Positions 1 to 64,000 of a stretch of 64,000 bases of DNA are shown here, one piece after another. Origin of the DNA: Microcoleaceae cyanobacterium. GTDB lineage: Bacteria > Cyanobacteriota > Cyanobacteriia > Cyanobacteriales > Microcoleaceae. Numbering within the stretch: the stretch's first letter is position 1; the number at the start of each line of letters is the position of its first letter. Under the pieces are notes generated by a model. The model was not told the DNA's origin and made no database searches. It worked only from the letters and a program-made list of their open reading frames with translations. The stretch spans positions 32,001 through 96,000 of the forward strand of contig JBOFUV010000148.1 in the NCBI GenBank assembly GCA_051652765.1, read 5' to 3'. The position numbers and the translations under genes were made by a program.

Positions 1-862
1 CAGCCCCAGAACGCAAGGCCAAGGTTCCAGCGGTGTGACGCAGGCTATGGGTGGATAAGGTTCTCCCTTGAGTATGTTTCAGTTCAGCTTGGTTGAGGTA
101 AGCGTCCACAATTAATCGCACCCCGCGACGGGACAGCCGTTGGCCTCCAGCCCGATTTCCCACGGCGATAAATAGCGGATCGGCAGACTTGAACTGTTCC
201 TCTGATTCACGAATCTCCAAATAACAGTTCAACAGTTCGGCAATGTCCGGAGTCAGAGGAACGACTCGAATACTGCGTTTGCCTTCTACCCGAATCCCCA
301 GATTCCGACCCTGTTTGACGATATCTGCAATATTGGCCCGGTGAAGTTCAACGGTTCGAGGCCCTTCCAAGGCCATAATAGCAATCAAAACCCGATCCCG
401 TGAGGTTTTCAAGGTTCCATCATTGGGAATTGTGGCGAAGAGTTGCTCAACTTCATCTTGTTCCAGATAGGTAATTCGTTCGGCTGGATCACGTTTTTCT
501 CTGGGCGGTTTCACTCCGGTTGCAGGGTTCATAGACAGTAACCCTTTGTCTACTGCTGCTTGATAGAACCGCCGTACCACCGAAAGTTTCAGAGCAATCG
601 TTGCAGGTTTGAATTTTTTGGTGTCTACCATCCAACGGCGATATTTTTTAATTCCTTCTTTGGTTACGGTGGCGGGAGGAAGCTGATGGCGATCACACCA
701 GATTAAAAATTGCAGGAGTTGGCGTTGATAAGTAGTTAAGGTGTCTTTGGAAGCATCCCCCGCCCCAACGTCAATTTCCAGAAAATCTGCAAATGCTGCC
801 AAAAGTTCATCTGTTGGAATCAGCGCGTTAGGTTCGAAAATTTGCAGGGGGGCAGTGAACAT
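1..862 (-). CDS. Tyrosine recombinase/integrase (XerC/D-like); 3' end runs off the window
   Basis: Not in the ORF track. Hand translation from ATG at 862: MFTAPLQIF...DTLTTYQRQL...KPATIALKLSVVRRFY...RDRVLIAIMALEGPRTVEL...VEGKRSIRVVPL...THSLRHTAGTLALRSGA. SAM-like N-domain, catalytic Arg, Lys loop and HxxR motif are visible. Confidence 0.92.
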   Translation of the reverse strand, partial: MFTAPLQIFEPNALIPTDELLAAFADFLEIDVGAGDASKDTLTTYQRQLLQFLIWCDRHQLPPATVTKEGIKKYRRWMVDTKKFKPATIALKLSVVRRFYQAAVDKGLLSMNPATGVKPPREKRDPAERITYLEQDEVEQLFATIPNDGTLKTSRDRVLIAIMALEGPRTVELHRANIADIVKQGRNLGIRVEGKRSIRVVPLTPDIAELLNCYLEIRESEEQFKSADPLFIAVGNRAGGQRLSRRGVRLIVDAYLNQAELKHTQGRTLSTHSLRHTAGTLALRSGA

Positions 863-1006
863 GTTAGGAAAATTCAGAGTCCAGAGCGTTAGGTTGCTGA
901 CATACCTCTATAGTGTCTCAAATCTGCTGTGAAGTCTCAACTTATTCTCGGAATCGGGCTGACTCCTGATCGGCTAAAGGGAGATGGCCGAGAATCTACT
1001 GACGAT

Positions 1007-1825
1007 TCAGAACAAAGTGCCCTGAACAATTTGCGGTTGTGGGTTGGCTGGTTTAGGTGGCCAAAATACACCAAGTACAACCCACTTATTGTAAGGAAAC
1101 ACTGTGCCCATAAAGAAAAGGGTATCCTTACTCTCGTTACACAATTCATCGAGAAACTTACGGTGGACACTTAATGCTGCTTGGTGTTCATCACCTAGTC
1201 GAACTACTTCATTCAACCAAAGTACGCCCAGTTCCCAGTCCTCAATCATCGCATTATGAGGTTTGTGGCTGTCAGCGCACTCAAAAACATAACTAAATTT
1301 GTACGGTATTTTGCGAAGAGGTTTTTGAACAGGCCCGAAGAGAGTTAATTGATCGAACAGAGCCTGCCATTTGGGTTTCCATTCTGAATCAGCAGGTTCA
1401 ATTTTTAAATCAAGCACCCTTGTCGGACGCACAATACCAAGAGATACATTTTCGGAATCATGTAATGAGCATAATTCCTTTACTGTATAGACAGGTATCC
1501 GATCAATGATTTGACGGCGCGCGCTCCACCCATTTTTTGTTGATAGTGGTTCTCCTAAAGCTCTTATTGTATCTAGATTTGGCTTTCTACTTTCCTTTCG
1601 TCGATCATTGCCTGCTCCATGTGGTAGAAGATCAACTTCTATCCACTGATATTTACGAAATTGTTGATTTCTTGGTCTATAGCGGTAGTCTACGGGGTAA
1701 AGTCGAATCCATTCACCCTGCTCAGTTACACCAGCAGTACACACCAGTTCTTGATAACCTCTCGATGGATGGGGATAGGTCATCACAGTGATAAGAACTT
1801 TGGTTCTTATTTCTTGATTGCTCAT
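1007..1825 (-). CDS. Conserved hypothetical protein, partner of the DUF488 protein (resembles dual-OB-type partners)
   Basis: Long ORF with a CTAGV...GEWIRLYP motif. ATG at 1825 overlaps the upstream stop (ATGA), implying translational coupling. Confidence 0.7.
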   Translation of the reverse strand: MSNQEIRTKVLITVMTYPHPSRGYQELVCTAGVTEQGEWIRLYPVDYRYRPRNQQFRKYQWIEVDLLPHGAGNDRRKESRKPNLDTIRALGEPLSTKNGWSARRQIIDRIPVYTVKELCSLHDSENVSLGIVRPTRVLDLKIEPADSEWKPKWQALFDQLTLFGPVQKPLRKIPYKFSYVFECADSHKPHNAMIEDWELGVLWLNEVVRLGDEHQAALSVHRKFLDELCNESKDTLFFMGTVFPYNKWVVLGVFWPPKPANPQPQIVQGTLF

Positions 1826-2694
1826 ACTGGACATCCTAAATGCTGAATTGGCATGTCAATCAAGGTTGTCAGATGCTGAGCAAGAACATTTCGATGACAG
1901 AATTTTGGGTCAGCTTCCATACAAACAAGAACACTAGGCTTAGATTTTAACAAGCCAGTTACATTCAGCAATGCATCCTCTCGTGAGGGAAGACTACTTC
2001 GATAATCATTAAAAAGAGACGTGTACTTATCGGAAGAACTTAGATCATCTCGTTCGGAACCAGGTATTCCTAGTTCGGGAAGATGCTGATAGTCTATTCC
2101 TAGAAAATTACATAGTCGTGCGAGTGTACTCTTATGAAAACCATAGCGTCTAGAGATCGGGTTGAAGCGAACATCGATTAGCTGTGAGATACCAGATTCC
2201 ATCAGAAGATTTAGAAACTCATCAACCGTTTTTCCTTCATAACCAGCAGTGTAGATAGCTTTCTGAGCAATGGGTCGTTTTTTCTTTCTTCTTCCAGGAA
2301 GATCACTGTTAACTGTAAACCAGGAATATTTGTCATAGACTAAATCAAGCAGCTCTTGACTTGATAAATTGCCATACTCAGTAGCAACATAATGGATGTC
2401 TTGAGCTACATTTCTAGGTAAATTAACATCGAACTTTTTCCCTAAATCCGTTAGGCTCCAACAATTATTGTTTCCTTTTTCTAAAAAGCCATTACGAATA
2501 AGTGAATCAGTTTCCTGATTTAGGGTAAAAGAGTAGGGTCCGTAACGATACGGGATGAACTGATAAAAAGTTTTTCCTCCGTGAGAAGCAGTTTCGTGAG
2601 ACAGCAAAAATGCCCACTTCATCACTTGCAAAGGAGATGCAGTAGATCCGACCTGCTGAAGAATCAGTAATAGAGCTTTTTGACGATGTAGCAC
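1822..2694 (-). CDS. Panacea/SocA (DUF4065)-like winged-helix domain fused to DUF488
   Basis: N-terminus has K-x2-F...F.PYRYGPYS. C-terminus has IYTAGYEG...LIDVRFNP.S...YQHLPELG...LVCMEADPKFCHR, typical of DUF488. Confidence 0.8.
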   Translation of the reverse strand: MLHRQKALLLILQQVGSTASPLQVMKWAFLLSHETASHGGKTFYQFIPYRYGPYSFTLNQETDSLIRNGFLEKGNNNCWSLTDLGKKFDVNLPRNVAQDIHYVATEYGNLSSQELLDLVYDKYSWFTVNSDLPGRRKKKRPIAQKAIYTAGYEGKTVDEFLNLLMESGISQLIDVRFNPISRRYGFHKSTLARLCNFLGIDYQHLPELGIPGSERDDLSSSDKYTSLFNDYRSSLPSREDALLNVTGLLKSKPSVLVCMEADPKFCHRNVLAQHLTTLIDMPIQHLGCPV

Positions 2695-2868
2695 TTTCTC
2701 ACTAAACTCAGAGTAGATTATTTATTCTACCTTCTCACAGGATAGCTGCGTTAAACAGTTTTATCTCTAAAGAGCATTGAAGACTTTTCGAAATTCCCCC
2801 GCGACTATATCTGAGAATCCTTGCCAGACGCTCAACAATGCCCATGCACCCGATCGCCTTTGTTTCAT

Positions 2869-2902
2869 TCTAATACCGATAATTACTCTTATCGGTATTA
2901 GA
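2869..2902. other. Perfect inverted repeat resembling a dif/Xer-type recombination site
   Basis: TCTAATACCGATAA-TTACTC-TTATCGGTATTAGA: 14-bp arms, 6-bp asymmetric spacer, ATAA-N6-TTAT core. Confidence 0.7.
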
Positions 2903-3341
2903 CTAAATCCTTGTCAAATCGATGTTTTGGCTTCTTTGGGGATTTTGGTATCATCCCAGCAGAACCAGAGAAAATGAGCAGACCAACCCCTGAATGCTAG
3001 TTCGACGTTGCCAACGCTGTTCAATTTCAGCTAAGACTTGAGGAATAGCCCGACGGCGCTTGGTTCATGGCTTGCAGTTTATTTTGCTTTACTTGTTAAT
3101 CATGCTATTCAACCTCAAAAGGCTCATGAACTCCCCCCTGAGCAAATCCCAACCGATGCAAGCGATGAATTGTCTGAATCACTCCCCGCGAGGACTAATA
3201 ATTAGCAATAATCCTAGGCTATTGTCCCAGACTTCGCATGTATCCTTTAATCCAGCAGTACTGAGGCTCAATAAATCCGGCTATACTGGAGTTGGAAGTA
3301 ACTCGACCCACAATGACATTGATTAACAGGAGTAAAACCTG

Positions 3342-3773
3342 ATGGAAGAACTAAAGCATCTGGCAACTTGGGTCAAAGAGCAGCACGCAGCGGAGTATAT
3401 TTTAACCTGGCTACTCAATCAGCCTGGAATTTGGTGGTCAAATGGAGAGGTTTATCAAGCTGCCGTTCAGAGATCAGGCAAACAGTTAAAAGAGTATGTC
3501 AAAAACAGTAAACAGGGTGGTTTATTTCAAGGAATTGCTGACAAGGTTGTCAGAGATGAAGTTTGGGATAATATTGCGGTGAGTCTCGCAACCGTGATTG
3601 CTGCTTACCAAGAAGAGTTAGTAAAATTGCAGGATCAAAATCGCTTACGAGTCGTATCCAAGGTGGATTTAGAACATCAAGATAGTAGCTCTAATCCTAA
3701 CGACCCTTGGATTGGCTTGAAAATTCAACAACCCTTGCCGAATCCCAATACAGATGCACTGACAGGGCGTTAA
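3342..3773 (+). CDS. Hypothetical protein
   Basis: 143-aa ORF with AGGAG upstream; no family recognised. Confidence 0.6.
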   Translation: MEELKHLATWVKEQHAAEYILTWLLNQPGIWWSNGEVYQAAVQRSGKQLKEYVKNSKQGGLFQGIADKVVRDEVWDNIAVSLATVIAAYQEELVKLQDQNRLRVVSKVDLEHQDSSSNPNDPWIGLKIQQPLPNPNTDALTGR

Positions 3774-3853
3774 CCAATCAAGGCGTTAACCCATCAAATT
3801 GAATCAGGGTTGACATCGTTTATAGACTTCGCTGTTGTTCTAACATCTATTCA

Positions 3854-4777
3854 ATGATGAGACGACTCACTGCTTTTTCAAGGATAGTTCCCGTTCCAGT
3901 CGGGCTAGGGTTGGCCCTGTGGGTTGCGTTGACCTTGAGTAACTGCACTTCTTCAACGCAACCTCAAGCTTTGACTGCTCCAGCCAATCCAGCAACAACT
4001 GCAAATCAGACAACCACTCCTCCCATTGCTGTGGCTGCAAATTCTACTGTACTCTGGGCAAATGACTTTACGGGAGATTGGCCAGCAGTTTGGCAAACCC
4101 GGAAAAAGGGGGCTTGGGGCTTGGATAATGCTCAAGTGATTCCCGCCGATTCCCGCCCGCAGTTTTCTAAAGCGCTACGGGTCTTTTATCCAGCCCTGTC
4201 TGCAAGTCCAAGTGTTTCGCGCAGTCAGGGAGTTCCCATTGGGGGAGTACAGTTCTACGCTGAGTTAGGAATACCGTCCAAAGATGCTTTAAAACTGAGT
4301 TACTTCGTACGATTTGCCGAGAATTTTGACTTTGTTAAAGGTGGAAAATTACCCGGATTATTCGGGGGAACTGAAACCAGTGGTGGAAATATTCCGGATG
4401 GTACGAATGGCTTTTCGACTCGGTTCATGTGGCGGAAACAAGGGGATGGTGAGGTCTATGCTTACCTCCCCAGCAGTGAAGAATATGGTACCTCGATTGG
4501 TCGGGGCGCTTGGCAATTTCAGCCCGGTGTGTGGCATCATCTGGAACAAGAATTGACTCTAAATCAACCCGGCCTTGAGAATGGTCGCATTCGAGTTTGG
4601 GTGGATGGTAAGTTGGTGTTGGATCGGGACAAACTAATGTTTCGGACAACAGAACAATTAAAAATTGAAGGGATCTTCTTCTCTACTTTCTTTGGGGGAG
4701 GAGATCCCTCTTGGGCAACCCCTAAAGATACTTATGTTGACTTTGCTGCTTTCTCAGTTTCATCCGTTGATGAGTGA
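3854..4777 (+). CDS. Polysaccharide lyase family 14-like (alginate/glucuronan lyase) lipoprotein
   Basis: FDFVKGGKLPGL, FSTRFMWR and FFSTFFGG motifs; hydrophobic signal ending LTLSNC (possible lipobox) and a Pro/Thr linker. Confidence 0.85.
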   Translation: MMRRLTAFSRIVPVPVGLGLALWVALTLSNCTSSTQPQALTAPANPATTANQTTTPPIAVAANSTVLWANDFTGDWPAVWQTRKKGAWGLDNAQVIPADSRPQFSKALRVFYPALSASPSVSRSQGVPIGGVQFYAELGIPSKDALKLSYFVRFAENFDFVKGGKLPGLFGGTETSGGNIPDGTNGFSTRFMWRKQGDGEVYAYLPSSEEYGTSIGRGAWQFQPGVWHHLEQELTLNQPGLENGRIRVWVDGKLVLDRDKLMFRTTEQLKIEGIFFSTFFGGGDPSWATPKDTYVDFAAFSVSSVDE

Positions 4778-4778
4778 C

Positions 4779-4876
4779 CATAGCAATCCTAGATCAATCA
4801 ATCATGAGAGATCTTAGAGAGGGGTTTGGAGATTTTGTCCCCAAACCCCGTTCACAAATTATTTGAGCTTGCTATA
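4779..4876. mobile_element. MITE-like element with an internal hairpin between convergent genes
   Basis: Ends ATAGCAATCCTAGATC... and ...TTCACAAATTATTTGAGCTTGCTATA are imperfect inverted repeats; internal GGGGTTTGG/CCAAACCCC stem. Confidence 0.5.
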
Positions 4877-4895
4877 CGCTTAAACACTCAAACGG

Positions 4896-7013
4896 TTACT
4901 GAGAATTGCTGGCGGGGGAAAATTGATAGGCAGGACTTGCTGCAGAAACAGTTGCCCCTCTGAGGGTGACGTATTCTAGAGTAATGTCTTGGGTCTGGTC
5001 TAACACAACCGGACGGCCATCCCCAACTAAGTCAACATCCCTGACCAAAGCATTGCTAACATTTCTAAACAGCACTCCATCTAAGGACGATGAGGGGCGA
5101 GACGATGTGATCTCAGGCGCAGTCCGCAGCGTGAATCCCCTGAGTTGAACATTTTTAATACTGCTGGCTTGATCGTTCGGCTGCACAATCCAGAATGCAG
5201 GTTGCTGAGTTGACCCAAAATGGGCTTGTAGAATGGTACGTTCAGCATCTTGTCCCCGAATCACAACATTACTGCGTTGGAGAATGATGGGCTGGAATAG
5301 ATCCAATTCTCCAATCGGCAGGTTGACTTGAATCAATCCGATATCTGGCAGTTGATCGATCAAAGCCTGAAGCTTCTGAGCATCGTCACGGCGATCATTA
5401 GAGACAACGCCATATTCGCTGGCGTTCACCACTTGAGTCATCTGCTCAATCGTAGGATCTTGCCGCTTCACCCACCATCCTTGCAGATCTTGCACAGGAG
5501 TTAGGACACCAAACCAACACCACAACAAGGCAACGAAAAAGATGACAACTTGTGTAGCCAGGAGAAAGCGGGAGACGGTCACTTGAAGGTGGCGCACCCA
5601 ACCCGACGCGCCCGCCGTAATCTTTTGATTGCCGCGATTGTTCCAGCTTTGCTGCGCCATATTCATCTGGTTCCAAACTTTGATCACCGATGAAGTCCAC
5701 TGGGTTGCCACCAGAATTGGAAAGTGAATGGGTTTGAGGTGGGAAGGTCGTCCCAAGAAAATAATTAACAACATTAAGGGACGGCTGAAACAGACCCAGG
5801 CAACAATAATTCCAGCAAACAGCCATTTTCCAGTGACTAAAGACAGAATTAGCAAGCCTGGAGTAATCAAGGATGTCCACATACTGATGCGTTGATCCAC
5901 CAAACACCACCAGGGAAACAGTCCAACCACGGAGGGGCCTAGGGAAATCGCCCGACTATTACTTCGCAGCATATTTCCAAACCATCGCCGCATGTTGCTA
6001 TAAGCCCGTTGTACTACTGATCCAGAGTGAGTTTCTAGGGAATTCACAATCACATCAGGCACGTAAATCATTTCATAGCGCCATCGCAGGAGAGAGTACC
6101 AAGTACTTTTGTCATCTCCTGATAAAAATTTGAAGCGACCCCACAGCCAGTCATCCAAGGAGTCGTTCTCAAGCTGATGAATAAAGTCAGGGTGAAAGGT
6201 TGCTCGGGAATGAAATAAAGAAAACCGCCCTGTCAGGCAAAGCACCTTACGAGAAAGGGCCATAGAACACATTTGATAGTGGCGTTGGGCAAATCGCAGA
6301 TGAAACCATTCAGAAAAAACATAGGAGCCTTTGACAACGGGCATTTCATCCGTAGTTAAGGCTCCTAACTTGGGAAACAGACGAAAGAAGGGTAAACACC
6401 CGCGTAACGTTCCTGGGCCAAGTTCAGTATCCCCGTCCATGAGAGCTACGATGGTATCTTCAGGTAATCCCAGATTTCGTAGCTCTTTGAGGCTGTCGGC
6501 CATGGCTTTGCGCTTGCCATCCTTTTGGGTCATCAGAAACAGTTGAATATGCTTTAGACCCGGATCATACTCTTCTAGAAGCTGGCGAATGGCGGCATTT
6601 TCTTCGTCACTGCTACTATTCACCAAAACCGTAACCGGATGAGCTAACGTTTTGGCCTCAGCAACAATAGACTGATAAACGAGTTCATTGACCCACATTT
6701 TTTCTTTGTATGTGGGAACCATAAAACACATATGAGGCAGGTCTTCTACTGGAACCTCACTCGCTCGCTGTCGCCACCGGGGAAATATAACATGGAGATA
6801 AAAGCGGCTCCGGAGGACTTGAAACATGAACCAAGACCAGCGCCAAAGTCCTACAATACCCATTCCAACTACACCGGACATTCCCATCTCTGCCAGTTTC
6901 GCTGGATCGCGCAATAAGACCAGACTGAAAAATCCAACGGCAGAAATGAGTAACATCCCGACCCAACTCTGGCTTTGGCTGGGTTGCTTATCGTCAACAA
7001 CTGTACTTGTCAT
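4896..7013 (-). CDS. alg8: Alg8-like GT2 alginate/mannuronan polymerase with a C-terminal right-handed beta-helix domain
   Basis: GKRKAMA, DGDT, LTTDE, LRFAQRH..MCSMALSRKVL.LTGR, FKFLSGDDKS, RRWFGNMLR and DQRISMWTSL closely match Alg8 motifs. C-terminal VNASEYGVVSNDRRDDAQKLQALID is a pectate_lyase_3-type start. Confidence 0.85.
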   Translation of the reverse strand: MTSTVVDDKQPSQSQSWVGMLLISAVGFFSLVLLRDPAKLAEMGMSGVVGMGIVGLWRWSWFMFQVLRSRFYLHVIFPRWRQRASEVPVEDLPHMCFMVPTYKEKMWVNELVYQSIVAEAKTLAHPVTVLVNSSSDEENAAIRQLLEEYDPGLKHIQLFLMTQKDGKRKAMADSLKELRNLGLPEDTIVALMDGDTELGPGTLRGCLPFFRLFPKLGALTTDEMPVVKGSYVFSEWFHLRFAQRHYQMCSMALSRKVLCLTGRFSLFHSRATFHPDFIHQLENDSLDDWLWGRFKFLSGDDKSTWYSLLRWRYEMIYVPDVIVNSLETHSGSVVQRAYSNMRRWFGNMLRSNSRAISLGPSVVGLFPWWCLVDQRISMWTSLITPGLLILSLVTGKWLFAGIIVAWVCFSRPLMLLIIFLGRPSHLKPIHFPILVATQWTSSVIKVWNQMNMAQQSWNNRGNQKITAGASGWVRHLQVTVSRFLLATQVVIFFVALLWCWFGVLTPVQDLQGWWVKRQDPTIEQMTQVVNASEYGVVSNDRRDDAQKLQALIDQLPDIGLIQVNLPIGELDLFQPIILQRSNVVIRGQDAERTILQAHFGSTQQPAFWIVQPNDQASSIKNVQLRGFTLRTAPEITSSRPSSSLDGVLFRNVSNALVRDVDLVGDGRPVVLDQTQDITLEYVTLRGATVSAASPAYQFSPASNSQ

Positions 7014-7243
7014 AGGGTTTCAGGCAAATTTTGTGATTTCAAGTCAGCAATTCAAATCTGCACTCTGGGTCTGCACTCTTCTGGGTCTGCGCCTTAATAA
7101 AGCTCTGAACCTCAGGGTCAGATACTGCAGACTTTTCAGCGGGCACAATCCTTCTAAGACTATCTGTCGCCGGGGTTTGACTCTCATAGAGAAGACTCTC
7201 ATATAGGACATGTCTAAACCCTGAAAAGTTGGGGAGCAATCTA

Positions 7244-10012
7244 CTATTTCTGGCCGGGTTTGGACACAACAACAGGTTGAGCGGATCGACCGGGCAACCA
7301 AGTCCGAACTCGATCGGGCAGTCGGTGAACCATCCTTGCCATGGAGTCCAGCTGCGAACTAGACCGTTTGGCAAAGGTGATGTGGGCAACTTGTCCCAAG
7401 CCACAAAGTTGCTGGGCTTGACCATGATCGGGTGGGGGTGGAATTTTGACAGTTACTCGTTTGAGAAAGGGTTCATCCATCAGTTCGGCAGGAATTGTGG
7501 GTGACAACGCCTGGACTTGCATTCGGCGACCCTGGTTATCAATATCTCCCAATGTTCCCGGTAGAGCTTCTGGACTAAGCTTTGTCATAGGCTGGATTAA
7601 ATCAACTTCTCCTTTAAGGATTTGGGAATGGCTCCCTAAGCGCACCTGAACCGGTTGTTGAAGATCAATCCGACTAGCATCTTCTGCACTCACCACCGTT
7701 TCTACCCAGAGGTTGTTGCAATCCAACAAACTCAGAACAGCTTCAGACTGATTGACGATTTCGCCTTTTTCGCGCTCAGTCCGATAGACGATGCTAGAAA
7801 ATGGTGCTGTCAATTGCATTTCAATGGGGGGTTGATTCTGTTGCTGGAGTTGTTGCTGTCCTGAGACGGCTTGCTGTTGTAACTGAAGTTGTTCTTTGTG
7901 GAGCTTTTCCTGTGCTTGTTGCACCCGCACCTGCTCTTGCCGAAGGCTTTCCTGATTGACCTTTTCTGCCTGCATCTGAGTCCTACGCACGTTGTAAAGG
8001 TTTTCTGCCAAAACAAGCTGATGCTCTAGATTCGACACTTCAGTCACCAACGTGTTCGCGGTGGCAGATTGCTGCTCTAGTTGCTGATCCAGTTGCGAAG
8101 CTTCCTGGGTCAGGGCATTAGAATATTTGTTGTTGGCGGTCAGTCCAGCCTCGGTAGCATTGAAGGAAACCTCAGATGCTCGTAGAGCTTCTTTGGCTAC
8201 GGTGACTTCCGCTTGGGCTGCTTCCCACGCGGCTCTGAGTTGATCGACCCGTTGAGCAGGAGCAACTCCTTCAATTTGGAGAGCTTGAAAGCGTTCGTAT
8301 TCACTGCGAGCAAATTTGGCGTGGGCAGTTGCCTGATCCAGGAGTGCCTGTTTTTGGGGAACGTCTGTGGCATTAACACTGATTTCCACAGTGCGCCGTT
8401 GCTGGTATTCCTGCTGAATTTCCTGTAGACGACTTGCGATTGAGCGCTTAGAGCGTTCTGCTGCTTCGAGTTGACCCTGTTTAGTTTCCAGGTCGCCTCG
8501 GAGTTGTAGGATCTCTTGCTGAGCTTTGTAGGATAAATCCTCTAACCTAGTATATTGCGTGTTATCGGTTTTTATAGGTTCAACCTTAGGCGGTTCTGAT
8601 TTGAATTCCATCAAGGTTACGGGCTTGGATTGCTCGTACAGCTCTCTGTCACCTGGAATTCGTTCAATTCGGGCTAATACTTGATTGGCATCCACAACGG
8701 CCCCTGGACGGGCATAGAACTCTGTGATGTTGCCGTTGATGGGCGATCGCAACCGCACCAAACGACCATTGACAACCCCCTGGTTCACAGTCATGTTGGT
8801 CATGCGATGCAAAATCGATGTTGCTGCAATCCCGACTGCTGCTAAACTTGCTCCAACAAACGCCGTGCCAACAAAAAAGCGCCAAACCACACTCGGCTTT
8901 TTTTCAGGGAGCACGGGTCTGGGATTGAAGGGCTTGATTTCAGAACGGCTAGGTTCTGGTTTGCTGATTTGACTCTGGGAAGTGCCTGATACCGTTAACA
9001 CAACCGGCAATCCTTCTGGATGAACCGGAACCAGAGTTGAAGCAGGCGGGGGTTCTGAGGAAAGTGTGAGCGAAGGTTCTGCAGGCTCAACCGCACTTAA
9101 TACTTCAGCGGGCAACGCTTCAGAGGCAAGATTTGGCAAGGGCAGAGGGGAGTTCAAGGGCAGTCGATCGGGTTGGGCGGCTCTGGTTGCTACATCATCC
9201 TCTTCCAATTGAGTCGCAAATATATTGATCCAGGGAGCGAGTTGGGGAGTGGGTTCTGGTAGACGCAGCAAATTCCCTTGAATACCGTCTAGGTCAATTT
9301 CCAGAACCCGTTTTAACGTCTGCTGATCAGCCACGGATTTCACCGTAACTTGACCCAAGGTATGACTAATCTCCTGCAAACGCCTCACCAGAGCAACTCG
9401 TTTTGAGGTGGCTCGAATTTCTTCCAGAAACTGAGGATGCAGTTTCACTAAATCGACGGGGAGTTGCTTGCACTGAGCCAGGGTTAGTTCTTGCCCGGTA
9501 AAGCTGTCGATCACAAATAGGCAACCCAAGGCCGTTAAACCCTGAACAAATGCCAAAGCCGTTGAGAAGTTTTGGGCAATTACAGATTCAGCCAATTCAA
9601 AGCTGAGTTGTCGGGGCTGTAGCTTACTATTGGTGATCCAGAGCTTTAGATCTTGTAAAAACGTTTGATCGTCAAATACCAGATCTGAGAGATTGATAGA
9701 CAGGTGCAGTCTGGGAAAGGGCAGAAGAGCTTCAATTGCTTTTCCGACAACATACCGATCAAGTTGAGGTAATAGTCCCATATCTGCCAAGATGGGCATA
9801 AACTCGTCTGGCAAATAGAGTTTGCCTTGAAAATCTCGCCACCGTAACAACACCTCATTGTGCAACACTTCGTAATTGCTGGTGAAGTACGTTGGCTGAT
9901 ACCAAAGCTCAAATTGTCCAACTTCAAAGGACTGTTCACTAGAGTTCCAAGAATTTGTGCTGGTTTTTGATTCTGGGTGATACATCTTGGTAATGATGAA
10001 GGTAAATTGCAA
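7244..10012 (-). CDS. Degenerate EAL domain + TM + HlyD/MFP protein (Alg44-like copolymerase)
   Basis: N-terminal YQP...EVLLR...SINLS...FELAE EAL fold; Pro-rich linker; TM FFVGTAFVGASLAAVGIAA; LRSPINGNI and LTAPFSSIV lipoyl halves around a long coiled coil; LSLLDC. Confidence 0.85.
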   Translation of the reverse strand: MQFTFIITKMYHPESKTSTNSWNSSEQSFEVGQFELWYQPTYFTSNYEVLHNEVLLRWRDFQGKLYLPDEFMPILADMGLLPQLDRYVVGKAIEALLPFPRLHLSINLSDLVFDDQTFLQDLKLWITNSKLQPRQLSFELAESVIAQNFSTALAFVQGLTALGCLFVIDSFTGQELTLAQCKQLPVDLVKLHPQFLEEIRATSKRVALVRRLQEISHTLGQVTVKSVADQQTLKRVLEIDLDGIQGNLLRLPEPTPQLAPWINIFATQLEEDDVATRAAQPDRLPLNSPLPLPNLASEALPAEVLSAVEPAEPSLTLSSEPPPASTLVPVHPEGLPVVLTVSGTSQSQISKPEPSRSEIKPFNPRPVLPEKKPSVVWRFFVGTAFVGASLAAVGIAATSILHRMTNMTVNQGVVNGRLVRLRSPINGNITEFYARPGAVVDANQVLARIERIPGDRELYEQSKPVTLMEFKSEPPKVEPIKTDNTQYTRLEDLSYKAQQEILQLRGDLETKQGQLEAAERSKRSIASRLQEIQQEYQQRRTVEISVNATDVPQKQALLDQATAHAKFARSEYERFQALQIEGVAPAQRVDQLRAAWEAAQAEVTVAKEALRASEVSFNATEAGLTANNKYSNALTQEASQLDQQLEQQSATANTLVTEVSNLEHQLVLAENLYNVRRTQMQAEKVNQESLRQEQVRVQQAQEKLHKEQLQLQQQAVSGQQQLQQQNQPPIEMQLTAPFSSIVYRTEREKGEIVNQSEAVLSLLDCNNLWVETVVSAEDASRIDLQQPVQVRLGSHSQILKGEVDLIQPMTKLSPEALPGTLGDIDNQGRRMQVQALSPTIPAELMDEPFLKRVTVKIPPPPDHGQAQQLCGLGQVAHITFAKRSSSQLDSMARMVHRLPDRVRTWLPGRSAQPVVVSKPGQK

Positions 10013-11009
10013 TGGAGTGTTAGCACCTCCTCAGGTTGTTGATTCTCAACTCCTGAGGCTCAGTTAGCTAGGGAGTTCAGCTAGAGATTTTTGGATTGTT
10101 CCTAATGGGAGCAATTCACCCACCTCGTTGGACTGAATCATACTGATATCTAATCTGGGAGGTTTTGCCGATCCGGCTACGGCGATCCGTTACCGCAATC
10201 CCGCTACGCTCAGAAAAATTTGGTAAAAAAACTCTGAACCCAACCTAAGTTGAGAGTAAGTGGTTTTCTGACCCGGAACAAATCTGATCCGGAAAAAAAG
10301 ATAAGTCTAGTATCTGCACCCTCTAGCTAGAAACAGTGGGCTTGATTTTCTTCTCACTGCTTCTTATTTGATTTTTCACAACTAACCCGTAGAACACCAC
10401 TTAGCAGAATAGAGACGCAGATGAGATACAGATACGTAAACATTCGTATTCTAGTCCTGAGTTCTCACTCCAAACAAGAGGGTTTTATGAAAAACCGGAT
10501 TAAAAGTGTAAAGTTTTGATGAACAATTGCTCTCTACAGTGATAGCCACCTCATGCCTTGATCTGAGCGATTGGGCCCATGGAGCAGCAGGCCCTTGCCC
10601 AATTTAACCAGATGAGTTTCCCACAAACTTAGGGATAGTCATGGAAACAGGGACAATGATACTGAAAATCTTAAAAGTTAACCACTCTTGCTCTGTATTT
10701 TCCAACATACAAATCTGTGTGTAATAAATCTGACAATGCTTGAAGTAAAAATCTGACTGAATTGTATTTTGACTCCACCTTAGCAGGCAGTTGCTTCATG
10801 ACTAAACTCTAAAAGGTTCAGCAGAAAGCGTCGTCATTTCTGGAGTTTTATAAAGCGAAACTAAGGGTAGAGCCATTGAAATATTCCAAACCAAATTTGG
10901 AATTGAACTTGTCTAACACGAGCTGCTTGTGCAGGAATGGCGGAGAACTAGCTACCGTTATAATCCAAAATAGACTTTTTGCGATCAACGACTCAAGCCC
11001 TCAACTCCC

Positions 11010-12089
11010 GTGAAACTCGAATCTCTGCTTAATCCTCTAACTGTTACCCTTGTTGGCCAATTTGCCCAACTTGCTTTAAATTGCATCACCCGTGAATATC
11101 CCCATGTTCACCGCTACTGGTTAGCAAATGCCAAAGATTTCGTGCCCCCTAGACAGTTGACCCCAGCATTCTACGGTTGCCTGGATTGGCACTCGGCGGT
11201 ACATAGTCATTGGACTCTAGTTCGGGCGATTAGATGTTGTCCTGATCTGAGCTTTGAACAGGAAGCAAGGGCAGCCATCACTCAAAACCTCACTCCACAG
11301 AAGATCGCCCTCGAGGTGAACTATCTCGAATCTCAACCCCGCTTTGAGTGTCCCTATGGGTTGGCTTGGCTCTTACAGTTGATGGCAGAGTTGACGGAAT
11401 GGCCAGATCCCCAAGCTCAAACCTGGTTAGCTCAGCTCAAACCGTTAGAAACAGTAGCCGTGCATAACCTCCAAACTTGGATGACGGGCTTAACGTATCC
11501 TGATCGCACCGGAACCCACAATCAAACGGCTTTTGCCCTTGGCCTAATCTGGGATTGGGCTACGGTCACCTGCAATCAATCTGTGATCACTCAGATTCAG
11601 CAATTGACCCAACAGTTCTATTACAAAGATTGTAATTACCCTCTTTATCTTGAGCCGTTAGGCTATGATTTTCTTTCACCCAGTTTGGCCGAGGCAGACC
11701 TGATGCGTCGTTGTTTTGCTCCTGAGTCTTTTGCGCTCTGGTTCACGGCGTTCCTCCCAAAAGTTTTAGATCAAAAAACCTTAGATCAACAAGCCTTAGA
11801 TCAGGATGAACTTAGATGGCTCCAGCCTGTTCACATTCAAAATCCTGAAGATTATAGTCAATCTCATCTTGAGGGCTTAAACCTAAGTCGTGCCTGGATG
11901 CTAGAAGGAATCATTAACGGATTGCCAGAACAAGATCCCCGAATTTCAACCTTGCAACAGACTGCATTAATTCATCGTCAAGCTGGATTTAATCCAGTTT
12001 CAATCCATCACTATGGAGGCAGCCATTGGTTAGGGAGCTTTGCAGTTTATTTAATAACTCAAAGAGGTTTAATCCCCTTAAAACGATGA
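11010..12089 (+). CDS. DUF2891 family protein
   Basis: PAFYGCLDWHSAVHSHW, FECPYGLAW, GTHNQTAF, HLEGLNLSRAW, HYGGSHWLGSFA. Confidence 0.88.
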   Translation: MKLESLLNPLTVTLVGQFAQLALNCITREYPHVHRYWLANAKDFVPPRQLTPAFYGCLDWHSAVHSHWTLVRAIRCCPDLSFEQEARAAITQNLTPQKIALEVNYLESQPRFECPYGLAWLLQLMAELTEWPDPQAQTWLAQLKPLETVAVHNLQTWMTGLTYPDRTGTHNQTAFALGLIWDWATVTCNQSVITQIQQLTQQFYYKDCNYPLYLEPLGYDFLSPSLAEADLMRRCFAPESFALWFTAFLPKVLDQKTLDQQALDQDELRWLQPVHIQNPEDYSQSHLEGLNLSRAWMLEGIINGLPEQDPRISTLQQTALIHRQAGFNPVSIHHYGGSHWLGSFAVYLITQRGLIPLKR

Positions 12090-12111
12090 TTAAATACTAT
12101 GACTGAAGACT

Positions 12112-13116
12112 ATGACTGAACTCAGACAGAACTTAATTACTAGAGATTGGGTGATCATCGCCACTGAACGAGCGAAAAGACCCGATCAATTTACTAAAGC
12201 TGAAGTTAGAAAGATTAAGCTCCCTCCCTACCGAGAAGAATGTCCCTTTTGTCGGGGCAATGAACACCTCACAGGTAGTGATGAAACGCTACGATTGCAG
12301 GAGGATGATGACACAAACTGGAAAGTTCGAGTCGTCGGCAATCGATACCCAGCCCTATCTTCAACTGGAGAGCGAGTTCGGTGTATTGATGGTATTTTTC
12401 GGTCTCTGTCTGGGGTGGGATTTCATGAAGTTGTAATCGAATATCCGCATCATCACCTCACAACGGCTTTGATGAAAGTTGAGGATGTTGCTAACATTTT
12501 AAGGGTCTATAAAAGACGCTATATTGAACTCCGAAAAGATCCTCGGGTTGAAACAATTATTATTTTTAAAAACCACGGTCGGGGGGCAGGAACCTCCTTG
12601 GAACATCCCCATTCTCAAATTGCCGCACTCCCCATTGTGCCCTACCAATGGCGCGATCGCGCCGAAGAAGCTATCCGACATTATGATGACACCGGAGAAT
12701 GTATTTTCTGTCGAACTTTAGCAGAAGAACTCGAAGCCAAAGAACGAGTATTTTGTGAGACACAACACTTTGTTGCTTTTATTCCCTATGCAGCTCTCTC
12801 TCCATTTCACACCTGGATTTTTCCCCGTCGCCATGCCTCTTCCTTTGATGAAATTACGGAGGTAGAAATTGTTGATCTGGCTGAAAATCTAAAAACGGTT
12901 TTAGCAAAATATTACTTCGGATTACATAATCCAGATTTCAATTACACGATTCGTTCTATCCCAACCTCGGAACAACGCACCGACTATTTTCATTGGTACA
13001 TTGCAATTGTTCCCAGAGTTTCCTTAGCGGCTGGCTTTGAGTTGGGAAGTGGGATGTATATCAATACGGCCTTACCCGAAGAAAGTGCTGCTTTTTTGCG
13101 GAATATAAGTGCATAA
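12112..13116 (+). CDS. galT: Galactose-1-phosphate uridylyltransferase (HIT family)
   Basis: ERAKRP, CPFC, GTSLEHPHSQ, AGFELGSG. Confidence 0.9.
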   Translation: MTELRQNLITRDWVIIATERAKRPDQFTKAEVRKIKLPPYREECPFCRGNEHLTGSDETLRLQEDDDTNWKVRVVGNRYPALSSTGERVRCIDGIFRSLSGVGFHEVVIEYPHHHLTTALMKVEDVANILRVYKRRYIELRKDPRVETIIIFKNHGRGAGTSLEHPHSQIAALPIVPYQWRDRAEEAIRHYDDTGECIFCRTLAEELEAKERVFCETQHFVAFIPYAALSPFHTWIFPRRHASSFDEITEVEIVDLAENLKTVLAKYYFGLHNPDFNYTIRSIPTSEQRTDYFHWYIAIVPRVSLAAGFELGSGMYINTALPEESAAFLRNISA

Positions 13117-13227
13117 ATTCAGACAACAACTTAAATAATTGGGGTTAATGAAACTTAATCAATCTATTGACAAAAAGGGTTGGTGGGGCGCTCCCCTCTC
13201 TTAAGCAAACCTTATCTAGATTGGATC

Positions 13228-15231
13228 TCACGCTCTTAGAAGTAAGGCTAATAAGCTGACAGAAATCGTAGTGGGCTTAACCCCTTCACTTAAGATTAAG
13301 TTCTTCTCATCGGTATCCTTCACCAATTCAATAACGAAAGCAGAGGTTTCCAGTTCTGCCTTGACTCCATCGGTATAGTCCCGCAGGAGTTTTTGAACTG
13401 ATTTAATTCCCTTCCAAGTGTTCAACTTCTTGAGCGTATCTTTCACCGTTTTGCGATCGAGTCCATCGGGAAGGCTATCTAACGCACTGATTCTCTATAG
13501 CTCATAGTCGGTTTCGCTAAAGCCCAGTTCGCCCATCTCGCGTTTCCAGTTGTCATGCAACTTGCGAATAGCGACGATCGCAATTTTGGCTTGTCCATTA
13601 GTAGCGCGGTAGAGCCGAGAGACGGTAGCTGCCAAACGGGTCTTACCTAAACCTACCGCATCGGCACAGACAGAAATGCCAAAGTCCTGCATGACCCGCA
13701 GGCAATGTTGAGCGCCTGATTTCTGGTGTTCAAACAGCGTTCCTTGATTCACCAGTTCATCGAGCAAATCGCTTTGCTCTACTCGAAATTGCCGGGGGCG
13801 TTGCTGTGCTAGCCAGTAGAGGAAATCATTGGGTGTGCCATACTGCCCAGACAGGATGAGTTCTACAGCCTGCTGGAATCCTTCGATCTCGTCAAAGTTG
13901 GGCAGTGCTTCAACTTGGCTGACTTGGGGCGGATGCTTCGGCTGAACGTTATATTCTCCACCTGCATTGTCTTTAACTCGAAAATCGGGGATGGGTTGGG
14001 GCGGGTGATCGGGGGAAACGGTGAAGTCGGCGGTAATCTCCTCTGGGGTCTGTTCGGTGATGTTGACTTCGACAAGGGTGTTGTCTGGAACGGTGATGCT
14101 ATCGACCTGATCAAGGTTGTCGCCTGTGATTTTGACTTCGGTGGTTTCGCCTGGTTGAAGCTCGTCGGGAGTAATTTGATCAATACGGGGCTGTCGCTGT
14201 TGGAGGCGGCGATCGTACTCTTGCAAAACTTGCTGTAAGAATTCTTGAGTCAGATCATAGGCAAGGTCTTGATGCTGCCACTCGCTATCAAACTCTTGAA
14301 TACTTTGCTCGATCGTTTCTTGGTCAAGCTGCTCCCAGGAATAGAGAAAGGTGACGCTTTCAGCGTTGCAAGAGTGGGCAGCACGAGTGAAGTTGTCGGA
14401 GCCTTCGTGCAGGACGTGGTTATCGAGGCGATCACTATAAATGCCTGTTTTTTTGTGATAAAGCGAGCGCTGCTGACTCATCTTAATCAGCTTGATTTCC
14501 AAGAAGCCCAACCGCACCAATTCAGCCATGATCTGGGTGCCATTGAAGGCATTTTCTTCTAGTCCTTGAAGAAATTGATGCAACGTGCGTTGAATGAATT
14601 GGGCGCGATAGTCAGGGCTATGTAGCTTTTCGAGTTCTGCCACATCAGCGCGTTTGGTGAACCCCTGCCAGTCCATTAGCAGCCGAATCTGTCCTTCGGT
14701 TTGGACAATGGTTTGCAGGGGTTCTTCGTAGAGTTTGAGCACGCCACTATCAAAGTAGGCGGTGGAACGGCGGTAAATGCTGCTGCGTTCCAGCATCTGG
14801 GCCGTGACTTTGTTGTATGGCTCTAACTGATCAGGGAGGTTGTAGCGTCGTTTAATGCCTTTGATTTCCCGAAAACTGCCGCTGAGTAGAGCAGGTTCTT
14901 TGGTGGTGCGCTCCAGAGTCAGGAATTTTTCAATGATTTTGAGGTTGCCTGTGCGAAGTAACGCAGGGGAGGGCAGATCGCCCGGTTTGCGGGGATTGTA
15001 GGTGTAGATTTTGGCAGTGCTGGGGTCAATCCGAATCACCCTATGGGGAAGGGCTTTATCCTTAAAACCCAGTAGGGAGACGATGTTTTTCAGAAAGTTG
15101 CCACCCTTGTCAGCATCTCGATGCCGAAAAACAAGCCAGTATTGACCCCCAACCCCTTTAACCGAGTTGCCCTGAAGCAGATAGTAGGGTCGTTGCTGGC
15201 GAACTAAATTTTGGATGACGGCTTCGAGCAT
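13228..15231 (-). pseudogene. PLD-domain / Ig-like / SNF2-type helicase gene with a large internal deletion
   Basis: STAYF, HKKTGIYSD and GSDNFT (PLD); ADAVGLGKT (Walker A). A TAG at 13497-13495 follows motif Ia, and the same frame continues (RISALDSLPDGLDRKTVKD...) to 13228. Helicase motifs II-VI are absent. Confidence 0.8.
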
Positions 15232-15250
15232 GGGGAGGAGGTCTGAAGTC

Positions 15251-15384
15251 TTAGTAGAGGGTCAAAATTTCAAGGGTTGAGTCATCGGTTAAAGCTTGAA
15301 TATCAGTCAGGTGCGATCAGGGAATAGGTCGGCTAACCGATTAGCCAGACGGGGCGATAAGTTGTGATCAAATAACAGCTTCAT
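15251..15384 (-). pseudogene. DUF5615 (VapC45-like PIN) toxin remnant, internally deleted
   Basis: Hand translation: MKLLFDHNLSPRLANRLADLFPD joined out of frame to (S)HLTDIQALTDDSTLEILTLY*. Its ATG overlaps the DUF433 stop. Confidence 0.8.
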
Positions 15385-15605
15385 GCCTGAACCAATAAAG
15401 TCTGACGTTCTCGATCGGCGGCATAGCTTAGGCAAGCCAGAATGTCTTCTTGGGTGAGATAGGGAAAGTCATCAAGAATCTCTTGATAGGTCATGCCAGA
15501 AGCAAGATAGGAAAGTACGTCATAGACTGTGATCCGCATTCCGCGAATGCAAGGTTTGCCGCTGCGTTTGCCCGGTTCGATCGTGATTCTTTCGCGATAG
15601 TTCAT
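15381..15605 (-). CDS. DUF433 family antitoxin
   Basis: MNYRERITIEPGKRSGKPCIRGMRITVYDVL...GMT..EIL.DFP.LT.EDI.ACL.YAA. Confidence 0.92.
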   Translation of the reverse strand: MNYRERITIEPGKRSGKPCIRGMRITVYDVLSYLASGMTYQEILDDFPYLTQEDILACLSYAADRERQTLLVQA

Positions 15606-15639
15606 CGTTTGGTTCCTCCAAGTGGTTTGAGTGATCAGT

Positions 15640-16884
15640 TTATTCAAGGGGCCAACCTGGAATGGCGGCATCAATTTGCTGCATCAAGCTCATAGTTTCT
15701 TGCAACGCCACAACAATGCGTTGATAGTGAACAATGTCTTCTAGGCTGAGAGTGCGACCTTTTCGATCTTTTAACCACTTGTGACAGACTTGATAGCCGC
15801 CAACATAAAATTCCCAGACGGCGTTGGGCACTCCGGTAAATTTGTCGCCCTTCTTGTTGATCAGGACACTGCTGGAGCTTTCGTCATACTTGGGATGTCC
15901 TGGATCAACGGTGCAATTTCCCTCAGCTTCTACGAATTGAGTAATGAGCGTGTCGAGTTTAGGAGACTTCATCAAATGTAATGCAACCAGTTCTTCACCA
16001 TAGGCTGAGAGTTGACGAAAAAGCTCATCATTACTGGTGAGCGGAACGCGAGGAAAGTCAATTTTCAGGAATTCAGCGTAGCGGCTGCGGTAAGTAGGAG
16101 CATGGAAAATGCCATAGATGTAATAAAAAATGGCTTCGGGGGTGGGAGTATAGCCAAGTTTGCCGGTGATGTCTTTGAGGAAGTCGGGTGAGAAGTTGGG
16201 GCGACGATGTTCTATTTCTGTGGATTGCTGAGAATTGCTATTGTCAGGATAGAGATAAAGAGGAAAATCATAATTTGACTCTTTCGTTATATTTGAGATT
16301 AAACAATCATTAGGTACTAAATTAGTGATAAAAAAATGACAATACTTCAATGTTGAAATTTGACGCGAACAGATTAGGCATAAATTCTGCTTCTTGAAGA
16401 TATGCTTCCTTAATTCAGGTCTAGCTCTATCCATTATCGAATCTGAGTAAAACATAAACCTGTTGTCAAAGGGTCTATATCCACAAAGTTCTAAATACTC
16501 CCAGATATTCTCTTCTTTTCCTAATTCTTTTGACGCTTGTTTCCAGTTCCAATTTCCAATTTTATACTTTTTGGAGAAATCTGGATCATTTAAATCAGCA
16601 TTGACTAAATCAGTGATCTTATGTATCAAAGTATCTTTTGTAAAATCAATTGCATAATGATCTCTATGGCTTTTAAATCCATAGACATGACTAGGCATTA
16701 CCTCTGTGATTTTCCAACAGGCTTGATATTCACCCAACAAGTCATTATTTTGCGGAATAAACAAATGAAAGGGTTTTTGGGGTGCAAGTTCTGTCCATGT
16801 CGTTGAAGAGACATCATGACTCAACAGCCACTCATACTTACTTTCTCTATTGCCATACAGATGCGCGTGATAAATTTTGGTCAT
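15640..16884 (-). CDS. Type ISP (LlaBIII-like) C-terminal target-recognition domain, encoded as a separate ORF
   Basis: IYHAHLYGNRESKY, YRPFD, FPLYLY, IFYYIYGIFHAPTYRSRY..FLKIDFPRVP, VWEFYVGGYQVCHKWLKDRKGR. Confidence 0.88.
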   Translation of the reverse strand: MTKIYHAHLYGNRESKYEWLLSHDVSSTTWTELAPQKPFHLFIPQNNDLLGEYQACWKITEVMPSHVYGFKSHRDHYAIDFTKDTLIHKITDLVNADLNDPDFSKKYKIGNWNWKQASKELGKEENIWEYLELCGYRPFDNRFMFYSDSIMDRARPELRKHIFKKQNLCLICSRQISTLKYCHFFITNLVPNDCLISNITKESNYDFPLYLYPDNSNSQQSTEIEHRRPNFSPDFLKDITGKLGYTPTPEAIFYYIYGIFHAPTYRSRYAEFLKIDFPRVPLTSNDELFRQLSAYGEELVALHLMKSPKLDTLITQFVEAEGNCTVDPGHPKYDESSSSVLINKKGDKFTGVPNAVWEFYVGGYQVCHKWLKDRKGRTLSLEDIVHYQRIVVALQETMSLMQQIDAAIPGWPLE

Positions 16885-17288
16885 AGCTCAGCCTCCCAAT
16901 CTTCATACGTCAAACCCTCAATACGGCCAAACTCGCGGGTGTTGTGCGTCACAAGGGTCAGATCATGCGCTAGTGCAATCGCCCCAATCTGGAGATCGTA
17001 TCCTCCAATTGGAGTCCCCAACGCATTGAGCTGAGATCGTGTCTTCCCAGCAACTTCGGCAGCAGATTCATCAAACGGCAGCACTACAAACTGGGCAAAA
17101 AAACGCGCCAACTTAGATAAATTCTGCTCTGTTTTTGTGCCACGATATGCCCCGTAATACAACTCTAGCTGGACAATCGTGCATAAACCAATCTCTTCTG
17201 GTTTATGTTGAGCTAGTCTTTGGGAGACTGAGAGCACATCGCCATTCAGAAGCTTGATGCAAACATTGGTATCTAGCAGGTACTTCAC
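16881..17288 (-). CDS. vapC: VapC PIN-domain toxin
   Basis: YLLDTNVCI, ELYYGA, PIGGYDLQIGAIAL, LVTHNTREF. Confidence 0.93.
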   Translation of the reverse strand: MKYLLDTNVCIKLLNGDVLSVSQRLAQHKPEEIGLCTIVQLELYYGAYRGTKTEQNLSKLARFFAQFVVLPFDESAAEVAGKTRSQLNALGTPIGGYDLQIGAIALAHDLTLVTHNTREFGRIEGLTYEDWEAEL

Positions 17289-17518
17289 CGTAGTTCTTCC
17301 CGTAATTCATAATCTGGCTGAATGTCCCTCACGAGTTTTTCGCCCTCCCATCCCCCAACTACCTCCTCAAAAAAACCGGGCTGCCAGCTTTTCTGGCTGC
17401 TTGGCAGCGTCTGGCTATATTTGTGATTAACAAACATTACAAAGTCCAGGATCTCTTGTAGCAAACCGTCTGGGGTCTTGTTAATTTCATTCATTAACTG
17501 TTCCTGCATAGATGCCAT
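17285..17518 (-). CDS. Putative VapB-type antitoxin (DUF2281-like)
   Basis: Small acidic ORF with EILDFVMFV and WQPGFFEEVVGGWEGE; GTGA overlap with vapC. Confidence 0.75.
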   Translation of the reverse strand: MASMQEQLMNEINKTPDGLLQEILDFVMFVNHKYSQTLPSSQKSWQPGFFEEVVGGWEGEKLVRDIQPDYELREELR

Positions 17519-18717
17519 ATCAGATAAACTTCCATTTAGAATTAAACTGCCGTCGATCGCTTAATCATTAAACCGATAGATACACCCTGCTGAATATCAA
17601 ATACATTTTCATCCTTTGAACCATTGCTCGCAGTTTCTTTTTTCTTAGAATTACCATGCAAATCCAAAACCCGAATCCAATCAAATGTCTTCGCTAAACT
17701 CTGGCGCATTCCCCGAAAAGTTGGATTGTCTAAATAGCCATGATTCGTCACAAAGGCCAGAATTCCTACGCCCGTCCTATCAATCCGCCACTGTGAAAAG
17801 CGAATAAATTTGACGTAATCATCCTGCAACCATTTAGGGTTCTTCTCACCCAGCGGTAGACCATCAACCATATAGTAATCTTTTACTAAACCACTAACCC
17901 AAGCGCTTTTATTCTCTGAGTGTCCTGAATAAGGAGGATTTCCGACGATCACCATAACTGGCACATCGAGCTTTACACCTACGGCTTCATTGGCTTCATC
18001 CGCAATAAACTCCTGAAATAGCGTTTCCGAGCGCCGCTGAGCATCATCTAGCGTATTGGTTAGATAGACTCCTAGTCGTTTTCCACTATCAAACTGATAT
18101 CCTGTTTCTTCTAAAAACAATCCTAACTTAAGATGCGCGATCGCATAGGGAGCCATCAGCAACTCAAACCCAAAAATACGAGGCAACAATCGTTCTTTCA
18201 CATACCCCGACCACGATTTGTCATCTAAACCCACCGTTAGCAGATCTGGGTTCTCCTGAAACTTTCGATGAATCTCTTGAAAAATCCACAGCAAAAACGT
18301 TCCCGTTCCGCAGGCTGGGTCAAGGATCATCACTTCTGGGTCAGCCAACCCCAACGGTTTATCAAACTTCTCCTTCAGCAGAATATCGACAGACCGCACC
18401 ATGTAAGACACCACTGGTTCCGGCGTGTAGTAAACCCCTCGTCGCTCCCGCATTTTGGGCTTATAGGCTGCCAAAAAGTCTTCATAGAACCGAATCACAA
18501 TATCTTCGCGGTTCATCTTGGCGCGAAAGTCAGCCAAAATCGCATCCATCTTGGCAGCCCTAAGAATGCTAAAAACCTCAGCGATCGCGTCTGCCAGATC
18601 TTCACCCAACTCAGCGATCGGCTGCTGCGACACATCTCGGAATAGCCGTCTCAGAAAAGGGTTCGTCTCCGGCAATCGTTCCCAGGCATTCTGGCGGTTA
18701 AAATCTGTCTCCCGACT

Positions 18718-18755
18718 CCCCTCTCTCCTCTTAGGAGAGGGGTTGGGGGTGAGGG
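18718..18755. repeat. Cyanobacterial palindromic repeat (CCCTCACCCCCAACCCCTCTCC...GGAGAG type) inserted in frame in the MTase
   Basis: CCCCTCTCTCCTCTTAGGAGAGGGGTTGGGGGTGAGGG; translated as TLTPNPSPKRREGS. Confidence 0.8.
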
Positions 18756-19218
18756 TCTGCCGCTTTCGCTCATCCACGGTATAACTAAAGACCCTGGCCG
18801 TAAACAGCCCATAAGAAATTGTCTGAGCGTAGATGTCAGCAAAGCTGTAATCCTTATCGTTATCCGGTTTCAGCTTTAGCGTCGGCAGCAGTTCGCGCTG
18901 AAAGCTGGTCAACAAGGTGTGCAGATATCCATCCGATCGCTCTGCGTTATAAACAGTCGGAATCGCCTGCTCAATTGCGAGACACTTCCGCCAGTTTTTC
19001 AGCCAGTTCCTTAGCGGTTTCGATCGGCTTGTAAAACGCCCACTCAACCAGAGGAATCACCGATAACGCTTTGTTCTGCATCCGATCGGTTCGAGCCAGT
19101 TCAGATTGTCGCAACCGATTTAGCCGCGCCTGCAAATCTTGCTCCGTCCAGGCAAACGATTGAATCTGCCGTTGCCGCAATTTGCCCTCAGACGGCAGCA
19201 CCATCGCAATCCTGCCCT

Positions 19219-19255
19219 CCTCACCCCCAACTCCTCTCCCAGGTTGGGAGAGGGA
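19219..19255. repeat. Second copy of the same palindromic repeat, opposite orientation, in frame
   Basis: CCTCACCCCCAACTCCTCTCCCAGGTTGGGAGAGGGA; translated as SLSQPGRGVGGE. Confidence 0.8.
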
Positions 19256-19729
19256 AGATTCAGGCAGCAGCAGGTACATTACGGGCTGATTTGGCACAAT
19301 TCGACTGGTGTAATGCCCATAGATTTCCTTCTGCTGCTCGTCAGCCGTGAAAAATTGGAGAATTTCATCTTTGCTCAGGTGATGGAGTTCAGTATAGAAA
19401 CCAACGGCGATCGGGCAGGTGTCTGTTGCCTCATTTTCATCCGCTCCAGGTCGCAGAAACCAAAACCGGGAACCTTCTGGGTCACGCTGCTCAACGGGAT
19501 AGCCCAACAGTTGCCGTAGCGCCTCAACTTGGCTTTCTTGAGTCCCAGAAATAACAGATTGTAAATCTACAGCAGACATACAGGGCTGACCCACACAACG
19601 ATCTCCCCATCAGAATAGCTTATGGCTTGATGCTCGACTCAAGTTTTTGATTCATGGCTGTGCCGCTGTTGTAGCGCCTCATGCTAGAGTAAAAATGCCT
19701 GCCTCGACTTTGAACTATAGCTAAGAACC

Positions 19730-20485
19730 GTGGCTAAATTTTCTTTGTCACCGATTGAATTGAGTCCACTCAGTGTGATTTCTGGCACTCTTGGGCCGGA
19801 CAGCTTGTCAGGAACTCCAGAACCAGACACCATTGGTGGCGGGGCAGGGGATGATACGTTATTCGGACTCGAAGGAAATGACAATCTAAACGGCAATAAT
19901 GACAGCGATCTAATCTTTGGAAATCCGGGTGACGATATTATCAATGCCAGTGCCGGAAGAGACACTATCTATGGTGGAAAAGACAATGATCGCATCGATG
20001 CGGCAAGTGGACATCAGGCATTCGGGAACTTGGGCAATGACTTCCTGATTGGCAGTGGCTCTGCTACACTCTTCGGCGGACAGGGAAATGATTCTGTATT
20101 TGGGGGAGATGGAAATCAATTTTTGTCTGGCGATCGCGGTCAGGACACCCTGCGAGGAGATGTAGGAGATGACACCTTTATTGTGGCTAAAACGGCTGAT
20201 CCAGCAGAGATTCCCAATCGCACTGAAAATGCAGATATCATTGCTGGATTTAACAACAACGAAGACAAATTTGCTCTTGTCGGAACAACTTTTGAACAGT
20301 TAATCATTACCGAAATTACGTCTTTAGAGGTTAATGTTATCTTTGGTGCGGGACGTGCAGAAACTGCTTTCTCTCCAGGAACTGTCAAATTTCTCAAGAT
20401 TGAATCGGGTGGAGAAATCTTAGCGGTAACAGGGATTGGACAAGCTAATTTTAATCTCCAAGTTGATGACTTTGTTATTTTTTAA
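19730..20485 (+). CDS. RTX/hemolysin-type calcium-binding repeat protein
   Basis: Multiple GGxGxDxLx nonapeptides (GGAGDDTLF, GGKDNDRI, GGQGNDSVF, GDRGQDTLR). Confidence 0.88.
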   Translation: MAKFSLSPIELSPLSVISGTLGPDSLSGTPEPDTIGGGAGDDTLFGLEGNDNLNGNNDSDLIFGNPGDDIINASAGRDTIYGGKDNDRIDAASGHQAFGNLGNDFLIGSGSATLFGGQGNDSVFGGDGNQFLSGDRGQDTLRGDVGDDTFIVAKTADPAEIPNRTENADIIAGFNNNEDKFALVGTTFEQLIITEITSLEVNVIFGAGRAETAFSPGTVKFLKIESGGEILAVTGIGQANFNLQVDDFVIF

Positions 20486-20511
20486 TGGTAGTTTGAGACT
20501 GATCGGAAAAC

Positions 20512-20715
20512 TATGGCAATCCTAAAAATTCGTGAATTGCTGTTATGAATGGCTGTGGAGTGAGTATCTTACTGACACAGGCTAGAAGCCCGCTCCACAA
20601 ATCTCACACTTCACCCACGATTGTCATACCAAACCCAGTTTGATGAGAGGCAAAACCCAACTAGACCCCTCCCAACCTCCCCTTGGCAAGGGGAGGTGCC
20701 GCAGGCGGTGGGGTG
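20512..20715. repeat. Cluster of MITE/REP-like elements
   Basis: TATGGCAATCCTAAA...GATTGTCATA ends enclose a TGTGGAG...CTCCACA stem, followed by CCCCTCCCAACCTCCCCTTGGCAAGGGGAGGTGCCGCAGGCGGTGGGG. Confidence 0.55.
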
Positions 20716-20772
20716 CTTATTGCTCCTTGGAGATCGGGATCTAACATCAGTTCAGTAACGCCTGAATCTTGA

Positions 20773-21468
20773 CTAGTTTAGCTTGAACTGCCGCTTGAGG
20801 CGACCTGCAAATAACACCAGAGTCGATAAACCTAAAACTGTTCCAGGTTCCGGAACGGCTTCGGGTTCTTTAGCGATCAAGTCATCGATTGGAACATTGT
20901 GCTGAGCGATCACAATTCGAGCATCCGGAGCCGAATTAGCCAGCAACTCTGAAACTTGCTTGAGGCTGTCTCCGCTGAAGAACTGCGGCAGATCCTGAAC
21001 GGTGACATCCGCGATGAATTCTGCGTCATAGCCTTTCCCGGATTCGCCAAATACAGTGTTGCTCGTGAACTGAATCGCCTCTGCTGAGAAATCTTCAAAC
21101 AAACCACCGACAACCTTAAGAGCGTCTGGGCTGGCTTCTGGAAAAACGTCCGTCAGGTTGATTGCCGTGTTGAATCCGGTGAAGATCTCGCTGACTCTGG
21201 CAATCTCGGGATCGAAGAATTCAACCCACCCAAGGGGTTCAAAGATGTTAGGGGGGCAGGACGTACATACAGGGCCGATAATATCCTCTAGATCTAGCAC
21301 AGGGATCTCAAACGTGGTTCGGTCTTCGAGGATGAAGTCTGCAAAGGGTGTCTCAATTCTGGTTGGATACACCACCTCAATTTGCGCTTCGGCCTTTTTT
21401 GTATCAACGACTAGGGTGGAGAGGCCCACAACAGTTGAAAGAACGGCAATTGTAACTTGCTTCAACAT
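20773..21468 (-). CDS. PEP-CTERM sorting domain protein
   Basis: Signal peptide (AEA|Q); C-terminal VPEPGTVLGL + TM + basic tail. Confidence 0.88.
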   Translation of the reverse strand: MLKQVTIAVLSTVVGLSTLVVDTKKAEAQIEVVYPTRIETPFADFILEDRTTFEIPVLDLEDIIGPVCTSCPPNIFEPLGWVEFFDPEIARVSEIFTGFNTAINLTDVFPEASPDALKVVGGLFEDFSAEAIQFTSNTVFGESGKGYDAEFIADVTVQDLPQFFSGDSLKQVSELLANSAPDARIVIAQHNVPIDDLIAKEPEAVPEPGTVLGLSTLVLFAGRLKRQFKLN

Positions 21469-21627
21469 GACTCTCAGACTCCAGGGCTAAAGTTTACAGT
21501 GGATTTGCGGTGATAGCTCTACTGTAAGAACCTTTGCTTCTGAGCAACAGTCCCTTCTTTGAGTGTCACTCATTTGGGGGACTGGACAGATTTTAATCAT
21601 GAGAATCATCACTTTATGAAAATTGTA

Positions 21628-21659
21628 AATTCCCTTTAAATCAAAATTTAAAGGGAATT
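21628..21659. terminator. Perfect hairpin downstream of msrA
   Basis: AATTCCCTTTAAAT-CAAA-ATTTAAAGGGAATT. Confidence 0.6.
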
Positions 21660-21685
21660 GAGGGCAAACTATTAGTTACTAATAA

Positions 21686-22342
21686 TTACGAAGCTACAGT
21701 CATAGCCGGTAACTGAACTTTTGTTCCGCCCAAACCACAGTAACCATTGGGATTCTTGGCCAAATATTGCTGGTGGTACTCTTCCGCATAATAGAACTCT
21801 GGCGCATCTAGAATTTCAGTCGTAATTTTGCCTTGCCCTGCCGCCGTTAACGCTTCCTGATAGGCATCCCTGGACGCTTCTGCGAGTTGGCGTTGTGCTG
21901 CAGAGTAAACGTAGATGCCAGAACGGTATTGAGTGCCTGTATCATTGCCCTGGCGCATTCCTTGGGTCGGGTTGTGGCTCTCCCAGAACAGTTTGAGCAA
22001 TTGTTGGCAGCTAACGACCTGTGGATCGTAAACGACAAGAACGACTTCGTTATGTCCCGTCATTCCGGTGCAGACTTCCTGGTAACTCGGGTTTGGAGTT
22101 CCGCCCGCTGCGTAGCCTACTGCCGTACTGAAAACTCCCTCTGCCTGCCAAAACTTACGCTCTGCCCCCCAGAAGCAGCCCATGCCAAATATTATCGTTT
22201 CCATACCTTGCGGGAAAGGAGGCTTTAGCGGATTGCCATTGACGTAGTGCTTTTCAGGCACGGGCATCTGTGCAGTTCGTCCGGGTAAAGCCTCATTAGG
22301 CCCTGGTATTTCCAACTTTTTGCCGAATCCAAAGAGTCCCAT
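21686..22342 (-). CDS. msrA: Peptide-methionine (S)-S-oxide reductase
   Basis: [34 protein letters not shown]. Confidence 0.97.
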
Positions 22343-22430
22343 AGTGTTCAAGTAGAATTTCTAAATCGTAACTTAATATCACTTAACATTGTAGCGTTTA
22401 GATTGGTTATGATAATTTCTATGCAACCGC

Positions 22431-22982
22431 ATGACTGAACTTCTAGATCAAAATTCCCCAGAGTTCGTAATGAGAGATGTATCTGCCTCAGTCTGTCCAG
22501 TTCCATTTGAACAACGCCCTGTCAACGAATATCTCGAGCTGAGGGAGTCCTGGTTATTCAACTGGGTAACCTTAGACTGGCCTCAATACCTGCGAAAGCT
22601 GAGTTGGGTCTGGGGATGGAGTTGGTTAATCTGTGGCCCTGTCGCGGCTGCGAGCTTTGCTCCCCAGAAATATTGGGTCAAGTTTCTACTGACAGGCGGA
22701 GCAGGTGCAAGCCTGATTTTGACCCTGTTTGTGGTGCGACTTTACCTGGGCTGGGTCTACATCCAATCCCGCCTCAAAAGCCCGATGGTTTTTTATGAGG
22801 AATCAGGCTGGTATGATGGTCAAACCTGGGCAAAAACCCCGGAATTCTTAGCTCAAGACCAATTGATTCTGACTTATCAAGTTCAGCCCCTCCTAATGCG
22901 ACTCCAGCAGACCTTTTGCGGGTTAAGTATGTTAGTTGTTGTTGGCGGGCTGGGTTGGCTTGGTGCTTACTTCACTAATTGA
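22431..22982 (+). CDS. CGLD27 (DUF1230) family membrane protein
   Basis: CPVPFEQRPVNEY, YEESGWYDGQTW. Confidence 0.9.
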   Translation: MTELLDQNSPEFVMRDVSASVCPVPFEQRPVNEYLELRESWLFNWVTLDWPQYLRKLSWVWGWSWLICGPVAAASFAPQKYWVKFLLTGGAGASLILTLFVVRLYLGWVYIQSRLKSPMVFYEESGWYDGQTWAKTPEFLAQDQLILTYQVQPLLMRLQQTFCGLSMLVVVGGLGWLGAYFTN

Positions 22983-22983
22983 A

Positions 22984-23937
22984 ATGACAAGGGCAAGGCG
23001 AACACAAACGGCAGAATTACAAGTTAGGCTTTTACGAGAAGGGATTTCAGAAGCAGTTCATCATGTTCAAGCAACGGTGTGCGACTGTCGCGGTCGAATT
23101 TTGTCTGTTGCGGGGAGTGCTGATACTGGAACATTTGTCCGTTCTGCTCTCAAGCCCTTCCAGGCTCTTGCGATGACCACGACTGGAACTTTAGAGCGCT
23201 ATGACCTGACTGATCGAGATTTGGCCATCGTTTGCAGTTCTCATCAGGGCACTATTGAACAGGCTCGACAAGCGTTTAATATTCTCTGGCGATGTGACAT
23301 TGAACCGGTTCAGCTCAAATGTCCAACCCCTCCAAAACAGCGTAGCCCTCTACAACATGGCTGTTCAGGAAAACATGCAGGCATGTTGGCCGTGTGTAAA
23401 CAGCGACACTGGCCACTCGAAACCTATACTCAGCTCAAGCATCCCGTCCAACAACTCATTCTCAGTAAAATTGCTGAGCTTTTAAAACTTCCAGCGGATG
23501 AATTTATCGGGGCCAGAGACGACTGTACTGCGCCAACTTACTTTATGGAGTTGGGACAAATTGCGACCCTCTATGCTCAGCTTGCCTCCGGTGACAGCCT
23601 GGATATGGAACGGATTGTTCGTGCTATGACTCAGCATTCTGAAATGGTAGCGGGCGAAGGACATTTTGATACAGAATTGATGCGCTTGACCAGTGGAGAG
23701 CTGATCAGTAAATCGGGAGCGGAAGGCGTTCAGTGTGTTGGTCGGATCGGAGAAGGGATGGGTCTAGCAATTAAGGCGCTAGATGGTGCTAAGCGGGCTA
23801 AGTACGCAGTTGCTATCCACGTCTTGAAACAAATGGGTTGGATCACTCCTGCGATCGCTGAGACGTTGTCAGACCAATATTTGACCTTGAGTGATTTTAA
23901 ACGCTTGGAGGTTACTGGAGAACTCTCAATGATTTAG
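22984..23937 (+). CDS. L-asparaginase II family protein
   Basis: RSALKPFQA, SSHQG, CSGKHAGML, SKSGAEG. Confidence 0.9.
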   Translation: MTRARRTQTAELQVRLLREGISEAVHHVQATVCDCRGRILSVAGSADTGTFVRSALKPFQALAMTTTGTLERYDLTDRDLAIVCSSHQGTIEQARQAFNILWRCDIEPVQLKCPTPPKQRSPLQHGCSGKHAGMLAVCKQRHWPLETYTQLKHPVQQLILSKIAELLKLPADEFIGARDDCTAPTYFMELGQIATLYAQLASGDSLDMERIVRAMTQHSEMVAGEGHFDTELMRLTSGELISKSGAEGVQCVGRIGEGMGLAIKALDGAKRAKYAVAIHVLKQMGWITPAIAETLSDQYLTLSDFKRLEVTGELSMI

Positions 23938-24278
23938 GGGTTTGCTTGGGAGTTTGTCCAGGGTTCTTCACTGACAATTGCTGTCATGTTTTTTGCCCCA
24001 TGGACAGCTTAAGCGTTCCGTGACTGTAAAGGCTTCAATTGTTATGAGCATTTATACTCGCTTACTTAAGTCAGTACTTACTTAAGTAAGCACTTAAGGT
24101 GAAACTGAATAAAAATCACTGAATAAAAATTATTGTTAAGATTCAAATCTAGAATTCAAATCTAGAATTCAAAAATTATAAGGCTTCTAAAATAAAGGGT
24201 GTTGCTGTTTGTGTTTCCACAAAAGACTAACAGAACTAAACATCGACAGCACTACTGACGGGACAATTTGGATTCAGT

Positions 24279-25616
24279 TCAGCGAGACTGAACGACCATC
24301 TTCAACGAATTGGGAGGGGCAATTGTTAATCCTCGGCGCACAGGCTTGAGGGACTGATGGTTGACTAAGGTTAAATTCCAATTGACCAGCAGGGTTGCTA
24401 AAACTAATTTCATCTCCATCATTGCCAACGCCGCTCCAATACACCGCCGATGCCCTCCCCCAAAGGGCAAGTATTCAGAAGGCGAAAATTGACGTTCTAG
24501 GAAGCGCTCTGGCCTGAACTGTTTTGGGTTCGGGTACAAATCCTCGCGATGATGCACCAAATAGACCGAGGGAAATAGCACGGTTCCTGCCTCAAACCGA
24601 TATTGCATCACCTGCAACGGCGCAGTCAACTGTCGGACTCCAGTCATCAACGCAATCGGATAAATCCGCAAGGTTTCCTGACACACGGCAGTCAAGTAGG
24701 GCAAGCGATTCACCACATCAGGATCAGGATTTTGTCCCAGGCTCTCCAACTCTTGTTGCAACCTTTCTCCAACCTCTGGCAGATCATGAATCCAGTAAAT
24801 TGCCCAAGCTAGAGCTGAAGCCGTTGTCTCATGTCCCGCCACCAACAAAGTCATCAATTCATCCCGCAACTCCTGCTCCGTCATGGGTTGACCCGCCTCA
24901 TCCCGCGCTGCCAATAGCATAGAGAGGATATCGTGACCAGAACCATTGCCCTGATCCTGGCGATCGCGAATTTCAGCATAAATCAACTGATCCACCTGTT
25001 GCTTTTGGCGCATGAATCGACCCCAAGGACTCCAAGCACCCCAGTCTCGCCGCAACGTCCTAAAGAAAATTAATCCAGCGCCCCAGGGAGAACCCATTAA
25101 ATCCAACAGAGAGCTCAACAACGTCTTGAGCTGGTCGTAGCGTTGACCTTGATCTAGTCCAAAGACCACCTTCAAAATCACACTCAAGGTAATGTCCTGC
25201 ATCACAGACCGCACTGGAATTGGAATTCCAGGGGGAACCTGAGTCATTGCTTCCTGGGTAATTTGGCTAATCAGCTCACTACATGACCGCAGGCGATCGC
25301 CATGAAACGGCGGCATCAGCAATTTGCGCTGACGTTGGTGGCGATCGCCATCCAGTAATAGCACAGAAGTCTCTCCCAACAGGGTTTCCAGCACCCCACC
25401 GGCGACCTGACCTGTTTGAAATTGAGTGGCGGGGGCATTCAGTACAGCTTGAATGGCTTCAGGATGACAGAGGTAAATCGCGGGTTGGGCCGCGCTGCCG
25501 ACGCAGAAGAAGTCCCCATAGCGTTGGTGGTAATCTTCCAGGTACTCTAACGGGCGAGTGACCAGCTTGACCATTCGCCAGAATCGAGGAGTTGTCGGGC
25601 CGTCTGGGAGTTGCAT
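24279..25616 (-). CDS. Cytochrome P450 (CYP110-like)
   Basis: AGHETTA, ETLR, PERF, FGGGHRRCIG. Confidence 0.95.
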   Translation of the reverse strand: MQLPDGPTTPRFWRMVKLVTRPLEYLEDYHQRYGDFFCVGSAAQPAIYLCHPEAIQAVLNAPATQFQTGQVAGGVLETLLGETSVLLLDGDRHQRQRKLLMPPFHGDRLRSCSELISQITQEAMTQVPPGIPIPVRSVMQDITLSVILKVVFGLDQGQRYDQLKTLLSSLLDLMGSPWGAGLIFFRTLRRDWGAWSPWGRFMRQKQQVDQLIYAEIRDRQDQGNGSGHDILSMLLAARDEAGQPMTEQELRDELMTLLVAGHETTASALAWAIYWIHDLPEVGERLQQELESLGQNPDPDVVNRLPYLTAVCQETLRIYPIALMTGVRQLTAPLQVMQYRFEAGTVLFPSVYLVHHREDLYPNPKQFRPERFLERQFSPSEYLPFGGGHRRCIGAALAMMEMKLVLATLLVNWNLTLVNHQSLKPVRRGLTIAPPNSLKMVVQSR

Positions 25617-25804
25617 AGATGGGTTCCTGGGGTGAGTTTTCTAGTATTTTTTAAGGGTCTTTTGTGGTTTTCTATTTAACAACTTATGCCAAATTTCTGA
25701 GAGACTTCTGACAACTTAATCAGCCCAGTTTAATGGCTCTTCTCCATAATTTTCCCCCCGCTGCAACCCAGTCGCTTATTCCGGGTTTAACTCCTTAGCC
25801 CTGT

Positions 25805-26485
25805 CTAGTTGCTGTTGAAAGGCGGAATTTCGGGAGAGGATAAGCCAGTTTGTAAGGTGGTAAGCACTTGAGACATCTCTCCTGCCAAGAGCGCTGTTGC
25901 GGCTAACCATAGCCCTGGAAATACCCGACTTTGAATCACGCTATCGTCTGTAGCCAGAGAAATGTACTCGCCGCCTTCCAGAAAAAACCAATCCAATCTG
26001 CGATCGCTCACCTGCCAAACAATATATTCTTTGACTCCATTACGTCGATAAGCTCGTTTTTTGTCCCGCAGATCAATGGTGGCGGTGCTGGCAGAAATCT
26101 CGGCAACGAGTTCCGGCGCACCTGCAATATAACCATCAGAACTGAGACAGGATTGCCCTCCCCATTGGCGATCAATCAACAACACAGCATCGGGCTGAGG
26201 TTCGTTGTCGAGGTCTAGCCGCACCGTAGGATTGTCGCCTAAACGAACCCCCGGAGTCGCAACTTTGTAAGTTCCTAACCAGATCATTAAGTCGGCATGG
26301 GGTTCGGCGTGGGGCTCAAATCTCAGGGGAGAGGCCATGTAGACAATTCCTTCAATCAGTTCGGCTTTTTTGAGATTAGGCATGGCTGTGTAGCGTCGTT
26401 CAAATTCTGGATAGGTGAGACAATCACCATTCTCCAAGGGCGGAGTGGAAGTACACATGTTCTCTGGGCGCTGAATTGTCACCAT
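25805..26485 (-). CDS. Uma2 family endonuclease
   Basis: AELIEG.VYM, EPQPD, PELVAEI, Y.RNGVKEY. Confidence 0.92.
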   Translation of the reverse strand: MVTIQRPENMCTSTPPLENGDCLTYPEFERRYTAMPNLKKAELIEGIVYMASPLRFEPHAEPHADLMIWLGTYKVATPGVRLGDNPTVRLDLDNEPQPDAVLLIDRQWGGQSCLSSDGYIAGAPELVAEISASTATIDLRDKKRAYRRNGVKEYIVWQVSDRRLDWFFLEGGEYISLATDDSVIQSRVFPGLWLAATALLAGEMSQVLTTLQTGLSSPEIPPFNSN

Positions 26486-26633
26486 CTTTGCCTCCGATAA
26501 TTCCTGTAGCTCTCTGCCCGATTGACTGATTTAAGGAACGCCAAATACCCTTAATCTCCCAGCCAAAGTTAACCTTCTCTCATTTTAGGTTCTGATCAAG
26601 TTCCGAGTCAGAGTTAATGGGTTTAAATCTTTT

Positions 26634-27593
26634 TTATTTATACTGAACTCGGGGATCGAGAATACCATACAAAATATCAGCCACTAAGTTAAAAATCACC
26701 ACTAAAATTGCATAGATAAATGTGACTGCCATCACGACAGGAGTATCACTGCGATAGATGGAATCAATTAACAAAGCTCCAATTCCAGGAATCCGAAAGA
26801 TTTGTTCGGTAACCAAGGCTCCCGTAAATAAACTGGGAATATCTAAGGCAATTAAGGTGACAACTGGAATCAAAGCATTGCGTAAAATGTGAGCGCTGAT
26901 TACCCGAAAATTTGACAATCCTTTAGCATAGGCGGTGCGGACATAATCTTGATTTAATTGCTCTAACATTGCCGATCGAATATGTCGCATTAGTACTGCT
27001 GTTTGAAATAACGCTAGAACAGTAACGGGCATAATCGATTGTCGGATCTGCTCAATCAAAGTTTGCCAATTGGTCACCTGCAACGTGCTGTTATAGATAA
27101 ATGGAAACCAGTTGAGCTGAACACTAAAAATAATAATAAATAATAATCCCGTAAAAAATGGCGGTAAAGAAAATCCTAAAAATGCAAACGTGGTTACAAT
27201 TTGATCAAAACTCGAATAGCGTTTCAAGGCTGACAAGATTCCTAAAGGGAAGGCAATTAACAGCGCTAAACTATAAGCAGACCCAGCAATCCACAGGGTT
27301 GTCGGGAGTCGTTGCAGAATCAGTTCACTGACGGGACTGCGACTCGTGAACGAATACCCCATGTCTCCCTGCAAAAATGCCCAAAGCCATTTGACATATC
27401 GAACTGGAATGGGTTGATCTAAGCCCAGCGATCGCCGAATATTTTCTCGCACTTCCGCCGTAATTGAAGGATTAGTCGCAAACTCACTCATCGGATCGCC
27501 CGGTGCAAGAGCGAGAATTGCGAATACAACAATGCTAATCGCAACCAGAGTTGGAATCGTACTCAGCAAGCGATTGAACAGATATCGAGTCAC
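26634..27593 (-). CDS. Peptide/nickel ABC transporter permease (OppB/DppB type)
   Basis: APGDP, LGLDQP, DYVRTAYAKGL, HILRNA, LDPRV. Confidence 0.93.
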   Translation of the reverse strand: MTRYLFNRLLSTIPTLVAISIVVFAILALAPGDPMSEFATNPSITAEVRENIRRSLGLDQPIPVRYVKWLWAFLQGDMGYSFTSRSPVSELILQRLPTTLWIAGSAYSLALLIAFPLGILSALKRYSSFDQIVTTFAFLGFSLPPFFTGLLFIIIFSVQLNWFPFIYNSTLQVTNWQTLIEQIRQSIMPVTVLALFQTAVLMRHIRSAMLEQLNQDYVRTAYAKGLSNFRVISAHILRNALIPVVTLIALDIPSLFTGALVTEQIFRIPGIGALLIDSIYRSDTPVVMAVTFIYAILVVIFNLVADILYGILDPRVQYK

Positions 27594-27602
27594 CTTAAGG
27601 TA

Positions 27603-28367
27603 TTACTGAGGGTTGATTTCAGACCGAATCACGGTAACCCGCTGACCATCGACCACAAACGACCAAAATCCCTGGCGACTCAAGGTTTGTAGAATTGAAT
27701 TGGCTTTTTCCAAATCACGGGTAGACTCGACTAACAGATAGGAGCGCTGGCCATAGGATGCCAACCCGATCTTTCTACCTACGATCCGCTCAACTTGAGC
27801 TGCCAGTTCAGGTTGATTCAGATAATCCACTAAGATGGCATAGCTCACCGTAGTAGAGGTTGCCTCAGAAGTAGACATTGCCTCAGGAGTAGATGCTGCC
27901 TTAGACAGCTCTTCAGCCGAGTTACTCGGGGGCAAGTCAGCCACAGTGGAGTTAGCGGGATTGGGAGGACGGCGAGAAATTTCGGGGGCAGGAGCTTGGG
28001 TATTATTGTCCGGTTTCACGACATAAGCCCGCAAACCAATATTGGCTGTAATATAGCTTGCCCAGTCTTGAGCAATCAAGCGATCGCTAAATCCACCCAC
28101 ACGGGTGACGGTATCCTCTAGATAGCGACAGATGCCACTGTTAACATCCTGAGGTAAGCTACGACGGGTTAATTCTTGAGCGCTAGTCGTCTCACTCACC
28201 ACTAACACCAGATATTCTCCTGCCCCAGGGGGAGTACAAGGGGTTTGGGCGAGGGTGGGCCGAGCTGATAGGTTCAAGCTCGCAGCCGTTAAAAGTCCTG
28301 TTAAAAGTCTGGCCCAGAGTCTGAAGCTGTTAACCACAGAATTGAGTTGAAAATCGGGTTGAATCAT
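27603..28367 (-). CDS. Hypothetical exported protein (possible SPOR-like domains)
   Basis: Signal-like N-terminus, CTPP..GEYLVLV motif, two domains separated by a Pro/Ser/Thr linker. Confidence 0.6.
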   Translation of the reverse strand: MIQPDFQLNSVVNSFRLWARLLTGLLTAASLNLSARPTLAQTPCTPPGAGEYLVLVVSETTSAQELTRRSLPQDVNSGICRYLEDTVTRVGGFSDRLIAQDWASYITANIGLRAYVVKPDNNTQAPAPEISRRPPNPANSTVADLPPSNSAEELSKAASTPEAMSTSEATSTTVSYAILVDYLNQPELAAQVERIVGRKIGLASYGQRSYLLVESTRDLEKANSILQTLSRQGFWSFVVDGQRVTVIRSEINPQ

Positions 28368-28383
28368 TCAGAGTCTGCCAAAG

Positions 28384-28752
28384 TTAAGTAATGAGGGAGG
28401 CTAAGGGATCAGGAATAGTTGGCGAAGGTGCTTGAAACTCCCCAGTCAGGACGAACTCCATCCGCAACTTGAGCCAGGTAATAAATTGCTCATTGGTGGA
28501 AATGACTGCTGCTGCAGGGTGGGGACATTTGGCCTTGATCTCAGCCATTTCTGGAGCATTCAAAAACGCAGGCTGAACAACCCGCCAAAAGTCAATTTCC
28601 TTTTCCTGTTCTCGATAATTCCGGGTTCGTTCTTGCAACACTTCGTCCAAAGGTTCTTCTTCCATCAAAAACTTTTGACTGGCGACTAGAAAGTAGTAAG
28701 TTTGCTTTGTTTTTGGATTAGCTGTCTCAGTTTCGTCTTTGTTACTTGTCAT
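28384..28752 (-). CDS. ycf54: Mg-protoporphyrin monomethyl ester cyclase accessory factor Ycf54
   Basis: YYFLVASQKFL.EEEPL.EVL.ER, DFW.V.QPAFL, FITWLKLR. Confidence 0.93.
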   Translation of the reverse strand: MTSNKDETETANPKTKQTYYFLVASQKFLMEEEPLDEVLQERTRNYREQEKEIDFWRVVQPAFLNAPEMAEIKAKCPHPAAAVISTNEQFITWLKLRMEFVLTGEFQAPSPTIPDPLASLIT

Positions 28753-28797
28753 AGTTGTTGATTGTTCGTAATTTCAAGATCAGATTCAACGTTAAGA

Positions 28798-29514
28798 CTA
28801 ATGTCCGGCAATTGCCTGTTTCATGTCTCGAACAGCCCGCTCGAATCCGACCAGCACCGCTCGACTGACTATTGTATGACCAATGTTGAGTTCTTCCATG
28901 CCCTCAATACAAGCAACAGGATAAACATTCCAATAGGTTAACCCATGACCTGCATTCACACGCAATCCAGCATCCCGTGCCCGTCTTGCACCGGCAACTA
29001 AAATGGCTAATTCCTTTTCCTGCCTTGTGCCTTTGGCTTCAGCGTAGCATCCGGTATGCAGTTCGATCAGTTTGGCTTGGGTTTGGGCAGAAGCTTCGAT
29101 TTGACTGGGATTGGCATCAATGAATAAGCTAACTGGAACACCGGATTCTTGCAAAGTGGTAACAATTTGGGTCATCCGCTCCACTTGACCTGCAATATTA
29201 AGTCCCCCTTCCGTTGTGACTTCTTCCCGCCGTTCAGGCACCAGAGTAATGTAATCTGGCTTGATTGCAAGGGCGATCGCCACCATCTCATCGGTTGGAG
29301 CCATTTCCAAGTTCAGATGGGTTCTGACCGTTTCTCGCAACAGTCGCACATCCCGTTCCTGAACATGTCGCCGATCTTCCCGCAAATGTACTGTAATGCC
29401 ATCCGCTCCAGCCAATTCTGCCAGAACTGCTGCCGCAACGGGATCAGGTTCCACCGTTCGACGGGCCTGCCGAATGGTGGCAACGTGGTCAATATTGACA
29501 CCCAAAGTCGCCAA
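28798..29514 (-). CDS. pdxJ: Pyridoxine 5'-phosphate synthase
   Basis: [38 protein letters not shown] start behind AGGAGG. Confidence 0.96.
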
Positions 29515-29619
29515 TTTTTGTCCCTCCTTAAAGGCTGATATTTTCAAACGTTAAATTTGCCCGCAATGCCAAAATCGTTAATTAAGATTACAGTTGATCA
29601 AGATTATCGTTAGTCAAGA

Positions 29620-31338
29620 TTATAAAGTGACTCGACCCCGCAGTGCTTCAATCAGTTTTGGCCCAACTCCTGGAACTCGCTCCAAATCTTCCAAAGACGT
29701 GAAGGGCTGTTGTTGACGGGTTTGAATCATCTGTTGAGCTAACTTTGGCCCAACACCGGGTAGCGTTTCCAACTCTGCCTGAGTAGCTTTGTTGAGATTG
29801 ATTTTGAGGGTAGAACTGATTGGGTTTGGATTGCTTTGAATGGGTGCAGGAGGAGTAATAACTTGATCGCCACAGCGTTGTAACTCTGTCCTTACTTTTT
29901 TCAGGATTCTCTCCGGAACGTCTAAAATTGCATTGCGATACAACCGATCAAATTCCTGTGTGAAGTGGGCAGAAATCGTTGGGTTTTCTATCACTAGCAA
30001 GGTTTCATCATTCGTTGTGTTGGCCGCTTCCGTCCAATTATGAGAGCCTGTCATGACGATTTCATCGTCTACAATGCCAAACTTATGATGGAGTTTATCT
30101 CCAGGGGGCAACGTGGGCACACCTATTGTTGTAATCGGTTGTTTCCAGGGACGATTTCCGGCTTCAAGTTTGCACTGATTGGGCAGAAAAATTCCCCGCA
30201 TATCCAACACTTCACTATAGTCTCGATAGGCAAAATTTGGATCAACTAATCCTCGAAGGTTAACCTTGGCTTGGGCGGCTTTTTCCAAAGTATCAACAAT
30301 ATTTTGAGCTGAAAATACAAACAAGGCAAAGTCAATCGAACGTTCAGCTCCGGCCAACCCTGTGTTGATTAAGGCATTGGAACTGCTTGACCAAGGCTGA
30401 GTTTTGGCAGTGGGGGAAAACTGCACCGCAATCGGGGTTGTCCCGACCTGAACCCGTTGAACCCCGCGATGGGGTTTTTGAGTGCCAAATAGACTGTTGG
30501 CCTGACCCCCTGGCCCATCTCCCCACATCAGGTTAAATTCTTGGGTCAATAGGGCAGCGAGTTGGGAGCCTTCTAGCTTCACGAGATTGTTGGCATTGCC
30601 CCGACTTTCGGGGTTGGAAAAATCACCATGAACATCACTAGTTGTGAAGTTTGCTGAGGTCACAATCACGGTTTTGCCATCCACAACCACGAATTTATGA
30701 TGCATTAAGCCTGACCCCCTTGAACCATCGGCGGTGTCGTTGATCCAGGGAATTCCGGCATTAAAAATCATCACCAGCGCGTCTCGCTGGTTAATTTCTG
30801 CTGCACTCAGTTGACCATCTTGGTTAATATCTGCAAGTTTGAAAAATTCTTCGTAAGCTTGGCGATCGCGCTCTGGAAGTTTGGCTAGGGCATCAGCAGA
30901 GAAGCTACTCCAAGGACGACTATAAGTATGTTCTAGAATTAACCGTACCTTAACCCCAGCTTGGTGTTGCTGAACCATGGCGGCTGCAACTTTGGGCAAC
31001 CGGAGTTCCTGAACGGCAATGTCAACCGTTGAACGGGCGCTCGTGATTGTGTCTGCGATCAGTTGCTCCAAGTCATCCCCTTGGCGAGTCTGCTGGCGAT
31101 AGGGTTCGGTATAGGCTGAGGTTTTAGATTGATTGAAGTAAATTTGAATGCTGGGATCTTGAGGGAGTTTTTCTTGCAGTGGCTTGAGTGTTGTGATCTG
31201 GGGAATAGGAATGCTGCGCCGACAACCCTCAACCCCCAAAGTCAACAGGAGCAAGAGACTGAACCGACTTGCTAAGTTAAAAGTTCTGTTAAAAATTTTG
31301 TTAAAAGTTAAGTTAAAAGTTTTGTTAAGACCGATCAA
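29620..31338 (-). CDS. comA: Competence PLD-family nuclease with C-terminal helix-hairpin-helix (cyanobacterial ComA/ComEA-like)
   Basis: Two HKD motifs (HHKFVVVD, HHKFGIVD), an EF-hand-like insert, and INLNKAT..EL.TLPGVG HhH repeats. Confidence 0.8.
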   Translation of the reverse strand: MIGLNKTFNLTFNKIFNRTFNLASRFSLLLLLTLGVEGCRRSIPIPQITTLKPLQEKLPQDPSIQIYFNQSKTSAYTEPYRQQTRQGDDLEQLIADTITSARSTVDIAVQELRLPKVAAAMVQQHQAGVKVRLILEHTYSRPWSSFSADALAKLPERDRQAYEEFFKLADINQDGQLSAAEINQRDALVMIFNAGIPWINDTADGSRGSGLMHHKFVVVDGKTVIVTSANFTTSDVHGDFSNPESRGNANNLVKLEGSQLAALLTQEFNLMWGDGPGGQANSLFGTQKPHRGVQRVQVGTTPIAVQFSPTAKTQPWSSSSNALINTGLAGAERSIDFALFVFSAQNIVDTLEKAAQAKVNLRGLVDPNFAYRDYSEVLDMRGIFLPNQCKLEAGNRPWKQPITTIGVPTLPPGDKLHHKFGIVDDEIVMTGSHNWTEAANTTNDETLLVIENPTISAHFTQEFDRLYRNAILDVPERILKKVRTELQRCGDQVITPPAPIQSNPNPISSTLKINLNKATQAELETLPGVGPKLAQQMIQTRQQQPFTSLEDLERVPGVGPKLIEALRGRVTL

Positions 31339-31513
31339 GGGGCTAAGGCATCCTTGGTCAAGGGACAGGGTGACACGGTAATCTATAAATAGAGCTTAAC
31401 CTACACTGCCATTGATTGATCGTCTTGTAGTCCAAACAGATTACAAAGCCATCAGTCCAAGGTGCCTGTAGAACCTGCTTACTCCTAGTGGTTTAGAGTC
31501 CTCACACTGTGTT

Positions 31514-31918
31514 ATGCCGAGAAGAAAAAGAACCTTTCCGTGCGGCCATAAAGGGTACGGTCAAGTCTGCCATCGGTGCATCCAAGTCCAGAGTCATGAA
31601 CAACAGCAAGAGAGCTGGGTTGTGATTGACAAACAGGCCCAGAAGCGAGAGTGGGAGGCATCTTTTGACCAGGACATTATCGATCTCAAGGGACTCCCAG
31701 ATTATGTTGTCGTTAAAGCCCGAACTATTATTGCCGGGTTAAACTCTCAAGATAAAAGTTATCGAGATTTTGGGGGGAAGCGCTTACGACACAATCGGTT
31801 TATTATTAGCATTCCAGTTACTCGCAACTATCGAATGCTGTGTGAAGATAGTGGCAGCTTTCTAGTTCCGCAAAAGGTGCTTTCCCATGAAGACTATAAT
31901 GTCTGCAAGCCAGGGTAG
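31514..31918 (+). CDS. Conserved hypothetical protein: Zn-knuckle plus possible RelE/ParE-like C-terminus
   Basis: CGH.....CHRC; GKRL...ISIPV.RNYRML...SHEDYN. Confidence 0.65.
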   Translation: MPRRKRTFPCGHKGYGQVCHRCIQVQSHEQQQESWVVIDKQAQKREWEASFDQDIIDLKGLPDYVVVKARTIIAGLNSQDKSYRDFGGKRLRHNRFIISIPVTRNYRMLCEDSGSFLVPQKVLSHEDYNVCKPG

Positions 31919-31969
31919 TTATACTTAGCGGGCAATACTCAATCGACTTTTGTAGCGCTTTGCGTTTCT

Positions 31970-33142
31970 ATGCAAATTTACCTTGATTACAGTGCTACCA
32001 CTCCTCCACGATCAGAGGCGATCGCAGTCATGCAAGCAGCCCTGTCCAACCATTGGGGCAATCCCTCTAGTTTGCATGAGTGGGGCCAGCGGGCAGCAAC
32101 GGTGTTGGAGCAGGCTAGGATGCAGGTTGCTGCTCTGATTCATGCTGATCCTGACTCCATTCTCTTCACTTCAGGGGGAACTGAAGCCAATAATCTGGCA
32201 ATTCTGGGAGTTGCCAAAGGTTATGACACGCCCCAACATTTAATCATCTCCAGCCTGGAACATTCAGCAGTCAATGAACCTGCCCGTTTTTTGGAACAAC
32301 AAGGCTGGCAAGTGACTCGATTGCCTGTGGATCGGCAGGGTCGCATCCATCCCCTCGATTTACAAGCTGCGATCCAGCCGAATACAGCTCTGATTTCAGT
32401 AATTTATGGTCAGAGTGAAGTAGGAACCTTGCAACCGATTGAAGCTCTGGGCTCCATCGCCCAGACTCAGGGAATTCTATTTCATACAGATGCAGTCCAA
32501 GTCGCTGGACGATTGCCGATTGATCTCCGGTGCTTGCCGGTGGATTTACTCTCCCTGTCTAGTCATAAGATCTATGGGCCGCAGGGTTCAGGGGCCTTGT
32601 ATGTACGTCCGGGTGTCAAACTTGTTCCAATTTTGGGGGGCGGGGGCCAAGAGATGAATCTCCGGTCTGGAACTCAGGCCGTTCCTCTGATCGCAGGCTT
32701 TGGGATGGCGGCGGAGTTGGCAGCCCAAGAACTGACAGCGGAAATGCCCCGGCTAGCGCAGTTGCGCGATCGCTTGTTTGAATTGCTATCTGATGTTTCT
32801 GAATTAGTGCCAACAGGAGATCGAATTCATCGGTTGCCCCATCATGTCAGTTTTTGCTTTGTTCCTGCAGAGCGGATCACCCCGCCAATTACCGGAAAGA
32901 CCTTAGTTCGTCAGTTAAACCTGGCTGGAATTGGGATTAGCGCAGGTTCAGCCTGTCACAGTGGCAAACTCAGTCCGAGTCCAGTTCTATTGGCCATGGG
33001 CTATGATGAAACCGTTGCTCTGGGTGGAATTCGCCTCACCTTGGGACGGGAAACAACGATGGTGGACATCGACTGGACAGCAATGGTACTAAAACAGATC
33101 TTGGAGCGATTGCGAGCAACGATGTCAGTGGTTCGGATCTAA
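31970..33142 (+). CDS. Cysteine desulfurase (NifS/IscS family)
   Basis: IYLDYSATT, FTSGGTEAN, HTDAVQ, SSHKIYGP, SAGSACHS. Confidence 0.93.
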   Translation: MQIYLDYSATTPPRSEAIAVMQAALSNHWGNPSSLHEWGQRAATVLEQARMQVAALIHADPDSILFTSGGTEANNLAILGVAKGYDTPQHLIISSLEHSAVNEPARFLEQQGWQVTRLPVDRQGRIHPLDLQAAIQPNTALISVIYGQSEVGTLQPIEALGSIAQTQGILFHTDAVQVAGRLPIDLRCLPVDLLSLSSHKIYGPQGSGALYVRPGVKLVPILGGGGQEMNLRSGTQAVPLIAGFGMAAELAAQELTAEMPRLAQLRDRLFELLSDVSELVPTGDRIHRLPHHVSFCFVPAERITPPITGKTLVRQLNLAGIGISAGSACHSGKLSPSPVLLAMGYDETVALGGIRLTLGRETTMVDIDWTAMVLKQILERLRATMSVVRI

Positions 33143-33371
33143 TGAACTCCCTAAATCTGTATAGAATGTTTTTTTGTCGTCTTTTTTGCGTTGCAAATTT
33201 TACATTGCAAACGAGCTGGCTAGGAATTCCTCTCTACTCACAAAACCTGTTGGTCATCGTCTGACCCGCAAGGGCGTAGCAAACGGGATCTCTCACGAAA
33301 CCCCTCAAACGACACAATGCCTGAACACAGGCAAAATGGTATTAAGAAAACCTTAAGGAGACCTTACGATA

Positions 33372-34670
33372 ATGGTTGCAATGCCGTTAAAAACAACTCG
33401 TTCAGAAGAAATTTTCACCGCCGCTCAGAAACTGATGCCGGGAGGAGTTAGCTCTCCGGTCAGGGCCTTCAAATCCGTTGGGAGTCAACCGATTGTTTTT
33501 GATCGGGTCAAGGGTGCTTATATTTGGGATGTGGATGATAACCAGTACATCGACTACGTTGGAACCTGGGGGCCTGCCATTTGTGGCCACGCTCATCCTG
33601 AGGTGCTAGCTGCTCTCCGAGATGCCTTGGACAAGGGCACAAGTTTTGGCGCTCCCTGCCTCCTTGAAAATGTCTTGGCAGAGATGGTGATTGAGGCTGT
33701 TCCCAGCGTTGAAATGGTACGGTTTGTCAACTCTGGCACAGAAGCTTGTATGTCTGTTCTCAGGCTAATGCGGGCCTTTACAGGACGGGACAAGATTATT
33801 AAGTTTGAAGGCTGTTACCATGGCCATGCCGATATGTTTTTGGTCAAGGCTGGATCGGGGGTCGCAACCCTGGGTCTGCCGGACTCCCCCGGTGTTCCAA
33901 AGACGGTGACTGAACAGACCTTAACCGCTCCTTACAATGATTTGGAAGCTGTTAAGGCGCTGTTTGCCGAAAATCCTAATGAAATTGCTGGAATCATTCT
34001 TGAGCCTGTTGTAGGCAATGCGGGTTTTATTGCTCCCGATGCTGGATTTTTAGAAGGGTTGCGGCTCCTCTCCCAAGAAAACGGGGCGTTGTTGGTGTTT
34101 GATGAAGTCATGACCGGATTCCGCATTGCTTATGGGGGGGCTCAGGAAAAGTTTGGCGTGACCCCAGATTTAACTACCTTGGGCAAGATTATCGGCGGCG
34201 GTTTGCCTGTGGGCGCTTATGGTGGACGGCGAGACATTATGGCTTGGGTTGCACCCTCTGGCCCTATGTACCAAGCGGGAACCCTCTCCGGGAATCCTTT
34301 AGCGATGACCGCTGGCATTAAAACCCTGGAGTTGTTGCAAAAGCCTGGAACCTATGAATATCTCAACCAAGTGACCCAAAAACTGGCAGAGGGGATGAGG
34401 CAAATTGCTCAGGAAACAGGTCATGCTGCTTGTGGCGGTCAGATTAGTGGGATGTTCGGCTTCTTCTTTACCCAGGGGCCTGTTCACAACTATGAGGATG
34501 CTAAAAAGTCTGATTTAGCCAAGTTCAGCCGTTTTCATCGAGGGATGTTAGAGCAGGGAATTTACCTGGCTCCTTCTCAGTTTGAAGCTGGATTTACCTC
34601 CATTGCCCATACTGAAGCAGACATCGACAAAACCTTGACAGCGGCAAAAACTGTAATGACATCTCTGTAG
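33372..34670 (+). CDS. hemL: Glutamate-1-semialdehyde 2,1-aminomutase
   Basis: [44 protein letters not shown]. Confidence 0.98.
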
Positions 34671-34726
34671 TTTTTATCCTTGAAGTGTCCCGTTCCAATC
34701 CCATAAATTAGCTTTCTTGGCTTGGT

Positions 34727-34803
34727 CAGAACTTCCGCAAATGGGTTTCGCCCCCCTCGCCCCAACTTGGGGGGAACACGATTCCAAGAACTGCGTAACT
34801 CCT
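34727..34803. mobile_element. Short MITE-like element
   Basis: Imperfect terminal inverted repeats CAGAACTTCCGCA / TGCGTAACTCCT around a CCCCCC...GGGGGG hairpin. Confidence 0.5.
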
Positions 34804-35057
34804 CTGAGACGATTCCCAGGGGTAGCCAAATCTATTGTGCTGCCCGAAGATGTTATTCTCAGCAAACTGCAGTGAGGCGGCGTAGTCAATCCGAGAAATC
34901 ATAATAAAATAGTGAGATGCAATTATAAAGTGTTGAAAACTCAGGGAGATGTCCTTAAATTTCGTTATCTTAACGTTTGGACTGAAGCGTTAGGACTAAG
35001 CGATGATCTAGATCGAGCCTTGTTCGAAGCCGGATCTTGGTAAAGGAGAACAGAATT

Positions 35058-35759
35058 ATGTGGAAATTTGTGTCCAAATTACTCTCAGGTGAATCCTCTC
35101 GTTCATCTCCGCAAACTCAGTCTGAACCTACAATGAATCCCTTGAGTGATGCCGGATATGAAGCCCTATTTTTACGATTAATGGAGGGGATAGGTCAAGG
35201 TTGGAAGCAGGATCAAGTGATTGAACTCCTGGGGAAACGTCAGGGCGATCGCTTCTTTTTTTCCTGGCTCAAACGGTTTGGTCAAAAACTACTGGACTCT
35301 CCCCTCCCCCAAGCTGAACGGGCAGAACAGATGATCGGATTAGCAGCATTGAGCTGTGGTGAGATCAGTGAAATTGCAGGGGTTTATGGTCAGCAACTAA
35401 AACAAAAAAAGGTTAGACTGCTAACAGAGGAAGAGTCAAAAATTGTCTTTCAACAGTTACTTCAAGGGGTTAATACGGGATGGGATAGCTCAAAAATTGA
35501 ACAATTTTTTCAAGATTTAGGAGAATCAGGTAAGCCGGAGTTTTGGTTGGATTGGTTGCAGCAATTACAGGAAAAAGAATTCAGTTCTCCAACTCCGAGC
35601 TATGATCTTTCCCCCTCACTAAAGCTACTGGGCGAACAGATCTCTCCTCTTCCTGAATGGCAAGAATTTGGCATCTTTTCAACTCGGTTTGGTCAGGTGT
35701 TGTGCCAAAAACAGGATGAAGAGTCTATCTGGGAATATGATGGCTTTGATGTTCCTTAA
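35058..35759 (+). CDS. Hypothetical protein with an internally duplicated helical domain
   Basis: AGGAG RBS; two similar ~110-aa units (F..L..G...GW...W....); ends IWEYDGFD. Confidence 0.7.
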   Translation: MWKFVSKLLSGESSRSSPQTQSEPTMNPLSDAGYEALFLRLMEGIGQGWKQDQVIELLGKRQGDRFFFSWLKRFGQKLLDSPLPQAERAEQMIGLAALSCGEISEIAGVYGQQLKQKKVRLLTEEESKIVFQQLLQGVNTGWDSSKIEQFFQDLGESGKPEFWLDWLQQLQEKEFSSPTPSYDLSPSLKLLGEQISPLPEWQEFGIFSTRFGQVLCQKQDEESIWEYDGFDVP

Positions 35760-36117
35760 ATTTTTCTTGAACTCTAGTAATTTGAGTGATGCTGAGTGAG
35801 TAATCACTAAACCCCATCCCCAGGGAGCTAAATTTCAAATCCCCAAAGTTGTTGAAGCGACTGTTGAGCTGATGAGCTTCATTCCTAACTCTCCCTTTAG
35901 CCCTCTCACGACTGACTTAGAATTGCTCCAGGAACTCTGAAAGCGGTTCCGTTAAAAATTGTCCTATCCTGAGAATACAAAGCTAGGGTTAAAATAAGCA
36001 CATCTATACTTGTAGTGTGAGAACTGGCTCTAGATCCTGAGACGTTAGAGTCTTGCTCTGGAAATTTCTCGCTTTTCCCTAAGAACTTTTACCTATTAGA
36101 GATTTTAACCTCCAGCT

Positions 36118-38142
36118 ATGACAGATTCATCTCAGCGAAGAACTGCCCTCGTGGCTCAAAGCACTACACCGTTCTGTAATCAGCTCATCCAAGCTGGTTA
36201 TATTAGCCCCGAGCAACTTCAGCAAGCACTCAATGCCCGTAAATCAGGGACATCCCTCACGGAAGCGTTGGAATCAATGACCGGAAAGCCTCTTCCCCCA
36301 GAGCTAGCCCGCCAGTATAAAAAACAGCAGCTATTTGAACAAAAAATTGTCTACGGAGTTGAAGCGTTTGACCTAGAGATTGACCATATTTCAGTTGGAG
36401 ATTTGGATCAAATGCTCAAAACTCTGGAAACCTCCGTTGAAACCTGTAAGCGTCATCGATTTGTTCCGCTCCAAAAAGTTGACAGCAATGGGATTCTAAC
36501 CGTTTTGATCGCGATGGTAAATCCAGATAACCTAAATGCTCTGGATGAACTCAAGAACCAAATTTTGCGACCCAAAGGTTGGTCACTCCAGCGCCGGGTC
36601 ATCACCCAGGAAGACTACGACAAATTAATCTCAGCCTACAGCGACGAAGATGTAAAACGCAAACAAGCGGAAGCATCTCGTCGGGAACAGGAAAAACTCC
36701 AATTTGGGGTCAGTGACTTTGAGGCGGCTGAACTTGAAAGCATTGATGAGTCTGGGGGGCTTGACCTGGCAGATGCCATTGATGAGGCAGAAGCTGCACC
36801 TGTGATTAAGGCCGTCAATATTATTTTGGCCAAAGCTTTATCCGAAGGGGTTTCAGATATTCACGTTGAACCTCAAGAGCATGAAATGCGAATCCGAATG
36901 CGAAAAGATGGGGTGCTACAAGAGTATTTTAAGTTCCCCAAAAACGTTATCCCAGCCATTACATCCCGCTTCAAAATTCTGGCAAGCCTAGATATTGCCG
37001 AACGTCGTCAAGCTCAGGATGGTCGGATTCGGCAACGGTTCAAGGGTAGGGTCGTAGATTTTCGGGTCAATAGTCTCCCCAGTCGCTATGGAGAAAAGAT
37101 AGTTCTGCGGATTCTGGATAGTTCCGCCACTCAACTGGGCTTGGACATTTTGATTACTGATCCAGAGACTTTGGCTCTGGTGCGAGAAGCGGCGGGTCGT
37201 CCCTTTGGTTTGATCTTAGTCACAGGGCCAACGGGTTCAGGCAAGTCTACGTCCCTATACTCGATTCTGTCAGAACGTAACGATCCGGGAGTGAATATCA
37301 GCACTGCCGAAGATCCAATTGAATACGCTCTGCCCGGAATTACCCAATGTCAAGTGATTCGGGAAAAAAACTTGACCTTTTCAACGATTCTGCGGGCCTT
37401 CCTGCGCCAAGATCCAGATGTTCTTCTGGTGGGAGAAACACGGGACTTAGAGACTGCCAAGACTGCACTTGAAGCCGCCCTGACAGGCCACTTGGTTCTA
37501 ACAACTCTCCATACAAACGATGCGGCAGGAGCGATCGCTCGTCTAGATGAAATGGGGGTTGAACCCTTCATGATTTCAGCCGCATTATTGGGAATTCTCG
37601 CCCAGCGTTTGATGCGACGGGTTTGTACTGAATGTCGGATTCCTTATATTCCGACTCCAGAAGAATTGTCCCGCTATGGACTCTTCGAGCGCCAAGAGGA
37701 AGCCTCCACCTTTTACCAGGCGAATATTGTTCCGATAGATCACCGCAAAGAGCTGGCTGACCGGGGAGAACTCTGCAAGAAGTGTGGAGGATTAGGTTAC
37801 AAAGGCCGGATCGGGGTCTATGAGTTCCTCAAAGTCACCGAGCGAATGCAGGGCTTAATTACTCAGGGTGCTCCCACAGAGCAAATCAAAGAAGCTGCTG
37901 TCGAAGAAGGAATGCAAACTTTACTATCTTACAGTTTGCAATTGGTGCGAGATGGGCATAGTACCTTTGAGGAAGTGGATCGGGTTACGTTCACCGATTC
38001 TGGTCTAGAAGCCGAGATGAAACGATTGGCCAAGCAAAATCTAACCTGCAAGGGCTGCAACGCTCAACTGAAACCAGAATGGCGGGATTGTCCTTACTGT
38101 TTGACCCCTCGCTTTACCGAATATGCCATGGAGGCTCATTAG
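36118..38142 (+). CDS. pilB: Type IV pilus assembly ATPase PilB
   Basis: SDIHVEP, GPTGSGKS, LRQDPD, C-terminal CxxC...CPxC. Confidence 0.95.
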   Translation: MTDSSQRRTALVAQSTTPFCNQLIQAGYISPEQLQQALNARKSGTSLTEALESMTGKPLPPELARQYKKQQLFEQKIVYGVEAFDLEIDHISVGDLDQMLKTLETSVETCKRHRFVPLQKVDSNGILTVLIAMVNPDNLNALDELKNQILRPKGWSLQRRVITQEDYDKLISAYSDEDVKRKQAEASRREQEKLQFGVSDFEAAELESIDESGGLDLADAIDEAEAAPVIKAVNIILAKALSEGVSDIHVEPQEHEMRIRMRKDGVLQEYFKFPKNVIPAITSRFKILASLDIAERRQAQDGRIRQRFKGRVVDFRVNSLPSRYGEKIVLRILDSSATQLGLDILITDPETLALVREAAGRPFGLILVTGPTGSGKSTSLYSILSERNDPGVNISTAEDPIEYALPGITQCQVIREKNLTFSTILRAFLRQDPDVLLVGETRDLETAKTALEAALTGHLVLTTLHTNDAAGAIARLDEMGVEPFMISAALLGILAQRLMRRVCTECRIPYIPTPEELSRYGLFERQEEASTFYQANIVPIDHRKELADRGELCKKCGGLGYKGRIGVYEFLKVTERMQGLITQGAPTEQIKEAAVEEGMQTLLSYSLQLVRDGHSTFEEVDRVTFTDSGLEAEMKRLAKQNLTCKGCNAQLKPEWRDCPYCLTPRFTEYAMEAH

Positions 38143-38329
38143 TCAGGATTAAGTTAGCTAAAATCAAGGGAACCTTAGTCTCAATGACTGAATAACCCGA
38201 TTCCCTTTGAAACGGCGGTTCCTATAATCGCCTTGACTAGGGCCAATTTGGGCGGTTGATATTTGAACTGTGGTTTAGATTCGATTTAGATTTGATTTAG
38301 ATTTGGTTTAGATTTGGAGGATTAAAACA

Positions 38330-39433
38330 ATGGCACTAATGATCGAAGATGTCATGGAGTCCTTGATTGAACAAGGGGGCTCCGACATGCACATCCAAGC
38401 AGGGGCTCCGATTTTTTTTCGCATTAACGGAAAATTGACCACTCAACCCCAGTTTGGGGAAATTTTTTCTCCAGAGGAAGTACAGGCCCTGATTTTTCAG
38501 ATGCTGAATAATATGCAGCGGAAACAGCTAGAACAGGAATGGGAACTTGACTGTGCTTACGGCGTGAAGGGGCTGGCTCGGTTTCGGGTGAACGTTTATC
38601 GGGAGCGGGGCTGTTGGGCAGCTTGCTTAAGAGCTTTGGCTTCCAAGATTCCCAATGCAGATAAGTTGGGAATCTTGCAAACCATTCGAGATATGACCGA
38701 ACGCCCTAGAGGGCTGGTTCTCGTCACGGGCCAAACTGGATCAGGAAAAACCACGACTCTGGCAGCATTGCTAGACTTGGTCAATCGCACCCGAGCTGAA
38801 CACATTCTGACCGTTGAAGATCCGATTGAATACGTGTTCCCCAATATCAAAAGCTTGTTCCATCAACGGCAAAAAGGGGAAGACACCAAGAGCTTTGCCA
38901 ATGCCTTGAGAGCTGCCCTGCGGGAAGATCCTGATATCATTTTAGTTGGAGAGATGCGGGACTTAGAAACCATTGCACTTGCCATCTCTGCGGCAGAAAC
39001 AGGTCACTTGGTCTTTGGCACCCTACACACCAACTCTGCTTCATCCACGGTTGACCGGATTCTAGATGTGTTTCCTCCCATTCAACAGCCCCAAATTCGG
39101 GCTCAGTTGTCTGGCTCCCTGGTTGGGGTGTGTAGCCAAAACCTGGTTCAGACCATTGGCGGAGGCCGTTGTGCCGCCCAAGAAATTATGTTAAACACTC
39201 CGGCCATGGGTAACCTGATCCGAGAGGGCAAAACAGCTCAGATTTATTCCCAGATCCAGATGGGAGCAAAGTTGGGAATGCAGACAATGGAGATGTCCCT
39301 GGCTAAACTTTATCAAGAGGGAAAAGTCTCTTGGGAAGCAGCCATGAGCAAAACATCCAGGGCAGATGAACTGGAACGGCTAATTGGCCCTGCACCTAAG
39401 GGAACAAAAGTTTCCAAGGTGGCAGCTCACTAA
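38330..39433 (+). CDS. pilT: Type IV pilus retraction ATPase PilT
   Basis: GQTGSGKTT, ALREDPD, NLIREGK. Confidence 0.96.
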   Translation: MALMIEDVMESLIEQGGSDMHIQAGAPIFFRINGKLTTQPQFGEIFSPEEVQALIFQMLNNMQRKQLEQEWELDCAYGVKGLARFRVNVYRERGCWAACLRALASKIPNADKLGILQTIRDMTERPRGLVLVTGQTGSGKTTTLAALLDLVNRTRAEHILTVEDPIEYVFPNIKSLFHQRQKGEDTKSFANALRAALREDPDIILVGEMRDLETIALAISAAETGHLVFGTLHTNSASSTVDRILDVFPPIQQPQIRAQLSGSLVGVCSQNLVQTIGGGRCAAQEIMLNTPAMGNLIREGKTAQIYSQIQMGAKLGMQTMEMSLAKLYQEGKVSWEAAMSKTSRADELERLIGPAPKGTKVSKVAAH

Positions 39434-39662
39434 TTAAAGCTCACCTGTGAACACTCATCTGTGAACACTCATGAGTCAAAGTTCCCAATTAACCAGTCAC
39501 TTGATGTGTAGGGGCGGGCATCTTGCTCGAGGTTGTGGGCAATCCCAATTGACTTGTGCTGAAAACCTACACTCAGGGACATTTAAGATTGCTGTTCCAA
39601 ACTGAATTGTTATCGATTGAACGTTCGAATACTAACCTCAACATTGATCTAAGGGTGAAACC

Positions 39663-40799
39663 ATGGCAACTAGCGGCAGGATCTTAAAAACCCATTCTCG
39701 GAAAGAAAAATTTGATTTCAAGCAACTTGAAGAAAAATTAAACATTGCCCTTTCTAGTATTACCATCAAGGATCTGGCAATTTTCGCCCGTCAATTTGCG
39801 GCGATGTTTAACGCGGGGATTGCGATGGCAAGATGCTTGGGTGTGCTTTCTGAACAATGCAGTAATGCAAAGTTGAAGCGAGCCCTAATGACCGTTCGGG
39901 CTGATGTGGAGGAAGGCAGCGCCCTGTCTGATTCCATGAAAAAGTTTCCTAATGTCTTTGACCAGCTATTCACCAGTATGGTGGCAGCCGGAGAGGTCGG
40001 GGGGGTGCTAGATGAAGTTCTAGAACGCCTAGCGGTGATGATGGAGAAAAACCATAAAACCCAGAGCGAAATTAAGTCTGCCATGTCCTATCCCAAGACC
40101 GTAATGTTTATTGCGATCGCGGTGTTCTTTGGGATGACCACATTTCTCTTGCCTACCTTTGCCAAGATTTTTGAGGAAATTGGTAGTGAATTACCTGCAT
40201 TTACAGTCTTCATGTTGAATATCAGTAAGTTCTGTACCACAAGCCCTCCGATTCCCCAGGTTGTAACTGTTTTAAGTCTACTGGGCGCGTATATGGCCTA
40301 CCAAGCCTTTTATAAGACCCCAGCCGGTCGTCGGATGATGGATCGAGTTTACTTAAAGCTGCCTTTATTTGGCCCCTTGATTGAAAAGTCTGCTGTTGCT
40401 CGCTTCTGTATTATCTTTGGAAGTCTCACCCGCTCTGGGGTTCCAATTATGAGTTCTCTGGAAATTGTACGGGACGTGGCTGGAAATCAGACGATCGCCG
40501 ATACCATTGAGAGTGCTAGACAAGAAATTCAACAAGGGGGGCTGATCAGTACCGCCATTGCCAGAGGAGAGGTTTTTCCCGCGTTAGCAATTCAGATGAT
40601 TGCCATCGGTGAAGAATCTGGGGAACTGGACAAAATGTTGATGAAAGTGGGGGCCTTCTACGAAACTGAAGTTGAAGAAGCGGTCAAGAGTTTAACGAGC
40701 GCTTTGGAACCGTTGATGATTGTGGTCGTTGGGGGGATTGTGGCCTCTGTACTACTCTCCATGTATCTGCCGATGTTCAAGGTGTTCGAGGATTTGTAA
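39663..40799 (+). CDS. pilC: Type IV pilus platform protein PilC
   Basis: Two T2SSF repeats (AGEVGG.LDEVL; IGEESGELD), LEP, MYLPMF. Confidence 0.93.
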   Translation: MATSGRILKTHSRKEKFDFKQLEEKLNIALSSITIKDLAIFARQFAAMFNAGIAMARCLGVLSEQCSNAKLKRALMTVRADVEEGSALSDSMKKFPNVFDQLFTSMVAAGEVGGVLDEVLERLAVMMEKNHKTQSEIKSAMSYPKTVMFIAIAVFFGMTTFLLPTFAKIFEEIGSELPAFTVFMLNISKFCTTSPPIPQVVTVLSLLGAYMAYQAFYKTPAGRRMMDRVYLKLPLFGPLIEKSAVARFCIIFGSLTRSGVPIMSSLEIVRDVAGNQTIADTIESARQEIQQGGLISTAIARGEVFPALAIQMIAIGEESGELDKMLMKVGAFYETEVEEAVKSLTSALEPLMIVVVGGIVASVLLSMYLPMFKVFEDL

Positions 40800-40877
40800 C
40801 CTTTAGAAAAGTCAGCCTTAAGAGCAGTAAACCTCAGAACAGTAAACCTCAAAAAAACTAGATTTAACTCGATTAAA

Positions 40878-41501
40878 ATGCCTGTTCAATCCTCCCATTA
40901 CGAAGCGCTACTGGCTAAGTATTGTGAACCCGAGGCAGCAATTGCCTTGCTCAAGCAACATCGACCCTATTTGGAAATGTTGCCCAGCCTTCGTCGCCCT
41001 GAAGAGAGTTTGATTACCATTCCTTTGCCCATCGTTCGGGTGCGAGACAGCATAGCAGCCTCAGGCAAGTTTGGCGTGAGTGTCATGGCAGGACAAGCCG
41101 TTTGCTTGCCCTGCGATCTGAGCTTTTTGATGTGTGATCCTGAGTGGAAGGTCAAAATAGGAGGGGAAATTTTCATCTACATTTACCGTCCTCAGGAAAC
41201 TTTTTCTGATCTGCTCGCTCGCTGGCGTTTAACTCAGATTTGGCTGGATCGGGGCTATGACTGGGTAATGCCCCATCATTACAGTGATATCTACTCCCAA
41301 GAAGGAGAAAAACTGTATCCTCTGTTTGTGCTGTTTCCAGAAACCCCAGAACCGATCAAGCGAGGACTCATTGGAGCCCAGTTACCATTTGTCATTCAAA
41401 CTATCGATCTAGAGGCTGACCTCCTCGACTTGCTAGAACCAGAGGATAAATTCTTGCTGGAAGAGCATCAAGAACAAGGCCGTTGGGGCCTTGAAGAATA
41501 A
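40878..41501 (+). CDS. Conserved cyanobacterial hypothetical protein
   Basis: RPYLEMLPS.RR, FLMCDPEWK motifs. Confidence 0.75.
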   Translation: MPVQSSHYEALLAKYCEPEAAIALLKQHRPYLEMLPSLRRPEESLITIPLPIVRVRDSIAASGKFGVSVMAGQAVCLPCDLSFLMCDPEWKVKIGGEIFIYIYRPQETFSDLLARWRLTQIWLDRGYDWVMPHHYSDIYSQEGEKLYPLFVLFPETPEPIKRGLIGAQLPFVIQTIDLEADLLDLLEPEDKFLLEEHQEQGRWGLEE

Positions 41502-41518
41502 GTGTTTTCGGTTCACCT

Positions 41519-42532
41519 TTACCGAACAAACTGAGGCATGATCTCAGCCGCTGTAAATAACCCATAGATCCCCCGTCGTTGCAGTTGGACTCCAGCCTTG
41601 AGGTAACCAAATGCAGGGCCACAGACATTGGCGGCCATGGTTGTTTCGTCTCCTAGGGTAAAGGTGTGGGTAGACCGCTGCCCATCAAACGTCCGACCTG
41701 TAACCTGAACATTGGTACTCAAGGGCTTTTTGGGGTTGCGTGTGTCTACAATGCCTCCAACAGTCACACAGGCGCGATCGCAAATTCCTGCCAACTCCAA
41801 CATAATGTCATCGGCATGTTCCATGTTTTCCAGGGTTAAGAGGCCATTCGTTTGATCCAGCAACGCCTCAACCTCGGCATCCGTCATTGCTCTAGCCTGA
41901 TCGACGGTGTAACCGGGTAAATGGCCAATATCTTCTCGAATCGTGGCCCGATAGGCTTCCCAGTTGGCAATTCCCACCCCAAAGGTGATTTTGACACTGT
42001 GAACCTCAGCATAACTTTGGGCCGCTAATGCGGCAGCCGCCGTCAACAATCCCGGTGTTGCCCCACATCCCGTCAGATAAGTAATTCCAGCCGCTTGGAG
42101 TTGATCTTTCAAGTCCAACAATAGTTCAACAGCACTAGTTCGTTTGAGGGCATCCACCAAAACTCCCCGCCAACCAGACTGAATAAACTGTTGAGCCACC
42201 TCTGCCATGAAGGTATTCGGCAAGTTGGGTAAAGCCAGAAAGTAGCCCTCCACACCTTGAGCCTTCGCCATTAACGCTGCAATGCTGCGGTCGCTCAACA
42301 CTCCATCCGGTTCTAGATACCCGACCGAACCCCGTTGATGATAAATCTGAATACAGGCATCTACATCTAGGCCATCCGCCCCATAGACATATCCTTGTCG
42401 ATCTGCGGCAACAACCCACTGCATTTCCTGTTTGGGTGCCAGGATGCGTGCAGCGGCCTGCCCCAACCCTCCAAATCCCAGGATGCCAATCCGTAGGGGA
42501 GATGCATTTGTGTTTAATCGTGTTCTACTCAT
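41519..42532 (-). CDS. bioU: BioU, dehydrogenase-like biotin biosynthesis enzyme
   Basis: [48 protein letters not shown]. Confidence 0.85.
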
Positions 42533-42692
42533 GGCGCTACCCTCTCAATCAGACAATCTCAATCAGACAATTCTTAATTATCCCTCAATCGGCAACCCGC
42601 CTGAAATTTGCGGTAAATCGTTAAGATAGTTAAAGATGTATTGCGTAATGTATCTTAAGATCTACCTGAACTTGACCTGAACTTGACCCGAA

Positions 42693-43625
42693 ATGAATGC
42701 TTCTGCCCTGGATCACGACCTCACTCAAAGACCCCTGGCTCAGTTCCCTTCCCCGCAATTCTGGACGTGGAAAGGGTTTCCGATCTGTTACCAACAGGAG
42801 GGGGAAACGGGCCCTGCTGTCGTTTTAATTCATGGATTTGGCGCTTCTTGGGGACATTGGCGCAAGAATATTCCAGTGCTTGCCACTCATTGTCGAGTGT
42901 ATGCCTTGGATTTACTGGGATTTGGGGGGTCTGCTAAACCAGTGCCCGATGAAACCATCGCCTACACGTTTGAGACCTGGGGAGGGCAAATTGTTGATTT
43001 TTGTCGTGAAGTTGTAGGAACTCCGGCATTTTTAGTGGGGAACTCTATCGGTTGCATTGCCGCGATGCAGGCCGCCGTGATCGCCCCTGAAATTGCCATC
43101 GAACTGGCGTTGCTCAACTGTTCCCTGCGATTATTACATGAACGCAAACGGGCTGAAATTCCCTGGTACAGAAGTTTTGGTGCGGGAATTGCCCAAAGCG
43201 TGTTGAGCAACCGTTGGGTAAGCCAGTTATTTTTTCAACAAATTGCAACGCCCCGCAGTGTTCGCAAGATTCTCTTGCAAGCCTATCGCCGTCCCGAAGC
43301 CGTGACCGATGAACTGGTAGATATGTTGCTGACCCCCTCGCGGGAACCTAGCGCCGTGGATGTGTTCATGGCGTTTACGGGATATTCCCAGGGGCCACTG
43401 CCTGAAGATTTGCTGCCGATCCTGCCCTGTCCGGCTATTATTCTGTGGGGAACTGCCGATCCCTGGGAACCGATTGAACTCGGTCAAGCCTTCGCTGCAT
43501 TTGATCCAGTTAAACAATTTATCCCTTTAGAGGGAGTTGGCCATTGTCCCCAGGATGAAGCGCCAGACCTGGTTAACTCGATCTTGTTGAAGTGGATCGG
43601 TGAGAGTCTACAACCCGTCCAATGA
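42693..43625 (+). CDS. Alpha/beta fold hydrolase
   Basis: LIHGFG, GNSIG, GHCPQDE. Confidence 0.92.
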   Translation: MNASALDHDLTQRPLAQFPSPQFWTWKGFPICYQQEGETGPAVVLIHGFGASWGHWRKNIPVLATHCRVYALDLLGFGGSAKPVPDETIAYTFETWGGQIVDFCREVVGTPAFLVGNSIGCIAAMQAAVIAPEIAIELALLNCSLRLLHERKRAEIPWYRSFGAGIAQSVLSNRWVSQLFFQQIATPRSVRKILLQAYRRPEAVTDELVDMLLTPSREPSAVDVFMAFTGYSQGPLPEDLLPILPCPAIILWGTADPWEPIELGQAFAAFDPVKQFIPLEGVGHCPQDEAPDLVNSILLKWIGESLQPVQ

Positions 43626-43629
43626 ACCG

Positions 43630-44703
43630 ATGATCTCTCAGGATGTTCCTCAGTTAAGGCGATCGCTCCTAGAATGGTATGTCCATCAGGGACGGGATTT
43701 GCCCTGGCGACAAAATTGTGATCCCTATCAAATCTGGGTTTCAGAGATTATGCTCCAGCAAACCCAGGTCAAAACTGTAATTCCCTACTATGAGCGTTGG
43801 TTAGCCCGATTCCCGACGATTAGGCATCTTGCCAACGCTAACCAACAAGCCGTTTTAAAAGCGTGGCAGGGCTTGGGGTATTATGCTCGGGCCCGCAACC
43901 TCCATGCCTGCGCTCAAATAATTGTGCAAAAATATGAGGGGGTTTTCCCAGATACCTTAGTGGAGATGGTAAAACTCCCCGGTATTGGCCGTACAACGGC
44001 GGGAGGTATTCTGAGTTCAGCCTTTAATGCTCCCGTTTCAATTCTAGAGGGCAATGTCAAGCGGGTGTTGGCTCGGTTGGTGGCGCTGTCCGTTCCCCCA
44101 AATCGAGCGATTCAGACCCTCTGGCTGCTTTCAGATGAATTACTGGATCAGGAGCAACCGAGGGATTTTAATCAAGCCCTGATGGACTTGGGGGCAACTT
44201 GCTGTACGCCAAAGCTGCCCAATTGCGATCGCTGCCCCTGGCAATTCTGCTGTCAAGCCTATTCCTTAAACTTACAGACCCAACTCCCGATGCGTGAAGT
44301 TTCTGCCCCTTTGCCCCATAAATCCATTGGTGTTGCCGTGATCTGGAATGATCAGCAGCAAATTTTAATTGATAAACGGCCTGAAAAAGGTTTACTCGGA
44401 GGCTTGTGGGAATTTCCGGGAGGCAAGATCGAACCTGGGGAAACCGTAGAAGCCTGCATTCGACGGGAGATTCAAGAAGAACTAGCTATTGAGATTGAAG
44501 TTGGAGATCATTTGATCACCCTTGATCATGCCTATACTCACTTTCGAGTGACCTTGAATGTACACCACTGCCGTTATCTGAGCGGAGAGCCTCAACCCTT
44601 AGAATCTGACGAGATCCGCTGGGTCACCTTGGCAGAACTGGATCAATTTCCCTTCCCAAAGGCCAATGAAAAAATTATTGCCGCTCTGCAGTCAGAACAA
44701 TAG
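43630..44703 (+). CDS. mutY: A/G-specific adenine glycosylase with C-terminal NUDIX domain
   Basis: WVSEIMLQQTQV, GLGYYARA, LPGIG, C-x6-C-x2-C-x5-C, EFPGGK.E.GE...REIQEE. Confidence 0.95.
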   Translation: MISQDVPQLRRSLLEWYVHQGRDLPWRQNCDPYQIWVSEIMLQQTQVKTVIPYYERWLARFPTIRHLANANQQAVLKAWQGLGYYARARNLHACAQIIVQKYEGVFPDTLVEMVKLPGIGRTTAGGILSSAFNAPVSILEGNVKRVLARLVALSVPPNRAIQTLWLLSDELLDQEQPRDFNQALMDLGATCCTPKLPNCDRCPWQFCCQAYSLNLQTQLPMREVSAPLPHKSIGVAVIWNDQQQILIDKRPEKGLLGGLWEFPGGKIEPGETVEACIRREIQEELAIEIEVGDHLITLDHAYTHFRVTLNVHHCRYLSGEPQPLESDEIRWVTLAELDQFPFPKANEKIIAALQSEQ

Positions 44704-44766
44704 CCCCTTTGCTGTTCTTCCAGGTTTTGAATGAGTGGGTTAGGGGCAATTGCCTCACTTTTTTGA

Positions 44767-45981
44767 TCACTTTTTCGAGGTCGAAGCAAACTGAGTTGGG
44801 TCTTGGTCTCGCCGGTGTTGAATCGGGAGAGGAGAACCTTGGCGATCGCCCACTAGAGCAGCAGTTTTCTCCAAGGATTCCCTCAACCGCTTGGCAGCAT
44901 AGATCGACATATCACGGGGTACATTAATTCGATCCCGTAAATACCGTAGGGCAGGATCAGAACCGGGCGGCGGGACACAGTCCTGCCCTGTCATCAGATG
45001 GGTCAGGGCACAGCGGAGAGCTTCATCAAACAATTTGTCATCGGCAGGGTTGACTCGAACAATATTGGTGCGGTGCTTGATCACCCGTTGGAGTGCTTCA
45101 ACGCGAGAGGTTTCAGGTTCTGGGTATGTTACATCGGGCAGCCCAATCCAAGGGCCGTTATCTACCCGTGTCTTATTGAGTTGCATTTGGGGTTCGCTGT
45201 TTTCCCAACAGCCTCCCATCTGAGGGGGTAAATCATGGACGTGGGTATGGAAATCGCTCTGGGTGCCACGGTAGGTGGGGCGACTTTCCATGGCATCAAA
45301 CCAGGCTGACAGCCGAGGGTTTTCTTCCCGCAGGGAATAGCCCTTGTAGTAGTAGAGGCTAGCATTCATGCGTTCAACATAGGGAGTAAAAATCACATCA
45401 ACTGTACCGAACTCATCCAGAAAGTAGGGGCTTGGAGTGCGGCCTAGAGCATCCTCAACCTTGGCCACCACCTCTGTAAACTGTTCCCGGTTGCGCTGCT
45501 CTTGCTGAGATGACCCTGCTGGGTAACAAAGCCAAGCACACCAAGCTCTGAATAGAAGTCGCTCTAGCTGCCGTAGTGGAAGAACGGTAGCATCCTTCAT
45601 GCCCAGACCTAACGGGCCATAGACTTTTTCCAAGGCAATCAAAATATCATCGCTTTCTGTAATCACACGACCATCCAACTCAATCGCAGGCAACATCCCC
45701 GATGGAACTTTGCGTTTGTACCAACTCTCTTTCTCTCCATAGCAGAACATCGTCACTTTTTCGATGCGATATGGGATCTGTTTTTCTTCTAGCCACAACC
45801 AGATTTTCTGACAGTAGGGACACCAAGCGTGGTTATCTCGGTACAAAATTACCCGCACATCGGATTCATTCTGACCAAATAGGCGTAAACGGGCTTGGGC
45901 ATTAGTTGGCCCATTGATTGTATCGATCTGAAAGTTGGTAAGGGCTTCTAGTTCTGGCCAGTTTAAGCAGGCAGTGGTCAT
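44767..45981 (-). CDS. Glutathione S-transferase family protein
   Basis: [25 protein letters not shown]. Confidence 0.9.
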
Positions 45982-46212
45982 GAAAATCAGTATCCTTATG
46001 AACTCAAAGTGATTAGATTATAAGAGTTTTGAAGGATTTCGTCGGGAGATTTCCCGCGAGTCTATTGGCAGAAGACAAATCTCATTTGTGGATGGCAAAA
46101 TTCGTGAGATCTTGGTTTGGATACCATCTCAGCGTTGACAACAATCAATCGATCAATTCGCCCGCCGTTAATAGACAATATTCTTGAAAACATAGATCTA
46201 GGAGAAATATTC

Positions 46213-46728
46213 ATGACAATTTCGATGTATCAAGCCTCAATCCCCCCCATGATTCGCTCACTCAATAATCTTGCCGCGATTTTGGCCAAGGGTGCTGCCC
46301 ATGCTGAAGCCAGAAAAATCGATCCTGCTGTGCTGATCAATAGCCGACTGTACCCTGATATGTTTCCTATGGATCGACAAGTCCAAATTACTTCAGATAT
46401 TGCTAGAAGAGGAGCGGCAAGGCTAGCAGGATTAGAAGCTCCTAAGCTTGAGGACAATGAAACGACTTTTCCTGAACTCATCACTCGTCTTGAGAAAACG
46501 ATTGCCTACCTAGAAACATTGACATCCGACCAAATTGATGGCTCAGAAGAAAGATCAATTACTCTTCCCATAGGTAATGACACCATGATTTTTGCGGGAT
46601 TGCCCTACCTGCTTTATTTTGTTCTGCCTAACGTCTATTTTCATGTCACAACTGCTTATGACATTCTTAGACATTGTGGAGTAGAACTAGGTAAGCTAGA
46701 TTTTCTGGGAAAACCGGAGACAATCTAG
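46213..46728 (+). CDS. DUF1993 family protein
   Basis: RLYPDMFP...QV, LPNVYFH.TTAY.ILRH.GV.LGK.DF. Confidence 0.9.
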   Translation: MTISMYQASIPPMIRSLNNLAAILAKGAAHAEARKIDPAVLINSRLYPDMFPMDRQVQITSDIARRGAARLAGLEAPKLEDNETTFPELITRLEKTIAYLETLTSDQIDGSEERSITLPIGNDTMIFAGLPYLLYFVLPNVYFHVTTAYDILRHCGVELGKLDFLGKPETI

Positions 46729-47108
46729 TTCCATGCAGGTTCTCAGGCAGGAATCCTGACTCTAGCCCTTGTGGCAAAACACAGATAACGAGTTAAGGCT
46801 CGCAAGTTGTCCAAGCAAGTTTTGTGGCTAGGCAAGTGAAGGTGAAGTGCAAGCTACTTTACCTTCATGCGTCCAATCAGATCGCTCTATTCCTCAAAAT
46901 CAGAATGACTGAAATCGACGTTAAAAGCTTTACAAAAGGATTGGCAATAGTGTACTATAGAAATTTGTGCAGCAAGATAACCAGAACAGCCGTTGATAGG
47001 GTATAGCCTTTAGGTTAAGGGTCGTGTTAGGGAAGTCAATTAAGCTCGACTTCTGTAGGTTTGATGCTTCCAGATGTAACGAAACTTGGAAATATGTCAT
47101 AGTAACTC

Positions 47109-47492
47109 ATGCCCACGATACAGCAATTAATTCGATCAGCAAGAGAAAAGACGGAGAAAAAAACCAAGTCTCCAGCTCTAAAAAGTTGTCCTCAGCGGCG
47201 CGGGGTTTGTACTCGTGTGTACACAACGACACCCAAGAAGCCAAACTCTGCCCTTCGTAAAGTAGCACGGGTTCGCTTGACTTCAGGCTTTGAAGTTACG
47301 GCGTATATTCCTGGAATTGGTCATAATCTTCAGGAACACTCCGTTGTGATGATTCGCGGAGGAAGAGTTAAAGATTTACCGGGTGTGCGATATCACATTA
47401 TTCGTGGCACCCTGGATACTGCTGGGGTTAAAGACCGTCGTCAAGGCCGTTCTAAATATGGGGCTAAGCGCCCGAAACCGGCCAAGTCTTAA
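47109..47492 (+). CDS. rpsL: 30S ribosomal protein S12
   Basis: [18 protein letters not shown]. Confidence 0.99.
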
Positions 47493-47655
47493 GGTTGGAT
47501 CTGAGTAGTTCAGGAGTGCAATTCAGAAGACTATCGGTATCGTGAGTGCGACTTCTTATTTGAAGGTCATGCAAATTTCGTTAGTGATTAGTTTGCTGAG
47601 TTGATCATCTTCCCGTCTAAAATTTTTATTGATGAATCACTGCTAAATATAGATT

Positions 47656-48126
47656 ATGTCCCGTCGTAAACTTGTCCAAAAGCGTCCTATTCCTCCAGAT
47701 CCCGTTTACAATAGCCGTCTTGTCAGCATGATGGTACGTCGTGTAATGCGGCACGGCAAACAATCCTTGGCTTATCGACTAATCTATGATTCCCTAAAGA
47801 TTATCGAAGAGCGCACAGGAGCAGAACCGCTAGAGCTGTTTGAAAAAGCAGTTCGAAACGTGACCCCTTTGGTAGAGGTCAAAGCTCGACGGGTTGGAGG
47901 AGCAACTTACCAGGTTCCGATGGAAGTCCGCTCAGAGCGAGGAACAACTCTAGCTTTGCGGTGGATCATTCGATATTCCCGCGAGCGTTCTGGTCGTTCC
48001 ATGTCAATGAAGCTAGCGAATGAGCTCATGGATGCAGCAAACGAAACTGGGAGTGCCGTGAGAAAGCGTGAAGAGACGCACAAGATGGCAGAAGCAAACA
48101 AAGCCTTTGCTCATTACCGATACTAA
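47656..48126 (+). CDS. rpsG: 30S ribosomal protein S7
   Basis: [22 protein letters not shown]. Confidence 0.99.
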
Positions 48127-48253
48127 TTGAGTCGAGATGTTGGAGGCTCAAGTATCGATCCTACAATCTAAAGAAAAGATAGGAGTGATTTGTACAAGCA
48201 GATAAAGTACAAATAAGTCGAAAGTTTTAATAAAGGTTCAGAAGGAGGTAGCT

Positions 48254-50335
48254 GTGTCACGGACTATCCCGCTTGAAAGAGTAAGAAATATCGGTATTGC
48301 AGCCCATATTGATGCAGGTAAGACCACGACTACAGAACGCATCCTGTTTTATTCTGGTGTCGTTCATAAGATGGGTGAAGTTCATGATGGAACGGCTGTA
48401 ACAGATTGGATGGATCAAGAGCGGGAGCGTGGGATTACGATTACTGCTGCTGCAATCACGACGAGTTGGCGGGATCATAAAGTTAATATTATCGATACTC
48501 CAGGTCACGTAGACTTCACGATTGAAGTTGAGCGCTCCATGCGCGTTCTTGACGGGGTGATTGCAGTATTCTGCTCAGTTGGGGGAGTTCAGCCCCAGTC
48601 TGAGACGGTTTGGAGACAGGCAGATCGGTATAGCGTTCCCCGTATCGCCTTCGTAAACAAGATGGATCGTACCGGGGCAGATTTTTTTAAAGTCTACAGA
48701 CAAGTGTGCGATCGCCTGAGAGCCAATGCAGTTCCAATTCAGATTCCGATTGGGAGTGAAAGCAACTTCCGAGGGCTGGTGGATTTGGTCGCGATGAAAG
48801 CCTACCTCTACACCAATGATTTAGGGACAGACATTCAAGTCACTGATGAAATTCCAGATGAAGTCAAGGATGTGGTGGAAGAGTACCGGATCAAACTAAT
48901 TGAGTCTGTTGCTGAGACAAATGATGTTTTGATGGAAAAGTACTTAGAAGGACAAGAGTTCACCCAGGAAGAGGTGCAAAATCAAGTTCGTCAAGCCACG
49001 GTTGAAGGCAAGATGGTTCCCATGTTGTGTGGGTCTGCGTTTAAAAACCGGGGAGTTCAACGGCTGTTAGATGCCGTGGTGGACTACCTTCCTGCCCCAA
49101 CTGAGGTTCCTGCTATCAAGGGGAAACTGCTGGATGGGTCTGAAGCGGAGCGTCCCTCTAGTGATGAGGCTCCCCTTGCTGCCCTAGCCTTTAAAATCAT
49201 GGCTGATCCGTTTGGTCGCCTGACTTTTGTCCGGGTCTATTCAGGGGTTCTGCAAAAAGGTAGTTATGTTCTGAATTCGACCAAGGACAAAAAAGAACGG
49301 CTCTCGCGCTTGATCGTGCTGAAAGCTGACGATCGGATTGAAGTGGATGAGCTTCGAGCTGGAGACTTAGGAGCCGCCTTGGGTCTGAAGGACACTTTGA
49401 CTGGGGACACCTTATGCGACGAAGCTGCTCCCATTATTTTGGAGTCTCTATTTGTTCCAGAGCCGGTAATTTCTGTGGCAGTTGAGCCGAAAACTAAGCA
49501 AGATATGGAGAAGCTTTCTAAAGCTCTTCAGTCTCTTTCCGAGGAAGATCCAACGTTCCGAGTTGCGGTTGATCCAGAGACCAATCAAACCGTGATTGCT
49601 GGGATGGGAGAGCTCCACCTGGAAATTTTAGTGGATCGGATGTTGCGAGAGTTCAAGGTAGAAGCAAACGTGGGGGCTCCCCAAGTTGCCTATCGAGAGA
49701 CGATTCGTAAGTCTGTTAAGGCAGAAGGGAGATTTATTCGTCAAAGTGGAGGCAAAGGTCAATATGGTCACGTTGTGATTCAACTCGAACCGGGCGAACC
49801 GGGCTGTGGCTTTGAGTTTGTCTCTAAAGTTGTCGGGGGTGTTATTCCTAAGGAATATATTAATCCTGCATCTGAAGGCATGAAGGAAGCTTGCGAGTCT
49901 GGTGTTTTAGCGGGTTATCCTTTAATTGATGTTAAGGCCACTTTGATTGATGGTTCCTATCATGATGTGGATTCCTCTGAAATGGCCTTCAAGATTGCAG
50001 GCTCTATAGCCATTAAGGAGGGAGTTCATAAAGCTTCTCCTGTGCTACTAGAACCTGTGATGAAGGTCGAAGTTGAGGTTCCCGAGGACTTCATTGGGAA
50101 CATTATCGGTGATCTTAACTCCCGTCGAGGTCAAATTGAAGGTCAAGAGACTGATCAATCTCAAGGCATCTCCAAAGTCACTGCTAAGGTTCCCCTAGCA
50201 GAAATGTTTGGATATGCTACAGATATTCGGTCTAAGACCCAAGGCCGAGGCATCTTTACAATGGAGTTTAGCAACTATGAAGAGGTTCCTCGAAGTGTTG
50301 CTGAAACTATCATTGCGAAGAATAGAGGTGGATAA
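48254..50335 (+). CDS. fusA: Elongation factor G
   Basis: [18 protein letters not shown]. Confidence 0.99.
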
Positions 50336-50481
50336 GAAGATGAACTGTGGCGGTCTAGAAAGCAAAACTCAGCATAAAATACAAGTTGATCTGAGTAGCT
50401 TTTTGGCCTCTAGAGTTCAGCTCAGGATTCTTAATCCTCTACTGTGATCGTTTATATTCATTATCTTGAGTCAAGTAGGAT

Positions 50482-51711
50482 ATGGCACGCGCAAAATTTG
50501 AAAGAAACAAACCCCACGTTAACATCGGCACCATTGGTCACGTTGACCATGGTAAAACCACTTTGACTGCTGCAATTACGATGACTTTGTCGGCACTGGG
50601 TCAGGCAAAGGCTCGTAAGTATGAAGATATTGATGCAGCTCCAGAGGAAAAAGCACGGGGAATTACAATTAACACCGCTCACGTAGAATACGAAACTCAA
50701 GAGCGCCACTATGCCCACGTGGACTGTCCCGGACATGCTGACTATGTAAAGAACATGATCACAGGGGCTGCTCAGATGGACGGTGCGATTCTTGTTGTTT
50801 CTGCGGCAGATGGGCCCATGCCTCAAACCCGTGAGCACATTCTGTTGGCCAAGCAGGTTGGGGTTCCCAACATCGTCGTTTTCTTGAACAAACAAGACAT
50901 GGTAGACGATGAAGAGTTGCTAGAGCTGGTTGAACTAGAAGTGCGGGAACTGTTGGATTCCTACGATTTCCCTGGTGATGACATTCCCATTGTTTCAGGT
51001 TCTGCCCTCCAAGCCCTTGAAGCCATGGTGGCAAATCCCAAGACTAAGCGGGGTGAGAACGAGTGGGTCGATAAGATCTATATGCTGATGGATGAGGTAG
51101 ATGCCTACATTCCAACCCCAGAGCGGGCAATCGACAGACCCTTCCTGATGGCCGTTGAAGATGTGTTCTCCATTACCGGTCGGGGAACAGTTGCAACTGG
51201 CCGGATTGAGCGCGGAAAGGTCAAAGTTGGTGAAACTATTGAGTTGGTGGGGATCAGAGATACCCGCAGCACAACGGTCACTGGCGTTGAAATGTTCCAG
51301 AAGATTCTGGATGAAGGCATGGCAGGAGATAACGTAGGTCTCCTCCTGCGGGGACTTCAGAAAGCTGATATCCAGCGAGGCATGGTGATTGCCAAGCCTG
51401 GATCAATTACACCTCACACTCAATTTGAGTCTGAGGTGTATATCCTGAAAAAAGAAGAAGGCGGTCGTCATACTCCGTTCTTTTCTGGCTATCGTCCTCA
51501 GTTTTACGTGCGAACCACTGACGTTACCGGGACAATCAAGGCATTCACTGCTGACGATGGTACCGAAGCTGAAATGGTTATGCCAGGTGACCGGATCAAA
51601 ATGACCGTTGAATTAATTAACCCCATTGCGATTGAGCAGGGAATGCGCTTTGCGATTCGTGAAGGGGGTCGTACGGTTGGTGCAGGGGTCGTTTCTAAGA
51701 TATTGAAGTAG
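50482..51711 (+). CDS. tuf: Elongation factor Tu
   Basis: [17 protein letters not shown]. Confidence 0.99.
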
Positions 51712-51744
51712 GGTATCCGAATCCCTCACTGATTTTCTTTTGGC

Positions 51745-51784
51745 TTAAGGAAGCAGGAAGTATTATTTGCTTCTGCTTCCTTAA
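51745..51784 (+). terminator. Hairpin after tuf
   Basis: TTAAGGAAGCAG...CTGCTTCCTTAA. Confidence 0.6.
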
Positions 51785-51928
51785 AATTTTCCATCACATC
51801 AAGGCCAATAGTAGGTTCCTAGAAGATTGTGCACTCGTAATTTGATTCATAATCTTTGGGTCAACTCTCTATTGAGAACTACTGAACCTTGAAAACTTAG
51901 CAAGTCACTCATACAGGACATCAAATCT

Positions 51929-52246
51929 ATGGCAACTATTCAACAGCAAAAGATTCGAATTCGTTTAAAAGCCTTTGACCGCCGCTTACTGGATACCTCT
52001 TGCGAAAAGATTGTTGATACGGCCAATCGGACTGGAGCCACTGCAATTGGCCCAATTCCCCTACCCACCAAACGTCGAATTTATTGTGTCTTGCGATCGC
52101 CCCACGTAGATAAAGACTCACGGGAGCACTTTGAAACCCGAACCCATCGTCGCATTATCGATATTTATCAGCCGTCCTCAAAAACAATTGATGCCCTGAT
52201 GAAGTTGGATTTGCCTGCTGGGGTAGATATTGAGGTCAAGCTCTAA
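51929..52246 (+). CDS. rpsJ: 30S ribosomal protein S10
   Basis: [24 protein letters not shown]. Confidence 0.99.
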
Positions 52247-52329
52247 AGTTAAACGTCAGACCTAGAGACCTGGGGAATCTCAGAGAAATCCGCTAAAGTA
52301 AGAGGGAAAGTTTGTATGTTACCAGTACA

Positions 52330-53010
52330 ATGACCTCATCTTCAATGGCTGTTCGGGAACTTCCTCTATTTCCTTTATCTGAAGTGGTTTTATTTCCATC
52401 AACTCCGTTACCGCTTCATATCTTCGAGTTCCGGTATCGGATGATGATGAGTACCGTGTTGGAGAGTGATTCTCGGTTTGGAGTTTTGATGGTTGATCCG
52501 GCTCAAGGGAAGGTTGCTTCGGTCGGCTGCTGTGCTGAAATCGTCAAATATCGACGGTTAGAGGATGATCGGATGAATGTTTTGACAATGGGGCAGCAGC
52601 GATTCCGTGTTTTGGAAGCCGTTCGAGAAAAGCCTTATCTAGTAGGGCTGGTGGAGTGGATTGAAGATGAGGCTCCTGTAAAGGACTTGAAGCCTCTGGC
52701 GAGCAAGGTTGAGGAACTTCTCCGCGATGTAATTCGCCTGTCGAGTAAGCTTATGGATCAACCGATTGAACTGCCAGAGAATGTTCCAAATTTACCGACG
52801 GAGTTGTCTTACTGGGTCGCGAGTAATCTTTATGGGGTTGCAGTCGAACAGCAAGCGCTTTTAGAGATTCAAGACACTGCGATGAGGTTAGAACGAGAAG
52901 CAGAAATTCTAACCTCCACTCGCAGTAATTTGGCTGCTCGAACCATGCTGAAGGAGACTCTAAACTTAGAAACTCCGGATCTAGACGATGGGGATGGGCC
53001 AAGTCGTTAG
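52330..53010 (+). CDS. LON peptidase substrate-binding domain protein
   Basis: LPLFPL..VVLFP...LPLHIFEFRY. Confidence 0.92.
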   Translation: MTSSSMAVRELPLFPLSEVVLFPSTPLPLHIFEFRYRMMMSTVLESDSRFGVLMVDPAQGKVASVGCCAEIVKYRRLEDDRMNVLTMGQQRFRVLEAVREKPYLVGLVEWIEDEAPVKDLKPLASKVEELLRDVIRLSSKLMDQPIELPENVPNLPTELSYWVASNLYGVAVEQQALLEIQDTAMRLEREAEILTSTRSNLAARTMLKETLNLETPDLDDGDGPSR

Positions 53011-53020
53011 GTTGATGGGT

Positions 53021-53099
53021 TTAGGATGTGTAAGGCTTAGGGTTTGTGAAACTTAGGGTTTGTGAAACTTAGGATGTGTAAGGCTTAGGGTTTGTAAAA
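53021..53099. repeat. Short tandem repeats (~15-16 bp) at a convergent gene junction
   Basis: Mixed TTAGGATGTGTAAGGC and TTAGGGTTTGTGAAAC units; the last copy is the 3' end of the 53085 gene. Confidence 0.75.
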
Positions 53100-54455
53100 C
53101 CCATACCAATTTCGAACACTAATCCAGGTTCCCGAGATTAATCCGGCTAAGCTCAAGGTTAGGCCACTGTAGGGCACCAGTAATCCAAAAATTGGCAGGG
53201 TCATACCAGCCACGGTACAAGTTAAAGCTGCAATGCGGGTTTTACGGTTGGAGCCCAACCCCCAAGCCAGCCCCAGAATTAGAGGGGTGATTAAGCCCCA
53301 TGCCAACTTAGCCTCTAGAAGACGACTGGCATAGGTCAGGCTGAGTATCCCGGCGAAAAAGATCCCGGCGGCGATCGCCACGTCGCTGAGTCTAATCGGG
53401 ATAGATAGGTAAAGTAACACAATCCACCACAGAAACACCGCCGGAGCCAATAACAGTAAGCGGGGCAGAACTCCTGTGTTGCTGATCGGTTCTGTCGCAG
53501 TAAACACTCCTAGGGGGTTCTGTACTGAGACATTCCCTGCAAAGATCCAGGTCAGTTCTCTTTGTTGGCTGCCTTCTCGAGTGACGGTTGGAATGGCTCC
53601 GGCAAAGTCTGCTTGAGGAAAGTTTGCTAAGGCCGTCAAACGAAAGTTTGACAACAATTGGCCATTAGGCTGATACACCCACCGGGGTGCACCTTGGGCT
53701 TGATAGGTCAGTCGAAAACGGGTTGTTGCCCCAGGGGCCAAGCGAAAGGGAAACCCATAATCTCCAGGGTTGACCTGGGCTAAGACAGTGTCATCCTGTT
53801 CAACACGAAAGTCTTGCAATACGGTGTAGCCATAGGGAGGGGAAATTTCAAAAAAGAAATCCTCCTGATTTTTCAAAGGATTTGTCACCTGATAGTCCCC
53901 TTCAAAGACAACGCCGTAAATTAATTTACGAGTTGCCGGATCGGTGGTCTGATCGATTTTGACCTGAACTTGAGAGCTAGCAACCGTCAAAAATCGATCC
54001 ACTTTTTGCATCCCTTTTTCTTCAACTTGGCGGCCTTCGACCCAGCGATATTGAGTGTAGGGTTCTTCAACAACATATCGAACTCTTGGTGCTCCTTGCT
54101 CAAGCCGTTCACCTGCAACTGTTGTAGCAACTTGAGTAACCTGTGCTTGTTCCCAATGGTGATACCGATTGGCTAAGGTTGAACACAGAAAAAATCCGCC
54201 AGTTAAAATCACAATTAACAACACAACATGAGGCAACTTTTGCATCCAGACAATGTAATCTTCTAGCCCGTGTTTCAGCAGGGGAATAGGGGGTTCCTCC
54301 TGACGTTTATTTGACCAGTTAATTAAGGCAAGTACAACACCAAAAGCGATCGCGAATATCCCCAATTTAAAGGAAAACTGAATGATTTGAGACCCAAATT
54401 CAACCAATTCGTTAGGGTGGGTCAGATCCGGAATATTAGGAATGCCAGTATACAT
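53085..54455 (-). CDS. Membrane protein, possibly CreD-like
   Basis: Two N-terminal TMs, a large soluble domain, and about five C-terminal TMs. Confidence 0.65.
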   Translation of the reverse strand: MYTGIPNIPDLTHPNELVEFGSQIIQFSFKLGIFAIAFGVVLALINWSNKRQEEPPIPLLKHGLEDYIVWMQKLPHVVLLIVILTGGFFLCSTLANRYHHWEQAQVTQVATTVAGERLEQGAPRVRYVVEEPYTQYRWVEGRQVEEKGMQKVDRFLTVASSQVQVKIDQTTDPATRKLIYGVVFEGDYQVTNPLKNQEDFFFEISPPYGYTVLQDFRVEQDDTVLAQVNPGDYGFPFRLAPGATTRFRLTYQAQGAPRWVYQPNGQLLSNFRLTALANFPQADFAGAIPTVTREGSQQRELTWIFAGNVSVQNPLGVFTATEPISNTGVLPRLLLLAPAVFLWWIVLLYLSIPIRLSDVAIAAGIFFAGILSLTYASRLLEAKLAWGLITPLILGLAWGLGSNRKTRIAALTCTVAGMTLPIFGLLVPYSGLTLSLAGLISGTWISVRNWYGFYKP

Positions 54456-54812
54456 TTGAGGTTAAGCCATGAAGATCAAAGCAAGCGTGAACTGATGTAG
54501 ATTTACAGCATGAGTTGGGTTTCTTCCGCATAAAGTTCTACAAAGCAGTCCCCTAAAGATTGCTTCACTCCATTCCCCAGAGATTTCTGAATAGATCCCA
54601 ATCTGATCTGAGGCGTGAACCTTGAATTCTGAGAGGTTGATTCTTTTTCGGAGGAGAAGTAGATCAAGAGCAGATGCGAATCACAAAGGATTTAGGACAG
54701 CTATCGTGCCTTCGTTGATGACTCACGTTAAAATGAGTGAATATTATTAGAGCCGTTCCGTCAGACTGCTGAGTCTGCTGTTCGTGAGACATTGCCCATG
54801 CAAGGAGTGACA

Positions 54813-57221
54813 ATGAAGCGTTGGAATCCCATACTGGTTGGACTAACTTCAAGTACTAGCATTGTCCTTTGGGCCTTGATATTTGGAGCGGGAGTTTCCC
54901 AAGGTCAATCTCCTCAACCCAAGCCCGCGAACTCTGTCCCAAGTCCAAGCGCCTCACTGTTACAAGAACAACAAAAGCTAGAACGACTGCAACAGCAGCA
55001 ACAGATTCAAGATCAGGTGCAGGTAGAAGCCAATCGGATCTTCAGTCGTACCATGACCCTGTTCAATGTGCTGTTGGGATTGTTAGGTCTGTTGTTAATT
55101 TCTGCCCTGGTAGCGCTTTGGATCTTGCGGCGTTCGGTGATCCATGAAGTCACAGAAATTGTTGAAAGTCATCTGAATGAACTGGGTGATTTGGAGAATC
55201 GGATTGCGATCGCCAACCGCAAGCTCCAAGAGGTTCTGCAAGAAACAGATGATGCGGCTGACGACCTGGATGCCCGATTTGAAGAGTTTCAGCAGCACTA
55301 TCAGCAGGAACGCGGCAAAATGATGGAGGTTCGCACAGAGCTTTCCCACTCCAAAGAGGCAGCGATCGCTGATCTGCAACGTCAGATTCAACAGTTTCAA
55401 CAGGAGCGCCAGCGGGTTCAGGAGGAGATGATGACTCAGCTTGCAGCCGCGCAAGATCGCACTCAGGTCAAGCAACGGGAAGTTCTGCAAGTCCTAGAGC
55501 GTTCTCAAACGGACTATCTGGCTCAATTTGCCCAGGTTCAGGCAGAGATTAACCGCCAGAAAGACTCGACCCTTCAGCAATTTAAACACTCTGAAATCGA
55601 GCTTTCAACCCAGCTTACGGAGTTAAAAACAAAAGCTCAACAGCAGCGGGACACGATCTTAAAAAATATAGACCAGTTAGGGAATGAGCTGACTGAAAAG
55701 CTTTCTACCGTTCAAACCGAAGTGAACCAGCAAAAATCTGGGGTTTTAGATCACGTTAAGCAACTGGGAACAGAGTTCACCACCCAGCTTGCAGACTTGC
55801 AACAGGACGCGCGGAAACAACGAGATTTAATTCTCGGCAATCTGGGGCAGATGGAAACCGACTTCACGCCTCAACTTTTAGCATTGCAAACCAAAGCGGA
55901 ACAGCAAGCCCAACAACAAATGCAGCGGTGGCTGGAGCAACTCGAGAACCTCGGCGAAGTTTTAGCGAACCAACTGTCAGACGCTCAGGGAAAAATTCAA
56001 GACCGGATCAAGCAACAGTTCCAAAGCCTAAAACAGCTTGAAGCAGAAATTGTGAACGAACTTGCTCAATCTAAGTCCAATTCCCAACAGCAGCGAGATG
56101 AACAATTGCAAATCCTGAAGCAACTTGCAGCCGAAGTGACATCCCAAGCTTCTGAAACCAAAACCCAGATTCAAACCGAACAACAGCAAGTGCTGCAAAC
56201 TCTACAACAGTCTGGCAAAGAGGTAGAAGCCCAGCTTACCGGATTTAAATCGGATCTGCGGAGCCGCAAAGATGCAGCTTTTCAAAAGCTAGATAAGTTT
56301 GAGGAAACGTTGACAGAGCAGTTAACAGAAATTAAAGTCGATGCGAAGGCTGAAAATGACAAAACCCGCGAACAATTATTGAACTTGAACACCGCTGCTC
56401 AAACTGAAAAAGAGCAAATCCTCAAGCGACTCTCTGAAGTTTCCCCCGCCTTCATTGCTGAATCGGCGATCGCAGAAATTTCAGGGAAGATTCAGGGGCT
56501 GACTGAACAACTGGATCGGCTGAAATCCAACCAACCAGATCTCTTTTTGTCTTCAGAAGACTTGATTCACCAAGGGAGTGAACTTCTGACCGCAGGACGA
56601 TTCGAAGAAGCCCTTGCGATTTGTATCAAAGCCACTCAACTGCAGCCCAATAATCCGAAAGCTTGGTTGAATCGGGGCATGGCCCTACGGCGACTGAAGC
56701 GCCCTGAAGATGCGATCGCCGCCTATGAAAAAGCCCTAGAGCTAAAGCCAGATTATCATCAAGCCTGGGTTGATCGGGGTGTGGCCCTGGGAGTTTTACA
56801 GCAACACGAGGCCGCCTTCAAGTCCTTTGATCATGCGATTCGATTGCAGCCTCAAGATGCCGTTGCTTGGCTGAACCGGGGCATGGCCCTACAAGTGTTA
56901 GAACAAAATGAAGCAGCCCTAGAGTCCTTTGAGAAATCCGTTGAGTGCGACCCAAACTCGGCCAAGGCTTGGAACTACAAAGGTTATACCTTGATGCAGT
57001 TGAATCAACATCCAGGGGCAACCCAAGCCTTTGACCAAGCGTTAAAACTTCAGCCCAACTATGCTGATGCCTTGTACAACAAAGCCAGTTGTCATGCCCT
57101 CCAGGGAGAGGCAGATCACGCCTTGAAAAATCTAGAACAGGCGATCGCCCTAAATCCTCGATATCGCCAAGAGGCCAGAACAGACAAGGACTTAGAAGCG
57201 ATTGTTAGACAGTTATCCTAA
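54813..57221 (+). CDS. Membrane-anchored coiled-coil protein with C-terminal TPR repeats
   Basis: Signal/TM segments, a long Gln-rich coiled coil, and about six TPRs (AW.NRG.AL..L....A...Y..A). Confidence 0.85.
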   Translation: MKRWNPILVGLTSSTSIVLWALIFGAGVSQGQSPQPKPANSVPSPSASLLQEQQKLERLQQQQQIQDQVQVEANRIFSRTMTLFNVLLGLLGLLLISALVALWILRRSVIHEVTEIVESHLNELGDLENRIAIANRKLQEVLQETDDAADDLDARFEEFQQHYQQERGKMMEVRTELSHSKEAAIADLQRQIQQFQQERQRVQEEMMTQLAAAQDRTQVKQREVLQVLERSQTDYLAQFAQVQAEINRQKDSTLQQFKHSEIELSTQLTELKTKAQQQRDTILKNIDQLGNELTEKLSTVQTEVNQQKSGVLDHVKQLGTEFTTQLADLQQDARKQRDLILGNLGQMETDFTPQLLALQTKAEQQAQQQMQRWLEQLENLGEVLANQLSDAQGKIQDRIKQQFQSLKQLEAEIVNELAQSKSNSQQQRDEQLQILKQLAAEVTSQASETKTQIQTEQQQVLQTLQQSGKEVEAQLTGFKSDLRSRKDAAFQKLDKFEETLTEQLTEIKVDAKAENDKTREQLLNLNTAAQTEKEQILKRLSEVSPAFIAESAIAEISGKIQGLTEQLDRLKSNQPDLFLSSEDLIHQGSELLTAGRFEEALAICIKATQLQPNNPKAWLNRGMALRRLKRPEDAIAAYEKALELKPDYHQAWVDRGVALGVLQQHEAAFKSFDHAIRLQPQDAVAWLNRGMALQVLEQNEAALESFEKSVECDPNSAKAWNYKGYTLMQLNQHPGATQAFDQALKLQPNYADALYNKASCHALQGEADHALKNLEQAIALNPRYRQEARTDKDLEAIVRQLS

Positions 57222-58046
57222 ATCTCCTGAGTCTAAGGGCACAACCCAAAAATCGCTGATATTTTGTCCATGAAGCGTTATAGGCAAATCTTCCACCTTA
57301 CACCACCCATAAGTCTGACTTGAACGGACATGAATAATTCGAATAAATTGTTGTGTTGGCAGATGCTGAATAGCAAGTTCAGCAGACAGCAAGCAAATTG
57401 ATTTCCCTGATGATTGATTCATGGTAGAGCTTTTCTAGTCGATGAATTCTGTAATAGCTTAGTCTAGGTTGATTCGAAAAAGTTGGGGGTTTTATGAAAA
57501 TTTATTTCAAATAAATTAATTTTTTAAAAAGGTATAAGACTTGATACCAAATTTATTTGGGTTGCCCTAAAAATTAACTTCGATCGAGTCAGATGGGCAA
57601 TATCCCTCGGCAACCTTTATGGTTTAGAGTACTAAATGTTCGGTATGGATGGCTAGGATTAAAACCAGAGTGTATTTGTAATATAAAGAAAATAAAAAGA
57701 ACTTATCAACATTCCTTTTTACACATATTACTTTGCCAAGAGACTTAATCAGTGAAGACATCCCCGCTCACTTTATAACTGATCAATAGTTAACTTGAGT
57801 TAGAAGAATAAAAACTTCATGCAGGATAGTAAGAATTTAAATCATTTCTCTAGGAAAGAAGTATCAGGATACTCTCTTTATCTCCTGCAATTCAAACCCC
57901 TAAACCCCTCGAATTCGTGATAATTCTTAACAAAATTTCTCAGCAGATCAGTCTAACCTTAAAAATTAGGCGCACACTTAGCTTTCTTTAAATCTGCTAA
58001 ATGTGCATCTGATTGTTGGATTGAACTTTGAGATCAAGAATTTAGT

Positions 58047-58766
58047 ATGAGCGTTAACTTAGCAACTCAACTACGGGAAGGGACAAAAAAATCCCATACA
58101 ATGGCGGAGAATGTTGGCTTCATCAAGTGCTTCTTGAGAGGAACTGTGGAGAAGACTTCCTACCGGAAGCTAGCTGGAAATCTCTATTTTGTCTACTCAG
58201 CCATGGAAGAGGAAATGGAACGCCATCGCAACCATCCTCTACTCTCCCAACTCTATTTCCCAGAACTCAATCGGAAACAGAGTCTAGAACAGGATTTGTA
58301 CTACTATTATGGGGCAAACTGGCAGGAGACAGTTGCTCCTTCCGAAACTGCCCAAGCCTATGTCAAGCGGATTCGGGAAATTTCAGAAACCCAACCAGAA
58401 TTGTTGATCTCTCATCTCTATACACGCTATTTGGGGGATCTTTCTGGCGGGCAAATTCTCAAGGGAATTGCTCAACGGGGAATGAACTTAACCAATGGGG
58501 AAGGGACTCATTTTTATGAGTTTCCCGAAATCCCTGACGAAAAAGAATTTAAGGCAAAATATCGGCAAGCCATGGACAACTTGCCTGTTGATCAAACAAC
58601 AGCAGACCAAATCGTCGATGAGGCAAACGCAGCTTTCAAAATGAACATGAATATGTTTATGGACTTAGAAGGCAACTTGATTAAAGCGATTGGTCAAATG
58701 CTATTTAATAGCTTGACTCGTCGTCGCAGTTCGGGTTCCACTGAATTGACTCCTGCGGCGGAATAA
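58047..58766 (+). CDS. ho1: Heme oxygenase (biliverdin-producing)
   Basis: LREGTKKSHTMAEN, YTRYLGDLSGGQ. Confidence 0.93.
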   Translation: MSVNLATQLREGTKKSHTMAENVGFIKCFLRGTVEKTSYRKLAGNLYFVYSAMEEEMERHRNHPLLSQLYFPELNRKQSLEQDLYYYYGANWQETVAPSETAQAYVKRIREISETQPELLISHLYTRYLGDLSGGQILKGIAQRGMNLTNGEGTHFYEFPEIPDEKEFKAKYRQAMDNLPVDQTTADQIVDEANAAFKMNMNMFMDLEGNLIKAIGQMLFNSLTRRRSSGSTELTPAAE

Positions 58767-58912
58767 AGAGGAAATATTGCGGCGAAACTCAAGATAAAGC
58801 TCCACCAGGGTTTAAGGATTAAATCCTGGAAGCTCAATAGCTACACAAGGAATTACTGAGCCTTCAGGATTAATTGTTTTTTGTCAGTTGTTTCTGCATA
58901 TAAATTTCTATG

Positions 58913-59809
58913 CTAAGTTTCAGCAGTAGAATGATCATGAATTGCGATCAACTCTTCAACATCATTCTGTAAGCTCTGATAAATTTTATCTAATGGAATA
59001 TCATTGTAATCATAGCCAAAAGGATTTTCAATTTCTAATCCAATCGCTTCAATTCCCAAGAGCGCAAATGTAATAATTCCCACTGCAATGATACTTCCCC
59101 AACGCAAGTCTTGAACGAATTGAAAAGGCAATGCCAAACAATACAAGCCCAATAAATGCTTTAAATGAGTTGCATAGGCTTTAGGCATAGGAGTATTGAT
59201 AATCCGTTCACAACCCGTCAGACAATCTACCATTTCATCGATAGAGTCATTGTAATTTGCAAGCTGTACCGTATCAATGAGATTTTGTTGGTAAAGCTGA
59301 TTCAAATAATCGCTAATCCATTTCGCAATCCTGAGTGGGCGATGAGTCAATGGCATCAGTTCCTGGCATTGTTCAGCAGACAAAAGAGACTGTAACCGTT
59401 GGTCAACGGGCTCCTTTCGCAGATGTAAAACTCCTGCCCAAAAAAAAGCCGGAATCAATCTCAAGCCTTGGTGTTTTTCTTGAATCATTGTAGAGGTTTT
59501 CTCTGGAATATTGACAAAAATTCGTCGTCCCAAGTTTCTCCCAAGAATTAAGATCTTCCCGACCAGTTTACGGCCCTCCCAAAACCGTTCGTAGGCAGTA
59601 TTTGTTCGAAATACCAACAGTAAACCCAACACAATCCCAGGAATTAAAGTTCCTAGAACAGGTTGGTGAATGACTGGAAAGCGATCATAGGTTAGCTTGA
59701 TGATCAATGAGAACATCATACTTGCAACAACCGGAATCTTAATCCGATCAACGATAGATCCTCGCAGATCTAAGGCGGCTTTAAACCAGTTCTCGTATTT
59801 TGAACTCAT
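58913..59809 (-). CDS. Bestrophin family ion channel
   Basis: LLVFRTNTAYERFWEGR, CERI..TP.P, EIENPFG.D.ND. Confidence 0.93.
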   Translation of the reverse strand: MSSKYENWFKAALDLRGSIVDRIKIPVVASMMFSLIIKLTYDRFPVIHQPVLGTLIPGIVLGLLLVFRTNTAYERFWEGRKLVGKILILGRNLGRRIFVNIPEKTSTMIQEKHQGLRLIPAFFWAGVLHLRKEPVDQRLQSLLSAEQCQELMPLTHRPLRIAKWISDYLNQLYQQNLIDTVQLANYNDSIDEMVDCLTGCERIINTPMPKAYATHLKHLLGLYCLALPFQFVQDLRWGSIIAVGIITFALLGIEAIGLEIENPFGYDYNDIPLDKIYQSLQNDVEELIAIHDHSTAET

Positions 59810-59975
59810 GGGGGTTTATATCCTTTAAACACTTTTCAATCAATGGACATTAACCCTTGCTACAGCTTGTTACTACAGTCTATTACAACAGCCTGTGTAA
59901 CGGTTTTTTACGACCGCTACGGCCAGGAACAATATCAGTGATAGGATGCCCTAAAAAGCGTTGAGATATTTTTCT

Positions 59976-60404
59976 ATGGTAGAAGAACTGACTGGCAAAG
60001 CTCCAATCTTCGGTGGCAGCACCGGAGGGTTGCTCACAAAGGCAGAAGTAGAAGAAAAATATGCGATCACCTGGACAAGTTCTAAGGAGCAAGTCTTTGA
60101 AATGCCCACAGGTGGAGCAGCGATTATGAATGAAGGTGAAAACCTAATGTATCTGGCTCGCAAAGAGCAATGTTTGGCCTTGGGGATTCAATTGCGGGCA
60201 AAATTCAAGCCAAAAATCGAAGATTACAAAATCTATCGGGTTTTTCCAAATGGAGAAACTGAGTACCTGCATCCCAAGGATGGCGTATTCCCTGAGAAGG
60301 TTAACGAAGGCCGTGAAGCTGTTGGCAAGATCGAACACAACATTGGAGCCAATGTTGATCCAGCCAAGGTGAAGTTCAGCGGCAAAGCGACCTACGAAGT
60401 TTAG
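59976..60404 (+). CDS. psaD: Photosystem I reaction center subunit II
   Basis: [38 protein letters not shown]. Confidence 0.98.
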
Positions 60405-60631
60405 AATGCTCTCTGGATTCAACTCGATAAAGATCTGGTTTTTGACTGCCTAGGCGTGATGTCAGTCTGATTTAAAAGTTCTGATTTAAAAGTTATGAAC
60501 TTGTAGAGCAAGTATCTTGTCTGGCCCAGTCAAAAATTTGACGAGCTGAAATTGCAAGATACTGACTCCCTGGTTCCTGGCAAACCATCTAGGACAACTA
60601 TCTGACTCTAAAATGACCGGGTTCTAAACTG

Positions 60632-60670
60632 AAGGATGAAGGGGCTTGCTGATCCTTCATCCTTTTTATT
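60632..60670 (+). terminator. Terminator-like hairpin with a T-tract, just upstream of trpE
   Basis: AAGGATGAAGG-N11-CCTTCATCCTT followed by TTTATT. Confidence 0.55.
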
Positions 60671-60685
60671 CTTTCAATCACTGAA

Positions 60686-62233
60686 ATGACATTTCCTGAT
60701 TTCTCCCAATTTACTCAACTGGCAAATCAAGGCAACTTTGTTCCTGTTTATCAGGAATGGATTGCCGATCTCGATACACCCGTCTCAGCTTGGTATCGGG
60801 TCTGTGCCGGTCAACCCTACAGTTTTTTATTGGAATCGGTCGAGGGGGGAGAACAAATTGGGCGGTATAGTTTTTTGGGATGTGATCCCCTGTGGATTCT
60901 AGAAGCACGAGGCGATCGCACACTTCAGACCTATCGAGACGGCACCGTCAGAACGTTTCAGGGAGATCCGTTTCAAGCCCTGAGTGAGTGTTTGGCTCCT
61001 TATCATCCCGTCAGACTGCCCCAGCTTCCCGGTGGAATTGGTGGATTGTTTGGCTTTTGGGGCTATGAACTCATTCGCTGGATTGAGCCTCGAGTGCCTG
61101 TGCATCCAGCAACTGATGCGGACTTACCCGATGGACTCTGGATGCAGGTCGATAACTTGTTAGTGTTTGACCAAGTCAAGCGGAAAATTTGGGCGATCGC
61201 CTATGGGGATTTGCGTCAGGGAGATTTGCAAACGGCCTATCAACAAGCCTGCAATCAAGTTCATCACCTAATACAAAAGCTGCAATCACCCCTCTCCCGG
61301 CAAAGTACTTTGTTAGAATGGCGGCCCCCCAGTTATTCAACCTCCCCTTCGGTAGCCTCAACTGAGCTGCCAGACGGTTATAACAGCAACATTTCCCGTG
61401 AGCGGTTCTATGCCAATGTAGAGCGGGCAAAAAAACACATTCGAGCGGGGGATATCTTCCAAGTTGTATTGTCGCAACGGCTCTCTGTCCAATATACAGG
61501 TGACCCCTTTGGTCTCTATCGGTCTCTGCGGCTGGTCAATCCCTCTCCCTACATGGCTTACTTTAACTTTGACAACTGGCAAATGATTGGCTCTAGTCCG
61601 GAGGTGATGGTGAAAGCAGAAAAAACCCCAGAAGGGACAACTCTGGCAACCGTCAGACCCATCGCTGGAACCCGCCCTCGTGGTCAAACGGTTACTGAGG
61701 ATGCTGCCTTGGCCCAAGAGCTGCTGCACGATCCAAAGGAGGTTGCAGAACATATTATGTTGGTTGACTTGGGCCGGAATGACTTGGGCAGAGTCTGTCG
61801 GAGTGGGACAGTCAGAGTTGATCAACTGATGGTGATTGAGCGCTATTCCCATGTCATGCATATTGTGAGTAACGTTGTGGGAGAATTAGCCCAGGGAAAA
61901 TTTGCATGGGAACTGCTAAAGGCATGTTTTCCTGCTGGAACAGTGAGTGGCGCACCCAAAATTCGAGCAATGGAAATCATTCACGAACTCGAAGGCTGCC
62001 GTCGAGGGCCTTACTCAGGGGTTTATGGGTATTATGATTTTGAAGGGCAACTGAATAGTGCGATTACCATTAGAACGATGATTGTACGCGACTGCGACAA
62101 TGGAGAGCATTCCGTAACCGTTCAGGCTGGGGCAGGGCTGGTTGCAGATTCTCAACCCGAGCGGGAGTATGAAGAAACACTCAATAAAGCGCGAGGATTG
62201 TTGGAAGCCATCCGGTGTCTAAAACCAGATTAA
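60686..62233 (+). CDS. trpE: Anthranilate synthase component I
   Basis: FLLESVEGG, GDIFQVVLS, NPSPY, PIAGT, FPAGTVSGAPK. Confidence 0.97.
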   Translation: MTFPDFSQFTQLANQGNFVPVYQEWIADLDTPVSAWYRVCAGQPYSFLLESVEGGEQIGRYSFLGCDPLWILEARGDRTLQTYRDGTVRTFQGDPFQALSECLAPYHPVRLPQLPGGIGGLFGFWGYELIRWIEPRVPVHPATDADLPDGLWMQVDNLLVFDQVKRKIWAIAYGDLRQGDLQTAYQQACNQVHHLIQKLQSPLSRQSTLLEWRPPSYSTSPSVASTELPDGYNSNISRERFYANVERAKKHIRAGDIFQVVLSQRLSVQYTGDPFGLYRSLRLVNPSPYMAYFNFDNWQMIGSSPEVMVKAEKTPEGTTLATVRPIAGTRPRGQTVTEDAALAQELLHDPKEVAEHIMLVDLGRNDLGRVCRSGTVRVDQLMVIERYSHVMHIVSNVVGELAQGKFAWELLKACFPAGTVSGAPKIRAMEIIHELEGCRRGPYSGVYGYYDFEGQLNSAITIRTMIVRDCDNGEHSVTVQAGAGLVADSQPEREYEETLNKARGLLEAIRCLKPD

Positions 62234-62312
62234 CCTGTGGAATTGGCGGATGCGATCACTGGGTTCAGAGATTGAACAGTTTGAAACAATCATGAAAATA
62301 ACTGAAAAAGTT

Positions 62313-63197
62313 ATGAACTTTTATATTGTTGATGTTTTTGCAGAAGAAAAATATACTGGAAACCCTCTCGCTGTTGTTTTTGGAGAAGGTGTTGCCTCTC
62401 TTTCTGATGTTGAGATGCAACAAATTGCCCAAGAAATGAACTACTCTGAAACCACTTTTGTTCCCTCCATCCAAACTCAGGACGGGGGCTATGATGTGCG
62501 AATTTTTACCCCTAATAAGGAACTGCCCTTTGCAGGTCATCCAACCATAGGAACCGCTTATATCATCCAGAAAGAATTAACTCAAAAATCCGTTGATCGA
62601 ATCCTTTTAAACCTTGGGGTAGGTCAAATTCCTGTGACTTGGACTCAGGATGAAGACGGAGATGAAGTGTTCTGGATGGAGCAAAATCCCCCTATTTTTT
62701 ATAACACCTTAGACGCTGGAGATCTGGCTAAAGTCTTGAGTTTAAGTCCGTCTGACATTAATACTCAGTTTCCAATTCAAGAAGTTTCAACTGGGGTTCC
62801 GTTTATTATTGTTCCGCTGAAGAGTTTAGAGGCTTTGAAGCGAGCCAAAGTCAACTTAGAGGCTTACCTAAAACTCATTGAAAATACAAATTCTGAAGAA
62901 ATTTTGATTTTCTCCACTGAACCTTATAGCCCTGAAAATCAGATTAGCGCCAGGGTGTTTGCTCCATCCTTAGGAATTCTTGAAGACCCGGCGACTGGAA
63001 GTGCCAACGGATGTTTGGCGGGGTATTTAGTGCAGCATCAGTTTTTTGGAACAGATAAAATTGACATTCAAGTTGAGCAGGGATATGAAATTAATCGTCC
63101 TTCGATTCTCTTCCTGAAAGCTCAAAAAAATGATCAGCAAATTCAAGTACTGGTCGGGGGGAAAGTGATTAGAGTGGCCAAGGGTGAGCTGTTGTAA
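62313..63197 (+). CDS. PhzF family isomerase
   Basis: VDVF...GNP.AV, SETTF, ELPFAGHP, EDPATGSA. Confidence 0.93.
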   Translation: MNFYIVDVFAEEKYTGNPLAVVFGEGVASLSDVEMQQIAQEMNYSETTFVPSIQTQDGGYDVRIFTPNKELPFAGHPTIGTAYIIQKELTQKSVDRILLNLGVGQIPVTWTQDEDGDEVFWMEQNPPIFYNTLDAGDLAKVLSLSPSDINTQFPIQEVSTGVPFIIVPLKSLEALKRAKVNLEAYLKLIENTNSEEILIFSTEPYSPENQISARVFAPSLGILEDPATGSANGCLAGYLVQHQFFGTDKIDIQVEQGYEINRPSILFLKAQKNDQQIQVLVGGKVIRVAKGELL

Positions 63198-63307
63198 GGT
63201 TGTTCCTGTAATTAGGAATTAGGTATGATTAAATAGAAGACTCTCTGTAGTCCCCCTTGGTACAGGTCGGCAAAGGCTTGATGTTCAAATTGATTGGTTC
63301 TACCTAC

Positions 63308-64000
63308 TTATCGATTGCAAAATCGTCGAATGCGTTTACCTGTATTCAAATCCCACACTGTAATATCGTTGCCTGCTCGATTCCCGTTCACCAGAATCTT
63401 AACGTCTGAAGTAAAGGCATGATCGCCCCAACCCGATTTTCCTTCAAGCTGATGAACTTTCGCGCCTGTGGCCAAGTCCCAGAGGGTATAGTTCCCTCGG
63501 CTATCAATGGTGAGGAAGGACTTCCCATTCGGGCTAATATCGATTTCGTTGTAAGGTTCAGTGTTGTTGAATGCTTTAATCTCTGCCCCTGTGATCAGGT
63601 CATATAGGCCCAGCCCCCCCTCTGTCTGGATGAGAACCTGTTTACCATTTGGGGTTCTGGCAAACGGATATTCAATGTAGCTGCCCCTGAGGGTTTGTAG
63701 CTCTGCCCCAGTCGCAATCTCCCGGAACCGCTTCACATCCCCTGCGTTCTGTAGGAGTAACGTTTTATTACCTGCACTGATGGCTAGGGGAGTGTGGCTA
63801 GGATCAGCCTTCATACTCCCGATTTGATTGCCTGTAGCAATTTCCCAAATTTTCACAGTGCCGTCCTTGTCCATACCGGCGAAGACTCCGCCATCTGGAC
63901 TCACTACAAGAGGAAACCGTTGCTGTGCTTGGGTGTTCAGGGTTTTCTTGACTTGACCCGTCGATAACTCCCAGACTTGAATAACACCGCTATTGTCTTG
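63308..64000 (-). CDS. WD40 repeat protein; 5' end lies outside the window
   Basis: Open frame from 64000; repeated SPDG...VKIWE..TG units. Confidence 0.85.
   Translation of the reverse strand, partial: QDNSGVIQVWELSTGQVKKTLNTQAQQRFPLVVSPDGGVFAGMDKDGTVKIWEIATGNQIGSMKADPSHTPLAISAGNKTLLLQNAGDVKRFREIATGAELQTLRGSYIEYPFARTPNGKQVLIQTEGGLGLYDLITGAEIKAFNNTEPYNEIDISPNGKSFLTIDSRGNYTLWDLATGAKVHQLEGKSGWGDHAFTSDVKILVNGNRAGNDITVWDLNTGKRIRRFCNR

Follow-up and report, generated by a model that had tools for sequence, protein, structure and literature searches.

The alginate system of Pseudomonas and Azotobacter is built from the GDP-mannose 6-dehydrogenase AlgD, the synthase Alg8, Alg44 (a membrane-fusion protein, MFP, that carries PilZ), AlgK, AlgE, AlgG and the PL5 lyase AlgL. 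In the Halomonadaceae, an operon (L165) begins with ugd and continues with alg8, alg44 and genes for PL14, PL5 and Sel1 proteins. The class I hyaluronan synthase (HAS) of chloroviruses, a user of UDP-glucuronate, works without a partner and alternates two sugars, and the cellulose system of Thermosynechococcus vulcanus, as outlined by Maeda (2018; cited in PMC8892547), associates BcsA with an HlyD-like protein, a BcsZ-like hydrolase and TolC. As for alginate in cyanobacteria, a 2020 supplement (PMC7112194, where the search covered 11 of 18 files) gives an alg8-algD pair from Halothece PCC 7418 as an alginate operon, and for a Synechocystis isolate there is a chemical claim of alginate that came without genes (PMC10629183). 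The view, put forward in the sequence-only reading of the DNA studied here, that alginate synthesis had not been shown biochemically in cyanobacteria calls for a small correction on both points. Glucuronan is likewise a known and industrially studied bacterial polymer, with Peteryoungia rosettiformans DSM 26376 and Sinorhizobium meliloti M5N1CS among its producers; its genes were still unknown in 2023 (PMC10180729).

The window, which is the whole stretch of 64,000 nucleotides from a Microcoleaceae cyanobacterium that we analysed, contains a three-gene locus whose open reading frames were confirmed at the positions collected in Table 1. For the EAL-TM-HlyD gene, an ATG at 9985 is a likelier start than the TTG.

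Table 1. Features of the locus (positions within the window)
Feature	Position	Strand	Size or basis
PL14 polysaccharide lyase, probable lipoprotein	3854..4777	+	307 aa; PF21294
Alg8-family processive GT2 synthase/translocase (aa 1-500)	4896..7013	-	705 aa; homology, fold model
Short right-handed beta-helix tail of synthase (aa 527-687)	4953..5435	-	domain search, fold model
Gln163 (MTQKDGKR) of synthase	6525..6527	-	alignment to chlorovirus HAS
EAL-TM-HlyD gene	7244..10012	-	922 aa from TTG
Membrane helix (aa 379-397) and HlyD-type MFP, long coiled coil	7244..8878	-	HlyD_3, hydropathy
Degenerate EAL domain (aa 26-249)	9266..9937	-	PF00563, E 1.2e-42

With the Pseudomonas and Azotobacter system this locus shares an Alg8-family synthase, a single-pass MFP with a cytoplasmic domain related to c-di-GMP, and a periplasmic lyase. 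It differs in that a degenerate EAL domain replaces PilZ, the lyase belongs to PL14 rather than PL5, a beta-helix is fused to the synthase, which falls in a separate clade, and the genome is devoid of AlgD, AlgK, AlgE and epimerase. The L165 operon resembles it by its synthase with a Gln ahead of the GKR motif (Gln-type), its PL14 gene and the lack of algD at the locus, but has a PilZ-MFP, a PL5 lyase, a Sel1 scaffold and ugd within the operon. The T. vulcanus cellulose system, in the outline just cited, also joins a cyanobacterial synthase to an HlyD adaptor and a glycanase with neither TPR scaffold nor porin; here, by contrast, the synthase is of the Alg8 type and lacks PilZ, the glycanase is a lyase and not a hydrolase, and the c-di-GMP module sits on the adaptor. 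A scan for promoters and terminators remained at chance level (7 against 9.3 and 7 against 9.2), the viral contigs searched held no relative of the locus, and in the neighbourhoods compared no modifying gene was conserved beside the trio. In one cyanobacterial genus, sulfotransferase and GT2/GT4 genes sit between the synthase and PL14.

The synthase is 36% identical to the mannuronan synthase (Alg8) of Pseudomonas putida over 413 aa (E 4e-88), and the motifs DGDT, LRFAQRHYQMCSMALS, FLSGDDKS, RRWFGN and DQRISMW, from which an Alg8 had been proposed, are all present and collinear with it, so that full-length homology and motif order bear out the family assignment. All catalytic motifs are intact, and the conserved positions present are Y102/E104, Q163, K167, D193-G-D195, G299-D-D301, R343-W344 and W457-x-x-R460. 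The structure model (mean pLDDT 87.6) has hyaluronan synthase as its closest solved structure (Z 26.8, rmsd 2.7, 383 aligned), and at profile level chlorovirus HAS aligns with the synthase (E 7e-11), which brings into register the Tyr/Glu, Gln..GKR, DxD, GDD, RW and gating-loop motifs, at an identity of 12-14%; a sequence search of the PDB gave no GT2 match, and no Alg8 structure was among the matches of the fold searches. In a quick tree, with SH-aLRT as branch support throughout, 79 Alg8-like rows stand apart from three other GT2s of the genome (SH-aLRT 99, with very long outgroup branches), and a cyanobacterial clade of 41 rows (SH-aLRT 100) is separate from a 20-row proteobacterial alginate clade. 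The placement foreseen from the sequence thus stands for the wider Alg8 family, and fails for the Pseudomonas and alphaproteobacterial alginate clade itself, outside of which the protein falls.

The beta-helix that follows the last membrane helix is predicted with high confidence and aligns to the GH110B structure 9BEU (Z 17.1, rmsd 2.0 over 145 residues). An epimerase acting in cis was considered and ruled out, as the DPH motif occurs in none of the tails of the 120 nearest homologues listed. The tail, which the count of helices would place on the periplasmic side, is probably a non-catalytic guide for the chain.

Where Alg44 has PilZ, a membrane helix and an MFP, the partner protein has an EAL domain in place of PilZ, followed by a membrane helix recognized by hydropathy and an HlyD_3 match (E 4e-15); an MFP in the position of Alg44 had been anticipated, and is found. 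Its match to an Alg44-like profile (probability 99.7) is unspecific among MFPs, another MFP of the same genome scoring 85 bits against 71, and orthology with Alg44 is left unsupported. A complex prediction joining synthase residues 10-505 and the MFP part scored 0.01 and was counted neither way. Alignment to solved EAL domains shows that QP, EVLLR, INLS, FELAE and QG are kept, while DDFGTG has become DSFTGQ, KID KLH and EGVE KSVA; in all 18 aligned relatives the Glu of EGVE has given way to Lys or Thr. Loop 6, KID and the Glu that we take to be the general base are therefore all changed in a domain where the residues presumed to bind the ligand (QP, ExLxR, N, E, QG) are conserved, with dN/dS of 0.05-0.28. 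This is not the make-up of an active phosphodiesterase, and the domain is probably a candidate c-di-GMP receptor of the LapD or FimX kind replacing the PilZ of Alg44. In the cyanobacterial loci the co-polymerase has a dead EAL, a receiver domain or no sensor in place of PilZ.

The third gene is a PL14 lyase (Pfam match over aa 105-300, E 1.6e-64), as had been surmised for the role of AlgL, with an abalone-type alginate lyase as closest solved relative (5GMT, E 5.9e-34; vAL-1, E 1.5e-7). GGKLPG, STRxMWR and YAY, which presumably supply the catalytic Lys, Ser-x-Arg and Tyr-x-Tyr, are intact and conserved in relatives, and a signal peptide with Cys31 in LSNC after a hydrophobic stretch makes a lipoprotein probable. 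Known activities of the family comprise alginate and beta-1,4-glucuronan lyases (PMC11890756).

The assembly (99.97% complete, 158 contigs) holds a single member of the AlgD/Ugd family; searches by Pfam family, by tblastn and with a profile for AlgD all led to it and to nothing else. This gene, unlinked to the synthase locus and adjoining a UDP-glucuronate decarboxylase-like gene, is a Ugd of the ordinary cyanobacterial sort, on a short branch of 0.029; it matches UDP-glucose dehydrogenase with E 3e-125 and AlgD with E 2e-58. Over the whole assembly neither PF13372 nor a Sel1/AlgK-like profile found a match, so that the lack of algD, algK and algE noted for the window extends to the genome; its frames contain no YG[FI]DPH, an AlgE-like epimerase query remained unmatched, and an AlgG-like profile drew just weak, unlinked beta-helix matches. 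A GDP-mannose pyrophosphorylase-like gene and two TolC-family genes are present. Since the only dehydrogenase of the family is Ugd, the polymannuronate product first proposed becomes doubtful here, the more so as no working GDP-mannose dehydrogenase was found in any of 21 comparable genomes.

Of 401 cyanobacterial genomes surveyed, the synthase occurs in 7 and PL14 in nine, including all seven, a clustering that is not due to chance. Among 33 cyanobacterial genomes with the synthase, 32 have PL14, which upholds the expected co-occurrence across cyanobacteria. In the one exception, DGD, GDD and RRW are gone from the synthase. Twelve of the 33 have an intact algD in the operon (type A); the 21 others (type B, to which our genome belongs) have no working AlgD, none being found in 17, which span at least five families, and a dead paralogue only in four. 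In this unlinked paralogue, alignment reveals the loss of the catalytic Cys and of the NAD motif. The dead protein is under selection (dN/dS 0.09-0.10) and nests among type A AlgDs, and a tree in which type B forms a single clade is not rejected (p 0.07), so that an alginate maker may have been the ancestor of type B. Type A operons, arranged as MFP-algD-alg8-AlgE-like epimerase-PL14, with algD intact in 12 of 12, the epimerase with its YGFDPH in eight (against none of the 21 type B genomes), and a mannose-6-phosphate isomerase cupin, we read as true alginate loci. They share with the present locus the synthase clade (about 50-56% identity), the MFP, PL14 and the beta-helix tail, but have Asp and not Gln at position 163. 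The PL14 active site is identical in both types, as would suit a single polymer and a broad enzyme alike; PL14 has just two weak column differences between them and was dismissed as a marker of product.

Gln163 aligns with the Gln of ILQPHRGKR in chlorovirus HAS, two residues ahead of the uracil-pocket His174 (pocket residues from PMC12987647), and adjoins the published uracil contacts without being one of them. Every one of the 21 type B rows has this Gln, and all 17 rows with operon algD have Asp instead; at 41 distant Alg8-like loci, all 16 with AlgD lack the Gln, and AlgD is missing from 20 that carry the Gln, an absence at the level of the locus, with at least 4 kb of upstream sequence at only 10 of the 20. 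The Pseudomonas proteins have RI[AP]GT in that region (119 of 119), and the Gln-type makes up 92 of 115 scorable representatives of the family at 50% identity. Eleven columns of the synthase are conserved differently between the types, several near the donor site. By alignment, a Gln beside the nucleobase pocket is common to type B and HAS and lost in both AlgD-linked lineages, which as one clade are rejected (AU p 1e-53). Only two independent origins stand behind the link (p 0.5 in a sign test), and in one of three independent pairs the motif changed with no change in AlgD, which counts against it. Ugd is itself linked to Gln-type synthases twice, as first gene of the Halomonas-type operon (E 5e-163 to Ugd against 3e-61 to AlgD) and head-to-head with the synthase in four genomes of one cyanobacterial genus, which make one event.

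Because an alginate-type synthase is conserved where no gene for the alginate precursor exists, the genome probably makes an acidic sugar polymer other than alginate, possibly glucuronan. We may picture a working, synthase-dependent exopolysaccharide system as follows: the degenerate EAL would bind c-di-GMP and, by way of the membrane helix that follows it, activate the adjacent synthase; the synthase would polymerise a uronic-acid nucleotide sugar and move the growing polymer through the inner membrane, with its beta-helix tail and the long adaptor as guides; the chain would probably leave through a TolC-type channel encoded elsewhere, as the Thermosynechococcus cellulose system suggests, and the PL14 lipoprotein would trim or clear it, like AlgL. 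The donor would most likely be UDP-glucuronate from the housekeeping Ugd, leading to a polymer of the beta-1,4-glucuronan type rather than mannuronan. The chances of this account, c-di-GMP-gated export of a UDP-glucuronate polymer that is probably beta-1,4-glucuronan, seem to us about even. A true mannuronan, or unepimerised alginate, its GDP-mannuronate coming from a Ugd that moonlights or from an enzyme that escaped recognition, would agree with the clear Alg8 homology, the complete sister loci, the common lyase site, the pyrophosphorylase-like gene and the alginate past hinted at by the dead AlgD. We consider it unlikely, though to be taken seriously, in view of the absence of AlgD across those 17 genomes, the unremarkable Ugd, the divergent synthase columns and the epimerase missing throughout type B.

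A lyase needs a uronic acid in its substrate, and with PL14 accompanying all but one synthase a uronate polymer is favoured; a neutral glycan is disfavoured, as PL14 would have nothing to cleave. Still other products, such as a different uronate (from UDP-galacturonate, for example), a glucuronate heteropolymer as in HAS, or a neutral glycan later modified or oxidised, draw on the two-substrate enzyme that is the closest solved fold and on the genus with interposed sulfotransferase; with no conserved modifying neighbour, and PL14 activities known for alginate and beta-1,4-glucuronan, this seems rather improbable. That the locus is a relic which lost algD and makes no polymer any more would suit its patchy distribution and the visibly decayed synthase of one relative, but can hardly be reconciled with intact catalytic motifs, with the spread of type B over several families (111 of the 120 nearest proteins listed, a sample skewed towards the type of the query), and with selection: in eight type B pairs the core genes have dN/dS of 0.05-0.18, against 0.055-0.12 in four type A pairs. 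Type B, where synthase, EAL-MFP and PL14 are all under purifying selection, is not decaying; the genes of our own genome are saturated at synonymous sites.

Returning to the glucuronate polymer, a wider and more tentative proposal, which we would sooner doubt than defend, is that the Gln-type, now the majority, is probably the ancestral Alg8 form and a UDP-glucuronate polymerase, the glucuronan synthase itself. Alginate synthesis would have two or more separate origins from it, in the proteobacteria and inside the cyanobacteria, each by recruitment of AlgD and remodelling of the nucleobase pocket. The present locus would then be a minimal cyanobacterial form, gated by a dead EAL on its MFP, and many 'mannuronan synthase' labels would be wrong. 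Two known rhizobial glucuronan producers appeared neither among the 120 listed homologues nor in the 14 plasmid records searched, and in the openly accessible literature searched no paper was found that describes these three genes together, a co-polymerase of the EAL-MFP kind or any glucuronan synthase. Whatever type B makes, complete alginate-type loci with an epimerase exist in cyanobacteria, and polymers of this class matter for mats, crusts and the binding of metals. Types A and B, with and without AlgD, form a natural paired control for donor specificity in the Alg8 family, with a single loop as candidate switch; among cultured strains, Lyngbya sp. PCC 8106 and Lyngbya aestuarii BL J carry type B.

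The three open reading frames that the sequence-only reading had placed at 3854-10012 are present there, and the GT2 among them is indeed Alg8-like, the Pseudomonas putida mannuronan synthase being 36% identical to it over 413 aa (E 4e-88). The GT2s of alphaproteobacterial plasmid operons that carry algD-, algA-, algG-, algI/J/X- and lyase-like genes are 34-38% identical to the window synthase, and JGI gives the name 'glycosyltransferase Alg8' or 'mannuronan synthase' to several of its close relatives. Its predicted model (pLDDT 87.6) resembles hyaluronan synthase in fold (Z 26.8, rmsd 2.7, 383 aligned) and carries, C-terminal of the last membrane helix, a short beta-helix that changes faster than the synthase core (dN/dS comparison), is devoid of the DPH motif in 120 synthase relatives, and is read here as a putative guide. 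Solved PL14 lyases match the neighbouring lyase (5GMT, E 5.9e-34; vAL-1, E 1.5e-7).

The synthase is found in 7 of 401 genomes sampled from the phylum and in 23 of 301 from the order; together with nine genomes reached by separate search, and with one duplicate locus excluded, this makes 33 distinct synthase genomes. The association of the three genes does recur elsewhere in cyanobacteria: a membrane-fusion protein (MFP) gene lies at most three genes upstream of the synthase, on the same strand, in 33/33 of these genomes, and PL14 is present in 32/33, figures to be taken as counts, not tests, since the genomes include kin and are not independent. PL14 occurs in 2 of the 394 remaining phylum-sample genomes, neither with a synthase, and in G439, the sole synthase genome to lack PL14, the synthase itself has lost DGD, GDD and RRW. 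In a metagenomic protein of 777 aa (P0121) an Alg8-family synthase is fused directly to a PL14 lyase, which replaces the beta-helix tail; co-occurrence and fusion therefore make the three genes one functional unit. By every sequence test the trio is real, conserved and functional, and among synthase-dependent exopolysaccharide systems it represents a new variant. No paper found in literature searches describes the trio, an EAL-MFP co-polymerase or the AlgD-less type, and passages of the epsSMASH (10.64898/2025.12.21.693542) and Shark Bay (10.1101/2022.05.18.492586) preprints do not describe the trio locus. According to passages of PMC4594306, where 'Alg8/BcsA' stands for any PF13641 protein, neither a PilZ-HlyD Alg44 nor a PL5 lyase was found in cyanobacteria; a passage of PMC6256058 casts doubt on a complete alginate pathway in Limnothrix, and one of PMC10629183 claims, from NMR and GC-MS and without genes, that a Synechocystis isolate yields alginate.

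It is in precursor supply that the polymannuronate product proposed earlier fails to find support. AlgD, the GDP-mannose dehydrogenase, was not found in the window genome (99.97% complete, 158 contigs), and a single member represents the UDP-glucose/GDP-mannose dehydrogenase family there: Ugd (match to UDP-glucose dehydrogenase at E 2.6e-125, to AlgD at 1.7e-58), its gene adjoining a UDP-glucuronate decarboxylase-like gene. A search of the same genome revealed no AlgE porin, AlgK-like gene, PL5 gene or YG[FI]DPH epimerase motif; two TolC-family genes, an unlinked MBOAT and two weak AlgX/J-like matches are present. An intact algD sits within the operon in 12 of the 33 synthase genomes (type A), one such AlgD matching P. 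aeruginosa AlgD 1MFZ at E 8e-118, and 8/12 also encode a YGFDPHE-bearing beta-helix protein similar to Azotobacter AlgE4 (E 2.7e-32). Judged by gene content, type A loci are alginate loci. The supplementary table of PMC7112194 lists the Alg8-AlgD pair of Halothece sp. PCC 7418, and type A was thus flagged once before, in that table. Complete cyanobacterial loci of the alginate type, with MFP, algD, alg8 with beta-helix and PL14, are seen in L022, L117, L210-L212 and L214-L217, accompanied by one or two AlgE-like epimerases (YGFDPHE, often in tandem, with PPC domains) and sometimes by a mannose-6-phosphate isomerase cupin.

Type B groups 21 genomes. In 17, AlgD was not found; 13 of these have a single member of the dehydrogenase family, the other four having extra members that fall below the AlgD-query cut-off (E 1e-80), of which the two inspected are 28% identical. 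The remaining four, related to one another, possess an unlinked AlgD paralogue where GLGYVG has become GLNH[VA]G and GSCLPKD has become GASLLRD, the NAD motif and the catalytic Cys being therefore gone. This dead paralogue nests among type A enzymes, remains intact with purifying selection acting on it (dN/dS 0.09-0.10), and could possibly be a pseudoenzyme sensor of GDP-mannose. No epimerase was found in any of the 21. Devoid of a working AlgD as it is, type B would still be no relic, a reading of the locus that we hold to be highly improbable because Nei-Gojobori dN/dS of the synthase core amounts to 0.05-0.18 in type B (8 pairs) and 0.055-0.12 in type A (4 pairs), four comparisons with the window genome being saturated and giving no value; the EAL domain gives 0.05-0.28 (6 pairs) and PL14 0.15-0.18 (2 pairs).

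A quick maximum-likelihood tree was built from 82 rows, with SH-aLRT as the only support; in it all cyanobacterial synthases form one clade (100), while Pseudomonas and other AlgD-linked proteobacterial synthases form a separate clade of 20 rows (100). The window GT2 belongs to the Alg8 family in the wide sense and stands outside the proteobacterial alginate clade. Type A is a single nested group within the cyanobacterial clade (97), the remainder being type B. Once outgroups, long branches and near-duplicates had been removed (61 of the 82 rows kept), a topology test rejected type A and the proteobacterial alginate synthases as one clade (AU p 1e-53) and did not reject type B as one clade (p 0.07); AlgD linkage requires two changes on this tree. 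The types differ at eleven conserved synthase columns, the clearest being residue 163 (numbering of the window synthase), just before GKR, which is Gln in 21/21 type B rows and Asp in the 17/17 whose operon includes algD; the 16/16 proteobacterial alginate rows have Ile or Val there. Among 39 partly redundant cyanobacterial metagenome loci, 29 are Gln-type without AlgD, nine Asp-type (AlgD at six, the other three with less than 1 kb upstream) and one lacks the motif. Among 41 more distant loci, Gln is lacking in 16/16 with AlgD; 20 have Gln, with AlgD at none of them (10 of the 20 with at least 4 kb upstream), and five have neither, each with less than 2 kb upstream. Phylogenetic support for the Gln/AlgD link is thin, as three independent pairs yield two concordant, none opposite and one unchanged (p 0.5). 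A large group of Gln-type Alg8 proteins of about 900 aa (P0125, P0129-P0131, P0134, P0136, P0152-P0154, L125, L137, L139) has a long beta-helix tail without DPH motif, ending in a conserved W-A-P-P-D-G, possibly an in-cis lyase or modifier; algD was not found at the loci seen for this group.

What, then, would the trio make? We give an even chance to a polymer of UDP-glucuronate. A profile built on 50 synthases, most of them Gln-type, matches chlorovirus hyaluronan synthase (E 7e-11) and places the synthase Gln on that of its ILQPHRGKR stretch, whose His174 and Lys177 surround the uracil of UDP-glucuronate, according to a passage of PMC12987647. At locus L165 the order is ugd, Gln-type alg8, PilZ-MFP, PL14, PL5 lyase, Sel1 protein; a Halomonas huangheensis protein shares 84% identity with the synthase, and the dehydrogenase is Ugd (E 5e-163 vs 3e-61 to AlgD). 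Within a single cyanobacterial genus, four genomes place the decarboxylase-ugd operon head-to-head with the EAL-MFP-synthase pair, a linkage that is a single event. Mannuronan, its precursor drawn from a source other than AlgD, is unlikely if far from negligible: AlgD was not found, but the PL14 active site is identical in types A and B and the dead AlgD nests in type A, two facts that speak for an unchanged product. The PL14 family itself holds both beta-1,4-glucuronan and alginate lyases (in a passage of PMC11890756), and another polymer altogether seems decidedly unlikely. Glucuronan genes are stated as unknown in a passage of PMC10180729; the paired types make glucuronan synthesis and donor choice in Alg8 directly testable.

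The trio works like an alginate system and differs from it in failing on AlgD, PilZ, AlgK/E and epimerase. Indeed, the site where Alg44 has PilZ is occupied in the window MFP by an EAL domain. Here QP, ExLxR, Asn, QG and the Glu of FELxE are retained, but 18/18 aligned relatives carry another residue for the Glu of EGVE, and loop 6 has changed too; by the EAL mechanism the domain would be a receptor and no enzyme. The MFP N-terminus is EAL in 21 of the 33 genomes, a receiver domain in one and neither in 11: the sensor module on this adaptor is exchangeable. A profile built from 11 Alg44-like proteins recognises the MFP part (prob 99.7) but ranks another MFP of the window genome higher, and the Alg44 role of the trio MFP hence rests on position and architecture. 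Its long coiled coil, with neither AlgK nor AlgE in the window genome, is reminiscent of the Thermosynechococcus cellulose system, where BcsB and BcsC are replaced by an HlyD-like partner and TolC (as reviewed in a passage of PMC8892547).

Features of the window and of loci (L) of its relatives
Feature	Location	Strand	Remark
PL14 lyase gene	window 3854-4777	+	Pfam PF21294, E 1.6e-64
GT2 synthase gene, 705 aa	window 4896-7013	-	convergent with PL14 gene
EAL-membrane helix-HlyD gene, 922 aa	window 7244-10012	-	GT2 gene follows
143-aa ORF	window 3342-3773	+	directly before PL14 gene in window, L004, L008; near PL14 in L086; no Pfam or NCBIfam match; missing from more distant loci
DUF2891 and galactose-1-phosphate uridylyltransferase-family genes	window 11010-13116	+	divergent from EAL-MFP; not kept beside the locus in relatives
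Integrase-like gene, 275-aa ORF of no assigned family, DUF488 protein with weak SocA/Panacea-like N-terminus	window 1-2694	-	has the look of a mobile module, either for defence or of toxin-antitoxin type
Fragmented type ISP-like restriction-modification genes	window 13495-19594	-	N6 methylase 17542-19047; specificity domain 15640-16884
Putative PIN-like small gene (by motif)	window 16881-17288		between methylase and specificity pieces
Dead AlgD paralogue	L078:9899-11398	-	
Dead AlgD paralogue	L079:9258-10751	-	
Dead AlgD paralogue	L080:8408-9889	+	
Dead AlgD paralogue	L201		
UDP-glucuronate decarboxylase-like gene	L207:6064-8064, L208:2077-4056, L106:2162-4162		exceeds its sister-genome counterparts by about 340 aa and has a LAGLIDADG domain; probably an intein
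Full-length synthase, all catalytic motifs lost	L219:1529-3646 (G439); L124		MFP still adjoining
MFP with receiver domain in place of EAL	L023:127-1953		
Trans_reg_C gene	L211:11867-12565		between MFP and algD

Follow-up and report, generated by a model that had tools for sequence, protein, structure and literature searches.

A degenerate EAL domain fused to a periplasmic MFP is encoded beside an Alg8-family GT2 synthase in the window (the whole 64,000-nucleotide stretch that was analysed). The balance of probability tips slightly towards this domain, in which Lys occupies the general-base position, being a c-di-GMP receptor on the MFP that does not hydrolyse its ligand and that tunes polymer synthesis or export. 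It is a likely messenger sensor, since the key catalytic residue is lost and the pocket residues are kept. The genes and domains concerned are located as follows.

3342..3773 (+), hypothetical gene of 143 aa upstream of PL14, adjoining PL14 in 2 Lyngbya loci
3854..4777 (+), PL14 polysaccharide lyase, convergent with the GT2 (218 bits)
4896..5483 (-), pectate-lyase-like beta-helix, a C-terminal extension of the GT2, no PilZ
5484..7013 (-), Alg8-family GT2 synthase part, aa 1-510 of the 705-aa ORF 4896..7013, with DGD, GDDK and MRRW motifs
7244..10012 (-), EAL-linker-TM-MFP fusion gene, 922 aa from TTG or 913 aa from ATG at 9985
7361..8797 (-), periplasmic MFP with split lipoyl domain, long helical hairpin (aa 485-716) and beta-barrel
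8798..8890 (-), single predicted TM helix, aa 375-405
8897..9226 (-), Pro/Glu/Ser/Thr-rich linker, aa 263-372, of variable length and weakly conserved
9266..9937 (-), degenerate EAL domain, aa 26-249 (profile match, predicted structure and family alignment)
9338..9340 (-), codon of Lys225 at the general-base Glu position, a family signature (family alignment)

The sequence-only reading had described an EAL domain linked by a Pro-rich spacer to a TM helix and a periplasmic MFP, and this architecture proved to be real: the product of 7244..10012 (-) matches Pfam EAL (PF00563) with 146 bits (cut-off 31.3) and Pfam HlyD_3 with 57 bits (cut-off 22). All the EAL motifs quoted in that reading are found in this frame, both those retained (YQP 38-40, EVLLR 53-57, SINLS 105-109, FELAE 138-142) and those altered (IDSFTG 168-173, KLHPQF 190-195, VKSVAD 224-229). 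The linker contains 18% Pro, and the hydrophobic segment that follows comprises aa 375-393; among 14 relatives the spacer between EAL and membrane ranges from about 23 to 170 aa, the long Pro-rich form being lineage-specific. The full architecture from EAL to MFP was recovered in 19 further relatives, and PilZ was absent from the fusion protein (Pfam scan) and from the 36 relatives scanned. The EAL fold was supported by an AlphaFold model (mean pLDDT 91), which matched the listed EAL structures with a TM-score of 0.79-0.88 (TIM-barrel fold), and an ESM Atlas search with the whole protein gave no usable match. The sequence GAGGAGGT sits 12 nt ahead of the TTG start. A promoter and terminator scan returned counts no higher than those for shuffled sequence, and an Rfam search of the window returned no match.

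The claim that an Alg8-type polymerase stands beside the MFP was borne out as well. The GT2 shares 34-38% identity with the GT2s of algD-alg8-alg44-algA clusters on alphaproteobacterial plasmids (E down to 4e-74), where the gene after the GT2 matches Alg44 PilZ structures (E 0.003); its DxD, GDDK and xxRW motifs are intact, and JGI names for it are 'glycosyltransferase Alg8' and 'mannuronan synthase'. PDB sequence searches with the GT2 yielded no Alg8 structure. An MFP gene lies upstream of the Alg8-family GT2 in 26/26 loci across many families, at an intergenic distance of 230 nt in the window, and the EAL-MFP fusion recurs in this position, the sensor slot being filled by EAL in 18 of the loci, by REC in 1 and by neither in 7. 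The beta-helix extension gave a weak match (E 0.022, and 7e-6 in a relative) and an Atlas score of 0.95. The PL14 gene, found in 13 of the 26 fetched GT2 loci, encodes an N-terminus judged by eye to be lipoprotein-like. A proposed equivalence between a loop Asp of algD-linked GT2s and an Asp of proteobacterial Alg8 was dropped, as the two are offset by two positions.

Residues of the EAL domain were compared, in RocR numbering, with those in the EALs of 43 relatives and in a control set of 100 EALs. Kept in this copy are Q39, P40, E53, R57, D85, N107, E139, D169, K190 and Q245, and equivalents of Q161, P162, E175, R179, N233, E265, D295, K316 and Q372 are present in 43/43 relatives according to the alignment. 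The position of the general base E352 is held by K225, and Lys occurs there in 42/43 family EALs versus 0/100 control EALs. At the D296 position this protein has S170, and the 43 relatives have Asn (31), Asp (10), Ser (1) or Gln (1). The earlier statement that metal ligands and general base were lost was thus right for the base and overstated for the ligands, as the equivalents of E175, N233, E265, D295 and Q372 are kept throughout, the first-metal ligands are intact in this EAL, and D296 is lost here but retained by 10/43 relatives. Likewise, KLHPQF had been taken to replace KID; the Asp is indeed changed (at D318, His is unique to this protein and Asp is found in 34/43 relatives), but because KLH aligns with KID the Lys K316 is kept. 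Loop 6 departs from DDFG(T/A)GYSS, reading DSFTGQEL here and being of DNF type in most relatives, with loss of the GTGYSS part; a conserved motif peculiar to the family, F-x-x-x-x-L-T-L-x-Q-C, takes its place, and further surface or core residues characteristic of the family do not vary. Of the 43 relatives, 41-43 retain each of the ligand-facing residues Q39, R57, D85, N107, K190 and Q245. The E355 position, a usual guanine contact, is variable across the family and Ala in this protein, and position 226, which has Phe/Tyr in 38/43 relatives, is Ser. Lyngbya sp. PCC 8106 is an example of a family member that has Phe/Tyr at 226 together with Asp at 192. In view of these two substitutions and the His at D318, this particular copy might bind its ligand weakly. 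E175, N233, E265, D295, K316 and Q372 are presumably the residues expected of an active EAL phosphodiesterase; all are present here, and the general-base Glu is absent. Their roles are partly covered in PMC12943098, the available text of which also describes TBD1265, whose activity was abolished on loss of the Glu equivalent to E352.

Across 15 non-redundant EALs (mean identity 44%), 14 pocket positions reached a mean conservation of 0.986, versus 0.596 over the domain and 0.715 at 11 beta-core positions, the pocket positions having been picked from known EAL motifs, which are conserved for the fold too. Such a near-invariant pocket matches the expectation for a dead receptor. Nor does the EAL appear to be decaying, since its identity to relatives (38-65%) was above that of the hairpin in 7/8 comparisons and equal to it in 1. 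The domain is missing from 32/41 full-length representatives of 50% clusters, and tracing its presence gives 4 changes along the GT2 tree and 9 along the MFP tree. In none of the EAL-less loci (8/8 searched) could a remnant of it be detected. GT2 motifs are intact in L028, L035, L037, L043 and L044, which lack the EAL, and in L038, where a REC domain occupies the EAL slot of the MFP. EAL forms are present in both GT2 clades, suggesting an early origin. In a sample of 201 genomes, 15 had the GT2 and 9 had this EAL type, which in all 9 was joined to the MFP at the locus of the GT2. An apparent frameshift in L025 turned out to be a run of N, and that locus was counted as EAL-bearing.

Descent from an Alg44 whose PilZ had been swapped out, as the sequence-only reading implied, was not supported. 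BLAST detected no similarity between the MFP and Alg44-like sequences, HHalign against an Alg44-like profile gave a probability of 2% over 67 columns (a weak test with 3 Alg44-like sequences), and the MFP hairpin of about 190-290 aa has no counterpart in these Alg44-like proteins. The best structural matches of the MFP model are to EmrA, the model (pTM 0.38) serving only for secondary structure and general fold class, and EmrA-like pump adaptors match the MFP with E 4e-27 at best. The next-tier matches in the 201-genome sample (E 1e-37 to 1e-47) lie, 3/3, beside PilZ-bearing cellulose synthases. Judged by adjacency to cyanobacterial cellulose synthases, the nearest outside relatives of the MFP are of the XcsB type. 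The MFP is placed among hairpin-bearing HlyD-like proteins akin to cellulose-synthase partners, its own partner being of Alg8 type and not a cellulose synthase. An earlier search for XcsB kin in five genomes had recovered pump adaptors only, and six PilZ loci that were checked had no MFP neighbour. Orphan MFPs without GT2 occur once in G162 and, as a second copy, in G029.

Like the Alg8-Alg44 system of Pseudomonas and Azotobacter, the locus combines a sensor-free Alg8-family GT2 with a bitopic partner, and in Alg44 too the nucleotide-binding fold is cytoplasmic, there is a single TM helix and the MFP part is periplasmic (in the available text of PMC3815931). Where Alg44 has PilZ, however, these loci have EAL, REC or nothing, the MFP gene lies upstream and not downstream of the GT2, a beta-helix is fused to the GT2, the lyase is PL14, and no algD is adjacent in this clade. 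A cyanobacterial cellulose secretion system, XcsA-XcsB-(TolC), was reportedly described by Maeda et al. in 2018. It likewise has an HlyD-like adaptor beside a GT2 synthase and a glycan-cleaving enzyme nearby (as given in the available parts of PMC12430437 and PMC8892547), whereas here the synthase is of Alg8 type and has no PilZ, the adaptor carries the sensor, and the enzyme that cleaves the glycan is a polyuronate lyase. With LapD, which is autoinhibited and released by c-di-GMP (PMC3032553), and with FimX the domain shares catalytic degeneracy, and it has most of the dinucleotide contacts, with exceptions at the E355 and Phe/Tyr positions; Q463, R481, P491, M495, D508, Q673 and G674 of FimX (PMC7288161) correspond, by motif spacing only, to Q39, R57, P68, M72, D85, Q245 and G246. 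In contrast to both, there is no GGDEF partner here, the EAL is N-terminal to the TM helix, the first-metal ligands are kept, the general base is Lys, and the target would be a polysaccharide machine.

According to the mechanism that we propose, the kept Q/P/E/L/R/P/D/N/E/D/K/Q/G pocket would hold one c-di-GMP, and Lys225 may replace the lost second metal, leaving the ligand bound and not cut. The TM helix would keep the EAL beside the GT2, and the long hairpin would reach across the periplasm to a channel of TolC type, an arrangement proposed for cyanobacterial XcsA-XcsB-TolC. This genome contains two TolC-like genes and 14 GGDEF matches. The EAL would most likely act as a brake released by c-di-GMP, or as a rheostat, and not as an obligatory switch; a brake or tuner is favoured because the EAL is optional and relatives without it have intact synthase motifs. 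The linker of about 110 aa implies looser coupling of the EAL to the membrane, which counts against the proposed receptor. A predicted complex of EAL, GT2 and c-di-GMP (score 0.00, mark 0.32) counts neither for nor against it. The original idea of c-di-GMP control over an Alg8-type polymerase draws on base loss, pocket, gene linkage and a topology like that of Alg44, while its obligatory form is weakened by the 8/26 loci without EAL.

That obligatory form, with c-di-GMP-bound EAL turning on the GT2 as PilZ of Alg44 does and deletion of the EAL abolishing synthesis, would fit the topology shared with Alg44, the GT2 without PilZ, the early origin suggested by EALs in both GT2 clades, and the c-di-GMP activation that is common to synthase systems in the available text of PMC8892547. 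It is distinctly unlikely in the face of five EAL-less loci and the REC locus with intact GT2 motifs, the absent remnants and the repeated switching on both trees. The dead EAL could instead bind a partner protein (cyclase, active EAL or localisation factor) or drive oligomerisation, with c-di-GMP binding weak or irrelevant; the conserved replacement of loop 6, the other invariant family-specific residues, the unconserved E355 and the exchange with REC argue for this, but the ligand-facing residues are kept nearly throughout and the new Lys lies in the pocket, and we regard docking as unlikely.

A slow phosphodiesterase that lowers c-di-GMP locally, or senses it by turnover, would account for the universal equivalents of E175, N233, E265, D295, K316 and Q372 and for the D296 of ten relatives; it is very unlikely, as general base and loop 6, both described as required for EAL activity in the available text of PMC12943098, are changed. 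Binding of pGpG or another cyclic dinucleotide is highly improbable: the positive charge added by E352K, the free E355 position and the FimX EAL solved with pGpG (4AFY) are in its favour, but the genomes are rich in GGDEF (12-55 matches per genome in 22/22). That the MFP serves another transporter and stands beside the GT2 by chance is barely credible, despite its EmrA-like fold, the gap to the GT2 and the two orphan copies, given the linkage in every locus, the absence of an ABC, MFS or RND pump as recurring neighbour across the fetched loci, and outside relatives that are also synthase partners.

As to the polymer, AlgD-type dehydrogenases had no match in this genome (99.97% complete), AlgD-like queries finding only a UDP-glucose-dehydrogenase-like match (34-38%), and for this reason the product here may be glucuronan instead of alginate. 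The polyuronate would more likely come from UDP-glucuronate than from GDP-mannuronate, and PL14 would trim or clear it. Genes for the AlgK scaffold, the AlgE porin and AlgX/I/J/F acetylation were not seen beside this GT2 (at this locus). In related loci a GDP-mannose dehydrogenase was recognised by its match to 1MFZ (E 7e-118), and AlgE-type epimerases by theirs to 2PYG (E 3e-36); algD is adjacent in 8/26 loci, all outside the clade of this locus. A ugd gene adjoins the MFP gene in three genomes that belong to a single genus; this was rejected as support, since the ugd-epimerase pair lies elsewhere in this genome.

All this might be united, in a reading that is tentative and as a whole rather doubtful, into an undescribed chimeric cyanobacterial polyuronate secretion system. 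It would comprise an Alg8 polymerase with fused beta-helix, a hairpin adaptor of the cellulose (XcsB-like) type that exports through TolC, and a PL14 lyase; on this adaptor, a slot for interchangeable sensors, filled by EAL, REC or REC-EAL or left empty; an EAL of a new pseudo-enzyme class, with Lys for general base and second metal, serving as a c-di-GMP-released brake on the synthase; and a clade that lost adjacent algD and moved to UDP-glucuronate and glucuronan while sister loci make true alginate.

Our literature searches found no description of an EAL-MFP fusion beside an Alg8-family GT2. A phylum-wide survey, in its available text, reports no Alg44-type protein in cyanobacteria (PMC4594306), and the receptor table in the accessible part of a review contains just two c-di-GMP receptors from cyanobacteria, and neither of them is an EAL (PMC10519070). 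The locus may show which partner cyanobacterial Alg8-like synthases have and how they are controlled, and since EAL, REC and sensor-less versions occur naturally, the role of the sensor is directly testable. If the proposed receptor is real, EAL would join PilZ, degenerate GGDEF and composite sites among the sensor folds of polysaccharide synthases. The algD-linked loci suggest that phototrophs make alginate-like polymers.

The genome holding the window (5.04 Mb, 99.97% complete) would be that of a filamentous cyanobacterium, since Lyngbya, Limnospira and Microcoleaceae supply the closest named relatives of its EAL-MFP protein. The protein, predicted to have one TM helix, is encoded next to a GT2 synthase:

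7244..10012, minus strand, EAL-MFP gene, with a 230 nt gap to the GT2 gene
4896..7013, minus strand, GT2 (705 aa), next after the EAL-MFP gene
3854..4777, plus strand, PL14 lyase, convergent with the GT2 gene

Elsewhere in the window, an overlapping gene pair (1007-2694, minus strand) that resembles a defence-type pair encodes a 275-aa protein without Pfam match and a DUF488 protein whose N-terminus is weakly Panacea/HTH-like. At 13495-19594 (minus strand) a type ISP-like restriction-modification gene is split: a PIN-like ORF of 135 aa separates the methylase (17542-19047) from the specificity domain (15640-16884), and a phospholipase-D/helicase-like ORF follows (both ORFs by eye). A type IV pilus cluster of pilB-pilT-pilC type (T2SSE, T2SSE, T2SSF) lies at 36118-40799 (plus strand).

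All motifs quoted in the sequence-only reading were found in ORF 7244..10012, which matches Pfam EAL (146 bits) and HlyD_3 (57 bits), both above cut-offs. The predicted EAL structure (pLDDT 91) resembles solved EAL domains, and by sequence RbdA and MorA match best, VAKFVA aligning with RbdA IAEFVE. We compared 43 distinct family EALs by alignment to 100 control EALs (the remaining EAL matches of the same listing), using RocR numbering. Q161, P162, E175, R179, N233, E265, D295, K316 and Q372 are retained in 43/43 family EALs; thus, the KID lysine thought to be lost is in fact kept, as are most first-metal ligands. The proposed loss of the general base was borne out, position E352 being Lys in 42 and Thr in one of the 43, and Glu in 98/100 controls. 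Position D296 is Asn in 31, Asp in 10, Gln in one and Ser in one (the window's protein), and loop 6 is remodelled. Excerpts of PMC12943098 describe E352 as catalytic, the equivalent mutation having abolished TBD1265 activity, and loop 6 as essential.

Among 15 EALs less than 70% identical (mean identity 44%), mean conservation was 0.986 at 14 pocket positions, 0.715 at 11 beta-core positions and 0.596 over the whole domain; the pocket value was equalled by 0/100,000 random position sets, but since the positions were selected from known EAL motifs the score is evidence of retention, not of binding. D85, kept in 41/43 family EALs versus 19/100 controls, corresponds by spacing to FimX D508, a residue listed in PMC7288161. 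Two features speak against binding: position E355 is variable, and the window's copy carries Ser226 in place of the Phe/Tyr, and His192 in place of the Asp, of most relatives.

The MFP gene lies upstream of the GT2 gene on the same strand in all 26 distinct GT2-anchored loci (the window plus 10, 13 and 2 from three further listings, one duplicate left out). The MFP N-terminus is EAL in 18, REC in one and neither in seven, and a search of the eight EAL-less loci for EAL remnants found none (8/8); one MFP (L032) looks truncated. REC-EAL forms also exist among relatives. Among 201 genomes of the same order, searched with profiles built partly from these loci, GT2 occurs in 15, the EAL type in 9 and the core MFP in 16, each of the nine EAL-type matches being part of an MFP fusion encoded at the GT2 locus; in a 401-genome phylum sample GT2 occurs in 7. 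In a profile search 46 of 150 representatives scored at least 220 bits, and the 41 of these that include the TM start (sequences without genomic context) comprise 31 sensor-less, 8 EAL, 1 REC and 1 REC-EAL forms. All 20 EAL forms group within a single 44-row clade of the MFP tree, intermixed with sensor-less forms (9 changes), and on the GT2 tree EAL presence needs 4 changes. The simplest reading, as all EAL forms share the Lys signature, would be one gain and repeated losses.

One GT2 beside a sensor-less MFP has degenerate motifs (L039:1532-3646, minus strand; DGN, no GDDK, QQW) and may be a copy in decay or without catalytic activity. Family MFPs also occur as orphans with no GT2 nearby (L100:6192-7598, L103:86-1399), and related MFPs of a second tier have an N-terminal REC, several of these degenerate (P0296, P0297, P0300, P0303, P0305, P0309, P0310, P0322, P0331, P0358).

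The protein is like Alg44 in layout, but the proposal of an Alg44 with a swapped PilZ found no support in the MFP: BLAST against Alg44-like proteins gave no similarity and HHalign a probability of 2% (three sequences only), and we do not assign it to Alg44. In these Alg44-like proteins one lipoyl half runs into the other without a hairpin, whereas about 190-290 residues separate the halves in the window's family (four measured); this stretch is modelled as long helices, and the best match is EmrA. In two relatives (L028:8233-10074, minus strand, 614 aa; P0253, 670 aa) the hairpin segments are internally repeated, lengthening the periplasmic arm. The three next-tier MFP matches from the 201 genomes each lie beside a cellulose synthase with PilZ (3/3), which is the XcsA-XcsB arrangement; excerpts of PMC12430437 and PMC8892547 present TolC export there as a model not yet validated. 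Two TolC-like genes are present in the window's genome, along with 14 GGDEF matches.

Several GT2 homologues carry the JGI names Alg8 or mannuronan synthase. Plasmid matches (14 records, 34-38% identity) are all alphaproteobacterial, and the three examined have clusters of the type dehydrogenase-GT2-MFP-nucleotidyltransferase-beta-helix, the MFP of such alginate-like clusters matching Alg44 PilZ structures weakly (E 0.003). These operons (L040:7522-17065, L041:7560-18321, L042:7561-15863; Rhizobium, Jannaschia and Salipiger plasmids) encode Alg44-like proteins seemingly without the PilZ RxxxR motif (by eye); neither of the two scanned matches Pfam PilZ. Alphaproteobacterial GT2s are ~490 aa and lack the pectate-lyase-like beta-helix tail (4896-5483, minus strand, in the window) matched in all fetched cyanobacterial GT2 loci, which could serve as a guide in the periplasm, as an epimerase or as a lyase.

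In eight cyanobacterial loci an AlgD-like gene (closest in the PDB to GDP-mannose dehydrogenase, E 7e-118) lies between MFP and GT2; beta-helix genes were tested in four, and one matches AlgE4 (E 3e-36). These loci (L032-L038, L044; MFP-algD-alg8 order, PL14 and genes for AlgE-type epimerases being present in several) are candidate true alginate clusters. Two further loci hold intein-interrupted nucleotide-sugar epimerase/decarboxylase genes (L030:2080-4056, L031:6064-8061; Hint and LAGLIDADG matches). The window's GT2 clade (18 loci, support 100/97) has no adjacent algD and a distinct loop before the GKR motif, a pairing that is no statistical correlation because it is one event on the tree. 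Elsewhere in the genome, 4/18 clade members have an AlgD-class match; the remaining 14 gave none, among them the window's genome, whose only match is UDP-glucose-dehydrogenase-like. Four Microcoleaceae genomes have an AlgD-like gene (49-50% to the query) at a distance from GT2; the two examined (L047:5261-6751, L048:5902-7398) sit among signalling and housekeeping genes. PL14, present in 13/26 fetched loci, includes alginate and beta-1,4-glucuronan lyases (excerpt of PMC11890756), and we therefore give a switch to glucuronan in the window's clade an even chance.

No description of the EAL-MFP fusion or this locus was found in open-access full text, the scope of the search. PMC4594306 mentions a 14-strain GT2 group and found that cyanobacteria have no PilZ-HlyD protein, and in one Phormidesmis genome the HlyD genes are all PilZ-less (excerpt of PMC4971617).

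The analysis establishes fold, residue pattern, predicted topology and gene linkage; beyond these, several roles can be weighed. With the MFP upstream of GT2 throughout, an incidental linkage is very improbable. GT2 motifs are intact in five of the EAL-less loci that lack any sensor and in the REC locus, and obligatory activation of GT2 by the EAL is doubtful. With the general base replaced, a residual enzyme is improbable. A different ligand seems slightly less probable than residual catalysis. Ligand-independent docking, facing the retained pocket, is unlikely, if the strongest of these alternatives.

We lean somewhat towards the EAL as a tuner: it would hold c-di-GMP uncut, the MFP adaptor would partner GT2 and TolC, and the domain would most likely be a brake that c-di-GMP releases; this follows the analogy of LapD, autoinhibited according to an excerpt of PMC3032553, and the persistence of sensor-less versions. 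The pseudo-EAL is real and conserved, and the export adaptor that bears it is linked to a synthase.
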